In this document: in pieces, positions 1-64,000 of the stretch | How the letters are laid out: every line of letters begins with the position of its first letter | Numbering within the stretch: the stretch's first letter is position 1 | Source: an uncultured bacterium | GTDB taxonomy: Bacteria > Acidobacteriota > Thermoanaerobaculia > Multivoradales > JAHZIX01 | Length of the DNA: 64,000 nucleotides | Direction of reading: 5' to 3' | NCBI GenBank assembly: GCA_965368975.1 | Contig: CBDUPA010000010.1 | Coordinates: 1-64,000 of the forward strand | Position numbers and translations under genes: made by a program | Notes under the pieces: generated by a model | Seen by the model: the letters and a program-made list of their open reading frames with translations, nothing else | Databases searched by the model: none | What the model was told of the DNA's origin: nothing

Positions 1-3000
1 CGGGCAGGTCGTGCCCGGGGTCGGGGGCAGCGCCGGTGTCACGTCCGGCCTGGGTTTCACGTCCGGTCTGGGTAGGGGCACCCAACCGCTCGGCCAGCGA
101 GCGCACCGTCGGGAACTGGAAGAGATCCGTCACCGACGCGTCCAACCCCAGGTCCTCGCGCAGCCGGTGGTGTAGGTCGAGCAGTAGCAACGAGTGACCG
201 CCGAGGTCGAAGAAATTGGCGTCCAGGGCTTCGCGCTCCAGCCACGCCGCGTCGAGTCCGAGCAGCTCCGCCCACAGCGCGGCTAACCGGGATTGCAGAT
301 CGTCGGCGGTCGCGGTCACCTCAGCGGCTTGGGTTTCCGTTGCTTGGGGAGGAGCAGTTCCCTGCATGGCCGGCAGCGGTAGTGCCAGCAACGCCCTGCG
401 ATCGATCTTGCCGTTGACGTTGAGCGGCAACGCGTCGAGACACACCAGCGTCGAGGGCACCATGAACGCGGGCAGGCGATCGGCAAGGTACGCTCGCAGA
501 TCGACCGGAGACGGCTCTGGGCCCACCCAATACGCCACCAACCGGCCCTCTCCGTCCACCCCCGGCCGCACCAGCACCACCGCTTCCTGCACCGCCGGGT
601 GTGCTGCCAGCGCGCTGGCGATCTCGTCCGGCTCGATGCGGAAGCCGCGCAGCTTCACCTGCTGATCGATGCGCCCCAGGAACTCGACGGCACCGTCGGC
701 GCGGCGGCGCACCAGGTCGCCGCTCCGGTACACCCGCCGCCCCGGCCGCGCGGTCCAGGCGTGCGGTACGAAAACGGCAGCGGTGAGAGCCGGGCGGTCG
801 AGGTAGCCGCGCGCCAGTCGATCGCCCCCGATGCGCAGCTCGCCAGCCACGCCCAGTGGCTGCAAGCGTCCACGGCGATCCGTGACGTGCAGCGTCGTGG
901 CGGCGATCGGCCGTCCGATCGGCACTTCGCGCCCTGGCGGTGGCGCCATGCCAACCGGGTGCCAGCTGGCGAAGGTGGTGGCCTCGGTGGGGCCGTAGAC
1001 GTGCAGCAAGCGTCGTGGCGGCGCGGCGCCCTCGAACAGGCGCGCCAGCGCCACCGGGTCCATGCGCTCACCACCGGTGAGCAGGCAGCGCAGTCCGCTG
1101 AAGGCGCGCGGCGCGTGGCGCGCCAGGCGCAGGCACAAGGCGGTGGTCAAGAACAGGACGCTGATGCGCTCGGCCGCCAGCACCGCCGGCAGCTCGGACG
1201 GCGACAAGGTGACACGCGGCGGCAGCAGGACCACAGCGGCGCCGTGCAGCAGTGGCCCCCAGATCTCGAAGGTGGCGGCGTCGAAGGACGGCGTGGCGGC
1301 GTGCGCGACTCGGTCGCCTGGAGTCAGCTGCAGGTAGTCGGTGCGGCGCACCAGGCGCAACACGCCGCGATGCGTCGCCGCGACGCCTTTGGGGGTGCCA
1401 GTAGAGCCGGAGGTGTAGATGACGTAGGCCAGCCGATCGCCGCCGAGGTATCGGCTGTGAGGCTCCAGTGCCTGACCGGGCGGAGACGCCGGCACGGCTT
1501 CGACCTGGAGACACGGCAGCTCGGGCGCCAGGGTCGCGACGCGCGCCTGGGCTGACGACCCGGCCACCACCAGCACGGCACCGCTGTCGCGCAGCAGCAG
1601 AGCGAGGCGATCGTCCGGGTAGGCGGGATCGAGCGGCACGTAAGCTCCGCCAGCCAGCGTCACAGCCAGCATCGAAACAACCATCTCGGGCGAGCGCTCG
1701 AACAGCAAGCCGACGCGCTGCTCGGGCTCGAGCCCGGCCGCACGCAGCTGGCGCGCCAGCGCCTGCACCCGCTGCGCCAGCTCGGCGTAGGTCCAGCGCA
1801 CCGGCTCCGGTTCGTCCATGGCTCCGTTTCTGGAAGCCGGCTGTAGAAGTGCTGGTTGCTGAAGAGCTGGCGCCGACGGGGTCGCACGCGCTTGCTCCAG
1901 GAAAGCTTGGGCGAGGCTCTCTTCAGACAGGCGCACGGCATCAGCACCTTCCTCGCGCAGCAGCTGGTGACGCTCGGGACGACTGAGCAGCGGCAACTCG
2001 GTCCACGCGCGCGGCGGGTGCGTCGACGCCGTTAGCAGAGCTTCGAGCAGCACGCGCACGTGACCGGCGAGGCGGCCGGCGGTGGTGAGGTCGAAGATCT
2101 CGGCGTCGAAGTGCAGAGCACCTTGCACTGCCCCGCTGGCCGTGCGGCTGAGCAGCAACGACAGATCCAAGACGGCGCTCGCCGAGTCGACCGACAGCGG
2201 CGTCACCGACACTCCCTCCGCGAGCTGCAACGCCGTACCAGACGGAGCCGGTTCGAGCGCGAAGACGCTACGGAAGAGCGGGTTGGCGCCAGCCGTGCGC
2301 TTCGGCGCCACCGCCGCGACAACCTGTTCGAACGGCACGTGGCGGCGCTCGTAGGCGTCGAGCACGGCGTCGCGCGTGCGCGTCAGCAACTCGGCGCCGG
2401 AGGGCACATCGTGCAACTGCAAACGCAGCGGCATGGTGTTGACGAAGCAGCCGACCACGGGCTCCAGCTCGGGACGATCCCGACCCGACAGCGGAATGCC
2501 GGTGACGACATCCATGGTATCCGCCCAGCGGGCCTGCACTGCCAGGAACGCGGCGAGCACGGCGGCGAAGGCCGAGACCCCGCCATCGAGCGCGTCCAGG
2601 CCGGCGACCCACGGGCCGTCCCAATGCACGCTCCAACGTCCGCCGCGGCTAGTCGGCGTGTGTGGTCGCGATCGATCCAGCGGCAGCTCGGGTGACGCGG
2701 CTCCGTCCAGGCGCTGGCGCCAGGCATCGAGCTGTGCGGCAGCCTCCGGCGTCTCCAACCACTGCCGCTGGGCACGCGCGAAGTCGCTGTACTGCAGGGG
2801 TAGCGACGGCAGGGCTGTGAGATCGCCTCGGCGGTGCGCAACGTAGTTCCGCCCCAGCTCGCGCAGCACCACGGCTGCCGACGCGGCGTCGAAGCCCAAG
2901 TGATGGACGCCGAGCACGAGCGCTTGTCGGTGCGATCCGGCACGCAGCAGCAAGGCGCGCCACAGCGGTCCGGTCTCCGGCGCGAAGGGACGGCCCAGGC

Positions 3001-6000
3001 CGGCGTGCGCCAGGCGTCGCAGGTGCGCGTCCCTGTCGGCAGATGGCAGGGCCTGCAGGTCGACGACGGCCAAGCCGCGCCGAGGCAGGCCCGTACCGCT
3101 GGTCAGCACTTGCTGCACCGGCCGTCCCTGGCGCCCCGGGCCCTGACTGCGCGGATAGCGCGTGCGCAGGACGCCCTGACGCGCCACGACGGCGTCCCAG
3201 GCCCGCTCCAGAGCAGCAAGTTCGAGCGTACCCTCGAGCAGCCAGGATCCGCCAGAGTTGTAGCGGGGACTCGACGGTTGCAGCTGGTGCAGCAACCAGA
3301 AGCGTTCCTGCACACTGGAGACGGGGGCCTCGAAGGGAGGTGACTCGTGGCTTGCGAGCAACCGCAAGCCGCCCGTGTCGCCCGTTTCGGGCGTAGCCGT
3401 GTCGGTCGTGTCCTGCGTGTCCTCCGCACCGATACCTGCGGCACGCAGCGTCGCCGCCAGGCGGCGCGGCGTCGAGATCGTGAAGAGCGTACGCAGCGTC
3501 ACCTCGACGCGCCACTCGGCCCGCACTCGCGCCAGCAGCCGCACGCCGAGCAGCGAGTGCCCGCCGAGGGCGAAGAAGTCGTCCTGCGCACCGACCGGAC
3601 CGGAGTGATCCAAGACCTCGGCAAAGAAGGCGCACAGCCGGCGCTCCAGCTCATCGGCGGGCTGAACATGCGCGGCCGGGTCGAGCTGAAGTGCTTCCGC
3701 GGCGACCGGACGTGACGCCAGCTGGAGACGATCGATCTTGCCAGACGGCGTGGAAGGCAGGGATTCGACCGACACCAGAACGGGCCGCATGTAGACCGGA
3801 AGCTTCGTCGCGATGTGGTCCTGCAGACCAGCGAGCGGCGATCCGGCCGCGGCCGCCGAGTCGGCCGTACGCGGCACGACGTAGGCCACCAACTGTGCCT
3901 CGCCGGTGCTCGGACCCGCGTCGCGAGCGCATTCCGGAGCGCCTTCCGGAGCGGCACGCACAACCACCACCGCCACAGCCGCTACCGACGGATGGGTGTT
4001 GAGGGCCGCCTCGACCTCCTCCGGCTCGACGCGGGCACCGCGGATCTTGACCTGGCGGTCGGCGCGACCCAGGAAGTCCAGCTCGCCGTCCGGACGCCAG
4101 CGCAGCAGGTCGCCGGAGCGGTAGGCGCGTGCACCAGCCTGCCCGTGCGGTGCCCACGGATCGGGGACGAAGGAACGCGCGGTGCGCGCTGGCCGGCCGA
4201 GATAGCCGCGGCCGACGCCGGCGCCACCGATCCACAGCTCCCCGGGCACACCCACCGGCACCGGCTCACCGACGGGGTCGACCAGCGTCAAGTGGACGTT
4301 CTCGAGCGCACGGCCGATCGACGGCGGGCGCGGGTCGAGCGAGCGCACGCGCAGGCGGTTGGCCGTCACCGCGATCTCGGCCGGGCCGTAGAGATTGTAC
4401 AGCTCGAAGGGCAGCGGTCGGCGCGGCACTGCCACCAGGCGATCGCCGCCGGTCGCCAGCACGCGCAGCGTCGAACGCCGGGCGCTGACGTCGGGCAGCC
4501 GCAGCAGCGCTTCCAGCTGCGGCGTCGGTAGCAGGACCGAGGTCAAGCCCTGACGGCGGATCCAGGCCCACGTCTCAACAGGATCGAGGCGCACGTCTTC
4601 GTGGTCCGGATGACACAGCGTCGATCCCACGAGCAGGCCGCAGAAGGCGTCGAGCACGATCGGATCGAAGGACGGCGTCATCAACTGCGCATGGCGGTCG
4701 GCAGGGCCGAAGCCACACATTCGCAGGTGGCTGAAAACGACGTTGGCGAAGGCACGGCGGTGCACCATGACGCCCTTGGGCTGACCTGTAGAACCCGAAG
4801 TGTAGATGACGTAGGCGAGACCGAGGGGCGAGGTCTCGACTGGTGGCAACACCGATGCCGATGCCTTCGCGCGGCCGGAGGCACGCTCTCCCAGCCTCCC
4901 CTCACCCGACCTCCGGCCATCGAGCCGCAAGCGCAACCGCCAGACCGGCGGCAGGTCGACGGCGTCCTCGATTCCCGGCGAGGTGATCAACACGGCCGCC
5001 TCGGCATCGCGCAACAGGTCGGCACGGCGCGCGGCGGGCAACGACGGATCGAGCGACAGGAAGGCGGTGCCGGCGCGCAACGCGGCGAGGCAGGCGATCG
5101 TGTAGGCGGGCGAGCGCGGCAGCTGGACGGCGACCAGCGCTTCCGTCCCCGCATGAGCCCCCAGGCGGCGTAGATCTGCCGCCAAGGCGTCGACCCGGCG
5201 CTGCATCTCGCCGTAGCTCAGGTGTCGAGAGCATCTGGCCGAGCCGGAGCGTCCCGTCTCCGAGAGCAACGCCACAGCCTCAGGCCACTGGCCAGCGCGC
5301 GCGGCGATCACCGTCTCGACGTCTTCCTGGCGGACATCCTCCTGGCCGACAGCGATCGCCCCCGGAACGTCGTTCCATTCCCGCTGCAGCTGGTGCACTT
5401 CGCTGCGGCTGAGCCAGGGCAGGCGGGCGGCGGGATGGTCCGGCTGCTCGACAGCCGCGGCAAGCAAGAGACTCAGGCGGCGCGCCAGGCGCTCGGCCGT
5501 AGTGGCATCGAAAAGATCCGCGTCGTACTGCAGCTGACCGCTCAGCGGCCCCAGTCGCCCTGCCCCTTCAGCGTCGACCTCCGCCAGAGAGGTCTCCGCC
5601 AAAGAGAACGTGAGATCGAAGGTCGCCGAGCCGGCATCGACAGGCAGGCGACCCATGCGCACACCGCCGGCCAGATCAGGAGTCGAGACCAGGCCCGACT
5701 GCAACACCAGCAGGACATTGAACAGCGGCGCCGAGGCGCCTTGCTGCAGGCGCTCGTAGGGCAACTCGCCGTGTGACTGCGCCGCCGCCACGACGCGTCC
5801 GGCGCGCGCCACGAGTTGCTGGAAGCTCGGCGAGGTGGCAACGGGGCTCTCGTGGGCGTCTGGCCCCGGGGGCGTGCCCGGCCCGAGATCGAGACGCAGG
5901 ACCAGGGTGTTGACGAAGCAGCCGACCAGGTCGTCCAGCTCACCGGCGGCGCTGTCGCGACCGGCTACCGGCGTCCCCAACACGACATCCCGCTGCCCCG

Positions 6001-7072
6001 CGAGCCGGCCCAGCAACAACGCCAACGTCGCGAAAGCCCCGGCAAAGCGAGTGGTTCCGGCCGCTGCGCACAAGCGCGTCAGGGCCGCGTCCACGCAAGC
6101 CGCTACGGGTACAGGCACGCTGCCGCCGCGCCGCTCTGGCACTTCGGTTCCTGCTTCGAGATCCGCGACCGGAGCGCGGTCCATCGGCAGTTCGAGCGTC
6201 GAGACCCCGTCCAGCTGCTGACGCCACCAGGCCAGCAAGGCGGCACCGGTCTCGGAACCCTCCGCCAGTCGCTGACGTTGCCAGGCGGCAACGTCGACGT
6301 AGCGCAACGGCAGCGCGGCCCAAGTCGGTTGCTGGCCCAGCTGCCGCACCGCGTACGCGTGTGCCAGCTCACGCAGCAGGATGCCGAAGGACCAGCCGTC
6401 GACCGCGATGTGGTGCAGGCACAGCCCCAGCACCCAGGACGCGGGAGTCCCCGGCTCCGGGAGCCGGCGCTCCGGGAGCCGGCGGAAGAGGACGAGGCGG
6501 ACGGGCGGTCGACGCCCGGACAGCAAGTCGAAAGGCTGACGGCGCCAGGCGCGAATGGCGCGTCGCAGGTGGGCTTGCTGGTCGTGCGCCGGCAGACCCG
6601 AGACATCGACCACCGGCAGAGCTGCCGCCCCTGGAGCTGAGGACACAGCGGCGACCGGCTCGATGCGCTGGCGCGGCTGGCCGTCGGCGTCTTCGAAGTA
6701 GACGGTGCGCAGCGACGCGTGGCGCGCGACCAGGTCGGACCAGGCGGTACGCAGCGCCCTCACATCGAGCAGCTGCTCGGAAGAGGACGCGTCGAGCGTC
6801 AGGTTGAGGCCGACATGGTACGCACTCGTCGCCGGACTCAGTCGCTGCTCCAGCCACAAGCGCTCCTGCGCGAAGGACAGCTGGAAAGGACCGTCACCGG
6901 GTAGACGGGTCGGACCTGCCGCTTTCCCGGCACCGGCACGCCGGGTCCGCTCGGCGTCCAGCTTCGCAGCCACGAGTGCCCGCTGGCGTGGAGACAGGCG
7001 AGCCAGGCGGTCTTGTAACTGAGGATCTGCGAGCCGATCTTGCTCCTGGGCCTCGCGTTCCGCGTCACTCAC
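1..7072 (-). CDS. Non-ribosomal peptide synthetase, C-A-T-C-A-T..., 3' end beyond the left edge (partial)
   Basis: Absent from the ORF track because there is no in-window stop. Hand translation from GTG 7072 (GTGA overlap with the upstream stop) stays in one frame at every point checked. Motifs: LSFAQERLW and HHIAVDG (~6400), YTSGSTGQPKG (~4800), FFALGGHSL (~3560), HHLGFDA (~2895), YTSGSTGTPKG (~1410), FFDLGGHSL (~200). Confidence 0.95.
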   Translation of the reverse strand, partial: MSDAEREAQEQDRLADPQLQDRLARLSPRQRALVAAKLDAERTRRAGAGKAAGPTRLPGDGPFQLSFAQERLWLEQRLSPATSAYHVGLNLTLDASSSEQLLDVRALRTAWSDLVARHASLRTVYFEDADGQPRQRIEPVAAVSSAPGAAALPVVDVSGLPAHDQQAHLRRAIRAWRRQPFDLLSGRRPPVRLVLFRRLPERRLPEPGTPASWVLGLCLHHIAVDGWSFGILLRELAHAYAVRQLGQQPTWAALPLRYVDVAAWQRQRLAEGSETGAALLAWWRQQLDGVSTLELPMDRAPVADLEAGTEVPERRGGSVPVPVAACVDAALTRLCAAAGTTRFAGAFATLALLLGRLAGQRDVVLGTPVAGRDSAAGELDDLVGCFVNTLVLRLDLGPGTPPGPDAHESPVATSPSFQQLVARAGRVVAAAQSHGELPYERLQQGASAPLFNVLLVLQSGLVSTPDLAGGVRMGRLPVDAGSATFDLTFSLAETSLAEVDAEGAGRLGPLSGQLQYDADLFDATTAERLARRLSLLLAAAVEQPDHPAARLPWLSRSEVHQLQREWNDVPGAIAVGQEDVRQEDVETVIAARAGQWPEAVALLSETGRSGSARCSRHLSYGEMQRRVDALAADLRRLGAHAGTEALVAVQLPRSPAYTIACLAALRAGTAFLSLDPSLPAARRADLLRDAEAAVLITSPGIEDAVDLPPVWRLRLRLDGRRSGEGRLGERASGRAKASASVLPPVETSPLGLAYVIYTSGSTGQPKGVMVHRRAFANVVFSHLRMCGFGPADRHAQLMTPSFDPIVLDAFCGLLVGSTLCHPDHEDVRLDPVETWAWIRRQGLTSVLLPTPQLEALLRLPDVSARRSTLRVLATGGDRLVAVPRRPLPFELYNLYGPAEIAVTANRLRVRSLDPRPPSIGRALENVHLTLVDPVGEPVPVGVPGELWIGGAGVGRGYLGRPARTARSFVPDPWAPHGQAGARAYRSGDLLRWRPDGELDFLGRADRQVKIRGARVEPEEVEAALNTHPSVAAVAVVVVRAAPEGAPECARDAGPSTGEAQLVAYVVPRTADSAAAAGSPLAGLQDHIATKLPVYMRPVLVSVESLPSTPSGKIDRLQLASRPVAAEALQLDPAAHVQPADELERRLCAFFAEVLDHSGPVGAQDDFFALGGHSLLGVRLLARVRAEWRVEVTLRTLFTISTPRRLAATLRAAGIGAEDTQDTTDTATPETGDTGGLRLLASHESPPFEAPVSSVQERFWLLHQLQPSSPRYNSGGSWLLEGTLELAALERAWDAVVARQGVLRTRYPRSQGPGRQGRPVQQVLTSGTGLPRRGLAVVDLQALPSADRDAHLRRLAHAGLGRPFAPETGPLWRALLLRAGSHRQALVLGVHHLGFDAASAAVVLRELGRNYVAHRRGDLTALPSLPLQYSDFARAQRQWLETPEAAAQLDAWRQRLDGAASPELPLDRSRPHTPTSRGGRWSVHWDGPWVAGLDALDGGVSAFAAVLAAFLAVQARWADTMDVVTGIPLSGRDRPELEPVVGCFVNTMPLRLQLHDVPSGAELLTRTRDAVLDAYERRHVPFEQVVAAVAPKRTAGANPLFRSVFALEPAPSGTALQLAEGVSVTPLSVDSASAVLDLSLLLSRTASGAVQGALHFDAEIFDLTTAGRLAGHVRVLLEALLTASTHPPRAWTELPLLSRPERHQLLREEGADAVRLSEESLAQAFLEQARATPSAPALQQPALLQPASRNGAMDEPEPVRWTYAELAQRVQALARQLRAAGLEPEQRVGLLFERSPEMVVSMLAVTLAGGAYVPLDPAYPDDRLALLLRDSGAVLVVAGSSAQARVATLAPELPCLQVEAVPASPPGQALEPHSRYLGGDRLAYVIYTSGSTGTPKGVAATHRGVLRLVRRTDYLQLTPGDRVAHAATPSFDAATFEIWGPLLHGAAVVLLPPRVTLSPSELPAVLAAERISVLFLTTALCLRLARHAPRAFSGLRCLLTGGERMDPVALARLFEGAAPPRRLLHVYGPTEATTFASWHPVGMAPPPGREVPIGRPIAATTLHVTDRRGRLQPLGVAGELRIGGDRLARGYLDRPALTAAVFVPHAWTARPGRRVYRSGDLVRRRADGAVEFLGRIDQQVKLRGFRIEPDEIASALAAHPAVQEAVVLVRPGVDGEGRLVAYWVGPEPSPVDLRAYLADRLPAFMVPSTLVCLDALPLNVNGKIDRRALLALPLPAMQGTAPPQATETQAAEVTATADDLQSRLAALWAELLGLDAAWLEREALDANFFDLGGHSLLLLDLHHRLREDLGLDASVTDLFQFPTVRSLAERLGAPTQTGRETQAGRDTGAAPDPGHDLP
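67..83 (+). repeat. Half copy of the same REP-like element in the linker after a T domain
   Basis: TCTGGGTAGGGGCACCC is identical over 17 nt to 7812-7828 and 16045-16061. Confidence 0.55.
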
Positions 7073-10000
7073 GAAGCCACCTCCGCGGTCAGCTCACGTA
7101 GCTGCGCTTCCAGGTCTTCATCGCTCAATCCCTCGACCTCGGCGAGCACCGCTGCCAGCTCGTCAGCCCCCTGGTCAAGAGAGGGCTCTTCGATCTGCGG
7201 TGCGCCGGCGACCGCGGCAGCGCCGTTCCCCTGCTCGGCTTGGATCTGAGCCGTCAGGCCGGCGATGGTCGGGAACTCGAACAGGTGCGCCATCGGCAGT
7301 TCGACGTCGAAGGTCTGGCGCAGCCGCGCCATCAGGCGGCTGCCCATCAGCGAATGACCGCCGAGCTCGAAGAAGTTGTCGTGCCGTCCCGGCGCACTGC
7401 CCCCAGACGTGCCCAGGAACAGCCCCCAGATCTCGGCCACCTGGGCTTCGAGCGGATCCTGCGGCTCTCCTGTTGCAGACTCGGGGGTGGTGGACGCGCC
7501 GCCCAAGGGCCCGGTACTCTGCGAGACGCTCGAGTTCGGCTGCGCTCGAGTCCCTGCAGAGGACTCGGCAGCAGCACCACCCCGCCATAGCGCCAGGCGC
7601 GCCGCCAGATCACCACTGGCGACAGCAATCTGTTCGAGTGCCCGGCCGAGACCCTCGCCGGCCGCCAGGGTACGACGGAACGCGTCGACGCTTTCGGCCG
7701 GGGTCATCAGGTAGCGCGTCAGGCTATTGGTGGGCGTGGCGGAGGGGCCATCCTCCTCGCCGATGCGCGTCCAGGCATCCCAATTGGTCGACAGCCAGCG
7801 GGTCGCAACCCTCTGGGTAGGGGCACCCCCGTGTGGGTGCCCTCCGGTGTGAGCAGCCGCGTAGGCGTCCAGATAGAGATTCGCCGCCGCGTAGCCGGCG
7901 AAGCCGACGCCCCCAAGCACCGACGCCAGCGACGACAGCAGGACGCAGAAGCGCGGCTCGATTCCGTGTTCGACGCGCAGCTCGTCGAGCATGCGGGCCA
8001 GGCGGCGGGTGCCAGTGATCTTGGGTCGGAACTGTGCGGCCGATAGCTCGCGATCCGTGTCGGGCAGGCGGTGCAACAGGCCCTTGCCCTCCCCGACTCC
8101 GTCCGAACGCAGCAGCTCGCCAGCACCGTGGACGACACCGTCCAGCCGCCCCCAGCGCGCCGCGATCTCGGCCGCCAGGTCCGTCATGGCGGCCCGGTCG
8201 GCAACGTCGGCACGGTGCGTCACGACCTCGCCACCCTGCGCGCGCGCCAGGCTCTCCAACTCGGCCAGGCGACGTAACGCCGGCCGGGCGTCGGGATGCT
8301 CCGGCATCGAGGCGGTCCAGGCGGCGCGCGGCGGCAGCTCGGAGCGGTGGGTCAAGATGACTGTGGCCTGATGGTCGCGCAACAACCATTCCGCCAGCCG
8401 CAAGCCGACGTTCCCCAGGCCACCGGTGAGCAGGTAGACGCCACGGCGTGTGGGCGTCGGCTCTCCCGCGTCTACGGGAGCAACCAAGGACCCGGCAGCC
8501 AGAGACTCGGCAGCCAGAGACAAGCTCTCGAAACCCTGGCACCAGCGTCGACCGCCACGCCAGGCGACGACGGTCGCGTCCGACGTGTCGGTGGCTTCGG
8601 CTTGCAAGATGCGCGCGACGGTGCCGGTATCCAGAGCCCCAGCATCCAGAGCCCCACTATCCAGAAGCGCAGCATCCAGGTCGACGGCACGGCAGCGCAC
8701 GTGGCGCGCGTCGCTTTCCTGCGGCAGCACCAGCAACGGCCCGAGTGCCGGTGCTCGCTCGGGAACCACCCGGTCGCCCGGCAGCACGGCATGCAGGTGC
8801 TGGCCGGCATAGAGCAGCACCGGCAGTGCGTCGCCGGGCTGCTGCGCCAGCTCGGCCAGGCGACGCGCGACGGCCAGCACGGCACCATAGCCGCGCCACA
8901 GCTCGGCTTCCAGCGCTGGTTCGACGTGAGGCGGCGGCGCACCGAGTCCGGTCAGCACGGCGATGGTGCTGAGGGCTTCCAGATCGATCTCCTCCACGTC
9001 CGTGCTCCCTCCCACCGCCTCCAGCACCCGCACCGACACCCCGTCCTCGATCAGCCGCGCGCGCAGCGCTGACGCTACCGCCTGGCTGGTCGCATCGGCG
9101 TCGAGCACCAGCAGCCAGCCGCGTGCATCTTCCGCTACCGGTCGCGGTGTAGCCAAGGGCCGCTGGCGCCAGGCCGGCGTCCAGAACCAGCGCGTCACAT
9201 CCGTTTCCTTGGGCGGCAAGCGGCGCATGGAGGAAGCCGCCGTGTCTCCTCTCGATGAGTGCTCGGTGCGGCGGAAGGGCACCCACAGGCTTTCGGGATC
9301 GGGACTCTCGAAGGGATACCCCGGCAACCGCAGCTTGCACCGGCGCTCGTCCGTCTGGCCACAGAATGCGTTCCAATCGACCGCCGCACCAGCCGCCCAC
9401 AAGCGCGCCAGCGTGGTCAGGGCGAAGCCGACATCGCTCTGCGGGTCCTTGGGATGGCGCAGCGAGGTCAGCACCGGCTGATCCGGCCGCCAGCTCGGGT
9501 GACGGCGCGCCAGCGTGCTCAGGGTATGCCCCGGTCCTGCTTCGACGAGAGCGGCGTCAGGATCGTCGAGCAGCACGCCGACGCCCTCGGCATAGCGCAC
9601 CGTGCCGCGCAGGTGCCGGCGCCAGTAGCCAGGGTCGCGCACGTCGTCCTCGGTGATCCAGGTACCGGTGACGTTGGAGATGTAGGGGATGCGCGGCGCG
9701 TGCAGATCGAGAGAGGCAACGAAGGCTTCGAAGCGCTGCAGGATCGGCTCGACCATCGACGAGTGCGCCGCCACCTCGATGTGCAGGCGACGCACCTCCA
9801 GCCCCTCGGCCGCCAGGCGCACGCGCAGCGCCTCGATACGTTCGACCGGTCCCGAGGCGACGCACAGGTCAGGCGCGTTGACGGCGGCGATCGACAGGGG
9901 TCCCTCACCGACGCGCGCCGCAGCTTCCTCGCGCAAGCGGGCACGCAGCGCCGCCTCTCCCAGCGGCACGCTGAGCATGGCTCCGGCGGGTAGCTGGTCG

Positions 10001-13000
10001 AACAAGCGCCCACGCAGGGCGACCAGCGCCAGCGCATCGTCCAGAGACACGACCTCGGCCAGCGCCGCGGCCACGTACTCGCCCAGGCTGTGCCCGATCA
10101 TCGCCGACGGCACCAACCCCCAGCTCATCCACAGGCCGGCCAGCGCGTAGGAGGTGGCGAAGAGCGCCGGCAGGGCATAGGAGGTGCGCTCGATGACCCG
10201 GGAGACAGCGTCCTCGTACTTCCGGGTCGGTTCCGTGGAGGGATAGAGCAGCTGGCGCAGGTCCCAGGCACCGAAGGGAGAGTACTCGGGCTCCGCCTGG
10301 GCCCGTTCTTCGAAGTGCGTGCGCAGGCCCTCGGCACAGGCGTCGATGTGATGCCGGTACACGGGCTCGACGCGGTACAGCTCTTCGCCCATGTGCGCGT
10401 ATTGCGCACCGCCCCCCGGGAACAGAAAGACGAGCGACCGTCGACGGGCATCGGCCTCGGGTCCGGGGGCGCGCAGCCAACGCGCCTCGTCGTCGCCGCG
10501 CAGAATCGGTAGCAGCTCGCGGGTCGCCTTACTGGTCTCCATATTGGTCGCGGGCACCACCACGGCCGCGCGTCGCGGGTGCTCGAAGCGTCCGACCTGC
10601 AAGGTGTAGGCGACGTCCGCTAGCTCTTCTTCCACACTGCTTGCCGCCAAGTGCTCCGCCAGCCGAGCCCCCGTCGCTCGCAGGGCGGACGGCGTTCGGG
10701 CCGACAGCGGCAGGAGCACAAACGGCCGCCGCGGCCCCTCGGCACTCCCGGCTTCGGCAGCGGCTGCGTCGAGGCTCTGCTCGACGACGACATGGGCATT
10801 GGTCCCTCCGACGCCCAGCGAGCTGACGCCGGCACGCCGTGGCTCGCCGTCCGCCACGGGCCAGGGCACCGGCTCGGCGTTGACGTAGAAGGGACTGGTG
10901 TCGAGGTCGAGCTGTGGATGCGGCGCCTGGAAGTTCGGGTGCGGCGGGATGACGCCCTCGTGCACCGCCAGCGCCGCCTTGATCAGGCCCGCGACGCCGG
11001 CACCGGCATTCAGGTGCCCGACGTTGGCCTTGATCGCCCCCAGCGCCACGTGGCCACGCGCCTCGACGCCGGCGAAGGCGCGGCGCAGGCCGGCGACCTC
11101 GATCGGATCGCCGAGCGCGGTGCCGGTGCCGTGGGTCTCGATGAAGCGTACGCTGTCCGCTTCGACGCCGGCACGCGCCAGCGCCGCCACCACCACCGCC
11201 GCCTGGCCGTCGACGCTGGGCGCCGTGAAACCGACTTTGGCGGCGGCGTCGTTGTTGATCGCCGAACCCCGGATGACAGCGTAGATCGAATCCCCGTCGG
11301 CGCGCGCGTCGGCCAGCCGCTTGAGCACGACGACACCGCCGCCGTCACCTCCGACCGTTCCGGCGGCCTCGGCGTCGAACGGCCGGCAACGACCGTCGGG
11401 CGACACAATGTGCCCTTCCTGGAACAGGTAGCCGTGTTTGCGCAGGCCGCCCACCGTCACGCCACCGGCCAGCGCCGCGTCGCAGTCGCCGGCCAGCAGG
11501 CTCTGGCATGCCAGGTGCACCGCCACCAGCGACGTCGAGCACGCGGTCTGCACGTTGACCGCCGGCCCAGTGAGCCGTAGCTTGTAGGCCACGCGTGTCG
11601 CCAGGCTGTCGCCCATGTTGGCCAGCTGCAATTGGTAGCGGCCTACGGCCTCGGCCAGCTCGGGATGGGCCTGCAGGTTGTTCAGGTAGGGCGAACCGGT
11701 GCCAAAGCCCGCAAAAACACCGACGTGTCCAGGCCCCGGGCCGGATCGCCCGACGAAACGTCGAGGATCGAGGCCGGCATCCTCCAGCGCATGGACCGAC
11801 ATCTCGAGCAGCAAGCGGTGCTGCGGATCGAGGATGCGCGCCTCGCCAGCGGCGTAGTCGAAGTACGCCGCATCGAAGCGCTCGACGCCGTCGAGTACGC
11901 CGAACACCGGCACATAGTCGGGCGAATGTGCCTCGGCAGGGTCGACGCCTTCGGCGATCATCTCGTCGACCTCGAAGCGCGAGAAACCCTCGAAGCCGTC
12001 GAGCAGGCGACGCCACAACTCGGGCACGTCGACGGCGCCTGGGAAGCGGCCAGCCATGCCGACGATCGCGATGCCACCGTCCGTGCCCCAACCCGCTTGC
12101 TGCAGCGGGACTTCCCGTTGCGCATCGACCACCACGCCCGACTCCATCTTCGGGTCACCGATCGACGGATCACGGCTCAACTCGGCCGCTAGCGCGCGTA
12201 CCGTCGGCAGCCGGAACAGCTCGACGACGGTCAAACCGGCGGTCAGCTCCGGCAGCTCGCGGCGCAGGCGTTCGTACACTTCGAGCAACAACATCGAATG
12301 ACCACCGAGGTCGAAGAAGGTGTCCTCGACGCCAACGTGCTCCAGTCCCAGCACCTGGCACCACAGCGCGGCGATCTGTCGTTCCAGCTTCGATCCCGGC
12401 GCCGTACCCCCGCCCGCGGCCGCGCTCCGTTGCAGCTCGCGCCGCTCCTGCGTCTCCAGCCGGTGCGCCAGAGCCTTGCGATCCAACTTGCCGCTGGTGT
12501 TGACCGGCAGCTCGTCGAGCCACAGATAGCGTGCCGGCACCATGAACTCCGGGAGCCGCTCGCCGAGAGCTTGCCGGAGTGTGCCGTCGTCGGCGTGCTC
12601 CGGCAGGGACTCCTTGGCCGGCGTCGCCACCAGGAACGCTGCCAGGCGCTGCACTTCCTGCGCTCCGAACGGCAGTACCGCCGCCGCGGCGATGCCCGAC
12701 AGGTCGGTGAGGGCGCGCTCGATCTCGCCGGTCTCGATGCGGAAGCCGCGCAACTTGAGCTGCCCGTCGAGGCGTCCGAGGAACTCGAGGCGACCATCGG
12801 CGCGCCGACGGCAGAGATCGCCGGAGCGGTACAGACGGCACCCGGGGCCTCCGGCGTTGAACGGATCGGGGATGAAGACCTCGGCGGTGAGCCGCGGACG
12901 GCGCAGGTAGCCGCGCGCCAGGCCGGGACCACCGATACACAACTCACCAGGGACACCAGCCGGTTGCAACTGCAGCTTCCGATCAAGCACGTGCAACTCG

Positions 13001-16000
13001 GTGTTGCCGATCGGCACGCCGATGGGGGTCAGCGTCTCGGTGACGACGTCATCAAGGCGGGCTGGGATGCGCTGGCGCGACGACACCACCGCCGCCTCCG
13101 TCGGGCCGTAGACGTTGTACAGATTGCCTGGCGGCGTCGCCGAACCGGCGACCGCGGTGGCGGCGTGCGGGTCGAGAGCTTCGCCGCCGACCACCACCAC
13201 GCGCATGCCGCCGAACGCCTCCGGCCCCTGGCGCGCCAGGCGGTGGAAGACGGACGCGGTCAGGCACATGACGTCGACGCCAGCCTGCGCGACGCCTTGC
13301 GGCGTCAACATTACCTGCGGCGACAGCACCGTCAGACAACCGCCGTTGGTCAGGGGACCCCAGATCTCACAGCAGGAGGCATCGAAGGAGATGCTCGCCA
13401 GCTGCGCTACGCGCTCGCCCGGCCGGTGCTGGAAGAAGTTCTGCCGCGTCAAGCGCAGGATGGCCTGGTGCGGCAAACCGGCTCCCTTGGGTTGCCCCGT
13501 GGAACCGGACGTGTAAATGACGTAGGCCAGATGCTGGTCCGAGTCGGCAAGTGCTTCTTGGCCTGGTGCCGGCACGGCGGGAGCCGAGGAAGACGACACC
13601 CAGGCGGAGGACTGCAGCAAACGATCCAGATCCCAGCACCGCACGCCTTCGGGCACCAAGCCGGTGAAGCGCTCGGTCAGGCGCGCGTCCGCCAGCACCT
13701 GGCGCACCCCCGCGTCCTCGAGCACGAAGCGCAAGCGGTCGTCGGGATACTCGGGATCGAGCGGCAGGTAGGCACCACCGGCCTTGAGGATGCCCAGCAT
13801 GCCGGCCAGCATCGCCGCGCGACGCTCCACCGCCAGGCCGACGATCGATTCACGGCCCACGCCCGCGTCACGCAGACGACGCGCCACCGCCTCGGCGCGC
13901 TGGTCGAGCTCACGGTAGGTCCAGCACAGCGGCGCCTCCTCGCCGTTCGGTCCGCACACCGTGCGATCTTCCACCGCCGGTGCGCCCGGCGTGCGCGCCA
14001 CCCAGCTGGCGAAATGACTGTCGAGGGTGGCAGTGGGCAGTGCCACGAAGGTGTCGTTGCACTCCCACAACAGCTGGTGCCGCTCTGCTGGTGCCAGCAA
14101 CGGCAACGCCGAGAGGCGCGTTGCAGCGCCGGTCGACGCCGTCACGCTGGCTAGCAGCGTGACGTACTGCTGCCACATACGACGCATGGTGGTGGCGTCG
14201 AAGAGGTCGGCGTTGTACTCCCAGAGAAAGCGCAGTTCCTCGTAGCTCTCCTCCCCCTTTGCTCGTGCACTGCCCGCCCGCTGCGACGCCCGCGGCATGG
14301 CGATGACGTTCAGGTCCGCCTTGGCCGAGCCGTTGTGCGGAATGATGAACTCGCCCTGCAAGCCGCCGAAGTCGAAGTCGGGCAGCGGTGAGTCGTGGAA
14401 GCTGAAGGTCACCTGCAGCATCGGCGTGATGCCCGGTCGCCGCTCCGGCTGCAGGATCTCGACCACCTTGCGCAGCGGAAAGTCCTGGTGAGCGTGCGCT
14501 TCCAGCACGGTGCGCCGCACCCGCCGCAGCAGCTCGCCGAAGGTCGGGTCACCTCCGGCGTCGGTGCGCAGCACCACCGTGTTGACGATCATGCCGATCA
14601 TCGGCTCGATCTCGCGCAGCCGCCGGTTGGCGAAGGCGCTGCCCACCGGCAAGTCGGCACTGCCGGTGTAGCGGTGCAGTAACACGTAGTAGGCCGCCAA
14701 GCAGAGGAAGAAGAGCGTCACGCCTTGCTGCCGGCCGAGCGCCTGCAGGTCACGATAGAGCCACGGCGGGATCAGCTCCTGCACGATGCCGCCTTGGAAG
14801 CCGAAGACCTCCGGCCGCGGGTGGTCCGTCGGCAGATCGAGCATCGGCGGCGCCCCGGCCAGCTTCTGCGTCCAGAAAGCCAGCTGGCCGTCGAGTCCGC
14901 CGCTGTCGTACCAGCGTCGCTGCCAGCGCGCAAAATCCTGGTACTGCACCGGCAGCTCCGGCAAGGGAGACGGCTCTCCGTGCAGAAACGCTTCGTACAA
15001 GACCTGCATCTCGCGCAGGATCAGGCCGACCGACCAGCCGTCGTGGACGAAGTGCTGCTCGACCTGCAACAGGTACTGCACGCGCGGCGCTTGCCGCCCC
15101 CTTTCAAGCCCCTTCTCTTCGAGGTCCTTCTCTTCGAAGAAGAGCGTCCAGCGCAGCAGCGGCAGATCCATGAAGTCGAACGGCCGGTGGATCTCGCGCT
15201 GGATCAGCCGGTCCTGCTCGACCTTGCGCGCCGCGACCGGCAGACCCGTCAGGTCGACCACTGGAATGGTCACCCGCCATGGCTCGGCCAGCACTTGCAC
15301 CGGACGCCCATCCGGTCCGGCCGGAAAGCGCGTGTGCAGCACCTCGTGGCGACGCACGATCTCGGTGAAGGCACGTTCGAGCACGTCGAGCCGCAGGTCC
15401 CCGGTCAGCCGCTGGCCGAACTGCGTGTTGTAGGCCAGATTCGTCGGTGCCAGCCGCCCGAGGAACCACACCTGCTCCTGGGTGAACGACAGTGGTGCCA
15501 CACCGTCGCGCGGCGGTGGCAAGATCGGCGGAATCACCGTCTCCTCGACGGCGTGGTTCTCCCCGCGGGAATCGATCCAGCGGGCCAGCTCGGCCACCGT
15601 TGGCCCGTCGTAGACCACCATCGCCGGCAACTGGACATCGAACTCCTTGCGCACGCGCGTGATCAGCCGTGCCACCACCAGCGAGTGCGCCCCGAGCTGC
15701 ATCAGATCCTCGCCGGTGCCGACCCGGTCGAGGCCGAGCAGTTCCTGGACGATGGCCACCACGGCGGCTTCGGTCGGCGTCGCGGGTGCGTCGAGATCAG
15801 CGTCGGTGCGACTGTCCTCAGGATCCGGTAGCAGCTGCTCCGCCAGCGCCCGACGATCGACCTTGCCGCTGGCGTTGTGCGGTAGGCGGTCGAGCCAGAC
15901 CAGCGTCGAGGGCACCATGTAGGGTGGTAGGGAGGCTTCCAGGTGGCGTCGGAGATCCTGCTCGGGATCTACCCCCACCCACCCAGGGCGGCCACATGGG

Positions 16001-17679
16001 GCCGCCCCTACACCAGAACCGAGCTGTACAGAACCGGGCTGTGATCTGGGTAGGGGCACCCCCATGTGGGTGCCCTCTGGGGCGGGCGGGGTTCCCGGCG
16101 CGACGGGGCCTTTCGGCTGCGCCGATCCCGCCACCCAGGCCACCAGCCGCGCATCTCCCGCCACCTCCCGCACCTCGACCACCGCGTCGCGTACGCCTGG
16201 ATGTGCCAGCAACACCGCCTCGATCTCGCCCAACTCGATGCGGAAGCCCCGCACCTTCACCTGCTGGTCGATCCGTCCCAGGAACTCGATCTGTCCCACT
16301 GCTGGGCCCGACGCGGCACGCCGCACCAGGTCCCCGCTGTGATAGCGCCGCGCCCCCGGGACCGGGTTGCCGTCCGGCCCCGACGCGGGATCGGGACGAA
16401 ACCGCTCCGCCGTCAAACACGGACGACCGAGATAGCCGCGCCCCAGTCCCAAGCCCCCGAGCACCAACTCGCCCGACTCACCGTTGGGCAGTTCTTGACC
16501 CTCGCGGTCGAGCACGTAGAGCGAGCGCCCGGGCAAGGCGTAGCCAATCGGGATGCGCTCCAGCTTGTCGAGCGCCGGTAGCGTCCGCGGCAGTGGATAG
16601 ATCAGCGCCGACACCGTCGTTTCGGAGGGGCCATAGGCGTTGATCACCTGGACGCGCGCCGGCCCCGTTGCCGCTCCTGGTCCGGATCGCCCAACCGTCA
16701 GCTGCGTCCACAACCGGGCCGGCACCGGCAGCATGGCTTCTCCGCCGGCCAGCACACAGCGCAGCGAACCGGTATCCACGCGAGCGGCATCGATCCCGCC
16801 CGATGCCAGCAGCGCCGTCTCCTGCGCCACCGCCTGCCAGTACGCCGTCGACATGTTGAGCACCGTCACGCCCAGGCGTGCCGCCCGCGCGAAGAACTCC
16901 GCCGGATGCCACAGTTCGCGCACCAGGATCAACGCGCCGCCATTGCACAGCGGCTGCCACAGCTGCTCCACCGACAGATCGAACGCCAGCGTCGCCACCA
17001 GCAGCCGTCGCTCCGCGCTGTCGTCTGCACCCCGTGGCACTGAGCCCCCCCGCCGTTCCGACCAGCCCGAGCGTCGCTGCAACTGCCCCTGGCGCACCAT
17101 GTGCGCCGCCGCCACCCCGTGCGGGATCACCACCGCCTTCGGCCGTCCCGTCGAGCCCGAGGTGTAGATCAGGTAGCCGGTCGTCTCAGCGTGCGCCAGC
17201 TCGGGCAGCGGTGTCGCATCCGTGACCTCGGCCAGCAGTCGAGCCACGCGCCGCGCCAACACCGCCGGCAATCGATCCTCGAACCCCGCATTGGTCAAGG
17301 CCAGCGCCGCGCCGCTGTCCTCCAGCAAGAAGGTCATGCGAGCGTCCGGATTGCCCGGATCGAGCGGAAGATACGCGCCCCCCGCCTTGGCAATCGCCAG
17401 CAACGCCACCGTCAATTCCAGGCAGCGCGGCAGACAGACTCCCACCGGCACTTCCGGCCCCACGCCCCGCAGGCGCAGTGCGCGCGCGAGGCGCGTGCTC
17501 AGACGGTCGAGTTCGCCATAGCTGAGAACGCGCTCGCAGCCCGACGCCGCGTCTTCCACGACCGCCACCGCGTCCGGCCGTCGAGATACCCACCACGAGA
17601 ACACCTGGTGCAGACGAAGATCTTCGCTCTCACCGCTCGACCCCATAGCGAGCACTTCCACGTTTTCGCTCCAAACCAT
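7069..17679 (-). CDS. Hybrid NRPS-PKS: A-T-C-A-T-KS-AT-KR-ACP
   Basis: Two A domains (YTSGSTGRPK, YTSGSTGQPK); T motifs LGAHSL and LGGHSM; C motif EQHFVHDG; KS TACSTS, HGTGT and KANVGHL; AT GHSLG...VAAHS; KR TGGLGNVG and YAAAN; ACP LGGHSL. ATG 17679 is preferred to TTG 17685 because GAGGAG lies 8 nt upstream. Confidence 0.96.
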   Translation of the reverse strand: MVWSENVEVLAMGSSGESEDLRLHQVFSWWVSRRPDAVAVVEDAASGCERVLSYGELDRLSTRLARALRLRGVGPEVPVGVCLPRCLELTVALLAIAKAGGAYLPLDPGNPDARMTFLLEDSGAALALTNAGFEDRLPAVLARRVARLLAEVTDATPLPELAHAETTGYLIYTSGSTGRPKAVVIPHGVAAAHMVRQGQLQRRSGWSERRGGSVPRGADDSAERRLLVATLAFDLSVEQLWQPLCNGGALILVRELWHPAEFFARAARLGVTVLNMSTAYWQAVAQETALLASGGIDAARVDTGSLRCVLAGGEAMLPVPARLWTQLTVGRSGPGAATGPARVQVINAYGPSETTVSALIYPLPRTLPALDKLERIPIGYALPGRSLYVLDREGQELPNGESGELVLGGLGLGRGYLGRPCLTAERFRPDPASGPDGNPVPGARRYHSGDLVRRAASGPAVGQIEFLGRIDQQVKVRGFRIELGEIEAVLLAHPGVRDAVVEVREVAGDARLVAWVAGSAQPKGPVAPGTPPAPEGTHMGVPLPRSQPGSVQLGSGVGAAPCGRPGWVGVDPEQDLRRHLEASLPPYMVPSTLVWLDRLPHNASGKVDRRALAEQLLPDPEDSRTDADLDAPATPTEAAVVAIVQELLGLDRVGTGEDLMQLGAHSLVVARLITRVRKEFDVQLPAMVVYDGPTVAELARWIDSRGENHAVEETVIPPILPPPRDGVAPLSFTQEQVWFLGRLAPTNLAYNTQFGQRLTGDLRLDVLERAFTEIVRRHEVLHTRFPAGPDGRPVQVLAEPWRVTIPVVDLTGLPVAARKVEQDRLIQREIHRPFDFMDLPLLRWTLFFEEKDLEEKGLERGRQAPRVQYLLQVEQHFVHDGWSVGLILREMQVLYEAFLHGEPSPLPELPVQYQDFARWQRRWYDSGGLDGQLAFWTQKLAGAPPMLDLPTDHPRPEVFGFQGGIVQELIPPWLYRDLQALGRQQGVTLFFLCLAAYYVLLHRYTGSADLPVGSAFANRRLREIEPMIGMIVNTVVLRTDAGGDPTFGELLRRVRRTVLEAHAHQDFPLRKVVEILQPERRPGITPMLQVTFSFHDSPLPDFDFGGLQGEFIIPHNGSAKADLNVIAMPRASQRAGSARAKGEESYEELRFLWEYNADLFDATTMRRMWQQYVTLLASVTASTGAATRLSALPLLAPAERHQLLWECNDTFVALPTATLDSHFASWVARTPGAPAVEDRTVCGPNGEEAPLCWTYRELDQRAEAVARRLRDAGVGRESIVGLAVERRAAMLAGMLGILKAGGAYLPLDPEYPDDRLRFVLEDAGVRQVLADARLTERFTGLVPEGVRCWDLDRLLQSSAWVSSSSAPAVPAPGQEALADSDQHLAYVIYTSGSTGQPKGAGLPHQAILRLTRQNFFQHRPGERVAQLASISFDASCCEIWGPLTNGGCLTVLSPQVMLTPQGVAQAGVDVMCLTASVFHRLARQGPEAFGGMRVVVVGGEALDPHAATAVAGSATPPGNLYNVYGPTEAAVVSSRQRIPARLDDVVTETLTPIGVPIGNTELHVLDRKLQLQPAGVPGELCIGGPGLARGYLRRPRLTAEVFIPDPFNAGGPGCRLYRSGDLCRRRADGRLEFLGRLDGQLKLRGFRIETGEIERALTDLSGIAAAAVLPFGAQEVQRLAAFLVATPAKESLPEHADDGTLRQALGERLPEFMVPARYLWLDELPVNTSGKLDRKALAHRLETQERRELQRSAAAGGGTAPGSKLERQIAALWCQVLGLEHVGVEDTFFDLGGHSMLLLEVYERLRRELPELTAGLTVVELFRLPTVRALAAELSRDPSIGDPKMESGVVVDAQREVPLQQAGWGTDGGIAIVGMAGRFPGAVDVPELWRRLLDGFEGFSRFEVDEMIAEGVDPAEAHSPDYVPVFGVLDGVERFDAAYFDYAAGEARILDPQHRLLLEMSVHALEDAGLDPRRFVGRSGPGPGHVGVFAGFGTGSPYLNNLQAHPELAEAVGRYQLQLANMGDSLATRVAYKLRLTGPAVNVQTACSTSLVAVHLACQSLLAGDCDAALAGGVTVGGLRKHGYLFQEGHIVSPDGRCRPFDAEAAGTVGGDGGGVVVLKRLADARADGDSIYAVIRGSAINNDAAAKVGFTAPSVDGQAAVVVAALARAGVEADSVRFIETHGTGTALGDPIEVAGLRRAFAGVEARGHVALGAIKANVGHLNAGAGVAGLIKAALAVHEGVIPPHPNFQAPHPQLDLDTSPFYVNAEPVPWPVADGEPRRAGVSSLGVGGTNAHVVVEQSLDAAAAEAGSAEGPRRPFVLLPLSARTPSALRATGARLAEHLAASSVEEELADVAYTLQVGRFEHPRRAAVVVPATNMETSKATRELLPILRGDDEARWLRAPGPEADARRRSLVFLFPGGGAQYAHMGEELYRVEPVYRHHIDACAEGLRTHFEERAQAEPEYSPFGAWDLRQLLYPSTEPTRKYEDAVSRVIERTSYALPALFATSYALAGLWMSWGLVPSAMIGHSLGEYVAAALAEVVSLDDALALVALRGRLFDQLPAGAMLSVPLGEAALRARLREEAAARVGEGPLSIAAVNAPDLCVASGPVERIEALRVRLAAEGLEVRRLHIEVAAHSSMVEPILQRFEAFVASLDLHAPRIPYISNVTGTWITEDDVRDPGYWRRHLRGTVRYAEGVGVLLDDPDAALVEAGPGHTLSTLARRHPSWRPDQPVLTSLRHPKDPQSDVGFALTTLARLWAAGAAVDWNAFCGQTDERRCKLRLPGYPFESPDPESLWVPFRRTEHSSRGDTAASSMRRLPPKETDVTRWFWTPAWRQRPLATPRPVAEDARGWLLVLDADATSQAVASALRARLIEDGVSVRVLEAVGGSTDVEEIDLEALSTIAVLTGLGAPPPHVEPALEAELWRGYGAVLAVARRLAELAQQPGDALPVLLYAGQHLHAVLPGDRVVPERAPALGPLLVLPQESDARHVRCRAVDLDAALLDSGALDAGALDTGTVARILQAEATDTSDATVVAWRGGRRWCQGFESLSLAAESLAAGSLVAPVDAGEPTPTRRGVYLLTGGLGNVGLRLAEWLLRDHQATVILTHRSELPPRAAWTASMPEHPDARPALRRLAELESLARAQGGEVVTHRADVADRAAMTDLAAEIAARWGRLDGVVHGAGELLRSDGVGEGKGLLHRLPDTDRELSAAQFRPKITGTRRLARMLDELRVEHGIEPRFCVLLSSLASVLGGVGFAGYAAANLYLDAYAAAHTGGHPHGGAPTQRVATRWLSTNWDAWTRIGEEDGPSATPTNSLTRYLMTPAESVDAFRRTLAAGEGLGRALEQIAVASGDLAARLALWRGGAAAESSAGTRAQPNSSVSQSTGPLGGASTTPESATGEPQDPLEAQVAEIWGLFLGTSGGSAPGRHDNFFELGGHSLMGSRLMARLRQTFDVELPMAHLFEFPTIAGLTAQIQAEQGNGAAAVAGAPQIEEPSLDQGADELAAVLAEVEGLSDEDLEAQLRELTAEVAS
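7817..7842 (+). repeat. GTAG-family REP-like palindrome inside the KR coding region
   Basis: GTAG-GGGCACCC-CCGTGT-GGGTGCCC, a perfect 8-bp stem. 7812-7847 matches 16045-16080 at 34/36 nt. Confidence 0.8.
15986..16075. repeat. Inverted pair of GTAG REP-like palindromes (BIME/REPIN-like) inside the first A domain
   Basis: Minus copy GTAG-GGGCGGCC-CCATGT-GGCCGCCC (16011-15986) and plus copy GTAG-GGGCACCC-CCATGT-GGGTGCCC (16050-16075), 38 nt apart. Confidence 0.8.
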
Positions 17680-17800
17680 CTGCAATACTCCTCAGCGTCT
17701 CGCTGAAGTGGATTCCGAAGAACTGGCTTGTAGCTACGTGGAGTGTCGGGGAAGGTTGCGGGCGGGGAGGAGAAGCGGAGATGAGCTGAGAGGCAAGCAG

Positions 17801-17831
17801 GGACGGCCGGTTCTTCGCTAACCAGCCGTCC
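17801..17831 (-). terminator. Stem-loop between the cytochrome gene and the NRPS-PKS (possible terminator or attenuator)
   Basis: 12-bp stem GGACGGCTGGTT/AACCGGCCGTCC on the minus strand, with one G-U pair and a 7-nt loop. The U tract is weak. Confidence 0.35.
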
Positions 17832-17949
17832 GACAGAAGCTCAACCGGCGCAGTCGCGGGCCATGATCGGGCAGGTGTTGCAGCAGGTCGGCTCAGGTGC
17901 AGCTTCTTGCGCCCCGACCCAGACTCAAATCTCCTCTGACTCTAGAAAC

Positions 17950-20900
17950 TTACTTTCCCACCTCCGCCGACGCCTGGACCAGCGGTAGTTTCCAGCCCTG
18001 GAGCGGCGTGCCTTCGAGGTTCAAGTGGCTCGCGACGTAGTAGAGGCGGTCGGTCTCCGGGGTGGTGAGGCCGGCGGCCTTGGCCTGGGCGGCGAGTTGG
18101 AAGCGTTGGTGGAACCAGGCCGGCATGAAGGCCTGGGAGTAGACGGTCACCCGGACGCTGGCGGGGGTGCCGTCGATGTCTTGCAGTGGGATGCGGTAGG
18201 TCAGCGTGTCTACACCGTTGCTGCTCTGTCCGGTGTAGTCGGGATCCGGCTCGTAGACGCGCTGGTCGGGCTTGCCGTCGTTGTCGAGCGGACGCGGGCC
18301 GATCAGCGGGGCACCGCCCACGACGCTGGGGCCTTCGGGCTGAGTAGCTTCCATGAACTGCAAGAGCACTTCGCCCTGCGCTGGGATGCCGGTCTCGGGG
18401 TCGACCTGCGCAAAGACGGCGGCGGGTACCCAGCCGTCGGGGAGCAGGCGGTTGTCTTTGATGTGGGTGATGCGGTGGATGAAGCTGGTGGTGAAGTTGT
18501 CGTTGGCGTCGAGGATGAGTTCTTCGTAGATCTGCACCTGGTCTTGTCGCGTGATCACCTGGTAGTTGGGCTGGTAGCTGGCGATGTCGTTGCCCGGTGC
18601 GACGGTGTCGAGGAACTCGGTGGGAAGTGGCTTGCCGGTCTTGGGATTGACCAGGATGCCGACACCATTGGCCTTGCCGGAGATCCACAGCACGTTTTCG
18701 TCGGCATCCAAGACAGCGAACTCGACGAAGGCACGGCGGAAGGCGACGCCGCTCGGGAAGCGATGGCCGGTCTGGTTGGTCAGGGTGACGTTGGCGGTCA
18801 GGTTCGTGCCGTCGTTCTCCGGCGCGGTGACGTCGACGGTAACGACGCGCCCTTCCTGGGCCGACAACAAGATGTTCTGGATCGCCAGGTCGGCGCCGTT
18901 GTTGGCACCAGTCTCGTAGTCGCTGGTCGAAACGCCGAGGATGTCCGGGAACTGGCGCACCATCTCGATCATGAAGGCGTTCAGACCGACCAGTTCGTGA
19001 CGAGAATAGTCGTCACGCCGCGGCACTTCCATGTCCTCGGGTGGCACGGCGTTCTCAGCCTCCGGGTAGGTGGAGTCCTGGATCGAGGCGATGCGGGCGG
19101 TCAGGGGCTCGATGTCGATGCTGCCGTCCAGGGACTTGAAGCGGTTGGGCATGTGGCAGTCTTGACAGCTCTGGAAGTCGGGGTTGTCGTCCGGACCGTT
19201 GCCTGGGCCTCGGTTGTAGGTTCCAGGACCGAACTTGGAGTTCAGCCATTCCAAGTACGTCGCCTGTTCGATGCTGTGGCTGTAGTCTTGGAAGGCCGGG
19301 TTGTTCTCGATCGCGGTGAGAACCGGGTATGGATTCTGCGTCTCGCCGATGTTCGGTAGATTGATGGTGTGGCAGGTGCCGCACATGTCCGAGTCACTGG
19401 TAAAGGCGTTGAACTTCGGGGTGATCGCCATGGCGTGCTCCATGGGCACCTCGGTGACGTCGTCGAACGGACCCTCGAGCTGATCGGCAGCGCTACGTTC
19501 GAACTGACCGGTCGTGTTCTCAGCCAGGAAGTAGACGAAAGTATCGCTCCAGAGGCTCTGGTCCGGCTGCGGCAGCCAGTCTTCCTGCTGCCGCGCCCAG
19601 TCCAGGAAGTGCGCGCGACCGACCTTGCCGGCGGGTGTCGTGGCAGGACCGGTGATGTGGTGGCAGACGGTACAGCTGATGCCCTCGCGCGCCAGCGCGC
19701 CGTAGCGGTGGTAGTCGGCGAAGTCGCTGGCACTGGCGTAGGGATAGACCGGGTTCGGCTCGGTGTTGTCGGCGGCGGTGCGCGGCTGCGGCGGGTTGTC
19801 GACCTGCTCCTGGGTCAGCGGCGCGGTGAGGTAGTAGAAGTCGGGGTCGAAGTCCTGGTTCAGCGGGTTGCCGCTGGGTAGGGTCCGATGCATACCGGCA
19901 TCGATCTCCAGCTGGCGCTCGCCCATGGCACCGTGGCAGCTGAGGCAGGTGTCGATCAGCGCGACCTTGTTGTCACGCAGGCTGCCGACCAGCGGGTTCT
20001 TGGTGTCCGGCGGCATGCCTGGCAGCTTGTTGGCGTTCTGGGTCAGCAGGATGAGCTCACTCTCGAGTTGCGCGTGGAAGATTGGGTCGCGCCCCGCCAG
20101 GCCCATGGGTGACCAGCGCCACTCACCGTATTCGGAGATGTTGAAGCCGTCGCCGTATTGCGGCCCGGTCTGCAGGAACATGTTGACTTGGTAGCCGGTG
20201 CCGGTCGGCGGCGAACCGCCGAGACCACCGTGGCAACCCATGCAGTTGTCCGAGGTGATGAACTGGTCGCGGCTGTGGATGCCATCGTCAGCGATGTCGG
20301 GACTCGGGTAGGCGTGGTCGGCGAACTCCCAAGGGAAGGGGCGCACTTGCTCGACCGGAACGCCGCCGCCGAAGTCGGAAAAGGTCTTGAGAAACAGTGG
20401 ATTGGGCTTGTCGAGCGCGTCGTCATCGAGTTCGGCTTCTTCGAAGCGCGTGTGGTGGTCGACGAAGTCGGCCAGTTCGGGATCGCCCGCGAGGAGTTCG
20501 TCGAGCTTGGGATTCTGCTGGCGTAACTGCTCCAGCAATGCCGTCTCTTCCAGCCGGAACGGACGCTGCACGGCGGGGATGTCGAGCAACACCATCAGGC
20601 TCTCGACGTCCGGATCGCCGGCTTCGGTGAGGAAGGTCTCGACCGTCGTGTAGAGCGAGCCGAGGTAGTCCTTGTCGCGCCACGAATCGTCCGAACGGAA
20701 CTGCAGGGGCGCCTCACTGGGCTCGAAGCCATGGATGTTGCGCAGCGCCGAGAAGGTGTTCTCCTTCGCCGCCGAAGCATGACAGCGCACGCAGGTACCG
20801 AGACCGAAGCCCGAGTAGAGGACGTGGGTGTAGTCGTCCTGGTTGGAATCGAGCCAAGCCTCGACGCTCTGATCTTTGCTCTTGCCTCCTGGCCCGGTGT

Positions 20901-21432
20901 AGAACCAACCATCTACCGAATCGCCACCGCGGTCCTTGATGAACACCGCCCAACCGGTCAAGAGCTGTTCGACGAGTTCCTGGTACTGCGCCGGATTGTC
21001 GCGCAGATAGGGATGCCGTTCGAGCTGAGCATAGATCGCGGCGGGCGGCAGGAACATCTCCTTGACGATCACCGCCCCGTCGGCGATCTCACCTTGACGG
21101 CCGCCCTCGAGCCACTCGAGGACCTCCGGCGAGTAGTGCATGCGCACCGCCGGATGGGTGCCGTAGTAGAGCTGGTCAGCGAACGGCCCGGTGTCGCGGA
21201 TCCCCTTGTCCACCGCCCAGCCCAGCGTGACGTACTCCCGCGCCAGCAGCCAGGGGAAGATCTGGTGGCGCTCGTAGTCCTGCAGCGGCATCGAGCTCGG
21301 TGCGGCCAAGCCGGACGAGCTGTGCCAGCCTCCCGCGTCAGCTTGCGCCCATGCCGAGGGCGAGAGCAGGGTGAGGCCACACAGGCAGGTGCAAAGGAGC
21401 AGGCTCCACATACCGCGCACGAATCGTCGCAT
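17950..21432 (-). CDS. Exported multiheme cytochrome c with an N-terminal cytochrome P460-like domain
   Basis: Signal peptide ending AWA-QA. P460-like segment GEIADGAVIVKEMF...GWFY...CVRCH. Five further CxxCH motifs: CMGCH, CLSCH, CTVCH, CGTCH, CQDCH. GGAGG RBS. Confidence 0.85.
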   Translation of the reverse strand: MRRFVRGMWSLLLCTCLCGLTLLSPSAWAQADAGGWHSSSGLAAPSSMPLQDYERHQIFPWLLAREYVTLGWAVDKGIRDTGPFADQLYYGTHPAVRMHYSPEVLEWLEGGRQGEIADGAVIVKEMFLPPAAIYAQLERHPYLRDNPAQYQELVEQLLTGWAVFIKDRGGDSVDGWFYTGPGGKSKDQSVEAWLDSNQDDYTHVLYSGFGLGTCVRCHASAAKENTFSALRNIHGFEPSEAPLQFRSDDSWRDKDYLGSLYTTVETFLTEAGDPDVESLMVLLDIPAVQRPFRLEETALLEQLRQQNPKLDELLAGDPELADFVDHHTRFEEAELDDDALDKPNPLFLKTFSDFGGGVPVEQVRPFPWEFADHAYPSPDIADDGIHSRDQFITSDNCMGCHGGLGGSPPTGTGYQVNMFLQTGPQYGDGFNISEYGEWRWSPMGLAGRDPIFHAQLESELILLTQNANKLPGMPPDTKNPLVGSLRDNKVALIDTCLSCHGAMGERQLEIDAGMHRTLPSGNPLNQDFDPDFYYLTAPLTQEQVDNPPQPRTAADNTEPNPVYPYASASDFADYHRYGALAREGISCTVCHHITGPATTPAGKVGRAHFLDWARQQEDWLPQPDQSLWSDTFVYFLAENTTGQFERSAADQLEGPFDDVTEVPMEHAMAITPKFNAFTSDSDMCGTCHTINLPNIGETQNPYPVLTAIENNPAFQDYSHSIEQATYLEWLNSKFGPGTYNRGPGNGPDDNPDFQSCQDCHMPNRFKSLDGSIDIEPLTARIASIQDSTYPEAENAVPPEDMEVPRRDDYSRHELVGLNAFMIEMVRQFPDILGVSTSDYETGANNGADLAIQNILLSAQEGRVVTVDVTAPENDGTNLTANVTLTNQTGHRFPSGVAFRRAFVEFAVLDADENVLWISGKANGVGILVNPKTGKPLPTEFLDTVAPGNDIASYQPNYQVITRQDQVQIYEELILDANDNFTTSFIHRITHIKDNRLLPDGWVPAAVFAQVDPETGIPAQGEVLLQFMEATQPEGPSVVGGAPLIGPRPLDNDGKPDQRVYEPDPDYTGQSSNGVDTLTYRIPLQDIDGTPASVRVTVYSQAFMPAWFHQRFQLAAQAKAAGLTTPETDRLYYVASHLNLEGTPLQGWKLPLVQASAEVGK

Positions 21433-21525
21433 CGGTCGTCCTCCGAATCGAGATATCTATGTGAATTGAATTGACGACCAAGTGTAGCGCGAAGGCGGTA
21501 GAGCGTCCAGGAGGCTTCGGAGCTG

Positions 21526-22158
21526 CTACCCCACCCTTCGCCCCACCCACCACGCGACGCCAGCCATCACCAGCACCAGGCCGAAGATCAGCACGAACTG
21601 ATCCAGTCCGACCGCCAGCGCGCCGGTCAGGGCGTAGAGCAAGGCGGCGGGGAGGGTGCCGGCGAGGGTGGAGAGGAGGAAGCGGCCCCAGCTCATGGGG
21701 GACGTACCAGCGAGGATCGCGACGCTTTCGGCGAGGATGGGGACGGGGCGGGTGACGATGACGGCGAGGTGGCCCCAGCGGGTCAGCAGGTTGTCGGCGC
21801 GCTGGTGCTCCTCCTCGCTGACCACGCGATGCAGCCAAGGACTGCCGGCGCGACCGAGGTAGAAGCCGAAGGCACCGGCGCCGAGCGCGCCGACGAGACT
21901 CAAGCACGTGCCGAAAACGATGCCAAACAAGGCACCGTGGGCGACCATGATCAGGCTGGCGGGAACGGGTAGCAGGACGTCGACGATTAGCAGCCCAACA
22001 CCGACCAGCGCGGCGAGCCAGCGGCCACCTTCAAGTTGGTCCGCCTCTAACCAAGGCGTCGGATCGGTGAGCAAGGGCACGCGCAGTGCCTCGACGAGGC
22101 CGAAGAGAGCAAGGAAGAGGACGCTCATGCCCAGGAGCAGGAACCAGTAGGTCTTCAT
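21526..22158 (-). CDS. DedA/VTT (SNARE-associated) family membrane protein
   Basis: Start is MKTYWF (ATG 22158). Motifs DVLLPVPAS, HGALFG, TRPVPILAE...AG and several hydrophobic helices. Confidence 0.88.
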   Translation of the reverse strand: MKTYWFLLLGMSVLFLALFGLVEALRVPLLTDPTPWLEADQLEGGRWLAALVGVGLLIVDVLLPVPASLIMVAHGALFGIVFGTCLSLVGALGAGAFGFYLGRAGSPWLHRVVSEEEHQRADNLLTRWGHLAVIVTRPVPILAESVAILAGTSPMSWGRFLLSTLAGTLPAALLYALTGALAVGLDQFVLIFGLVLVMAGVAWWVGRRVG

Positions 22159-22177
22159 GGGTAGACTCTCGCGACCG

Positions 22178-24172
22178 TCAGAGCGTGACGCGTAGGCTGG
22201 CGCGGACGGAGCGGCCGGGAGCGGGGAAACCGATGTAGGTCTCGTAGGCTTCGTCGAGCAGGTTGTCGACCCGCACTTGCAGACGAAGACTGTCCACGGG
22301 CAGACGCCAGCTGGCGCCCAGACCGACGGTAGTGTAGCCGGCGACAGTGGTGAACTGCGGCACGGGGATCTGCTCGTCGCGGCGCTCGGACAGGCGGCGG
22401 GCATCGAGGTGCAGCGTCCAGGTGCCCTCCGGAGACCAGGTCGGCCGCCAGTCAACGCGCAGGCCGCCGGACCACTCGGGGCGCTGGCGCAGGGGCAGGC
22501 CGGTCACATCGTCTTCGACATCCTGGTAGGTGAGGTCGGCGAGCAGGCTCCAGCCCTCGGCCGGGGTCCCCACCGCGCCATGCCAGCCGAACCAGGTCTC
22601 GATACCCTCGGCGCGGACGCGACTGCGGTTGAGGTGGGTGAAGAGTTGGAAGTCGAAGTCGACGAGGTCTTGGTACTCGTGCACGAAGACGCCCACGCCG
22701 CCCTCGGTCCTTCCCCGGCCCGCGCGACCGCCGGAACGCCACTCCAGGGACACGTCGCCGCCGGTCATGATCTCGGGTTCGAGGTCAGGATTACCACCCA
22801 GAGCCGGCGGGCTGGCGAGGGCGAAGAAGCTGGGTAGCTTGAAGGCGCGACCGGCGGACGCGCGCAGGCGCCAGGTGTCGTCGAGCCGGTAGGCGACTCC
22901 GAGGCGGGGACTGAACTGCGAACCCGGATCGTCGCCGGTGGTGCCGGACGAGTCGGGCACGTCGACGCGCGCGCCGAGTTCAACGGTCCAGGCACCGCGC
23001 GCGGCCAGCAACTCGACGGACGCACCCGGCGTGGTGCGCTCGAGGGCGTAGTCGCCCGCAATCGCGCCGCCGAGAAACGGCGGCAGGATCAACACACTCT
23101 GGTTGTCGCCGTCCTCGTGCTCGACATCGGCTCCCAGGCTCAGGCGAACACCGTCGGCGATGTCGTGACTCCAGCTCCAGCCGGCATGCAGCCGCGTGAA
23201 GGTGGTCTCTTCGACCGAGGGCGGCACGAGCGGAAAGACTGCAGGGCTGTCGCGGTCGAGTTGGTGCCGGTAGAGCGACAGGTTCAGGTGGTGCCGGCTA
23301 GCGACGGGTCCGGCGGCGAGTTGCAGCGACAGGCCCAGCTCCTCGTGCTCGGAGGCGCGCAGCGCTCCATCACCGTAGCGAGATCCACCAGAGGCGTCGG
23401 GATAGTCGTCGGCGTCCCAGGCGGTGGCACGGCCGGCCACTTCGAGAGCGACGGGGCGCGCACTCCCCTGCCCCCACTGCCAGCCAGCCTTGCCATGGAG
23501 GTGCAGCTGCTCGAAACGCTCGTCGGCGACGCGCTCAGCCTCTTCCTCCCACGACGCGCCGAGCGCATAACCGGCCCCCTGCAGCAGCACGCGGCCGCCG
23601 AAGAGGTCGCCATCCCCGGCGGTCAGCTCGGCTTCGGTGCGTAGACCGGCTGCGCTCGGCGAAGTGCCCGTGCCAGCGCGCGTCAAGATGTGCACCACAC
23701 CGCCCAAGCCCGTCGAGCCGTAGAAGGACGCGAACGGCCCGCGCACGACCTCGATGCGCTCGATCGCCGACGCTGGCAGTCCTTCGAGGTCGAAGACGCC
23801 ACCGACTTGGTAGGTGCCGTCGTTGACCGGCACGCCATCGACCAGCACGAGCGTGAAATTGGGATCGCCACCCCGGATCTGCGCCACGCTGAGACCGCCG
23901 CGCGTACCGGCCTCGGTCACGGTGACGCCAGGCACATGGCGCAGGGCATCCGCCGCGGTCACCGCACCCAGGCGCTCTACCTCGTCGCGCCCGACGACGG
24001 TCACCGGCGCAGTGGCCGTGGCCAGCGGTCGCGCTTCCACCGTCGCCGTTTCGTAGAAGGTCTCCTGCTCGGCGCCGGTCGCAGCCTCAGCCGGACCGGG
24101 ATGCGCCGTGGTCAGCACTCCACACACGCACACCTGTAGTACCGACACTACGCCCCACCCGGATCGACCCAT
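22178..24172 (-). CDS. TonB-dependent outer-membrane receptor (BtuB/CirA-like)
   Basis: Plug motifs IRGG...LVLVDGVP and IERIEVVRGP.S.FYGS..LGGVV; barrel motifs NPDLEPE, VDNLLDE.Y and PGRSVRASLRVTL; GAGGAG RBS. Confidence 0.93.
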   Translation of the reverse strand: MGRSGWGVVSVLQVCVCGVLTTAHPGPAEAATGAEQETFYETATVEARPLATATAPVTVVGRDEVERLGAVTAADALRHVPGVTVTEAGTRGGLSVAQIRGGDPNFTLVLVDGVPVNDGTYQVGGVFDLEGLPASAIERIEVVRGPFASFYGSTGLGGVVHILTRAGTGTSPSAAGLRTEAELTAGDGDLFGGRVLLQGAGYALGASWEEEAERVADERFEQLHLHGKAGWQWGQGSARPVALEVAGRATAWDADDYPDASGGSRYGDGALRASEHEELGLSLQLAAGPVASRHHLNLSLYRHQLDRDSPAVFPLVPPSVEETTFTRLHAGWSWSHDIADGVRLSLGADVEHEDGDNQSVLILPPFLGGAIAGDYALERTTPGASVELLAARGAWTVELGARVDVPDSSGTTGDDPGSQFSPRLGVAYRLDDTWRLRASAGRAFKLPSFFALASPPALGGNPDLEPEIMTGGDVSLEWRSGGRAGRGRTEGGVGVFVHEYQDLVDFDFQLFTHLNRSRVRAEGIETWFGWHGAVGTPAEGWSLLADLTYQDVEDDVTGLPLRQRPEWSGGLRVDWRPTWSPEGTWTLHLDARRLSERRDEQIPVPQFTTVAGYTTVGLGASWRLPVDSLRLQVRVDNLLDEAYETYIGFPAPGRSVRASLRVTL

Positions 24173-24221
24173 GGCTCCTCCTTCGACCGTGAAATTGTGA
24201 CCTTGCCTTCAGATGACAGTC

Positions 24222-24251
24222 TTGAATTTAGCAGATTCCGCCTGCTATGTT
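24222..24251 (+). promoter_or_regulatory. Candidate sigma70 promoter with an overlapping inverted repeat for the 24388 operon
   Basis: TTGAAT-N18-TATGTT with an extended -10 TG. TAGCAG-N7-CTGCTA (24229-24247) overlaps the spacer. Confidence 0.35.
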
Positions 24252-24387
24252 GGACCTGTCAACATTCCAAGCTTTCGCAGCCAACCGTCCCTGCTCGGCG
24301 ACGGAATTCAGTGTCTACCCAAGTAGTGCACCCTGCCGAGACCATCTGGAGAGACCCGGCGCCAATGCCAGCTCCCAAGGAGAGACC

Positions 24388-26403
24388 ATGAGCTTCCTCG
24401 ACCTACCTCGCCTGCAGTTCAGCGGCCTGTTCTTCACCGCTCCCAGCACGATCAACAACTACATCGGCAGCTACGACGAGAACGTCCAGTTGCAGAACAG
24501 CTCGGGTCAGTTCCTCGACAACGGCCCCGGCGGTGGCCCTTCCGGCTGGAACGCGACCGGCGTCGCTCAGACGTACCTCACCGAGTGCACCGTGATGAGC
24601 GGCGTCAACGAGACGGGCACCGTGGTCAATTCCGCCAGCACCGACCCGGTGATCGGCGCCGCCGTCGAGTCGCCGAGCCCCGCGACGCCGCAGAAGACGC
24701 CGGACGGCGACGGCTTCTACGACCTGGCCAAGCTGGTCGACCTAGACCCGATGCAGCAGCTGCGCTCGCGCGGCTACGGCATGCGCATTGCGGTCGACTT
24801 GCCCGGCGGCGCGGGCGGCTTCTCGGGGCTGCTGTCGGTGCCGGAGCTGCGCTACATGGCGGGCCGCGTGCCGATCCGCTGGGGCAGCTGGGCCGCCATC
24901 GGCACCTGGATGGGACGCATCGCCGACGTCGACTGGCACGGGGACATCTCCGGCTCACCGCTGCTGGTCAAGCTGCAGCAGGAGTCGGCGGCGTACGGTA
25001 TCTCGGTCAAGATCGCCATGGATCTGCACCAGAACGCGTCGCAGACGCGCAACTATCCGACTGATCTCTTCTGCTACGGACGCGTGCTGGGCGCCATCGG
25101 TCCGGCCTACGAGGGCGAGCTCGACCAGGTGGTACCCGGACGGGTGCTGTGGACGCCACCGGCACCCACGCCGGAGGCCGTTCCCGAGGCCGCGGCTGCT
25201 CCCGAGGAGGCGGCCAGCGCCCATGCTCAGAATCTGGCCGGCACCATCGGTCAGAGCATCGACGAGCGCATGAAGGCCAACGAGGAGTTGAAGAAGACGG
25301 TCAGCGATGGCAGCGGCACCGACAGCGGCGACGGCTCGTTCAGCGCCGAAGCAGCCGGAGGCGACACCTCGATCCCGTGGAACGGCGCCTTCGCCCTGGT
25401 GCGCGACGTCGGCGGCACCTCGATGCTGCACCTGGACCTGAGCTGGGCTATCACCCTGCAGTACCAGTGGCAAGACCTGAAGCTCCAGGGCTCCGCCGGC
25501 CCCACGACGCGCCTGCCGACGTCGAACGGCAAGTTCGTGGTCAACGACGACATCCAGGTCGGGGTGCTGAACGGTGGCGCGGTGCAGCCGCTGCAGAACG
25601 GCGCCATCAGCTTCAGCGATCAGTACGTGTGGCACGACGCCCAGACCAAGGCTGTCTACCTGCTCGGGAACAGCGCCATGGTCACCATCCCCCTGACTGC
25701 GGCGGAGGCGACGCTGGTGGCGAGCAATCCGCTCGTGATCAGCGCCAACGGCACACCGATGCTGCAGGAGCCGTCGGACGGCTACTACATGGACCTGTCG
25801 CTGACCAGTCTGCGCCTGTACGCCGGCACCCAGACGCAGCTGCAGGTGATGGCGCGCCAGTGGGGTCGACCCATCGTCGACCAGCAGCCGGTGCGCTGGC
25901 AGATGCAGGTGACCGACGAGAGCCGAAAGCCCAAGCCGACACAGGACATCACCATCGCCTACGCCGGCAGCACCGACGCCAACGGCATCGCCACTCTGAC
26001 CGCCAAGGCGGTCGACCAGGCGGTCACGCTACCGCCGATCCGCCAGCCCCTCGACAGCCAGATCTACTTCGGCGTCTTCGTCGACCCGACGAGCACGCCG
26101 ATCGGTGACGGCAGCAGCAACTACAACCTGTCGGTGCTGTTCTGGCCTCCCTTCACGGCCCCGAGCAACCCCACCTGGGACGCCGACGTCGGGCCGATCC
26201 TGGAAGCCTACGCGCGTCTCTACCCCGGCATGAAGGGGCGCCTGGACATCGGCGACGAGACCACCGTCAAGGGTTTCGCCGGCGCCATGTACGGCCGCAT
26301 GTCCCTGCCCTTCGACGACCCGGCCTACATGCCCGTCACACGCGACCTGGCGCCACCCAAGGTCAAGATGATCCTCGACTGGTTGAAGCCGTTCACGCCC
26401 TGA
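24388..26403 (+). CDS. Hypothetical protein resembling the N-terminal region of VioB/StaD/RebD (paralog 1)
   Basis: ATG 24388 follows AAGGAG. N-terminus MSFLDLPRLQFSG; motifs AKLVDLDP, YARLYPGM and YMPVTRDL recall the VioB family. No C-terminal ferritin-like domain. The CDS is secure; the family call is tentative. Confidence 0.7.
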   Translation: MSFLDLPRLQFSGLFFTAPSTINNYIGSYDENVQLQNSSGQFLDNGPGGGPSGWNATGVAQTYLTECTVMSGVNETGTVVNSASTDPVIGAAVESPSPATPQKTPDGDGFYDLAKLVDLDPMQQLRSRGYGMRIAVDLPGGAGGFSGLLSVPELRYMAGRVPIRWGSWAAIGTWMGRIADVDWHGDISGSPLLVKLQQESAAYGISVKIAMDLHQNASQTRNYPTDLFCYGRVLGAIGPAYEGELDQVVPGRVLWTPPAPTPEAVPEAAAAPEEAASAHAQNLAGTIGQSIDERMKANEELKKTVSDGSGTDSGDGSFSAEAAGGDTSIPWNGAFALVRDVGGTSMLHLDLSWAITLQYQWQDLKLQGSAGPTTRLPTSNGKFVVNDDIQVGVLNGGAVQPLQNGAISFSDQYVWHDAQTKAVYLLGNSAMVTIPLTAAEATLVASNPLVISANGTPMLQEPSDGYYMDLSLTSLRLYAGTQTQLQVMARQWGRPIVDQQPVRWQMQVTDESRKPKPTQDITIAYAGSTDANGIATLTAKAVDQAVTLPPIRQPLDSQIYFGVFVDPTSTPIGDGSSNYNLSVLFWPPFTAPSNPTWDADVGPILEAYARLYPGMKGRLDIGDETTVKGFAGAMYGRMSLPFDDPAYMPVTRDLAPPKVKMILDWLKPFTP

Positions 26404-26457
26404 TGCTGCCCGAGCTTGTAGACCCAGCCCAACTGTAGACAGCCTTTGGAGATCGCC

Positions 26458-28110
26458 ATGAAACGCCTATTCGCATCCTCGTTCCTGAACGCCCTGCTAC
26501 TGACCTGCATCGTCTTGGCCAGCGCCTGCGGAGGCGGCACCGACACCCCCCACGACGGCGCCCAAACCTACCTGGTCGAGCCGGAAGCTGCCAGCGGCGA
26601 CGTCCCCTACACTCTGGCGCTGGCCACTTCCGCCATCGACGGCTATCCGGGGCTACACTCCTTCGCCTTCGCCGGCACTGCCGACAAGGTGGTCTTGCTG
26701 GCCGGGCGTACCAACGGCCTGCACGGCTTCGCTCCGTCGCGCCAGGCAGCGACCCATCCGTCGTTCCCCGAGGCGTACGCCAACGACACGGTCTACGTGC
26801 TCGACCTCACCACCAACACGCTGCTCGGCTCGGCCAAGGTGAACGGATTGCCCGCGCCGTATGTCCAGCAGTTCAAGGCATCGAACACCCAGTACCTCCT
26901 CGACGGCGACTTTCTCTACATCATCGGTGGCTACGGCGAGCAACCACCCACCGCGACCAGCGCCGGCGGCGGCCTGCTCACCTTGCCCTACATCACTGCC
27001 GTCGACTTCGACGCCCTGGTCACCACCGTCACCAGCGGCGGCACTCTCGACGCCAGCTTCGCCAGTGCCCACATGGCCAACTTCCAGCATCCGGCCCTGG
27101 CGATCACCGGCGGTGATCTGCAAGTGCTCGACGGTCGCTTCCTGCTGATCTACGGCCACCAGTTCGACGGTGAGTACAGCCTCGGTGGTGGGCAAGCGTT
27201 CCAGGAGTACAGCAACAGCGTGCGCGTGTTCACGGTCAGCGCAAGCACGACTGGTAGCAGCGTCAACCTGGACGTCGACTACCAGGGATCGGACCCGACC
27301 GTCACCTCCGGCATGGATCCGGACAACCCCTTCCACCGTCGCGATTTGACCGTCAAGCCGGCGCAGGCGCCGGACGGCAGCCCGCGCATCGGCGTCTACG
27401 GCGGCGTGTTCAAGGGTGGCCGCATGGAAGGTTACGTGCACCCGATCTACATCACCAGCGATAGCAGCCAGCCGCTCGGCATCGCCACACCCACGGAAGA
27501 CACCAGCGCCACCCAGCTGCTGAGTCAGTACGACTGCGCCACGATCCAGGTCTACAGCGCTTCGCGCTCGGCCATGTACAGCACCTTCTTCGGCGGCATG
27601 AGCTACTACGACTGGGATGCCACCGCCAGCTGCCTGAAGCACGACACGCTCGACTTGAACAACTTCGTCGACGGCCTGCCCTTCATCAACAGTGTCTCGA
27701 CCCTGCGCGTGACGAGCGCAGACACCAAGCAATTCCTGGACAGCAACCTGACCTTCGCTCCGACCGGCGGCATCCCGCAGTGCCAGGGGGTCAACCCCGA
27801 TGGTTCACCTGTCACCGTCGAGGCGCCGTACCTGGGCTCCGAGTCGAAGTTCGTGCCGATCACCGGCTTGCCGATGAGGAATGGCGTACTGCAGCTCGAC
27901 CAGCTGTCCGAGCGGACCGTCATCGGCTACCTGGTCGGCGGTATCGCGTCGAACATGCCCTACGGCTCGAACCCGAACGAGGGAGTCACCTGCGCCTCCA
28001 ACCTGGTCTACATGGTGAGCATCGACCCGACCACCGCCTCCCAGACCGTCGAACCGACGCTGTGCCCGACGCCCTCCGACGAAGCCACCCCCGCCAACCC
28101 GGACGCCTGA
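26458..28110 (+). CDS. Lipoprotein with kelch-like beta-propeller repeats
   Basis: ATG 26458 follows GGAG. Lipobox LASA-C. Kelch-like GG motifs: LLAGRTNGLH, LYIIGGYG, AITGG, VYGGVF, FFGGMS, LVGGI. Confidence 0.75.
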   Translation: MKRLFASSFLNALLLTCIVLASACGGGTDTPHDGAQTYLVEPEAASGDVPYTLALATSAIDGYPGLHSFAFAGTADKVVLLAGRTNGLHGFAPSRQAATHPSFPEAYANDTVYVLDLTTNTLLGSAKVNGLPAPYVQQFKASNTQYLLDGDFLYIIGGYGEQPPTATSAGGGLLTLPYITAVDFDALVTTVTSGGTLDASFASAHMANFQHPALAITGGDLQVLDGRFLLIYGHQFDGEYSLGGGQAFQEYSNSVRVFTVSASTTGSSVNLDVDYQGSDPTVTSGMDPDNPFHRRDLTVKPAQAPDGSPRIGVYGGVFKGGRMEGYVHPIYITSDSSQPLGIATPTEDTSATQLLSQYDCATIQVYSASRSAMYSTFFGGMSYYDWDATASCLKHDTLDLNNFVDGLPFINSVSTLRVTSADTKQFLDSNLTFAPTGGIPQCQGVNPDGSPVTVEAPYLGSESKFVPITGLPMRNGVLQLDQLSERTVIGYLVGGIASNMPYGSNPNEGVTCASNLVYMVSIDPTTASQTVEPTLCPTPSDEATPANPDA

Positions 28111-28139
28111 GACGCCCGCGCGTGATCTGAGAGGACAAG

Positions 28140-30137
28140 ATGAGCTATCTGAAACTACCTCGCATCCAGTTCGGCGGCCTGTTCTTCACCGCACCGAGCA
28201 CGATCAACAACCTGCAACCGAACTACCACGAGAACGTGCCGCTGACCAACAGCGAAGGTCAGTACCTGCCCAACGCTCTGTGGAACGCCACCGGCGTCGC
28301 CCAGCTGTGGCTGTCGGAGTGCAAGGTTCTGAGCGTCGTCGGCCCAGACGGCACGCTCCACGAATCCGGCAGCTCGGACCCGATCGTCGGTGCCACCGTC
28401 GAGACCCCGAGTCCGTCGACGCCGAAGCAGACTGCTGACGGTGAGGGTCTGCTGGACATCGCCAAGCTGGTCGATCTCGATCCCTTGCAGCAGGGCCGAA
28501 CCCGCGGTTACGGCCTGCACGTCTTCGTCACGCTGCCCGGAGGCGGCGGCTTCTCGGGACCTTTGACCCCACCCGAGTTGCGCTACATGTACACGCGCGT
28601 CACGCCGCCGCCAAAGTCGGGGGGTAGCTGGTACCTGGTGGGCAATTGGCAGACCGCGATCCCCAAGGACAAGGTCAACTGGTTTGGAGACTTTTCCTCT
28701 TCACCGTTCCTGCAGCACTTCAAGAGCGCCTGCTCCGAAGGCGTCTCCTTCAAAGTGGCCATCGACCTGCACCAGAACGACCCGACGACTCGCTTCACGC
28801 AGGGTGACATGTTCTGCTACGGCCGCGCCACTGGCGCCTTGGGCCCGGCTCAGATCGGTGAACTGGAACAGGTCGTCCCTGGCCGGGTTCTCTACACCTC
28901 CAAACCAGCGCAACCGCAGGCCGAAGCTGCCGATGTCAGCACCACCCCCAGTGAAGACGGTACACCGATCGAAGGCGCGATGAAGGAACACTTGATGTCC
29001 CGCATCGGCAAGACGATGGACGAAATGGGACAGTCGACCGGTGAAATCCCTCTCGAGAGCGGAGTCATTCAGGCTCAAGCCGCCGACCCGCTGTATCCAT
29101 GGAATCCCGGCTTCGCGCAGGCCCAGCAGATCACCGTGAACAAGAGCGGCACACCGGAGACATTCCATGTCCTGAGTCTCGACCTGAGCTTCGCGATCCG
29201 GTTGCAGAAGAGTCCGGGCGGTGGCGCGCTGGGGAAATTCGAGGTCAACTCCGGCATCACCGTCGGGTACATAACGGGATCGTCCTCCTCGGACTTCCAG
29301 CCCCTTCACAATGGAGCTGTCAATTTCGAGGAGAAGTACACTTGGCTCGACTCGGACAACAAGAAATGCTACCTCGTAGACACCAGCGGCATCGTCGACA
29401 TCCGCCTCGAAAGCCAGGAGGTCGGCCCCGTCGGCACCAACCCCCTGGCCGTCCACCTGCACGGCTACGGGTTGATGATCCAAGAACCGGAACAAGGGTA
29501 CTTCATCGATCTCTCGCGTGATTCGCTGCGCCTTGACAGTACGGAAGCCCAGCAGATCCAGGTCATGGTCCGACAGTTCGGCCGACCGGTCGTGGGCGAG
29601 AGGCCCCCGGTGAGATGGGGTGTCTACACCTTGGATTCGCAGTCGCAGCAGAATCCGGTCTCTTCGAACAAGATCCAAGTCAACTGGGTGTCGAAGACGG
29701 ACAACCACGGGCTGGCGACAATGCAAGTGCAAGCGACTGCCTCGGACCTTCCGATTCCGTCGCCGCGAGATCCGCTCGACAGCCTCATGTTCTTCGTCAT
29801 ACTGCAAGGCACGGCCGGACAGCCGATCAGCGACTCCAGCTACATGCCCCTGAGCCTGTCGCTGCTCTACTGGCCAGCCTATTCGGCACCGGCGAATCCG
29901 ACCTGGGATGCCGATGTTCAGCCCATTCTCTTCGCCTACGCGCGTCTCTATCCCGGCATGAAGGGCCGCTTGGATATCAGCGACGAGACGACCGTCAAGG
30001 GCTTCGCCAACGCCATGTACGGGCGCATGGATCCGGCCATCTTCAACGACCCGGCCTATATGCCCGTCACACGCGACCTGGCACCCTCCAAAGCCAAGAT
30101 GATCCGCAAGTGGCTCGAGCCCTACGTCAAGACCTGA
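28140..30137 (+). CDS. Hypothetical VioB/StaD-N-like protein (paralog 2)
   Basis: GAGGA RBS. Shares GLFFTAPSTINN, WNATGVAQ, AKLVDLDP, DLHQN, FCYGR, QVVPGRVL, AYARLYPGMKGRLDI and YMPVTRDLAP with 24388-26403. Confidence 0.75.
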   Translation: MSYLKLPRIQFGGLFFTAPSTINNLQPNYHENVPLTNSEGQYLPNALWNATGVAQLWLSECKVLSVVGPDGTLHESGSSDPIVGATVETPSPSTPKQTADGEGLLDIAKLVDLDPLQQGRTRGYGLHVFVTLPGGGGFSGPLTPPELRYMYTRVTPPPKSGGSWYLVGNWQTAIPKDKVNWFGDFSSSPFLQHFKSACSEGVSFKVAIDLHQNDPTTRFTQGDMFCYGRATGALGPAQIGELEQVVPGRVLYTSKPAQPQAEAADVSTTPSEDGTPIEGAMKEHLMSRIGKTMDEMGQSTGEIPLESGVIQAQAADPLYPWNPGFAQAQQITVNKSGTPETFHVLSLDLSFAIRLQKSPGGGALGKFEVNSGITVGYITGSSSSDFQPLHNGAVNFEEKYTWLDSDNKKCYLVDTSGIVDIRLESQEVGPVGTNPLAVHLHGYGLMIQEPEQGYFIDLSRDSLRLDSTEAQQIQVMVRQFGRPVVGERPPVRWGVYTLDSQSQQNPVSSNKIQVNWVSKTDNHGLATMQVQATASDLPIPSPRDPLDSLMFFVILQGTAGQPISDSSYMPLSLSLLYWPAYSAPANPTWDADVQPILFAYARLYPGMKGRLDISDETTVKGFANAMYGRMDPAIFNDPAYMPVTRDLAPSKAKMIRKWLEPYVKT

Positions 30138-30322
30138 CACGGGATCCGCGCCGCTCCCGGAACCGGCAGTTGACAGCCCAGCCGGGAGCGGCGACAATTC
30201 CCGTCGCTTCGACGCAGCACATTTCGTCTGGCGGCGCCCCAACACGGTGGTTCCCACCTTGCGGCAGCGACGCCCGCATTGACGCCGTCATACCTCCAGA
30301 GAACGAGAAAGGAAGGCCCAAC

Positions 30323-30430
30323 ATGCTTGGCCGACAGCACAAAAACGACGACAAGGCAGATCCCACCCGGAGTCCCGTCTTCTCGCGCGTCTGCTGGCCA
30401 CGCTTCCCTGGGCACTCCACTAGCCCCTGA
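30323..30430 (+). CDS. Possible 35-aa small protein
   Basis: AAAGGAAGG lies 6 nt before the ATG. Translation MLGRQHKNDDKADPTRSPVFSRVCWPRFPGHSTSP. A strong terminator follows downstream. Confidence 0.3.
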   Translation: MLGRQHKNDDKADPTRSPVFSRVCWPRFPGHSTSP

Positions 30431-30515
30431 TACCTTCTTCCGAGCGCGGCCAATATCTCCACCCAGGAGAGGCAGAGGCGCCGGAAGCAAGCTCCGTCGC
30501 ACCCTCTCCGTAGCC

Positions 30516-30552
30516 AACGCCTTCCCGGTCTGCAGACCGGGAAGGCGTTTTT
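30516..30552 (+). terminator. Rho-independent terminator
   Basis: Perfect 34-nt palindrome AACGCCTTCCCGGTC-TGCA-GACCGGGAAGGCGTT ending in a T5 run. Confidence 0.8.
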
Positions 30553-30814
30553 CGTGCCACCTGCGAGTAATGCCACCGCGAGCACCAGTACAACACGTAC
30601 AAAAAAGTCCAACGAGTACATGGCGGCCAAAATAAGTATGCAGGACGCACGAGCGAAGCGTGAACTTCGAGTCTGGATCGTCCTACCGAGACCTGCATCT
30701 GCGCTACGACGCCTGCGTCGCTCGTGCTGGTGCCCGGGAGCCGCGTCCTCGGCTCAGGAATCGCGACAACCACCTGCGTTCTTGCGCAGAAGCCTGCGAT
30801 ATCCTCGGAGGATC

Positions 30815-32542
30815 ATGAACATTCTGCGATGCATCGGTGTCCTGACTGCCCTCTTCAGCTTGACCGCTTGCTCGACGGTCGACCGCTCCCCAAGGTCGAC
30901 GACCGTCCCGAGCACGACAACCATCGTCTCCCCCGAGGCGGCAGCGCCGCCGGTCGGCGAAGCAGCTTCCAACCGGCGCTTCCGCATCTTGCAGATCAAC
31001 GACGTCTACAAGGTCGAAGGTCTGGAAGACGGCACCATCGGCGGCCTGGCCCGCGTCCGCACCCTGCGTGAGAACCTCGAAGCCGATGGCACTCCCGTGC
31101 TGCTGCTGCACGGCGGCGACGTCATCTATCCGTCGGTGATGAGCAAGTATTTCGACGCCAGGGCCATGATCGAGGTGCTCAACCTGCTCGACGGCGATCC
31201 AGAAGCCTTCGACGAGCGCATGTTCGTCACCTTCGGCAACCACGAGTTCGACCGCAGCACCCCCACCATTCTGCTCGACCGCCTGCGCGAGAGTGCTTTC
31301 AGCTGGGTCAGCTCGAACGTCTACTTCCGCAAGCCGGACGAAGCGCCCCAGCCCTTCCTGCGCATCGTCCCGACGGTCTGGCACACGCGCGTCGTCGATC
31401 TCGAGGGTCTCCGCGTCGGCATCTTCGGACTGACCCTCGACGATACCGGCCGTGACTACATCCACTACGACTACGGCGACGTGGAAACGGGCGAGCACCG
31501 GCTGCAGCTGCAAGACATAGCCGTCCGCTCGGCGATCGCAACACTGCGAGACGACGGCGCCGAAGTGATTGTCGCCCTCACCCACCAGGAAATGAGTGAG
31601 GATCGGCGTCTGGCACGTGCCTTTCCAGAGATCGACGTGGTGATTGGCGGTCACGAGCACATCCACCTGTCCGACAAAGTCGACGACACTTGGATCACCA
31701 AAGCCGATTCCGACGCGCGCACCGCCTGGATCTTCGAACTCGACGCTTCGAATCCAGACAGGCTGCGGGTCGAGCCCAGGCTGCAGGACCTGGACGCCAG
31801 TATCACCAAGGATCCACAAGTGCAGGCGGTCGTCGACCAGTGGGTCGCCCGGCTCGAAGCCAAGGTCGAGAACTACTCCAAGGTCTACGGCACCACCGTC
31901 CACGAACTGAAAGGTGAAGAATCGGCGATCCGGGGCCGGGAAACCGCCATGGGCAACTGGCTCGCCGACGTCATGCGCGAGCGCATGGCCACCGACATCG
32001 CCTTCTTCAACGGCGGCTCGGTGCGCATCAACGACAACATCCCGGCCGGAGGTGACATCCGCGGCGAGCACCTCGAGGGGATCTTCTACTTCGACGGCTC
32101 CCTCGTCGCCTTCGACCTTACCGGTGCCCAGCTACTCAAGGTGCTGAACAACTCCGTCTCGCTGGCCGACAGCGGTGCCGGCCGCTTCCTGCAGGTCTCG
32201 GGCCTGCGCTTCCGCTATCACCCGATCGCGACCACCGACGGCGAAGCGACCTTCGAGGTCGTCGAAGATTCCGTCGAGATCCTGGACCCAGCCACCGGCA
32301 ACTACCGTCCGCTCGACCGCGATGCCAGCTACAGCACCACCACCAGCTACTACCTCTGGGACCGTGGTAGCGAGTCCGATGGCTACGACCTCTTCAGCCG
32401 GCATGCTGGCGGCACCAGCCCGCCCTTGACCAACGGTGAACTCCAGGACATCGACTGGCGCGGCATCACGGAGACCTGGCTGGCCAAGCACGAACAGGTG
32501 ACGGTCGACGTCGAGGATCGGATCGTGCGCCAAGAGCCTTGA
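30815..32542 (+). CDS. Bifunctional metallophosphoesterase/5'-nucleotidase lipoprotein
   Basis: ATG 30815 follows GGAGG. Lipobox LTA-C. Motifs INDVY, GGDV, GNHEFD, LTHQ, GGHEH. C-terminal domain motifs ETAMGNWLAD, NGGSVR, GRFLQVSGL. Confidence 0.93.
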   Translation: MNILRCIGVLTALFSLTACSTVDRSPRSTTVPSTTTIVSPEAAAPPVGEAASNRRFRILQINDVYKVEGLEDGTIGGLARVRTLRENLEADGTPVLLLHGGDVIYPSVMSKYFDARAMIEVLNLLDGDPEAFDERMFVTFGNHEFDRSTPTILLDRLRESAFSWVSSNVYFRKPDEAPQPFLRIVPTVWHTRVVDLEGLRVGIFGLTLDDTGRDYIHYDYGDVETGEHRLQLQDIAVRSAIATLRDDGAEVIVALTHQEMSEDRRLARAFPEIDVVIGGHEHIHLSDKVDDTWITKADSDARTAWIFELDASNPDRLRVEPRLQDLDASITKDPQVQAVVDQWVARLEAKVENYSKVYGTTVHELKGEESAIRGRETAMGNWLADVMRERMATDIAFFNGGSVRINDNIPAGGDIRGEHLEGIFYFDGSLVAFDLTGAQLLKVLNNSVSLADSGAGRFLQVSGLRFRYHPIATTDGEATFEVVEDSVEILDPATGNYRPLDRDASYSTTTSYYLWDRGSESDGYDLFSRHAGGTSPPLTNGELQDIDWRGITETWLAKHEQVTVDVEDRIVRQEP

Positions 32543-32591
32543 GGCCGAACCGACCGTCCGCGTCTCGAGCACGGGCACTCCGCCCTTGCGC

Positions 32592-32622
32592 TATGATGGA
32601 AATATCAAGCAATATTTCAATC
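32592..32622 (+). promoter_or_regulatory. -10 box and overlapping operator-like inverted repeat upstream of the EndoU gene
   Basis: TATGAT at 32592-32597. GATGGAAATAT-N6-ATATTTCAATC (32595-32622) has 10/11 matching arms and is an AT-rich patch in GC-rich DNA. Confidence 0.5.
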
Positions 32623-32636
32623 GCTGGGAGGTTGCT

Positions 32637-33911
32637 ATGGACATCTATCAGCAGATCTGGAACGCGGACCAAGACGGCAACGGCATTCGACCAGTGCTGC
32701 GCGAGGCCGACGGGGACTCGGCACAAGGTTTCGTGGTGGTCGACGAGTTGGGTCAGGGCGAGAGCCACCGTCTCTTTCCCAAGGTCCACATCCCGGACGC
32801 CAAACGCTCGACCTACGAACTCTGCCACTCCCTGTTCAACAACTATCGTCTGGACAAGACCAAGCGCGAGATCAAGACGCCAGAGGAAGACGCGGAGGTC
32901 TTCGCGCTACTCGACGCCATCTTCGAAAGCCCACCCATGCAGGTGGCGCGCGAGTACGTCGAGGCTCAGACCGCCGAGACCTGGGACCAGCAGCGCTGGA
33001 CGTCAAGCCTGATCGACATCTGGTTCCGCCAGTTCGACATGGGTTCCGGCCGCGACCTCAGTGGCTTCGAACACATCATCATCGGCGAGCAAGACCACGG
33101 CAAGGTGAGCGGCTACCACTTCTGGTACAAGTACCACCTCGACGACTCCGCCGACTTCCTCGACCGGGACGACGTCTTCTTCGTCGGCCCGCGCTACGAT
33201 GGTCCCAACGCTGCCCACGGCCCGTTGACGGAACTCGGCGTCAACACGCCGGACGTCTCGACCCTCGCCTACCGCTGGGAAGCGTTCGACTACGACACCG
33301 AGCAACGCCGCCCCCTCTACAAGCCGATCGGCGGCTTCTGGAACGGCCTCAGCATCGAGGGCCTCCTCGCCCTCGGCACCGTCCGCTTCATCCCGGCGGC
33401 TCGCTCACCCAAGGAGGCGGCGATCAACGGTGTGCTCTACGGTCTCAAGCTCTACCGCAGCGACGATGGTCGCAGCCTGCGCACCTTCTATCCTCAGCTC
33501 CTGGGCGGCGCCCAACCCCAACCAGGCCCGCCCCCCCAACCCGGCCCCACGCCGAGCCCGCAACCCACGCCGAGCCCAGCAACCGGAGCAGTCGTTCGGA
33601 TCATCGCCGCGCTGGTCAACCCGGAAGGCCACGACGAGGGGCTCGAAACCGTCACCGTGATCAACGTCGCCCCCGAGGCCATCGACCTCGGTGGTTGGGC
33701 GATCCGCGACCGCAACGGCAACAGCTTCACCCTGCCAGCACGGCACCTCCCCGCCGGTGCCACCCACACCATCACCCTGCCGCGCAATACCGCCCAGTTG
33801 GGAAACCGAGGCGGCCGTATCGAGTTGCTCGACGCGGGCGGCCAAGTGGTGCACAAGGTCGAGTACTCGCGCGCCGACGCGGACCGCTCGGGCTGGACGC
33901 TGCTGTTCTGA
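32637..33911 (+). CDS. XendoU/EndoU-family endoribonuclease fused to a C-terminal lamin-tail (LTD)-like domain
   Basis: ATG 32637 follows GGGAGG. SGFEHIIIGE...SGYHFW and YKPIGGF provide the His-His-Lys set. A Pro/Gln linker leads to RIIAALVNPEG.D...E.VTVIN...IDLGGW.IRD...LGNRGG.IEL. Confidence 0.82.
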   Translation: MDIYQQIWNADQDGNGIRPVLREADGDSAQGFVVVDELGQGESHRLFPKVHIPDAKRSTYELCHSLFNNYRLDKTKREIKTPEEDAEVFALLDAIFESPPMQVAREYVEAQTAETWDQQRWTSSLIDIWFRQFDMGSGRDLSGFEHIIIGEQDHGKVSGYHFWYKYHLDDSADFLDRDDVFFVGPRYDGPNAAHGPLTELGVNTPDVSTLAYRWEAFDYDTEQRRPLYKPIGGFWNGLSIEGLLALGTVRFIPAARSPKEAAINGVLYGLKLYRSDDGRSLRTFYPQLLGGAQPQPGPPPQPGPTPSPQPTPSPATGAVVRIIAALVNPEGHDEGLETVTVINVAPEAIDLGGWAIRDRNGNSFTLPARHLPAGATHTITLPRNTAQLGNRGGRIELLDAGGQVVHKVEYSRADADRSGWTLLF

Positions 33912-33974
33912 GGCGTGTTCTGAGGTTCCTCTACAGGCAACGTACTTTGTCCCTGTGCCCTCTCCGCCCATTAG

Positions 33975-34011
33975 CCTTGAAAATCGGTCATCTCCTGATC
34001 GATTTTCAAGG
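33975..34011. repeat. AT-rich 16-bp inverted repeat
   Basis: CCTTGAAAATCGGTCA-TCTCC-TGATCGATTTTCAAGG with one G-T pair. No U tract on either side. Confidence 0.7.
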
Positions 34012-34111
34012 ACAACGCTGATCAAGGAACCGTCCTCCCGGACGTAAGTGGACCTACTCCTCCTCACTTGCCGCGTTTACCCAATGAACGGACAAGAACA
34101 TGGAGGAACAA

Positions 34112-34915
34112 ATGGCAATTCAGAACCGGATCCTGTCCTGCTTGGTAGTCGCCCTTTTCATCTGCACATCAGTGCTGACCGCGCAGGAGGTTCTGACCAA
34201 TGAGAGCGTGTTGAACCTCCACAAGGCAGGCTTGCCGGCAGAGATCATCGCCGCCAAGGTCAAGCAAGCCAAGGAGGTCGCTTTCGCGCTGGATACGGAG
34301 AATTTGGTGGCACTCCAGGAAGCTGGTTTGCCGTCCGAGGTGATTACAGCCATGCTGGAGCGGACCACTGAGGTCAGCGCTGGCTCCAGCCCGCTCTCCG
34401 CCCATCTCACAAGCGATGACCTAGGAATCAGTGTTCTGCGGACAAGTATCGTCACCGCAGAAGGGAATAGGAAGCTGAGATTGGAGCGCGGCCAATTCTC
34501 GCTTGCCGGGTTCATCTACTACATGCGGTTCATGAACTACGCTGGCCTTCGTGCCAACGTCCGGACTCAAGACACTCGCCCCATCTTGCATGTCGAATCC
34601 AGTAACTCGTTGGACGAGAATCGCTACTCCCTGGTCAAGCTAGATGTCGACGAAGATGACAATGTACGTTCGTTGAAGGTATCTCAGGGCCTCAAGTCAA
34701 CTCTCGGCACCAGTACCGTCGGACGTATGAAACCGGATGAGGACTGGGTAGTTCCATGGGACGTCAAGCAGATTGAGGACAACACCTGGGCGGTGCAACC
34801 GACAGAACATCTAGAACCCGGCGAATATGGGCTGTATATCCAAGTTGGTGCCAACGCACAGAGCGGAGGCCTCTTCGGATTCGGAGTCGACGCAGGCCCC
34901 GGCTCGGAACCGTAA
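34112..34915 (+). CDS. Exported hypothetical protein
   Basis: ATG 34112 follows GGAGG. Signal peptide ending LTA-QE. Repeated helical motif LTNESVLNLHKAGLP / LVALQEAGLPSEVI. C-terminal LEPGEYG...FGFGVD. GC is visibly lower than in the flanks. Confidence 0.85.
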   Translation: MAIQNRILSCLVVALFICTSVLTAQEVLTNESVLNLHKAGLPAEIIAAKVKQAKEVAFALDTENLVALQEAGLPSEVITAMLERTTEVSAGSSPLSAHLTSDDLGISVLRTSIVTAEGNRKLRLERGQFSLAGFIYYMRFMNYAGLRANVRTQDTRPILHVESSNSLDENRYSLVKLDVDEDDNVRSLKVSQGLKSTLGTSTVGRMKPDEDWVVPWDVKQIEDNTWAVQPTEHLEPGEYGLYIQVGANAQSGGLFGFGVDAGPGSEP

Positions 34916-34972
34916 ACCGTCCTCAGACGGCAGGAAGGGCAGACAGAAGCACCGCTGGGCAGCAGCCGGTCG

Positions 34973-36718
<1,746 letters not shown>

Positions 36719-37992
36719 AGGTCTCCTCCGCTGAGGTTGATTCGGCGGTCGTGCTCTCCGAGATTCGAACTCGTGCTCGCTGGTGGTCGAGAGCTTCGAT
36801 TGACGAACCCTCACGGGGTTCGCACCAGCGCGGCAGGAAGATGTCGAAGCGCGTGCCGTGACCGGGCGCACTCTCGACCCGCAACGCGCCGCCAAGATCC
36901 TCGACCAGGTTCTTGACCACCGCCAGACCGAGCCCGGCACCGCGCCGCGCACCGCTCTTGCGGGTGGTGAAAAACGGGTGAAAGATCTGCCGCAGGGTCT
37001 CGGCGTCCATGCCCGGACCGTCGTCGGTGACGGACAGACGCAGATAGCTGCCGGCCGCCAGTAACGTGCCACTGAGGTCCTCCGGCAGAGCGCTCTCGAC
37101 GATGGCAGTCTCCACCTGCACACAGCCTCCCTGCTCGGCCAAGGCGTGGCAGGCGTTGGTGATCAAGTTGAGCACGATCTGGTGTAACTGCACCGGCGCT
37201 GTCAGCACCCGGTCTTCGTCGCCGCTGAGATGCGGCTCGATGTGCACGCCAGCCGGCAACGGTGGCAACAAAAGGCCGACGACCTCTTGGACAACGGCGT
37301 GCAATTCCTCTGGCCGACGAGCCTGGGCCTCCTGCCGCGTGAAAGCAAGCACGCGCTCGACCAGGCCTCGGGCACGCTTGGAGGCCACCAGGACCTGCTC
37401 CAGATCTTGAGCCGCTCGTGAAGCGGCATCCAGTTCGGTCAGCGCCGCGTTGGTGAACCCAGCGATGGCTGTCAGGATGTTGCTGAAGTCGTGCGCGATG
37501 CCGCCTGCCAAGAGGCCGAGTGCGTCGTTCTTCTGGGCTTGCAGCAATTGACGTTCGAGTTGCTTCTGTGCCTCGCCGAGACGGCGCTGCGCCTGTAGCT
37601 CACGCCAGCGCTGGGCAGTCCGTTCGAGGATCGGCACCAGGTGTTCGAGCACCGACGCACTCTTGGTCAGGTAGTCGAGAGCACCTGCACGCATCGCTTC
37701 GACGGCAGCGCTCTCGTCACCGTGCGCGGTGAGGACGATGACCGCGTAGCGAGTCTTCTCCAGCGGCTCCACGAGATCCAGACCGCGACCATCAGGCAGA
37801 ACCAGATCGAGCAGGACGAGGTCCGGTACCTCCCGCTGCACAGCGGCATGAGCCGCCCGAACCGTCTCGACCTGTTCGACCTGGAAGCGATCTTCAGCAC
37901 GCCGCAGCCGCAGGCGCAGCAGGCGTGCGAAGGCGCTGTCGTCTTCGACGATCAGGAGACGCAGCGGTGTCTTGGAAACGCCGGCCACGACC

Positions 37993-40900
37993 TCACTCCA
38001 TGCCCTCGGAGACATCGCCGTCAGGGCTCCATCGGGGCAAAGAACGTCCCGGTGTCCAGGGCGCGCCGACAGCTTCGAGTTCCGCTTCGAGCGCTACCAG
38101 ATCGACATCGATCAGCTGCCGCAGGTCGGGCAGCAGGTCGGCAAAGGCTTCGGCAGCGATGCGGTAGTTCTCGCGGTGGGTGCCAGTGGGATCAGCGCTG
38201 GAGGTCCAATGACCGTCGACGATCTCGCCAACGCGCTGTGTGATCGCCGGCGGCGCCAGCTCCTGGAAGCGCGGTCGCACCGGGTCGCCGACCAGCTCGA
38301 CCATCAGATCCTGCAACCGGTGCTCCAGAGCTCGGGCTCTGTGCTCCAAGTCGGGGCCCGCCGTGGGCGTCTCCAGCGCCGCGCGGCGCACGTAGGTCAA
38401 GCGCTCAGCGGCAGCGTTGGCCGCCCGCACGCTGCCCAGCACAGCACGCTGCAGGCGTGCGGTCTGGCGCTGAAAGTCGAGCAGCGCATCCCGGTCGGCG
38501 GTCTCTAGCGTCACGTTGCCCAGCGGCTCGGCGCTGAAGCTCTCGGGGCCAGCCAGGGGCCTGAGCGCGTCGTCCGCCCACAGCTGCACGTCGACACTGT
38601 AGGTGCCCGGCACCACCATCGGCCCGATGTGCGGCGAACTCCACCAGCCCGGGTCGAAGGCGGCGAGCCGCGTCGGGCGCGAATTCGGATAGCGTAAGTC
38701 CCAGGTCACGCGCTGGACTCCCGCGCTTGCCGGCGCGGTGAGGCGGCGGACGACCTCGCCGTCGGCGTCGCGGATAGTGAACAGCAAGCGTGGGTCTTCT
38801 TCGCGCAGCTCGGCACTCAGGTCATCCCAGCTCGGGTAGCTGACGGTGCCGCCTTCCTCTTCGATTTCCTTCTCGCGCTCGCGGCGGGCATCGCGGCGCG
38901 TCTTGGGAGCTTCCTTCAGATAGTAGGTGAAGACGGCGCCGTGCGGCGGGTTCTCGCCCAGGTAGTAGCTGTGACCACGGAAGCCTGCCCCGGCCAGGCC
39001 GACCGGCGCCGACGGATTGTACAAGCGCACCGGCTTGACCGGGAACAGCATCGCCTCTTGCTCCAGCGTGTCGGCGCTGATCTTGCGCAGCGGCGTGTAG
39101 TCGTCGAGGATGTAGAAACCGCGGCCGAAGGTACCGAGCACCAGATCGACTTCGCGTTCCTGGATTGCCAGGTCGCGCACGGCGATGGTCGGCACGCCGC
39201 CGGTCAGCTCGATCCACCGGCTGCCGCCGTCGACCGTGAAGTAGGCACCGAACTCGGTGCCGGCGAAGAGTAGCTCGGGGCGAACCGGATCCTGCACCAC
39301 GGCATAGACCGAACCGCGCTCCGGTAGGTCCCCGGCCATCGACGTCCAGGTAGCACCGTAGTCGCGACTGATCAGCAGGTAGGGCTTGAAGTCACCGCGC
39401 TTGTGGTTGTTGAAAGCGGCGAAGACGACGCCGTCCTCGTGCGATGAGGGCTCCAGGCGGTTGACGTAGGTGCCCTCCGGCACGCCCGGAAATGTGTTGA
39501 ACTCGGCCCAGGTCGCGCCGCCGTCACGGCTGACCTGCACCAGGCCATCGTCGGTGCCGGCATAGAGCAAGCCCTCGACGCGCGGCGACTCGGCGAGCGC
39601 CACGATGTTGCCGTAAGGCGAGGTCGAGCGGTTCTTGGACACCGCGTCGATGCTCCACACCTTACCCATCACTTCCAGCTGATTGCGGTCGAGCTGTCGC
39701 GTCAAGTCGGGACTGACCGGTGTCCAGCTCTGGCCACGGTCGTCGCTGCGGAAGATGCGCTGTGCAGCGTAGTAGAGACGCGTCTGGCTGTGCGGCGACA
39801 GCACCAGGGGCGAGTCCCAATTCCAGCGCAGCGGATCATCACCCGGCGCTGGCTGCGGCACGATGGAAAGGAACTCGCCGCTCTGCCGGTCGTAGCGCAC
39901 CAGACCACCGTACTGCGACTGGCTGTAGATGATGTCCGGGTTCTCCGGGTCGACACGCGGCTGGAAACCGTCGCCAATGACGGTGACGATCCAGTCCGAG
40001 TTGGGAATGCCGTGCGTGTCGAAGGTGCGCGACGGGCCGGAGAGGGCGAAGTTGTCCTGCGTGCCGCCGTGTACGTGGTAGATCGGCTCACGGTTGTCGA
40101 CCGCGATCTTGTAGAACTGGGTGACCGGCAGGTTGTAGATATAGTCCCAGGTGACGCCGCGGTCGAAGGTCTCGTACAGACCACCGTCATTGCCTTCCAG
40201 CATGTGGTCGCTGTCGGCCGGGTCGATCCACAGCGCGTGTGCGTCGACGTGGCGTGCTTCGTAGTTGGTCGCGGTGAAGGTGGTACCGCCGTCTTCGGTC
40301 AGATGCATCAGGGTATCGACGGCGTAGACGCGGTCGACATCGTGCGGATCGGCGATCAGTTCCTGGTAGTACTGGGGGCTGCCGCTCACATAGTCGCTGC
40401 GCTTCTGCCAGCTCTCGCCGCGATCCGTGGAGCGGAAGAAGCCGCCGGCCTCGTCCTGCGCCTCGACGATGGCATAGAGCACATCCGGGTCGGTCGATGC
40501 CATCGCCAGTCCGATGCGCCCCATGTCGACGCGCGGCAGACCATTGGTCAGCTCACGCCAGGTGGCACCGCCGTCGGTCGACTTGTGGATCCCGGACTCG
40601 GGGCCGCCGTTGATCAGCGTCCAGACGTGGCGGCGACGCTGGTAGGCCGCGGCGTAGAGCACGTCCGGGTCGCGCGGATCGAGCAACACATCGTTGATGC
40701 CGGTGTGCTCGCTGATCTCGAGCACGGCTTCCCAGGTTGTGCCACCGTCCCTGGTCTTGTAGAGACCCCGGTCGCCACCGGCCGACCACAAGGGGCCCTG
40801 CACCGCCACGTAGACGGTGTCTGAGTCCTCGGGATGCACCACGATACGACCGATGTGCTCGGAGGTCTCGAGTCCCACGTGCTGCCAGGTACGGCCAGCG

Positions 40901-41367
40901 TCCATCGACTTGTAGACGCCGTCGCCGTAACCCACCGAGCGCTGACTGTTGTTCTCACCAGTGCCCACCCAGACGATGTTGGGATTGCTTGGATCGAGGG
41001 TGATGCAGCCGATCGAGTAGGAGCCCTCATCGTCGAAGATCGGCGTCCAAGTAGTGCCAGCATTGACCGTCTTCCAGACGCTGCCGGAAGCCACCGCCAC
41101 GTACCAGATCTTGGAATCTTCGGGGTGCACCGCGATGTCCGAGATGCGGCCGGAGGTCAACGCCGGACCAATCGAGCGCAGCTGCAGGCCGGCGAACGTC
41201 GAGGCCTGCAACAGCGACGCGTCCGCCTTCTCCTCTGCCGCGCTCGCCTCGGCTCCGCGATCACGCGCGGGAGACGGAGACGCGTAGGCCAGATGTGAGC
41301 AGAGACCCGGCAGCAAGGCCGGAACCAGACACCATGCCACGAGGGCCCAAATTCGTCTCACGATCAC
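37993..41367 (-). CDS. Secreted VPS10/sortilin-like BNR (Asp-box) repeat protein, putative glycosyl hydrolase
   Basis: RSIGPA..SGRI and many S/T-x-D-x-G-x-T/S-W Asp boxes. Also GTQDN, WNWDSP, GTFGRGFYILDD and a C-terminal helical region. Confidence 0.9.
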   Translation of the reverse strand: MIVRRIWALVAWCLVPALLPGLCSHLAYASPSPARDRGAEASAAEEKADASLLQASTFAGLQLRSIGPALTSGRISDIAVHPEDSKIWYVAVASGSVWKTVNAGTTWTPIFDDEGSYSIGCITLDPSNPNIVWVGTGENNSQRSVGYGDGVYKSMDAGRTWQHVGLETSEHIGRIVVHPEDSDTVYVAVQGPLWSAGGDRGLYKTRDGGTTWEAVLEISEHTGINDVLLDPRDPDVLYAAAYQRRRHVWTLINGGPESGIHKSTDGGATWRELTNGLPRVDMGRIGLAMASTDPDVLYAIVEAQDEAGGFFRSTDRGESWQKRSDYVSGSPQYYQELIADPHDVDRVYAVDTLMHLTEDGGTTFTATNYEARHVDAHALWIDPADSDHMLEGNDGGLYETFDRGVTWDYIYNLPVTQFYKIAVDNREPIYHVHGGTQDNFALSGPSRTFDTHGIPNSDWIVTVIGDGFQPRVDPENPDIIYSQSQYGGLVRYDRQSGEFLSIVPQPAPGDDPLRWNWDSPLVLSPHSQTRLYYAAQRIFRSDDRGQSWTPVSPDLTRQLDRNQLEVMGKVWSIDAVSKNRSTSPYGNIVALAESPRVEGLLYAGTDDGLVQVSRDGGATWAEFNTFPGVPEGTYVNRLEPSSHEDGVVFAAFNNHKRGDFKPYLLISRDYGATWTSMAGDLPERGSVYAVVQDPVRPELLFAGTEFGAYFTVDGGSRWIELTGGVPTIAVRDLAIQEREVDLVLGTFGRGFYILDDYTPLRKISADTLEQEAMLFPVKPVRLYNPSAPVGLAGAGFRGHSYYLGENPPHGAVFTYYLKEAPKTRRDARREREKEIEEEGGTVSYPSWDDLSAELREEDPRLLFTIRDADGEVVRRLTAPASAGVQRVTWDLRYPNSRPTRLAAFDPGWWSSPHIGPMVVPGTYSVDVQLWADDALRPLAGPESFSAEPLGNVTLETADRDALLDFQRQTARLQRAVLGSVRAANAAAERLTYVRRAALETPTAGPDLEHRARALEHRLQDLMVELVGDPVRPRFQELAPPAITQRVGEIVDGHWTSSADPTGTHRENYRIAAEAFADLLPDLRQLIDVDLVALEAELEAVGAPWTPGRSLPRWSPDGDVSEGME

Positions 41368-41398
41368 TCCTCCTCGTACTCGAGTTAGCGAACTTATT

Positions 41399-43804
41399 TC
41401 AGTCTGTCACAGGCACTTCGGCCTTGACCAGAGTACTGGCCTCGCTGGCCAGGGGAGCCTCGGCCAGCGAAGCAGCCGGCAGCCGGACCAGTTCCAGACC
41501 ACGGTAGTAGTGGTTCAGGATGTCGCGGTACCCGTGACCGCGCACCGCCATGCCGTACGCTCCAACCTGACACAGGCCAACACCGTGCCCCCAACCGCGG
41601 CCGCGGAACAACCAGCCGGGCTGGCCCCCCTCGGGCGTCAGGCGGGTGGCGGTGAACAGTGTCTCCGGCAGGTCGAGCGTCCAACGGACGGCCAGGCCTT
41701 CGACCTCCTGCTCGACTTGTTGCTGACCACGACGCCCCTCGAGGCGCAGGCGGGCGACGCGGCCGGAAGGACCACGCTCGACGATCTCGAAGCTCTGGAA
41801 GCCGATACCGGGGTACCGCTTGTGTACGGAGGCGGCGAGTTGGGCATCGGTGCGAAAGCGACGCCACAGGCTGCGCTTGCTGCGCCGATCAAAGGCGACA
41901 CCACGCGGCTCCAGGCGCTGCACCAGTGCCAGCAAGCGGTCGCCGCGGTAGTACAGGTGCAGATGGTCTCCCGGGACCAGCGCCAACTCGGCGGCGGTGG
42001 TCGGCGAGGCAGACGGACCAGCATTACCTGTGTCGTCATCCTCATCGCTGCGCACACGCCGGTAGGCTGGCACGGCAGCCGACAAGTCGAGAGTCTCTTC
42101 GCTGCCGTCACGGTGCAGCCGCAGGCGCCAAGCTGGTTCAGCGGAACTGTGATTCTCGTCGGAACGGGCTTCCAGCGCCAGGAAGGTCACCTCGTCTCGG
42201 CGCACCACATACAGCATCTCGGCCAGGCGGTAGAGCAGCAGTTCGACCTCGTCGTCGCTGAGTGCGGCGTCGAGCGAGCCGCTGAGCAGACCACTCTGCA
42301 CCAAGCTGGCGGCCTGGCGCAGCTCGTCGGGTCCCCAGTCAGGCGGCGGGTCGTGCAGCAAGTAGGGCACGTCTTGGGGCGAGACGAAGAGTCGAGCGTC
42401 CAGGGCAAGGTCGAAGAGCGAGGCGACGAAGCGCTGGACTTCGCGCCGTTCGAGCGACGCCAGGTGATCGTCGGGCAGGGGCAAGCCGGCGAGTCGCGCC
42501 AGCTGGCGCAGGCGCGTCTCGAGCCGTGCCTCGACTGTACTCTCAGGTGTGCCTGCGAGCGTGTCTCCGGGAGGTAGGGGCAGCAGATCTCGAGTCAGGC
42601 CATGCGGGAAGGCCGTGCCGGCCGGCAAGCTGGTGCGCAGATTCTGTACGCCGGCTTCCAGGCAGGCGACACCGCGCAGGTATGGGTCGCGCGTATTGGG
42701 GAAAACGATCTCGACATCCTCGGTGTGACCACCACAGGTGGCGGTATACATGGCGTTGGCGTACTGGGCATTGGCGTACTGGGCGTTGGCGTACTGGGCA
42801 TCACCGCTCCAGATCAGCACCTCGCCGGAAGTCTCGCTGATGGCCCGATCGCTCAGCGGGTGCTCGGCCTCCAGGCCACCGTAGACCTGACAACGGGGCG
42901 TGGCGCAAATGTCGTAGCCCTCTGCGTCGAACTCGCCGAGATGGCGCAGCGTGTAGGTGCGAGCGGCGATCGCCTGTGCCTTGAGGGCCTCCAGCTCGGG
43001 GTAGAGGATCGGCCCCATCTCCTTGGGTACCACTCCGCGCAAGTAGTCGTCGAGTGTGAGCTCGTTGACCAGGTTGAGCGTGCCGCGGTTGTTGAGGAAG
43101 ACCGCCAGCCGCCCGCGGTAGCGCTTGCCTTGGTGCCGGATGCCGCGCCGGCTCGCCGCAGATTCCGCGTCTTGCACACCACTGTCGAGACGCAACCAGC
43201 GTCCCGGTACCGTCCACTCTTCGCTCCCCCGCCGCACCCGCAGGGCGGGCTCGGTGAGGCCACCTCCCTCGGTGGCCACCCACACTTCAGCGTAGCCCAG
43301 CGTCGCCAGCTCGGACTTGAAGGCGTCCGCCTCGGCGCGCTGGGCAAAGCCACCAACCCGCACGCGAAACAGCCCCGTCTCGGGATCGAAGCGTGCATCC
43401 GCCGGCTGGCTCAATTGCTGCTGCAACTGCCGCGCTTGCGCCGACGCCTGGTCCGGATCGCGCAGCGCCGCGACTTGCAGACGGAAGGTCCCTGGATCCG
43501 CCGCCCCGGCCGCCGGTTCGATCACCATGGCGGCGGCTAGCGGCACCGGCCCGTCGGGCAACAGCAGGCGGAGGCCGCCATCGCAGCACGGCAGCGTCAA
43601 GCGTTCGAGGTCGCTGGCCAGGCCGACGCGGACGATCTCGGGAATGTGCAGCCCACGCATGTCCACCGACTCCCCGGCTACAACCTCTGCCGACGACACG
43701 GCGGCTTCGGCCAAGGGCGGGTCGGGGACGGGTAAGGCCTCCTGAGCCAGCGCAGGTGCTGCCAGCAAAGAGCCGAGGATCAGAAGGTTGAAGGCTCGCT
43801 TCAT
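41399..43804 (-). CDS. SpoIID/LytB-domain protein with a SPOR domain
   Basis: SPOR motif FRLQVAAL...FRVRVGGF. SpoIID motifs YLRGVVPKEM, EALKAQAIAARTY, CQVYGG, CGGHTE, GRGWGHGVGLCQ.GA. Confidence 0.93.
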   Translation of the reverse strand: MKRAFNLLILGSLLAAPALAQEALPVPDPPLAEAAVSSAEVVAGESVDMRGLHIPEIVRVGLASDLERLTLPCCDGGLRLLLPDGPVPLAAAMVIEPAAGAADPGTFRLQVAALRDPDQASAQARQLQQQLSQPADARFDPETGLFRVRVGGFAQRAEADAFKSELATLGYAEVWVATEGGGLTEPALRVRRGSEEWTVPGRWLRLDSGVQDAESAASRRGIRHQGKRYRGRLAVFLNNRGTLNLVNELTLDDYLRGVVPKEMGPILYPELEALKAQAIAARTYTLRHLGEFDAEGYDICATPRCQVYGGLEAEHPLSDRAISETSGEVLIWSGDAQYANAQYANAQYANAMYTATCGGHTEDVEIVFPNTRDPYLRGVACLEAGVQNLRTSLPAGTAFPHGLTRDLLPLPPGDTLAGTPESTVEARLETRLRQLARLAGLPLPDDHLASLERREVQRFVASLFDLALDARLFVSPQDVPYLLHDPPPDWGPDELRQAASLVQSGLLSGSLDAALSDDEVELLLYRLAEMLYVVRRDEVTFLALEARSDENHSSAEPAWRLRLHRDGSEETLDLSAAVPAYRRVRSDEDDDTGNAGPSASPTTAAELALVPGDHLHLYYRGDRLLALVQRLEPRGVAFDRRSKRSLWRRFRTDAQLAASVHKRYPGIGFQSFEIVERGPSGRVARLRLEGRRGQQQVEQEVEGLAVRWTLDLPETLFTATRLTPEGGQPGWLFRGRGWGHGVGLCQVGAYGMAVRGHGYRDILNHYYRGLELVRLPAASLAEAPLASEASTLVKAEVPVTD
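42752..42801. repeat. 15-bp tandem repeat x3 encoding (AQYAN)n
   Basis: Three copies of GGCRTTGGCGTACTG. Confidence 0.9.
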
Positions 43805-44637
43805 ACCCGCAACTGCTGCATCTCGATCTCGCGCCGGTAATCGCCGGCGGCATCGAGCACGATCGGCCGGGCCATCTCACAGATGCGGCTCACCAGAGGG
43901 GCCGGGATCCGACGCTCCAAGGGTTCCGGACCGGAAGGCGGCGGGGGCGTCGGGTTGAAGCGATCCTGGCGCGGCGGCACCGGCTCCGAGGCTGGCGGAT
44001 CGAGCACGTAGTTGGTGGTGAAGAGGGTCGGCAGGCGTTCCCGATAGCGCGTATTGATCAGGCGGTAGAGGATCGTCTGCACCCAGCTGGTCGGCTTCTC
44101 GGCGCCGAGTTCGTCGATCACCAGCAGCGGCGCGCGCAGGATCGGCTCCAGGATCTGAGCCGCCGACTGCGGAGCGTCTGGGCCAAAGCTGGACTGCAAC
44201 TCGTAGAGCAGGTTGGTGAAGTCGACGAAGCGGCCGCCGATGCGCACTTCGCGGATCAGTTGACCGAGCACTGCAACGGCCAGGTGCGTCTTGCCGACGC
44301 CGGGCGGGCCGATGAAGATCAACCCCTTCTCCGTCGTCGAGAGTTCGTCGCTGTCTCGTTGTCGCGTCTGGAGAAAGCTATCGATGTAGCGCTGGCAATC
44401 GCGCTTGGCCGCCAGCAACTGCTCGGCCGCCTCGGAGCGAGGATCGCTGACGCTGAAACTGTCGAGCGTGCAACTGCGGTAGCGCTCAGGGATCTCGGCA
44501 CGTTCCAGCAAGCGTGCAGGCAACTGGCGCTTGCGGCAATCACACTGACGGGCGATGCGCGTCTGACGGCCTTGATCGTCGGCCTCCCAGGAGACAATCC
44601 AGCCGCTGCCATCGCAGTGGGGGCAAGGTTCGGGCAT
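43801..44637 (-). CDS. DnaC/IstB-like AAA+ ATPase
   Basis: CPHCDGSGW...CDC, IPERY, Walker A GPPGVGKTHLA, Walker B LLVIDELG, FTTN, SRICEM. Confidence 0.9.
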   Translation of the reverse strand: MPEPCPHCDGSGWIVSWEADDQGRQTRIARQCDCRKRQLPARLLERAEIPERYRSCTLDSFSVSDPRSEAAEQLLAAKRDCQRYIDSFLQTRQRDSDELSTTEKGLIFIGPPGVGKTHLAVAVLGQLIREVRIGGRFVDFTNLLYELQSSFGPDAPQSAAQILEPILRAPLLVIDELGAEKPTSWVQTILYRLINTRYRERLPTLFTTNYVLDPPASEPVPPRQDRFNPTPPPPSGPEPLERRIPAPLVSRICEMARPIVLDAAGDYRREIEMQQLRV

Positions 44638-44696
44638 ACCCGGATGCTAGCAGACTTGAGACCGGAATCCGGACGGGTTGGATCGCCGCGAAAGCC

Positions 44697-45101
44697 TCAC
44701 TCCTTCTTCGCCTTGACCAGCGCTCCGCTCTCGACCTTGACCAGCGCGTGGCGCCGATCGACGCCGGCCCGGCGGTCGATCACCTCCTGGCGCACGACAG
44801 TCAGCAGGCGATCCATCTCCTGGCGCATCTCGTCCATCTGCTCGCGCATGTTGAGAATCACTTCGACCCCCGCGAGATTGACGCCGAGATCGCGCGTCAG
44901 CGTCAGAATCACCTCCAGACGACGGATCGATTCATCGTCGTAGAGACGAGTGTTGCCGGCGCTGCGCACCGGCTCCAACAGACCTTCGCGCTCGTAGAGT
45001 CGCAGGGTCTGCGGATGGATCTCGAAGCGTTCGGCGACGGCGCTGATCATCAGGTAGCGTCGTCGGTCTTCTCGTTCAGTGACTCGCTTGCGTCGTGCCA
45101 A
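44697..45101 (-). CDS. hspR: MerR-family heat-shock repressor HspR
   Basis: ISAVAE...IHPQTLRLYEREGL, GNTRLY and LGVNLAGV; lies directly downstream of dnaK. Start codon uncertain. Confidence 0.9.
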   Translation of the reverse strand: MARRKRVTEREDRRRYLMISAVAERFEIHPQTLRLYEREGLLEPVRSAGNTRLYDDESIRRLEVILTLTRDLGVNLAGVEVILNMREQMDEMRQEMDRLLTVVRQEVIDRRAGVDRRHALVKVESGALVKAKKE

Positions 45102-45164
45102 GGTTCCGGCCTCCCTCTGCTGGTTCCGTCTGCTGCGCTCGTTTCGGGGAACGGATCAGAGTGT

Positions 45165-45211
45165 AAGACAAACGGGCCGGGCGGACCACCTAGCGGTCAC
45201 GACCCGGCCCG
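45165..45211 (-). terminator. Probable terminator between dnaK and hspR
   Basis: GC stem CGGGCCGGG/CCCGGCCCG with an inner stem, followed on the minus strand by TTTGTCTT. Confidence 0.55.
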
Positions 45212-45240
45212 AATGCTCTACCGTGGGTGAGGAGAGAAGA

Positions 45241-47154
<1,914 letters not shown>

Positions 47155-47243
47155 TGTGTAGCTCCTCCTTGGTCGTAGTCTGTTCGGTCCCGGTGGTGAC
47201 GTTCCGCGCTCGCGAATCGCCTGTTGCGGGAGCCACGACCACG

Positions 47244-47273
47244 ATTGTAGAGATATTAGTGCTCAGCTGTCAA
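47244..47273 (-). promoter_or_regulatory. Sigma70-type promoter of dnaK
   Basis: Minus strand TTGACA-N18-TACAAT. Confidence 0.75.
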
Positions 47274-47289
47274 CCCCCAAATTTCAAGA

Positions 47290-47310
47290 CTTGATACAGA
47301 TAGACTAAGA
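47290..47310. promoter_or_regulatory. HAIR-like HspR operator
   Basis: CTTGATA-N7-ACTAAGA is an imperfect match to the consensus CTTGAGT-N7-ACTCAAG. It lies 16 nt upstream of the dnaK -35 box, and hspR is in the same locus. Confidence 0.65.
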
Positions 47311-47389
47311 TAATGACGAAGACGCCATGAGACAAAGAGGTAAGATCTGCGATTACAGACAGATCGCCCGGCCCGCGCAAGCGGCCAGG

Positions 47390-48868
47390 CTAGTCCAGGA
47401 GGACGAGTGGCGCTTCTTCGGCCGCCGCCTTGGCGGAGAAGAACTCGGGATCCAGGATGAAGTTACCGGTGATCGCTTCGGTAGTGCCAAGCCGCGTCAA
47501 CTCGCTACCGCCACGTTGAGGTGCCAGACGGTAGCGACCGTCACCCGCCTGGTAGCCGAGCAGGTTCCCGCCCGGATCCCGCAGTTCGGCAGCCGGCAGC
47601 AACCCACCCTCGATCAGCGCACCGAGATCGTCAGGCAACTGGCCGGTGAACAGGACCTGCGTCTTGAGCGCACGGTCGATCTTGAAGTAGGCAATCTTGC
47701 GCTGCTGCTTGCTGAACACTTCCCGCTGGGCTTCCTGCCAGGGGAACGGCAAGCTGAGGGCCAACGGCTGCAACCACAACAGACCGACGACCCAAAGTGC
47801 CGCCAGGCAGGCGATACCGCGCGACAACCAGTGCGGCAGCATGCTGGAATCGAGCAGTGGGGCGGGCATCGCACCCATGTCGCTATCGGCGTCGGCAGCA
47901 CCGAGTCCATCCAGTTCGATCTCGGCGACGCCATCGAAGCTGCTGGCGGCAGGGGCAGCCACGGGCGCAGCCGCCGCGGCGGTACCCGGACTCGCCGTCG
48001 ACGATTGAGCCGTCGACAACTGGACCGACGACAACTGGGCCGGCGATGGAGCCGACGCCGAGGGGGCGGCCCGGCGCACCTGGACCAACCCTTGACTCTG
48101 CAGCAACTGCAGCGTCTGCAGCGTCTCGTCCTCGTCGAGGCCGCTGCCAATAATGACCGCCGCCACCGTCGCACGGCCATCGATCTGCTGGAGTACCTTC
48201 TGGTGTACCGCTGACAGCCCGCTGACGGCCGCGTTGTCGGCCGGGCACCGCTCGAACACCGACGAAAGCCGCGGCAACGAAGCGGCCGGCGCACGCTCCT
48301 GCATCGGCGGCGGTGTCAGGCCGAGATCATCTAGGTCTGGAATCGGCCCGGTATGCTGCGGCGGCACTGGAGAGGGGGGAGCCGGAGTGGTTGGTGCAGC
48401 AACCGGTCCGGCGTCGAGCAGGATGGACTGTACCGAGAGAGGCTCGAAGCCTTCTTCGAAGGACACCTCGTCGTTGGAGTAGAACTTGAAATCTCCCTGA
48501 TCCCAGTGCAAGAGCCCGACCAGCAGATCCGTATACTGCTGGCGCAAGCCAGCCAGCAGCTGTGCCCGCTGCGTGTGCCCGCCGTCAATCAGCAAATCTT
48601 GCAGGCGACTGCCGGTTGAAGCCTGCTCCTGTAGCAGGTCGTCGACCACCTTCTGGGCCACCGAGCCCTGGTCCACCAAGATACGAGCCAGACGCTCCTC
48701 ACTAGTATGGTGCAAGGAGTCCGCGCCCACGACCTTGCCCTTGAGGAACGACACGGCAATGATATCGTCCTCGCCCTGGACCGTCAGAATGCCGGTCTTC
48801 TGCTGCTGCGCGATCAGTTGCAGGATCTCGGGAAGCTGGAAGACGTTGAGATTACCTTCTACGGTCAT
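47390..48868 (-). CDS. DUF4388 (PATAN-like) domain membrane protein
   Basis: EGNL..FQLPEILQLI.QQ.KTGIL, LLHWDQGDFKF, a Pro/Ala linker and one TM helix. Confidence 0.85.
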   Translation of the reverse strand: MTVEGNLNVFQLPEILQLIAQQQKTGILTVQGEDDIIAVSFLKGKVVGADSLHHTSEERLARILVDQGSVAQKVVDDLLQEQASTGSRLQDLLIDGGHTQRAQLLAGLRQQYTDLLVGLLHWDQGDFKFYSNDEVSFEEGFEPLSVQSILLDAGPVAAPTTPAPPSPVPPQHTGPIPDLDDLGLTPPPMQERAPAASLPRLSSVFERCPADNAAVSGLSAVHQKVLQQIDGRATVAAVIIGSGLDEDETLQTLQLLQSQGLVQVRRAAPSASAPSPAQLSSVQLSTAQSSTASPGTAAAAAPVAAPAASSFDGVAEIELDGLGAADADSDMGAMPAPLLDSSMLPHWLSRGIACLAALWVVGLLWLQPLALSLPFPWQEAQREVFSKQQRKIAYFKIDRALKTQVLFTGQLPDDLGALIEGGLLPAAELRDPGGNLLGYQAGDGRYRLAPQRGGSELTRLGTTEAITGNFILDPEFFSAKAAAEEAPLVLLD

Positions 48869-49001
48869 GTCGTGAAACCTTCACATCTGTGGCTGTAACG
48901 CGAAGCCGGTAGCGCGAAAAACGGCGCGGTACGCTCCACAGTCCCCGCCTGTGCACTCCCAGTCTTTGCGCTGACACTCGCTCCAGCGAGAATCTGCGCA
49001 C

Positions 49002-50840
49002 TCATTCCGAGCGCTCCAGAAGCAGGCGTACGAGTAGGACGACGAGTAGACCCAGGGCCATGATCAGCTGCAAGAGAAGCCCGCCCGGGCTGAACTCGAT
49101 CGGCATGCGGTAGCCCCAGGCAGCACTGAAGGGCAGCAGCAACAGGAAGACCACCGGCGCCAGGGCGGCAAAGGCGGCAAAGCCGCTTCCCGTGCCAAGC
49201 GATTTCCAGCCCGGTACCAGCACCCGCCCGAGCGCCGAGCCCGCCTCATCTGCAGCCGCGGCCGGCCGGCCCTTTCTGGACGAAGCCGTCTTGGCCGAAG
49301 ACTTGGACGGTGGCGCCTGCGCCGTACCCGCCACCATCTGCAACGCGTAGGCACCGAGCAACATACCCAGCACCGCGAAGACGGACAGGCTCTGGCGCAC
49401 CACCCGCCGCAAGGTCGAGGTCACTTCCGTCTGGCCTCCCTCCTGCTGTGCCAGTGCCAAGCGCTGACGCAGCTCCGGGATTCGGCGGAAACCACCATCG
49501 AGCGGATGTACGCGGCGATCCTGGCGCTCGACCCAGCGGCCGACCGCGGCAGGTGCGAGCCGCTGCGCTTCGGCCAGGGCACGGCTCGATTCATCGAATT
49601 CGTAGTTGGCTCCGTACGCCTGGCTCAGGTTGAAGAAAGCCTGCGCACTGCCGGCATCGAGCGACGTCGCGCGCAAGAACCGCTCCTGGGCACCGCCGTA
49701 GTCTTCCTGGTTGAAGTAGTAGATGCCCATGTTGACCCACAGTGACGAATCGTCGACCTTGCTGTCTTCGCGGATCAGCTGCTGGTAGAGCGTGCGTGCC
49801 TGCTCCCACTGGCCGAAACGGCGGTGCAAGTCGGCGACGAGATGGTCGACATCCAGGTCGCTCGGCAGCGTGTTGCGCAACGCCCGCAGGTCGGCGAACA
49901 GGTGCCCTGACAGGCGATCATTGCTCAAGTCGTCGAGCACGCGCATGGGTGGCGACAGCATGCCGGACAGGGTCCGCTCCTGCTGCCCGAGTACCCAGGG
50001 CGAGAGGCTCAGCAGCAACCAGCCGAACGCCAGTACCAGCCGTTCGCTCTTGGTGATCGACCCCCAGAGGAACATCGTCCACAGCATGAGCAGCCAGAGC
50101 AACCCTGCTGGCAAGAACAGGGGAGCCCCCAGCAGCAGCACGGCCAGCGCCAGGGCGGCCGGCGGCGGCATCCAGCGACGGAAGAGGGTCGCCAAGCCGC
50201 GCAAAACGTCCCCGCCGCGGCGAGCGATCAGCAGCAACAGGAAGATCATGCAACTGACCACCACGACCAGGATGGCGAGCAACGAGGCATTGTAGAGCAG
50301 CAGGGTCCGAGCGACCGGTTGGCGCCACAAGCCAACGTAGCCTTCGACCAGGTGCTGCAGCATACCGACGTACTTGCCCTGCAGTCGATCGATCGTGGCC
50401 CGCGCAAAAGCCGTCTCGGGCTGCACCGGGTCCATGAGCTCCGCCGCGTCGAGAGCCCAGGCAGCGCGCGCGAAATCACCGTCCTCGCGCGCGGCCCGCT
50501 GGGCGGCGGCCAGCATCGCGCGCTGCACGTCCGGCAAACGTCGCATTTCCAGATCCTCGACCGTTTGGCGCAGCTGGGCGGCAAATTGGTCGGCATCCTG
50601 CTGCTCGTCTTGATAGAACGAGCCCTGCCAAGCTAGAAACAAGTCTGGCACTTGCTCCAGCTGGCGCTGTACCTCGGGGGTCAACTCCAGACCGGTAATC
50701 CCAGGCGATGACGTCTGCGCCGAGGCGGGCGACGTCATCAGGGGTGCCACCAAGCACAGCAACCCCACCACCAGCCAGCGCAAACTCCGGTGCAGCGGCT
50801 GTGAGCCTCGACATTGCAACTTCCGCTTCTCCACTCTCAC
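49002..50840 (-). CDS. Multi-pass membrane protein with TPR repeats
   Basis: Hydrophobic helices plus TPR motifs (WVNMGIYYF...A, AFFNLSQAY). GTGA coupling to the upstream ORF. Confidence 0.85.
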   Translation of the reverse strand: MRVEKRKLQCRGSQPLHRSLRWLVVGLLCLVAPLMTSPASAQTSSPGITGLELTPEVQRQLEQVPDLFLAWQGSFYQDEQQDADQFAAQLRQTVEDLEMRRLPDVQRAMLAAAQRAAREDGDFARAAWALDAAELMDPVQPETAFARATIDRLQGKYVGMLQHLVEGYVGLWRQPVARTLLLYNASLLAILVVVVSCMIFLLLLIARRGGDVLRGLATLFRRWMPPPAALALAVLLLGAPLFLPAGLLWLLMLWTMFLWGSITKSERLVLAFGWLLLSLSPWVLGQQERTLSGMLSPPMRVLDDLSNDRLSGHLFADLRALRNTLPSDLDVDHLVADLHRRFGQWEQARTLYQQLIREDSKVDDSSLWVNMGIYYFNQEDYGGAQERFLRATSLDAGSAQAFFNLSQAYGANYEFDESSRALAEAQRLAPAAVGRWVERQDRRVHPLDGGFRRIPELRQRLALAQQEGGQTEVTSTLRRVVRQSLSVFAVLGMLLGAYALQMVAGTAQAPPSKSSAKTASSRKGRPAAAADEAGSALGRVLVPGWKSLGTGSGFAAFAALAPVVFLLLLPFSAAWGYRMPIEFSPGGLLLQLIMALGLLVVLLVRLLLERSE

Positions 50841-51046
50841 CCTCGCTTCTGTACGTAGAGCATGCGCAGCTGGTAGAGCACGTTCTCGAGATAGGCCGGT
50901 TCGCGGGCACTGAGGTTACCAGTAGTCTTGCGTCGCAGGACGACTGCATCTCCAAGGCGCTGCTCCAAGAAGCTGCATTCCGCTCGCAGTTCCCCCTCCG
51001 GCGTGAACATACGCTTGTCGGTCACCTTGAGACGCTTTGCACTCAC
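50837..51046 (-). CDS. Short DUF1844-like protein, apparently internally deleted (possible pseudogene)
   Basis: KVTDKRMFTPEGELR is joined almost directly to LRRKTTGNLSARE..YLENVLYQLRMLYV. GGGAG RBS 9 nt before GTG 51046. Divergent from mazG. Confidence 0.65.
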   Translation of the reverse strand: MSAKRLKVTDKRMFTPEGELRAECSFLEQRLGDAVVLRRKTTGNLSAREPAYLENVLYQLRMLYVQKRG

Positions 51047-51163
51047 TGACACAATCTCCCCGTCGCCTGAGCTGGTACGGTTGGAGCTAGCACGGCTGGC
51101 AGCGGCAATCGTAGCAGGCACAAATCCACCAGAGCAAGGAAACACCGAGCGGAGGAAGCCACC

Positions 51164-52024
51164 ATGATCCAAGCCCCCGAGCCCCCTGCCTCCGACGCTC
51201 CCGACCTGGCGCCGCTGGCCGAACTGGTACGCTTGCTACGCGGCCCCGGTGGCTGCGCCTGGGACCGGAAGCAGACTCTCGGCGACGTCCGAGGTTACTT
51301 GCTCGAGGAAGCCCACGAGGTCGCCGACGCCCTCGACCGGCGCGATTGGGGCGCACTGGAGGAAGAACTCGGCGACTTGCTGTTCCACGTCGTCTTCACC
51401 GCCTCCGTGGCCGCCGAGGACGGGCACTTCGACCTCGCCCGCGTCATCCACCGCATCCATACCAAGATGGTCGATCGCCATCCGCACGTCTTCGAGGTCG
51501 AACAAGCCGGTACCCTGCACACCGCCGACGAGGTCAGCCGCGCCTGGGAAGAGCGTAAGCTGCAGCAAGAGAAGAAGGATCGCCCCCTGCTCGACGGCGT
51601 CGCCCGCTCGGTGCCAGCCCTGCTCGCCAGCTATCGCATGACCCAGAAGGCCGCCGGCGTCGGCTTCGACTGGGACGAGCCGGCCGAGGTACTCGACAAG
51701 GTCGAGGAAGAACTCGGCGAGCTGCGTGCCGAGATGCCGAGTGCAGCCACCAAGCCTAACGGCCCACCGGGCCCCGACCTACGCGATGGCCTGCGTGCTG
51801 AATTGGGCGACCTCCTCTTCACCGTCGCCAATCTAGCCCGCAAACTCGACATCGACCCGGAAGCCGCGCTGGCCGAGACGAATCTCAAGTTCCGACGCCG
51901 CTTCGGCCACGTCGAGACGCGGCTCAAGGAGCAAGATCGACGGCTGGATCAGGCGTCGCTGGACGAGATGGACGCGCTGTGGAACGAGGCCAAGGCACAG
52001 GAAGCACCAGAATCGCTCAGATGA
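51164..52024 (+). CDS. mazG: Nucleoside triphosphate pyrophosphohydrolase MazG
   Basis: LRGPGGCAWDRKQT, EEAHEV, EELGDLL, RHPHVF, KAAGVGFDW, ELGDLLF, KFRRRF. Confidence 0.97.
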   Translation: MIQAPEPPASDAPDLAPLAELVRLLRGPGGCAWDRKQTLGDVRGYLLEEAHEVADALDRRDWGALEEELGDLLFHVVFTASVAAEDGHFDLARVIHRIHTKMVDRHPHVFEVEQAGTLHTADEVSRAWEERKLQQEKKDRPLLDGVARSVPALLASYRMTQKAAGVGFDWDEPAEVLDKVEEELGELRAEMPSAATKPNGPPGPDLRDGLRAELGDLLFTVANLARKLDIDPEAALAETNLKFRRRFGHVETRLKEQDRRLDQASLDEMDALWNEAKAQEAPESLR

Positions 52025-52202
52025 GTAGCCGCCCTTGGTAGCTCCCCCTGGGGGCTATACAGCTGAATTCCCTGCAAGAGCACCCCAGGACAATTGAGGG
52101 ATCTCTTTAGGGAATATCACCAGCCTGGCTTACAATCATAACGGACTACTCAAGAACCACTCTTACCAGCAAGAATTCGGCAAGAAGGAATTAAGCAAGG
52201 AC

Positions 52203-52400
52203 ATGCGAAAGATCAGATCGAACAGTCAGAAACTAGAGTTCCCAGAAACTACCCTCAGTCTTCTCGAGAGTGCAGTCGGAGGAGCCAACACTGGTGAATG
52301 TCCAGCGCCAGGTAGTGGCAGCGATGGCCCTGAAAAGCCTACGACGCCAGAAACAATCCAGCCCAGCCGAGAGATCCCAAGAATCATCATAGGCAACTAA
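52203..52400 (+). CDS. 65-aa peptide with a double-glycine-type leader (candidate RiPP or signalling precursor)
   Basis: AAGGA RBS and an upstream TACAAT (52131-52136). Basic N-terminus, then KLEF.ETTLSLLESAVGG, then a Pro/Gly/Ser/Thr-rich core. Lies in a low-GC gap. Confidence 0.55.
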   Translation: MRKIRSNSQKLEFPETTLSLLESAVGGANTGECPAPGSGSDGPEKPTTPETIQPSREIPRIIIGN

Positions 52401-52578
52401 GGATGCATCGACTGCAAGAGTACACCCTGAGCAGACGCGAGAGATCTCAGGTCACCCTGGTGCAGCCAGCCGCCTCACATCCAAATGGACTCGTCAAGTG
52501 ACCCAAGATTCTAGAGGGAAGGCTCTCAGACAGAGCCCAGCTGGCAGCTGCATCAGCTGAGCGAAGGTTCATCTCGCC

Positions 52579-53277
52579 TCAGTGGATAACGTCCTCCACC
52601 AGAGGCTGTACGTACTCGAAGACGTTCTCCGCCACGATCTCTTGCCCTTCGGCGGTCGGGTGAATCCCATCGGGCTGGTTGAGACGGCGCACACCGCCGA
52701 CATCTTCGAGTAGGAAGGGCATCAGTTCGACATCGAGATCCTGGGCGATCTGCGGGTAGAGGTCGGCGAAGCGCTCGGTGTAGTCAGGGCCGTAGTTGGG
52801 CGGGATCTGCATGCCGAGCAGCAGCACGCGGGCGCCGGTGGCATGACCGCGTTCGATGATGGCGCGCAGGTTTGACTCGGTGGCGGCGAGATCTTGCCCG
52901 CGCAGCGCGTCATTGCCACCCAGGCCGACGACCAGGATGTCGGGTTGCTGCTGGAGCACCCAATCGACGCGACTCAGGCCACCGGCACTGGTGTCGCCGC
53001 TGACACCGGCATTGACGACTTCAACGTCGAAACCTTCGTCGAGCAACGTCGTCTCCACCAGAGCCGGAAAGGCTTGCTCTTCGGCCAGACCGTAGCCCGC
53101 GGTGAGGCTGTCGCCCAGGAAGACGATGCGCACGGCGGCGGTTTCAGCGTCTACAGCCTGCGGGGCATCGACGGCCGCGGTGTCGGGTGCTGTCGTCGGT
53201 GCCCCGGATTCGGTACCATCACCGCCACAGCCGGCGAGAAGAAGGAAGAACAAGCAAGGCATCCAGATATTTCTCAT
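52579..53277 (-). CDS. tesA: SGNH/GDSL arylesterase (TesA-like) lipoprotein
   Basis: GDSLTAG, NAGVSGDT, GGNDALRG, DGIHP and lipobox LAG-C. Divergent from ybbA/ybbP as in the known arrangement. Confidence 0.92.
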   Translation of the reverse strand: MRNIWMPCLFFLLLAGCGGDGTESGAPTTAPDTAAVDAPQAVDAETAAVRIVFLGDSLTAGYGLAEEQAFPALVETTLLDEGFDVEVVNAGVSGDTSAGGLSRVDWVLQQQPDILVVGLGGNDALRGQDLAATESNLRAIIERGHATGARVLLLGMQIPPNYGPDYTERFADLYPQIAQDLDVELMPFLLEDVGGVRRLNQPDGIHPTAEGQEIVAENVFEYVQPLVEDVIH

Positions 53278-53294
53278 AGGCGAATCATAACCTC

Positions 53295-54032
53295 ATGAAT
53301 GACACCCCCCGCCTCGACACCCCGCGCCTCGAATTGCCTCTCCTAGAATTGAAGAAGCTGACCCGCCGCCTACGCTCCGGCGACCGTGAGCTGACGGTGC
53401 TCGACAGCGTCGACCTGCGCATCGAAGCCGGCGAGTTCATCGCCGTGCTCGGTCCGTCCGGCAGCGGAAAATCGACGCTGCTGGCTTTGATGGCTGGCCT
53501 CGACCGGCCGAGCGACGGCGAGGTACGGCTCGATGGCGAGGCGATCCAAGATCTGAGCGAGGACCGTCTGGCACTGCTGCGTCGACGCAAGATCGGCTTC
53601 GTCTTCCAGAGCTTCCAGCTGCTCGGCAACCTGACGGCGCGCGAGAACGTGCTCTTGCCGCTGGAGCTCGCCGGCGAACCGGACGCGCTCGAGCGGGCGA
53701 ATGCATTGCTGGCACAGGTGGGCCTGGGCGAGCGCGGGCACCACTACCCGACCCAGCTCTCTGGTGGTGAGCAGCAGCGCGTAGCCCTGGCGCGGGCCTT
53801 CGCCTGCCGGCCTCCCTTGTTGCTGGCCGATGAGCCCACCGGCAATCTGGACAGCGCCACCGGCACCCAGGTGCTCGACGTCCTCACCGCTTTGCATCGG
53901 GACGGCGGCACGACGCTGGTGCTGGTGACCCACGACCCGGCCGTGGCGGCGCGCGCCGATCGAAGTATTCATCTGCGCGATGGCGCGCTCGTGCGAGATG
54001 AACGCCGCTCCACGACGGAGCCGTCAGCGTGA
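53295..54032 (+). CDS. ybbA: ABC transporter ATP-binding protein (YbbA/LolD-like)
   Basis: GPSGSGKST, FVFQSFQL, LSGGEQQRVALARA, ADEPTGNLD, VTHD. Confidence 0.93.
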   Translation: MNDTPRLDTPRLELPLLELKKLTRRLRSGDRELTVLDSVDLRIEAGEFIAVLGPSGSGKSTLLALMAGLDRPSDGEVRLDGEAIQDLSEDRLALLRRRKIGFVFQSFQLLGNLTARENVLLPLELAGEPDALERANALLAQVGLGERGHHYPTQLSGGEQQRVALARAFACRPPLLLADEPTGNLDSATGTQVLDVLTALHRDGGTTLVLVTHDPAVAARADRSIHLRDGALVRDERRSTTEPSA

Positions 54033-56773
54033 AGGTGTCCCTCTACCTCCGCACCGCCTGGCGCGAGTCGCGCGGCGCGCGCGGTCGCATGCTCTTCTTC
54101 GTCGCATGCTTGGCGGTGGGCGTGGCGGCGGTGGTGGCGGTCGCGTCACTGGCGTCGAGCCTGGACACCGCCGTGCGCGCGGAAGCGCGCCAGCTGCTCG
54201 CCGCCGACCTCAAGATCCGCGGTAACCAACCGCTCCCCGAGACGCTGCAGCGGGACCTGACGACCCTCGCTGGCGACGCTGGGATCGAGGCCGTCGGCGT
54301 CGAGCGCACCAATCTCAAGGAACTAGTGACCGTGGTCGCACGCTGGGCTCCGGAGCGGCCAGAAGGTGAGCCGCCTACCGGCGTCCCAGCTGCGAGCCAG
54401 CTGTCGGAGCTCAAGGTCGTCGATGGCACCTATCCCTTCTACGGCACGCTCGACCTCCAGCCGGCCCAACCACTGACCGACCTGCTGCTGCCCGACACCA
54501 CCGTCGTCGCCGCCGACCTGCTGCCGCGCCTGGGGGTCGATATCGGGGACTCGCTGAGCATTGGCGGCGAGAAGTTTCGCATCGCCGGGGTCGTGCTCTC
54601 CGAGCCGGATCGCGTTACCTTCACCTTGACGCTCGGCCCGCGCATCTTCCTGTCCACCGAGGGACTGGCTCGTACCAACCTCGAGACTTATGGTAGCCGC
54701 GTTCGCTACAGCGCCTTGATCCGCCTTCCCGACGGCACCACGCCACCGCAACTGCGAGCACTGGCCGCGGACTTGAACCAGCGCTTGGGCGGGCCAGAAA
54801 GGACTGAGCAGCAGGACGGACCCGACAGGCCAAACGACACAGACGAAACGACCGACTCGGCCCAGGACGACGATGTGCCCCAGGGCGTCTTCCGCGTCGA
54901 GACCTACGTCGAAGCACAGCCGAGCTTGCGTCAGGGGCTACGCCGCGTCGAACGCTACCTCGGCTTGGTAGCGCTGCTGTCGCTGCTGATCGGCGGTGTC
55001 GGCGTCGCGCAGACGGTGCGCGCCTGGCTGGCCGGGCGCCTGGACGCGGTGGCCATCCTCAAGTGCCTTGGGCTGCGGCCGCGCGAGGTCTTTGCGCTCT
55101 ATCTCGGGCAGGCGGCGGTGCTCGGCCTGGCCGGGAGTCTGGCCGGTATGCTGCTCGGCGCCCTAGTGCCGGCGGTGATTCCCTATGTCCTGGGAGATCT
55201 GATCGACGCCGACGCGATCAACCCCTGGCAGCCAGCCGCCCTGCTGCGGGGCCTGGTGCTCGGTCTCGGAGTCGCCCTGCTGTTCAGCCTGCCACCGCTG
55301 GCCGCGGTGCTGCGCGTGCCGCCGGTGCGCGTGCTCCGGCGCGCGGCCGAGCCGTTGCCGCCGGCACGGCAGACCGAGCGCCTCACCGCCGGTGCCCTGC
55401 TACTCGGCGTGCTGCTGATGGCCGTGCTCCAGGCCGGCGGCTGGACACTCGAAGCCTGGCAGTTGGGCGCTGCCTTCACCGCCGGCCTGACCCTCGTGAC
55501 GCTCCTCTTGCTGCTCGCTGCCCGCGGCGTGCAGACCGCCGTCGCCCGCCTGCCGCGGGAGCGCCTGGGCACCACCCGCGACGGCTCACGCGCCCGTCTC
55601 TACCTCCGCCAAGGACTGGCGGCGCTGGCCCGCCCAGGTGCCGGCACCAGCGGCGCCATGGTCGCCCTCGGCCTCGGCGTCCTGGTGGTGTTGTCGATGA
55701 GCCTGGTCCAGGGCCACCTGGCCAGGCAACTCGACGCCGAACTGCCGGCCGAAGCCCCCAGCGTCTTCCTGGTCGACATCCAGCCCGACCAGTGGAATGG
55801 CGTGCAGCAGCGGCTGGCCTCCAGCCAGGCCGAGGACATCGACTCGGTGCCAGTGGTCACCGCCCGCCTGGCCGCGATCGACGGCCGGCGCATCCGCGAG
55901 CTCCTGCGCTCGTCCGACCCGGAAGACCGCAGTCGGCGCTGGGCCTTGACGCGCGAGCAGCGACTGACCTGGCTCGACCGCTTGCCGGACGACAACCGCC
56001 TGGTCGAACAAACATCGCCGGACGCCACCCTGGACGCACCTTGGCAGCTGCCGGACGTGCTCGAAGCGACCGTCGACACCGGCTTCGCCGAGAACCTCCG
56101 CATCGGCCTCGGCTCGACGCTCACCTTCGACGTCCAGGGTGTCGAGTTGACGCTCACCGTCTCCAGTCTGCGCGAGATCCGCTGGGAGAGCTTCGGCCTC
56201 AACTTCTTCCTGGTCGCCGAGCCGGCAGCTCTCGAAGCCGCCCCCCACTTCCGTATCGCCACCGCGCAGGTGGCAGCCGAGGCCGAGCAGGGCCTGCAGG
56301 ACAACCTGGCAGCCGCCTTCCCGAACGTCACGGTGCTGCGCGTGCGCGCCATCCTCGAGAAGGTCATCGGCGTGCTCGAGCGACTGGGACTGGGTGTGCG
56401 CTTTCTCGGCGCCTTCACCATCCTGGCCGGCCTCGCCATCCTGGCCGGAGCCGTGAGCGCCGGCGCCGCCCGCCGCGGCCGCGAAGTCGCCCTGCTCAAG
56501 ACGCTGGGCACGACGCGCGCTGGCGTCGCGGCGATGTTCGCCGTCGAGTACACGTTGATCGGGCTGGTCGCCGGCCTGATCGGGGCCGCCGGTGGTGGCG
56601 TACTCTCGTGGGCGGTGCTCGAGTACGCCATGGACATCGACTACGAGTTCCAGCTGACGCCCTTCCTGAGCACCCTCGTCGGCATCACCGCCCTGACGCT
56701 GATCGCCGGCCTGGCCGCGAGCTGGAACGCCTTGCAACGGCGTCCGATCGACGTGCTGCGACAGGCGGAGTGA
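54029..56773 (+). CDS. ybbP: ABC transporter permease (YbbP/FtsX-like)
   Basis: AWRESR, LLAADL, YPFYG, AILKCLG, FLVDIQPDQ, ALLKTLG. GTGA coupling to ybbA. Confidence 0.92.
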   Translation: MKVSLYLRTAWRESRGARGRMLFFVACLAVGVAAVVAVASLASSLDTAVRAEARQLLAADLKIRGNQPLPETLQRDLTTLAGDAGIEAVGVERTNLKELVTVVARWAPERPEGEPPTGVPAASQLSELKVVDGTYPFYGTLDLQPAQPLTDLLLPDTTVVAADLLPRLGVDIGDSLSIGGEKFRIAGVVLSEPDRVTFTLTLGPRIFLSTEGLARTNLETYGSRVRYSALIRLPDGTTPPQLRALAADLNQRLGGPERTEQQDGPDRPNDTDETTDSAQDDDVPQGVFRVETYVEAQPSLRQGLRRVERYLGLVALLSLLIGGVGVAQTVRAWLAGRLDAVAILKCLGLRPREVFALYLGQAAVLGLAGSLAGMLLGALVPAVIPYVLGDLIDADAINPWQPAALLRGLVLGLGVALLFSLPPLAAVLRVPPVRVLRRAAEPLPPARQTERLTAGALLLGVLLMAVLQAGGWTLEAWQLGAAFTAGLTLVTLLLLLAARGVQTAVARLPRERLGTTRDGSRARLYLRQGLAALARPGAGTSGAMVALGLGVLVVLSMSLVQGHLARQLDAELPAEAPSVFLVDIQPDQWNGVQQRLASSQAEDIDSVPVVTARLAAIDGRRIRELLRSSDPEDRSRRWALTREQRLTWLDRLPDDNRLVEQTSPDATLDAPWQLPDVLEATVDTGFAENLRIGLGSTLTFDVQGVELTLTVSSLREIRWESFGLNFFLVAEPAALEAAPHFRIATAQVAAEAEQGLQDNLAAAFPNVTVLRVRAILEKVIGVLERLGLGVRFLGAFTILAGLAILAGAVSAGAARRGREVALLKTLGTTRAGVAAMFAVEYTLIGLVAGLIGAAGGGVLSWAVLEYAMDIDYEFQLTPFLSTLVGITALTLIAGLAASWNALQRRPIDVLRQAE

Positions 56774-56959
56774 GCCGCTCTCGATCGAGACTTCTGCGCG
56801 GCTTGCGCCCCTGGGCAAGTCCAGCGCCAGGTGGTATCGTCAGACAGTGGTGGAGTCAAACTCGCCCGCTCTCATTCCCTACCCCAATCCCTATCCAGAT
56901 GGCGCCTCAGGTGACGCACCCAGATGCCGACTCACCCGCAAGAAAGGCTTGATCTATCC

Positions 56960-58432
56960 ATGGACCAGGAGCCGAAGCTTCCTCGCCACGCTCTGACCTT
57001 CGACGACGTCCTCCTGCTACCCGGACGCTCGGAGGTCCACCCCAACCTCGTCGACCTGCAGACCCAGCTGTGCCGCGGCATCAGCATGAACATCCCGCTG
57101 CTGAGCGCCGCCATGGACACCGTCACCGAGTCGCGTCTGGCCATCGCGCTGGCACAAGCCGGCGGCATCGGTGTCATTCACAAGAACTTCTCCATCTCGC
57201 GCCAGAAGGAAGAAGTCGATCGCGTCAAGCGCTCGGAAGCCGGCATGATCGTCGACCCGGTGACCATGCGGCCGTACCAGAAGATTCGCGAAGCGCTCGA
57301 CATGATGGCGCACTACAAGATCTCGGGCGTTCCCGTGACCGACGACGACGGCCATCTCGTCGGCATCCTGACCAACCGCGATCTGCGCTTCGAGGAGAAC
57401 GTCGAGCGTCGCATCGACGAGTTGATGACCAAGGACAAGCTGGTCACTGTGCCCCAGGGCACCACGCTCGAGCAGGCCAAGGCGAAGCTGCACGAGCACC
57501 GCATCGAGAAGCTCCTGGTGGTCGACGACGAAGGGGCGCTCAAGGGCCTGATCACGGTCAAGGACATCCAGAAAGCCACCGAGTTCCCCAAAGCCTGCAA
57601 GGACGAACTCGGCCGCCTGCGCGTCGCCGCAGCCATCGGCGCCAGCGGTGATTTCGTCGAGCGCGCGCAAGCGCTGGTCGAGGCCAAGGTCGACCTGCTG
57701 GTCCTCGACTCGTCGCACGCCCACAGTCGCGGCGTCCTGGACGCCACCGAGAAGGTCCGACGCATCCTGCCGGACACCCGCTTGATGGTGGGCAACGTCG
57801 CGACGGCCCGAGGCGTACGCGACCTGATCTCTCTCGACGTCGACGCGATCAAGGTCGGCATCGGTCCCGGCAGCATTTGCACCACCCGCGTCGTCACCGG
57901 CGTCGGTGTGCCGCAGATCACCGCGGTCAGTGATTGCGCGCGCGTCGCTGCCGAACACGGCGTGCCGGTGGTCGCCGACGGTGGCATCAAGTTCACTGGT
58001 GACGTCACCAAGGCCATCGCCGCCGGCGCCCACAGCGTCATGATCGGTTCACTGTTCGCCGGCACCGAGGAAAGCCCTGGCGAAACCATCCTCTACCAGG
58101 GCCGCACCTTCAAAGCCTACCGCGGCATGGGCTCACTCTCCGCCATGGCCCAGGGCAGCGCCGATCGCTACTTCCAGGAAGACGGGGCTCTGAGCAAGAT
58201 GGTGCCAGAAGGCATTGAGGGCATGGTGCCGTACAAGGGCAGCGTCCACAAGATGCTCGATCAGCTCACCGGTGGCCTGCGCTCCGGCATGGGCCTGTCC
58301 GGTTGCGCGACGATCGACGAGTTGCGCACCAGGGCCGAGTTCATCCGCATCTCCGCCGCGGGTCTGAAGGAGAGCCACGCGCACGACGTGGTGATCACCA
58401 AGGAAGCGCCAAACTACTGGGTCGAGCGCTAA
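56960..58432 (+). CDS. guaB: IMP dehydrogenase
   Basis: [18 protein letters not shown], a CBS pair, [37 protein letters not shown]. Confidence 0.98.
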
Positions 58433-58453
58433 GCTCACCGGAGCGCGCCAGCG

Positions 58454-61400
58454 TCAGAGCATCGCCTCCGCCGCCTTGCGCTCCAGCAGTCCGTAGCCAT
58501 CGGTATCGGCCAGCTGCCGCATCTGGGACAGCGTGTCTTCGGCGGCGCGCCGGCGGTCTAGGGAGACCTGGATGCGGCCCTTGACCAGGCGTGCTTCGAG
58601 CTCCGGCAGGCGCAGGCCAAGTTCAGCGGTGCGGCGCAGCACGCCTTCCAGGTCGGAAAGAGCCGAGTCGGCACTGCCCATGGCGGCTTTGACTTCGGCG
58701 CGCACGACCGCGACACGCAAGCAGATCTCAACCGTCTCGCTGTTCTTGCACAGGCGATCGGCTTCGTCGATCGCTTGCCAGGCGGCGCTCAGGCGGCGCT
58801 CGCGGCGCTGGATGGCGGCGACCACGGAAAGGGCTCGGGAGAGGCGGTCGGTGGCCCGCTCCTGGCGGAACTCGATGACCGCCTGTTCGGCTCGCTGCAG
58901 GGCCTCGCGGCCACGGCCTTCCTCATTCAGCAACTCGGCCAGAGCCAGCTGTGCAGCGGCAGCCTCGCCGGCTTCGCCGAGTTCCCGGCGCATGTCCAAC
59001 ACCTGCTCGTAGGTCTGACGGGCGCCGATCAGGTCGCCCTCGAGCACCATCAGTTCGGCTTCGCCGGCCAGGGCCGAGGCGGTCAGGCTGCGGTTGCTCA
59101 TCTCGCGACTGATTTCGAGCGCAGCCTGGTAGTTGCGCCGCGCCTCGCGCAGCGCACCGCGCGCTTGCAAGACGCGGCCGAGGTTGATCAGGGCCGACGC
59201 CTCGCCCAGACGCTGGTCGATGTCACGCCACTGTTCGAGCGCCTGCCGGTGCCCCTCCTCAGCGGCGACCAGGTCACCACGCTTGCGGTCGATGGCGGCC
59301 AGGTTGTCGAGGGCGGAGGCTTGCGCCGGTAGGTTGAGCGTCTCGGAGTAGAGCTCCAGGGCACGCACGAACTCGGCGCGCGCTCCCGCCAGATCACCGC
59401 GCTGCACCTGCATCACCGCCAGATTACTGCGCGCGTAGGCTTCGCCGGTTTCGTTGCCGGTCTCCTCACACAAGGCCAGCGCCTCACGGTACAGCTCCTC
59501 GGCCAGACGCAGATCGCCCTGCTGCTTGCGGATCAGCGCCAGGTTGTTGAGGACGAGCGCACCGTTGGCCCGGTCGCCGAGGCGCTCGAAGACAGCACGG
59601 GCGCGCGTGTAGTTCTCGAGCGCCGCCTCCAGGTCGCCCTGATCGCGCAGCAGGTTCCCCAAGTGGGTCAGGCCACGCGCGGCACCGGCTTCGTTGCCGG
59701 CCTCCTGGTAGAGGTCGATCGCCTCGCGACACAATGCGTAGGCTTGCTGCGGGTCCTCGAGTACACGCAGGGCAGCAGCCTGGGTGATCAAGGCGGCGGC
59801 GCGAACCTGACGGGCTTGCTGTGCTTCGGCCTTGGCGGCGGCGCGCTCGGCGGCACGCCGCTGGAGGTCGTAGTCGGCCAGGCGGGCGGCTGCCTCGGCC
59901 TCGGCGAGGTCGATGCGCGGGTCCTGGCCCACCGGTGCTGGCAACCGCTGCAGCATCTGAGCGGTGTGTAGACTCTCACCCGCCTCGCCAGCGGCCAGCT
60001 GTGCGGCGGCCAGCTGAAGACCGTATTCGAGTTCGTCAGGGAAGCTCTCCCACAGCTTCTGGTACAGCTCACGCGCAAGCTGCCACTTGCCGGCAGTTTC
60101 GTGGTAGCGCGCTTCGACCCACAGGCGCTCTTCTTCGGGCAGGCCCTCGGACAGCCGGTACGCACGGGCGGCGGCTGTCTGGGCTTCGTGGGTGTAGCCG
60201 AGCAGCATCCAAGCACTGGCCAGGGCATCGTGTGCCAAGGCATTGTCGGGCTCGGCGCGGGTCACTTGCTGCAGCAAATCGCGAGCGGCGGCCGCCTGGC
60301 CTTGCTGCAGCGCAGCCAACCCCTGAGCGTAGACGCGGGCAACACGATCGTCGCGCGGCAGCAGCGAGCCGGGCATGCCGGCTTGCGACAACTCACCGGC
60401 GGAGGAACCGATGGTCTCTAGCACATGATGGGCCAGTTGGACCGCCATCGGTCGCAGGTTGTCGAGTTGTGCGCTTTCGGTGAAGGTGCCAACTGTCGTC
60501 TTCTCGCGGGTGCTCTGCAGGTTGAGGTTGAGCCGCACCTGCTCGGCACCCTCTTGGAGAAAGGCTCCAACGACCACGTAGTCGGCACCGGTCAGCAGGC
60601 GCACCTGCTCGAGAGCCGGCACCGGCAGGCCGGCGGAAGGTTCGAGCGCCAGATCTCGGCGCGCACGGGCGACCAGAGCACCGGGCACGACGCGCAGGTC
60701 GGTGCCGGCTTCGAGACCGTCCTTGAGCAGCTCGGTGAACGTCGACGACAGCCACTCGACATCCTGGGCCGGCGTCTTGAAACCGAGCACCGCCACAGAG
60801 GTCCGCGGCTCGACGGCGAGCAGCGAGACGTTGCCCAGCGTCGCTTCGCGCTGTCTCCACTCTTTGTACCGCTGGAAGCCGAAGATGCCGATGACCGCGA
60901 TCACCAGGACCATCACGGCGACCAGGGTCCACTCGCGCCGCCTGTCCTGACGTTCGTGCGTCTCGGAAGCGCCGACATAGGAGTCGCGACCACCGGTACC
61001 CGAAAGGCCAGCCGCGGCCAGGAGTTCTGGCGGCACTTCACCGGTACTCGGCGGTACGAAAACGGACCCGGCCATCGACGACGTCATGGCGGAGGGGTTG
61101 GCGTCGCCGGTATCTTCCAGGGCTTCCAGGACAGCCTGCGCCGACTGGTAGCGATCCTCGGGCTTGCGCGCCAGGCAGCGCAGGATCACGCGCTCCCAGC
61201 GTTCTTCGAGCAGCGGCGCGAATTCGCGCGGTGACGGTGGTGGTTCTCGTAGCCGCTTGACAGCGGTCGAGATGACGCTCTCCCCGGTGAACGGCAAGCG
61301 GCCAGTGACCATCTCGAACATCACGACGCCCAGGGCGTAGAGGTCGGCCGCTTGCGTCACCTCGGCACCCTCGACCTGCTCGGGTGCCATGTAAGCCGGT

Positions 61401-62653
61401 GTCCCGATGACGCCATCGGTGACGGTCACCGCCTTGAAGGCGTCAGCATTCGTGCTCATGCGCGCCAGGCCGAAGTCCGTGATCACGGCACGCGGCTCGT
61501 CGCCGTCGGTCGCCGGTACCAGCATAACGTTGCGGCTCTTGAAGTCGCGGTGGATGACACCGGCCCGGTGGGCCGCCTGCAGCGCCTCGGCAATCTGGCG
61601 CAGGATTGGCAGTGCCGACTCGGTCGACATGGCACCGTGGCGGTCGAGGTGGTCGGCCAGGGTCGGGCCTTCGAGCAGCTCCATGGTCAGGTAGATGACC
61701 GGCGAACGCCCAGCAAGGAGGTGGTGGGACACATCGTAGATGCGGCAAACGTTGGCGTGGGTCACCTTGCGCGCCAGGTGGATCTCGCGCTTGAATCGGT
61801 CGATGGCAGCAGCGTCCTGAGCCACGTCCTGACGCACGGTCTTGACCGCCACTCGCTCACGCAATTCCAAATCCTCGGCGGCGTAGACGTCGCCCATGCC
61901 GCCCTGAGCGATGAACTTGACGATGCGGTAGCGCTCACTGAGCACGTCACCGCCGCGGAACATCGCCTCGCTCGGCAGAGCCGGCCCGCGAGTTCCAGAA
62001 GCATGATCACCAGCAGTACCACGACCTCCAGGGCCGTCCAGAACGGTCGGATGGGTGTCCGCGATGCCACGCCCACCACCGCCGTGCGAGATCGGACTCG
62101 TGCTACCGGGACGAGCCGTGCCGCCCGGGCGCGCCGTGCTGTCGGCCCCGCGTGGCCGAGCGTGGATCGACGGCTGGCTGCCGGAGTCTGGCGCCAGAGT
62201 CGCCGTATAGCTGTCGTTCTTGGGCGCCTCCCGGGGGCGCTTGGGCGGCGTGATGGTGATGCTGGAACCATCGCGACCTGAAGCCGTAGCCGGAGGCGGT
62301 GTGATTCGCGTCGGGGTCTTCGCGGCTGTTGGCTTGGCAGCTGCGGCGCCAGGAGGCTGGATGCGCGGGGCACTGGCAGGAGCCTTGGCCGCAGGCGCGG
62401 GCGAGCTTGGTGCGCTCGGCGCCGGAGCTTGCGGCGCCAGAGCTTGCGGCGCCGGAGCCTGCGGTGCCGGAGCTGGCGGCACGGTGCCCGCTGACGGCGG
62501 CGACGCTCGGCGGCGCACCACGAACGCCTGCTGGCAGGAACTACAGCGCACACGAACGCGCTCACTGTCACCCGGCGGCAGAGCGAACTGCAGCCGCGTC
62601 TGGCAATGTGGGCACGTGACGGCGATGCGTTGGGCTGAGTTGGCGTCCGACAT
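58454..62653 (-). CDS. Membrane Ser/Thr protein kinase with an N-terminal zinc ribbon and C-terminal TPR repeats
   Basis: CPHC...CSSC, a Pro/Ala linker, GGMGDVY, VAVK, HRDFKSRN, TDFGLA, YMAPE, one TM helix and a long TPR array. Confidence 0.95.
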   Translation of the reverse strand: MSDANSAQRIAVTCPHCQTRLQFALPPGDSERVRVRCSSCQQAFVVRRRASPPSAGTVPPAPAPQAPAPQALAPQAPAPSAPSSPAPAAKAPASAPRIQPPGAAAAKPTAAKTPTRITPPPATASGRDGSSITITPPKRPREAPKNDSYTATLAPDSGSQPSIHARPRGADSTARPGGTARPGSTSPISHGGGGRGIADTHPTVLDGPGGRGTAGDHASGTRGPALPSEAMFRGGDVLSERYRIVKFIAQGGMGDVYAAEDLELRERVAVKTVRQDVAQDAAAIDRFKREIHLARKVTHANVCRIYDVSHHLLAGRSPVIYLTMELLEGPTLADHLDRHGAMSTESALPILRQIAEALQAAHRAGVIHRDFKSRNVMLVPATDGDEPRAVITDFGLARMSTNADAFKAVTVTDGVIGTPAYMAPEQVEGAEVTQAADLYALGVVMFEMVTGRLPFTGESVISTAVKRLREPPPSPREFAPLLEERWERVILRCLARKPEDRYQSAQAVLEALEDTGDANPSAMTSSMAGSVFVPPSTGEVPPELLAAAGLSGTGGRDSYVGASETHERQDRRREWTLVAVMVLVIAVIGIFGFQRYKEWRQREATLGNVSLLAVEPRTSVAVLGFKTPAQDVEWLSSTFTELLKDGLEAGTDLRVVPGALVARARRDLALEPSAGLPVPALEQVRLLTGADYVVVGAFLQEGAEQVRLNLNLQSTREKTTVGTFTESAQLDNLRPMAVQLAHHVLETIGSSAGELSQAGMPGSLLPRDDRVARVYAQGLAALQQGQAAAARDLLQQVTRAEPDNALAHDALASAWMLLGYTHEAQTAAARAYRLSEGLPEEERLWVEARYHETAGKWQLARELYQKLWESFPDELEYGLQLAAAQLAAGEAGESLHTAQMLQRLPAPVGQDPRIDLAEAEAAARLADYDLQRRAAERAAAKAEAQQARQVRAAALITQAAALRVLEDPQQAYALCREAIDLYQEAGNEAGAARGLTHLGNLLRDQGDLEAALENYTRARAVFERLGDRANGALVLNNLALIRKQQGDLRLAEELYREALALCEETGNETGEAYARSNLAVMQVQRGDLAGARAEFVRALELYSETLNLPAQASALDNLAAIDRKRGDLVAAEEGHRQALEQWRDIDQRLGEASALINLGRVLQARGALREARRNYQAALEISREMSNRSLTASALAGEAELMVLEGDLIGARQTYEQVLDMRRELGEAGEAAAAQLALAELLNEEGRGREALQRAEQAVIEFRQERATDRLSRALSVVAAIQRRERRLSAAWQAIDEADRLCKNSETVEICLRVAVVRAEVKAAMGSADSALSDLEGVLRRTAELGLRLPELEARLVKGRIQVSLDRRRAAEDTLSQMRQLADTDGYGLLERKAAEAML

Positions 62654-62686
62654 GGTTCCTGTGCGAGAGTCCTCTCCGGGAGAGCT

Positions 62687-62766
62687 AGCGATCGGTCGTA
62701 CTGTTGACCGGCCGTAGTGTCGACCGGTCGTGGTGTTGACCGGCCGTAGTGTCGACCGGTCGTGGT
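62687..62766. repeat. Intergenic 16-bp tandem repeat (A-B-A-B plus one degenerate unit)
   Basis: A = GTTGACCGGCCGTAGT (62703, 62735); B = GTCGACCGGTCGTGGT (62719, 62751); degenerate AGCGATCGGTCGTACT at 62687. Confidence 0.9.
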
Positions 62767-62853
62767 AATACCCGGCCTCATTCTTGGCCCAGCCGTGTTT
62801 GTAGGCGGAGTCAGACGATCAGTCTATCAGCTGCCGGTGTGCTTCCCTCGGCA

Positions 62854-64000
62854 TCAGGGTGCGGACCTTGGCAAGGGGCGGCGCAGCGCGGCGGCCGCGC
62901 GATCGGCCAGTGTCGCGTAGCCACGGTTACGGGCATCCTGCTGCAGGCCGCTCAGGCGTGCGCGCCCCGCAGCCGGCGTGCTCCCGAGAAGCTCGACTTC
63001 CCCTTGCGCCAAGCGCACCTCCAGTTCATCACCGATCCGTCGCTGCTCGAGCAACTCCTGCTGCAGGCGCTCCAGCTCGGCCAGCGCGAACGGAGCCCGC
63101 CCCTCGGCGGCGCTCAGACGGGCATCGGTCAAGGCCAGGTCTAGCTCGGGTGTGAGTTCCAGACCATTGCCCAACGGCAGGGCGGCCGGCTTCCTGGCGA
63201 CGCTGCCGCTGGCCGCCGCTGGCAAGGGTGCCGGCACCAGGGCGCGGGCAGCCTCGAGGGCCTGCCGGGCCGCGTCGGTATTTCCCTGGTAGAGCTGGCT
63301 GTGCGCCAGCAGGGCGTAGACTCGGGCCTGCAAGCGGTCGTCCTGAACAGCACCGTCAGCGAACGGCCCGAGCAGTTGCTGCAGGGAAGCTTCCGCCGCC
63401 GGCCAGCGGCCTCGGTCTGTGTCGAGCCGTACCAGAGTGAGGCGGCAGCGCACGTCTCCGCGCGTGTCGCCGAGCTGCCGATAGATCTCGAGCGCCCCAC
63501 GCAACAGGTCCGTGGCCGCGCCGGCATCGCCCTGCAGCCGTGCGAGCAGTGCCAGATGCTCCAGGCCACCGGCGCGCACGCGCAACAGGCGCGATACCGC
63601 GGTGCCTTCGGTACGTTGGCGCACTTGCTGGTAGAGATCCGCGGCCTGCTGCAGCCGCTCGCGTGCCGCCACCGCCTCGGCAACCGCCAGCAGCGTTTCC
63701 AGCTCCGCTGGCCGATCCTGTAGCTCCTGGTAGAGTTCCAAGGCCTGGCGTAGCGCCCGCTCGGTCTCGGCCAGCTCGCCGGCCGCCTGGAAGAGAAACG
63801 CCCGCTCCACGTGCGCGCCCGCCTGGCCATCACGATCATCGGCCTCGCGGAAGATCTCAACCGCCAAACGGAAGTCTTCCGCCGCCTCCAGCTGACGACC
63901 AAGACGTGACAGCAAGCGGCCACGGTGCAGGTAGACCTGCGCCTGTGCATCGCGGTCACCGAGGCGACGCAAGGTCATCAAGGCGCTCTGGTAGTGCTGC
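62854..64000 (-). CDS. TPR-repeat protein, C-terminal part (start beyond the right edge)
   Basis: TPR_12-like helices (A..IFRE.DDR.GQA, ALEIYRQLGD.RG). The C-terminus resembles that of the downstream kinase. Confidence 0.85.
   Translation of the reverse strand, partial: QHYQSALMTLRRLGDRDAQAQVYLHRGRLLSRLGRQLEAAEDFRLAVEIFREADDRDGQAGAHVERAFLFQAAGELAETERALRQALELYQELQDRPAELETLLAVAEAVAARERLQQAADLYQQVRQRTEGTAVSRLLRVRAGGLEHLALLARLQGDAGAATDLLRGALEIYRQLGDTRGDVRCRLTLVRLDTDRGRWPAAEASLQQLLGPFADGAVQDDRLQARVYALLAHSQLYQGNTDAARQALEAARALVPAPLPAAASGSVARKPAALPLGNGLELTPELDLALTDARLSAAEGRAPFALAELERLQQELLEQRRIGDELEVRLAQGEVELLGSTPAAGRARLSGLQQDARNRGYATLADRAAAALRRPLPRSAP

Follow-up and report, generated by a model that had tools for sequence, protein, structure and literature searches.

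A condensation domain with a variant EQHFVHDG motif groups with the ureido-forming clade in an orphan hybrid NRPS-PKS gene

Can a condensation (C) domain that carries glutamine in place of the first histidine of its active-site motif still belong to the ureido-forming (Curea) branch, and would the change affect its chemistry? The question is raised by the first C domain of a hybrid NRPS-PKS gene in the window (the whole stretch of 64,000 nucleotides that was analysed), which the original prediction read as EQHFVHDG rather than HHxxxDG. That reading is exact: EQHFVHDG is the minus-strand translation of positions 15037-15060, it reads LQVEQHFVHDGWSV with its flanks, and it is a genuine feature of a genuine C domain and no chance string. 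The changed residue, Gln877, takes the first His position of HHxxxDG, and the motif codons (GAG CAG CAC TTC GTC CAC GAC GGC) place Gln (CAG) one third-position transversion from His (CAC). The EHHxxHDG signature to which the prediction compared the domain is indeed in print: it is described as characteristic of ureido-forming C domains, including those of syringolin, anabaenopeptin and pseudovibriamide, and on the examples given it is termed "sufficient and necessary" (PMC11212132). The literal signature is absent from our domain, where position 2 is Gln. Because the main text of that paper makes no mention of H745, the first His of the SnaA motif, and presents no test of it, we treat the domain as a clade member with a variant motif and not as a literal match.

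The motif lies in an open reading frame of 10.6 kb. Its features and the gene that follows it are:

7069..17685, minus strand: hybrid NRPS-PKS gene, A-T-C-A-T-KS-AT-KR-ACP (ORF of 3538 aa from TTG; Pfam)
15811..17613, minus strand: loading adenylation domain A1 (about residues 25-625; limits approximate, from core motifs A4/A5/A10)
15955-16128, minus strand: 58-aa Pro/Gly-rich insert inside A1 (located in the translation)
15574..15765, minus strand: carrier domain T1 (residues 641-704; serine motif at residue 665)
14068..15504, minus strand: Condensation domain, Curea (ureido-forming) clade (residues 728-1206; Pfam E 1.4e-75)
15082..15135, minus strand: 18-aa charged insert in the loop that leads into the motif strand (residues 851-868; alignments)
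15037..15060, minus strand: active-site motif E876-Q877-H878-F-V-H881-D882-G883 (residues 876-883; translation)
15055-15057, minus strand: Gln877 codon CAG, within the motif
14389..14403, minus strand: S-F-H-D-S, second clade-specific stretch (residues 1095-1099)
12487..14010, minus strand: adenylation domain A2 (residues 1226-1733)
12184..12396, minus strand: carrier domain T2 (limits approximate; serine motif at residue 1794)
10930..12072, minus strand: ketosynthase (residues 1872-2252)
9514..10431, minus strand: acyltransferase (residues 2419-2724)
7849..8442, minus strand: ketoreductase (residues 3082-3279)
7240..7452, minus strand: C-terminal carrier domain (limits approximate; serine motif at residue 3442)
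2..7072, minus strand: next NRPS gene, C-A-T-C-A-T, running past the left end of the window

Pfam returned one Condensation, two AMP-binding and three PP-binding stretches on the 3538-aa protein, then KS, AT and KR, which together with the carrier serine motifs (residues 665, 1794 and 3442) gave the order listed for the gene. The first five domains agree with the initiating A-T-C-A-T arrangement that had been predicted. Pfam placed no C domain ahead of the first A domain of the protein, and the upstream neighbour (17950-21432, minus strand) is no NRPS gene. As the C domain sits between the loading A-T and the second A-T by both Pfam order and carrier serines, both amino acids would be presented to it carrier-bound with free amines. 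In the translation one can recognise the cysteine of the KS, the serines of the carrier domains and the core motifs of both A domains. An ATG at 17679, two codons past the TTG, would give a protein of 3536 aa, the form in which the same protein appears in its sole database record (P0370), which is identical to the window and lies on a contig of 249,677 nt. The search for an orthologue of the whole protein found none, the best non-self match covering 63% of the query at 45% identity, and no promoter-like or terminator-like sites were found upstream of the gene. In the next NRPS gene the two C motifs read HHIAVDGWS and HHLGFDAAS. The hybrid NRPS-PKS gene also carries two unusual in-frame inserts, the 58 aa in A1 and the 18 aa before the motif; in our alignments the latter (residues 851-868) is missing both in Txo2 and in the consensus of the nearest relatives.

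Conservation in and around the motif sets the domain apart from ordinary C domains. The Glu before the HH core (E876) is present in the domain and absent from all 1741 ordinary rows at the same column, the His before Asp-Gly (H881) has a frequency of 0.00 in those rows, and the catalytic second His, Asp and Gly (H878, D882 and G883) are in place. At the 30 columns that discriminate best, the domain has the clade consensus residue in 24, or in 22 of 28 once the two motif columns that define the group are left out; the comparison group was itself defined by the motif, and the clade residues outside it are criteria of this analysis, not published ones. Among them are W127, M313, F377-H378-D379, N399, P412 and W436 (P0002 numbering). 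At the F, H and D positions of the S-F-H-D-S stretch, 89%, 90% and 97% of 61 clade rows carry these residues, compared with 12%, 5% and 7% of the 1741 ordinary C domains. With the motif excluded, the domain has a log-odds score of +73, in the lower part of the clade range (median 169, minimum -53); the ordinary median is -287 and a single one of the 1741 ordinary domains scores above 73. Among columns with 90% or greater conservation in the clade, the domain agrees at 51 of 53 (the median clade member keeps a fraction of 0.94), the two mismatches being the H-to-Q change and R65H.

Similarity searches and trees led to the same placement. Protein searches ranked by summed score, so that multi-C megasynthetases crowded out single-C relatives; we therefore scored singly each of 1558 C-domain stretches from 367 retrieved proteins. 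The top 24 of the 1558 were all of the E..H-flanked motif type (21 with the exact E-H-H-x-x-H-D-G), and the first ordinary C domain appeared at rank 25 with 387 bits, where the top stretch scored 507. In an IQ-TREE phylogeny (LG+G4) of 90 rows, a quick set that included a partial row, the domain fell inside a 61-row clade (SH-aLRT 100) set apart from 14 ordinary rows. With 50 rows, the core clade was separated from the WT subgroup and the ordinary domains (UFBoot 100, SH-aLRT 99) and the domain stood apart from 6 ordinary rows. The clade also holds Nostoc and Microcystis loci, a Pseudomonas fragariae locus, a Pseudovibrio locus (L020) and a plasmid of Microbulbifer sp. MKSA007 (L001) that carries the mbp pseudobulbiferamide cluster (PMC10616845). 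The trees left out SnaA, SylC and AptA, so labelled references are limited to the mbp/ppp-type rows, the only ones tied to a published product, and to cyanobacterial and Pseudomonas rows identified by organism only. Within these limits the C-domain phylogeny, named in the original prediction as the analysis that could overturn it, places the domain outside the ordinary LCL domains and groups it with ureidopeptide synthetases, and the retention of clade residues outside the motif likewise bears out a ureido-type C domain. A 40-aa motif query against plasmids yielded four fetched loci and one useful reference, the other three (L002, L003 and L004) carrying ordinary domains; with the whole domain, none of the 60 plasmid matches listed reached 60% identity.

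Comparison with named systems shows how far the likeness extends. SnaA (threopeptin, Stackebrandtia nassauensis), known here by its description in PMC11212132, is likewise an A-T-C-A-T initiating protein followed by PKS extension, and our domain shares with it the Glu, the second His, the His at +5, the Asp, the Gly and a Ser after the Trp. The motifs differ (EHHLVHDG in SnaA, EQHFVHDG here), and unlike in SnaA the PKS module is fused and has a KR (PMC11212132). A further difference from SnaA is that no PEARL/LanB-like gene was seen within the window. SnaA is described as requiring an MbtH-like partner (PMC11212132). No MbtH-like signature was seen in the six frames of the window, beyond which the cluster extends. 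The first C domains of PppA and MbpA (pseudovibriamide and pseudobulbiferamide; PMC10616845) fall in the same clade (L020 and L001) and also follow a loading A-T, but they read EHHLVHDGWS, are 36-38% identical to ours, and in our sample have as their nearest relatives two Lysobacter EQH loci instead. Cyanobacterial loci with EHHMVHDGWS, identified by organism only, represent the anabaenopeptin-type (AptA/ApnA) first C domain in the clade; a Nostoc locus (L039) has 48% identity with the query, yet the basal split of the clade separates these loci from our domain. SylC (syringolin) is a reported ureido-forming domain with the EHHXXHDG signature, which the discussion of PMC11212132 contrasts with two-T modules such as SnaA. 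A Pseudomonas fragariae locus with EHHLIHDGWS, of 627 bases and again identified by organism only, groups with our domain. Among the PDB matches we recognised no solved Curea structure; the best were the ordinary LCL domains Txo1 and Txo2 (6oyf and 6p1j; 246 and 236 bits), which share the fold family and the catalytic His-Asp-Gly with the query but, as ordinary LCL domains, lack the flanking Glu and His and the F-H-D stretch and fall outside the clade.

The His-to-Gln change, which had been called unusual, is uncommon but recurrent: EQH occurs in at least 4 of 85 clade-type domains among the matches listed and in 3 of 88 non-redundant E..H..HDGW rows. A genome scan, whose rows did not include the window's own genome, gave at least 120 matches; of the 120 listed, 80 had full flanks and 35 were chance matches outside C domains. 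The 85 clade-type domains comprise 80 with the first His, 4 with EQH and 1 with EDH; in the non-redundant set, 84 of 88 rows have the first His. The EQH carriers among the matches listed were two Lysobacter and two Longimicrobium MAGs, all with the domain in uninterrupted A-T-C-A frames and each occurrence common to two species (Lysobacter pair, 52% identical over 1256 codons, dN/dS 0.57; Longimicrobium pair, dN/dS 0.38 over 209 codons). In these four independent assemblies of other organisms the Gln is coded by CAG. A single origin of the four EQH rows was rejected by the AU test on the 50-row set (dlnL 112.9, p 0.00014) and not rejected on the 90-row quick set with its partial row (p 0.176); the two tests thus disagree, and in both the EQH group was defined with a tree already at hand. 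We found no second-site co-variation, that is, no non-His column with a residue common to the EQH lineages that is present in less than 20% of EHH rows. Ordinary C domains also vary here, with a non-His residue at the first-His position in 32 of 1741, 8 of them Gln. Active OaaC-type domains are described with (D/H)HxxxDS, in which the first His is not constant (PMC13310621), and terminal C domains with SHxxxDx, which lacks it (PMC10510592). The strings QHxxxDG, EQHxxHDG and EQHXXXDG returned nothing in a literature text search.

The reading that we favour, with a probability of roughly 65%, is that the domain would be a functional member of the Curea branch in which Gln877 is tolerated. The original prediction allowed for altered or abolished chemistry; the comparative evidence leans to tolerance because the change affects the first His and none of the three residues that matter for activity in the reported SnaA mutagenesis (E744, H746 and H749; PMC11212132), the equivalents of which (E876, H878 and H881) are all retained. 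Gln877 would then be a near-neutral substitution at a position with no known catalytic act. By analogy with SnaA and SylC as described in PMC11212132, A1 would load amino acid 1 on T1 and A2 amino acid 2 on T2, and the C domain would link the two alpha-amines via a carbonyl derived from bicarbonate or CO2 into an N-CO-N urea bond. The chain would thereby be reversed, with the ureido-dipeptide held on T2 and amino acid 1 keeping a free carboxylate (PMC11212132). From the domain order, KS-AT-KR would add and reduce one C2 unit and convert residue 2 to a gamma-amino-beta-hydroxy (statine-like) unit, and the C-A-T-C-A-T modules of the next gene could then extend the chain.

The alternative that fares best, although we think it distinctly less probable, keeps the domain in the Curea clade and has Gln877 alter or weaken the reaction, by slowing turnover, by moving the product ratio between urea and plain amide, or by giving some other CO2-derived linkage. 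The predominance of the first His in both the non-redundant rows and the listed clade-type domains indicates that it is under constraint, and it adjoins E876 and H878, whose SnaA counterparts are described as needed for activity (PMC11212132). Against an effect of this kind, two other lineages retain Gln in both members of a species pair, with the frames open and dN/dS below 1, no second-site change accompanies EQH, and the rest of the domain is conserved like that of typical members. We regard it as unlikely that only part of the EHHxxHDG-type clade is ureido-forming and that the subclade of the query makes an ordinary peptide bond or another linkage. The function of the clade is anchored by few characterised members, none of them in the 7-row subclade of the query (support 86/96 in the 50-row tree), and the SnaA domain itself is reportedly called LCL by antiSMASH. 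The signature is found, too, in C-A-T-C-A-T proteins that are not initiating (P0015, P0024 and P0056); after a C-A-T module the donor would have no free alpha-amine, and a given signature may therefore not always mean the same function. Reference-type rows nonetheless flank the basal split of the clade on both sides in the 90-row tree, relatives within the subclade (P0031, P0364 and P0336) begin with A-T before the C domain, and PMC11212132 reports no MIBiG C domain of other function with the signature. We give little credence to a convergent adaptation, with at least three origins (the query lineage, Lysobacter and Longimicrobium), in which Gln would retune CO2/bicarbonate capture or the handling of an N-carboxy intermediate, with a linkage or donor preference unlike that of EHH enzymes and with S-F-H-D-S forming part of the same undescribed carboxylation site. 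Least probable is a one-base sequencing or assembly error at Gln877, or an inactive and decaying domain: CAG is one transversion from CAC, the sole database record is identical to the window and the two inserts are unusual, but the CAG-coded Gln of four independent assemblies, the open 10.6-kb frame with its visible KS cysteine, carrier serines and A-domain motifs, and the 51 of 53 conserved columns argue against it.

If tolerance of Gln877 is the right reading, the general picture of how Curea domains work is unchanged, as it would be unless Gln proves to matter. The practical consequence concerns genome mining: the literal EHHXXHDG rule misses 5 of the 85 clade-type domains among the matches listed (4 EQH and 1 EDH), query included, and a looser rule (E-x-H-x-x-H-D-G-W plus clade residues) or a tree would recover them. 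EQH domains are also a natural test of the role of the first His in ureido formation, the SnaA mutagenesis having addressed the Glu, the second His and the His at +5. From its domain order, this orphan gene is predicted to make a ureido-dipeptide with residue 2 elongated into a statine-like unit. Statine units occur in protease inhibitors. Ureido groups do as well, and antipain is drawn on for comparison in PMC11212132. Motif-anchored extraction of the A-domain specificity residues gave D-L-E-N-L-G-A-V-S-K for A1 and D-A-C-C-V-G-V-V-V-K for A2, and D-A-F-T-V-A-A-V-W-K for the MbpA A1 control, at positions that we take to follow GrsA numbering.

The query C domain is a variant within the known kind of ureido-forming C domain (Curea) and presents no mechanistic surprise. 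Translation of the minus strand at 15037-15060 gives EQHFVHDG, which with its flanking residues reads LQVEQHFVHDGWSV. The motif lies in a minus-strand open reading frame of 3538 aa with a TTG start (7069..17685); the database copy of the protein begins at an ATG two codons later and is otherwise identical. Pfam identified a single Condensation domain (residues 728-1206, E 1.4e-75), together with two AMP-binding domains, three carriers, a KS, an AT and a KR. With carrier serines at residues 665, 1794 and 3442, the domain order is A-T-C-A-T-KS-AT-KR-ACP. The original prediction had placed EQHFVHDG in the first C domain of an initiating A-T-C-A-T arrangement, and both statements hold, the former as written in the translation and the latter from the Pfam order, the carrier serines and an upstream gene that is not an NRPS. 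The query gene also carries the following features:

15955-16128, minus strand: Pro/Gly-rich in-frame insert of 58 aa, late in A1, ahead of the A10 lysine
15082-15135, minus strand: charged in-frame insert of 18 aa, in the loop directly before the C-domain motif
9514-10431, minus strand: AT domain with V-A-A-H downstream of GHSLGE

Both inserts are absent from the consensus of the nearest relatives and from Txo2. At the V-A-A-H position, malonyl- and methylmalonyl-specific ATs usually carry HAFH or YASH.

The ureido signature on which the prediction drew is indeed published: the text of Yu and van der Donk (2024, PMC11212132) gives EHHXXHDG as the active site of Curea domains and describes it as absent from MIBiG C domains of other function. 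In the same account, the SnaA substitutions E744A and H749A left ureido product only at the limit of detection and H746A (second His) abolished it; the first His, H745, does not appear in the main text. The query domain retains the residues that correspond to E744, H746 and H749 and departs from the signature only at the first His. Our literature search retrieved the EHHXXHDG string only from the 2024 paper and its preprint, and found no paper with QHxxxDG, EQHxxHDG or EQHXXXDG. Passages of PMC11546977 and PMC10510592 make the second His the site of catalysis or substrate positioning. Active C-type families that lack the first His are described in passages on the OaaC-type domains ((D/H)HxxxDS; PMC13310621) and on terminal C domains (SHxxxDx; PMC10510592), and zeamine synthetases are reported to carry CHxxxDG and PHxxxDG motifs (PMC3547906).

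Because large searches order matches by summed score, we rescored each C-domain stretch singly (1558 stretches from 367 retrieved proteins). All 24 best-scoring stretches had the flanked motif type and 21 had the exact E-H-H-x-x-H-D-G, the exceptions being P0042 (EDH), P0210 (no +5 His) and P0039 (no Glu). Ordinary C domains start at rank 25, with 387 bits versus 507 for the top match, and the highest C-domain identity to the query was 55% (P0013). In three members of the query subclade with a complete N-terminus (P0031, P0364 and P0336), A-T precedes the C domain. By sequence, the top solved-structure matches were the ordinary domains Txo2 and Txo1. Searching plasmids with a 40-aa motif query recovered the Microbulbifer sp. 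MKSA007 plasmid, the first NRPS of which has a loading A-T and then EHHLVHDGWS; according to passages of PMC10616845, the mbp cluster on this plasmid specifies the pseudobulbiferamides, which are ureidopeptides. A scan for E-x-H-x-x-H-D-G-W in species-representative genomes gave at least 120 matching stretches; of the 120 listed, 85 lay within C domains and 35 were chance matches. Among the 85 were a Pseudovibrio locus with a motif context nearly identical to that of Microbulbifer, several Nostoc/Microcystis loci and one Pseudomonas fragariae locus, the Nostoc/Microcystis and P. fragariae rows being references by organism only. The trees, whose reference rows exclude SnaA, SylC and AptA, were as follows:

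FastTree, 122 rows: 66-row clade with the query and all references, local support 100
IQ-TREE LG+G4 quick, 90 rows with 14 ordinary domains as root: signature-type rows all in one clade (95)
IQ-TREE careful, 50 rows: core versus rest 100/99; query subclade 86/96

Within the signature-type clade of the quick IQ-TREE analysis, 61 rows including the query and the references group together (100), and among these the query belongs to a seven-row clade (97) of EHHFVHDGWS domains. The C-domain phylogeny thus upholds the ureido-type assignment, the query not being placed with the ordinary LCL domains.

Conservation beyond the motif was assessed in an alignment anchored on the query, with 61 clade rows (EHH..HDGW, no Thr next), 23 rows with Thr after the Trp and 1741 ordinary rows. 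Off-motif columns that discriminate best include W127, M313, F377-H378-D379, N399, P412 and W436 (numbering of P0002, a retrieved protein). The query agrees with the clade at 24 of the 30 top columns; these 30 include two group-defining motif columns. Its log-odds with the motif region excluded was +73; the corresponding leave-one-out values of clade rows went down to -53 (median 169), and ordinary rows had a median of -287 (7/1741 above 0, 1/1741 above 73). Of the 53 columns with at least 90% conservation among clade rows, the query agrees at 51 (clade-member median 0.94), the mismatches being H158Q and R65H. Judged by these residues, the query C domain is not degenerate. S-F-H-D-S (14389-14403, minus strand) is a second ureido-clade-specific stretch in the query, with H378 and D379 in 90% and 97% of the 61 clade rows versus 5% and 7% of the 1741 ordinary rows. 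The text on ureido-forming C domains in PMC11212132 makes no mention of this stretch, which is a candidate part of the extra ureido-domain chemistry.

A subgroup with EHHL[IV]HDGWT (P0024 residues 1070-1541, P0056 residues 1094-1551 and loci L018, L037, L060, L073 and L076) is intermediate in the trees, between the core ureido clade and the ordinary C domains. Its domains occur in C-A-T-C-A-T proteins, following an initial module of elongation type, so the published signature extends beyond initiating modules. One core-clade member, P0015, is C-A-T-C-A-T-TE.

The first His has a structural role in solved C domains. Among the 85 listed C-domain matches, EHH occurred 80 times, EQH four times (Longimicrobium MAGs L024 and L089; Lysobacter MAGs L047 and L064) and EDH once (L008, a Bacilli MAG). 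In the alignment, the first-His column was H 84, Q 3 and D 1 in non-redundant signature rows and H 1709/1741, M 9, Q 8, D 3 and others in ordinary domains. The change had been called unusual; Gln is a minority state (4/85 listed), but it recurs in Lysobacter and Longimicrobium and has been kept in at least these two other lineages. Every Gln of the EQH domains is encoded by CAG. The full-flank variant loci L024, L047 and L064 and the EDH locus are uninterrupted A-T-C-A frames, and dN/dS was 0.57 for the Lysobacter pair (52% identity, 1256 codons) and 0.38 for the Longimicrobium pair (84% identity, 209 codons). On the trees, this column must have changed four times, to Gln in three cases and to Asp in one. 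With the EQH group named post hoc from a tree, AU tests did not reject a single clade of five EQH rows in the 90-row quick set (dlnL 48.2, p 0.176) and rejected one of four in the 50-row careful set (dlnL 112.9, p 0.00014). Pairwise identities of the query (53-55% to EHH neighbours, 49% to L024 and 36-38% to the Lysobacter loci) agree with separate EQH origins. No co-variation with EQH was found at other alignment columns. The persistence of Gln in other lineages and the otherwise intact domain favour an active ureido-forming domain in the query. The EQH variant is useful for refining the ureido mining rule and offers a natural means of probing the first His. In the careful tree, the Lysobacter domains (L047, JAHCAU010000023.1; L064, SSGH01000045.1; EQHYVHDGWS) are sister (100/99) to the pseudovibriamide-type domain of Pseudovibrio/Microbulbifer, a hint that Lysobacter has related ureidopeptide pathways.

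In the predicted pathway, a urea carbonyl would join residue 1 (A1) to residue 2 (A2), which KS-AT-KR would extend and reduce to a gamma-amino-beta-hydroxy unit before downstream modules carry the chain on. The downstream gene (2..7072, minus strand) has the order C-A-T-C-A-T and is truncated by the left edge of the window, past which the cluster extends. The second C domain of this gene reads HHLGFDAAS (2885-2905, minus strand), with Asp-Ala instead of Asp-Gly. Neither a PEARL/LanB-like nor an MbtH-like gene was seen within the 64-kb window. No close orthologue of the whole query protein was found among proteins of 1945-6192 aa, the best non-self match having 45% identity over 63% query coverage.

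The gene upstream of the query (17950-21432, minus strand) encodes a 1160-aa haem-motif protein with a signal-peptide-like start, several CxxCH motifs and weak cytochrome c matches only. A plus-strand frame matching NAD-GH (45079-47178; PF10712, E 1.4e-206) is antisense to an Hsp70/DnaK gene (45241-47154, minus strand; 637 aa, HSP70 E 3.6e-266) and is most likely a dnaK shadow frame rather than a glutamate dehydrogenase gene. Three consecutive plus-strand open reading frames (24247-30137; 718, 554 and 665 aa) had no Pfam match and adjoin a TonB-dependent receptor gene (22178-24172, minus strand). A further plus-strand gene (32586-33911) fuses a bacterial XendoU-type endoribonuclease domain to a lamin-tail domain.
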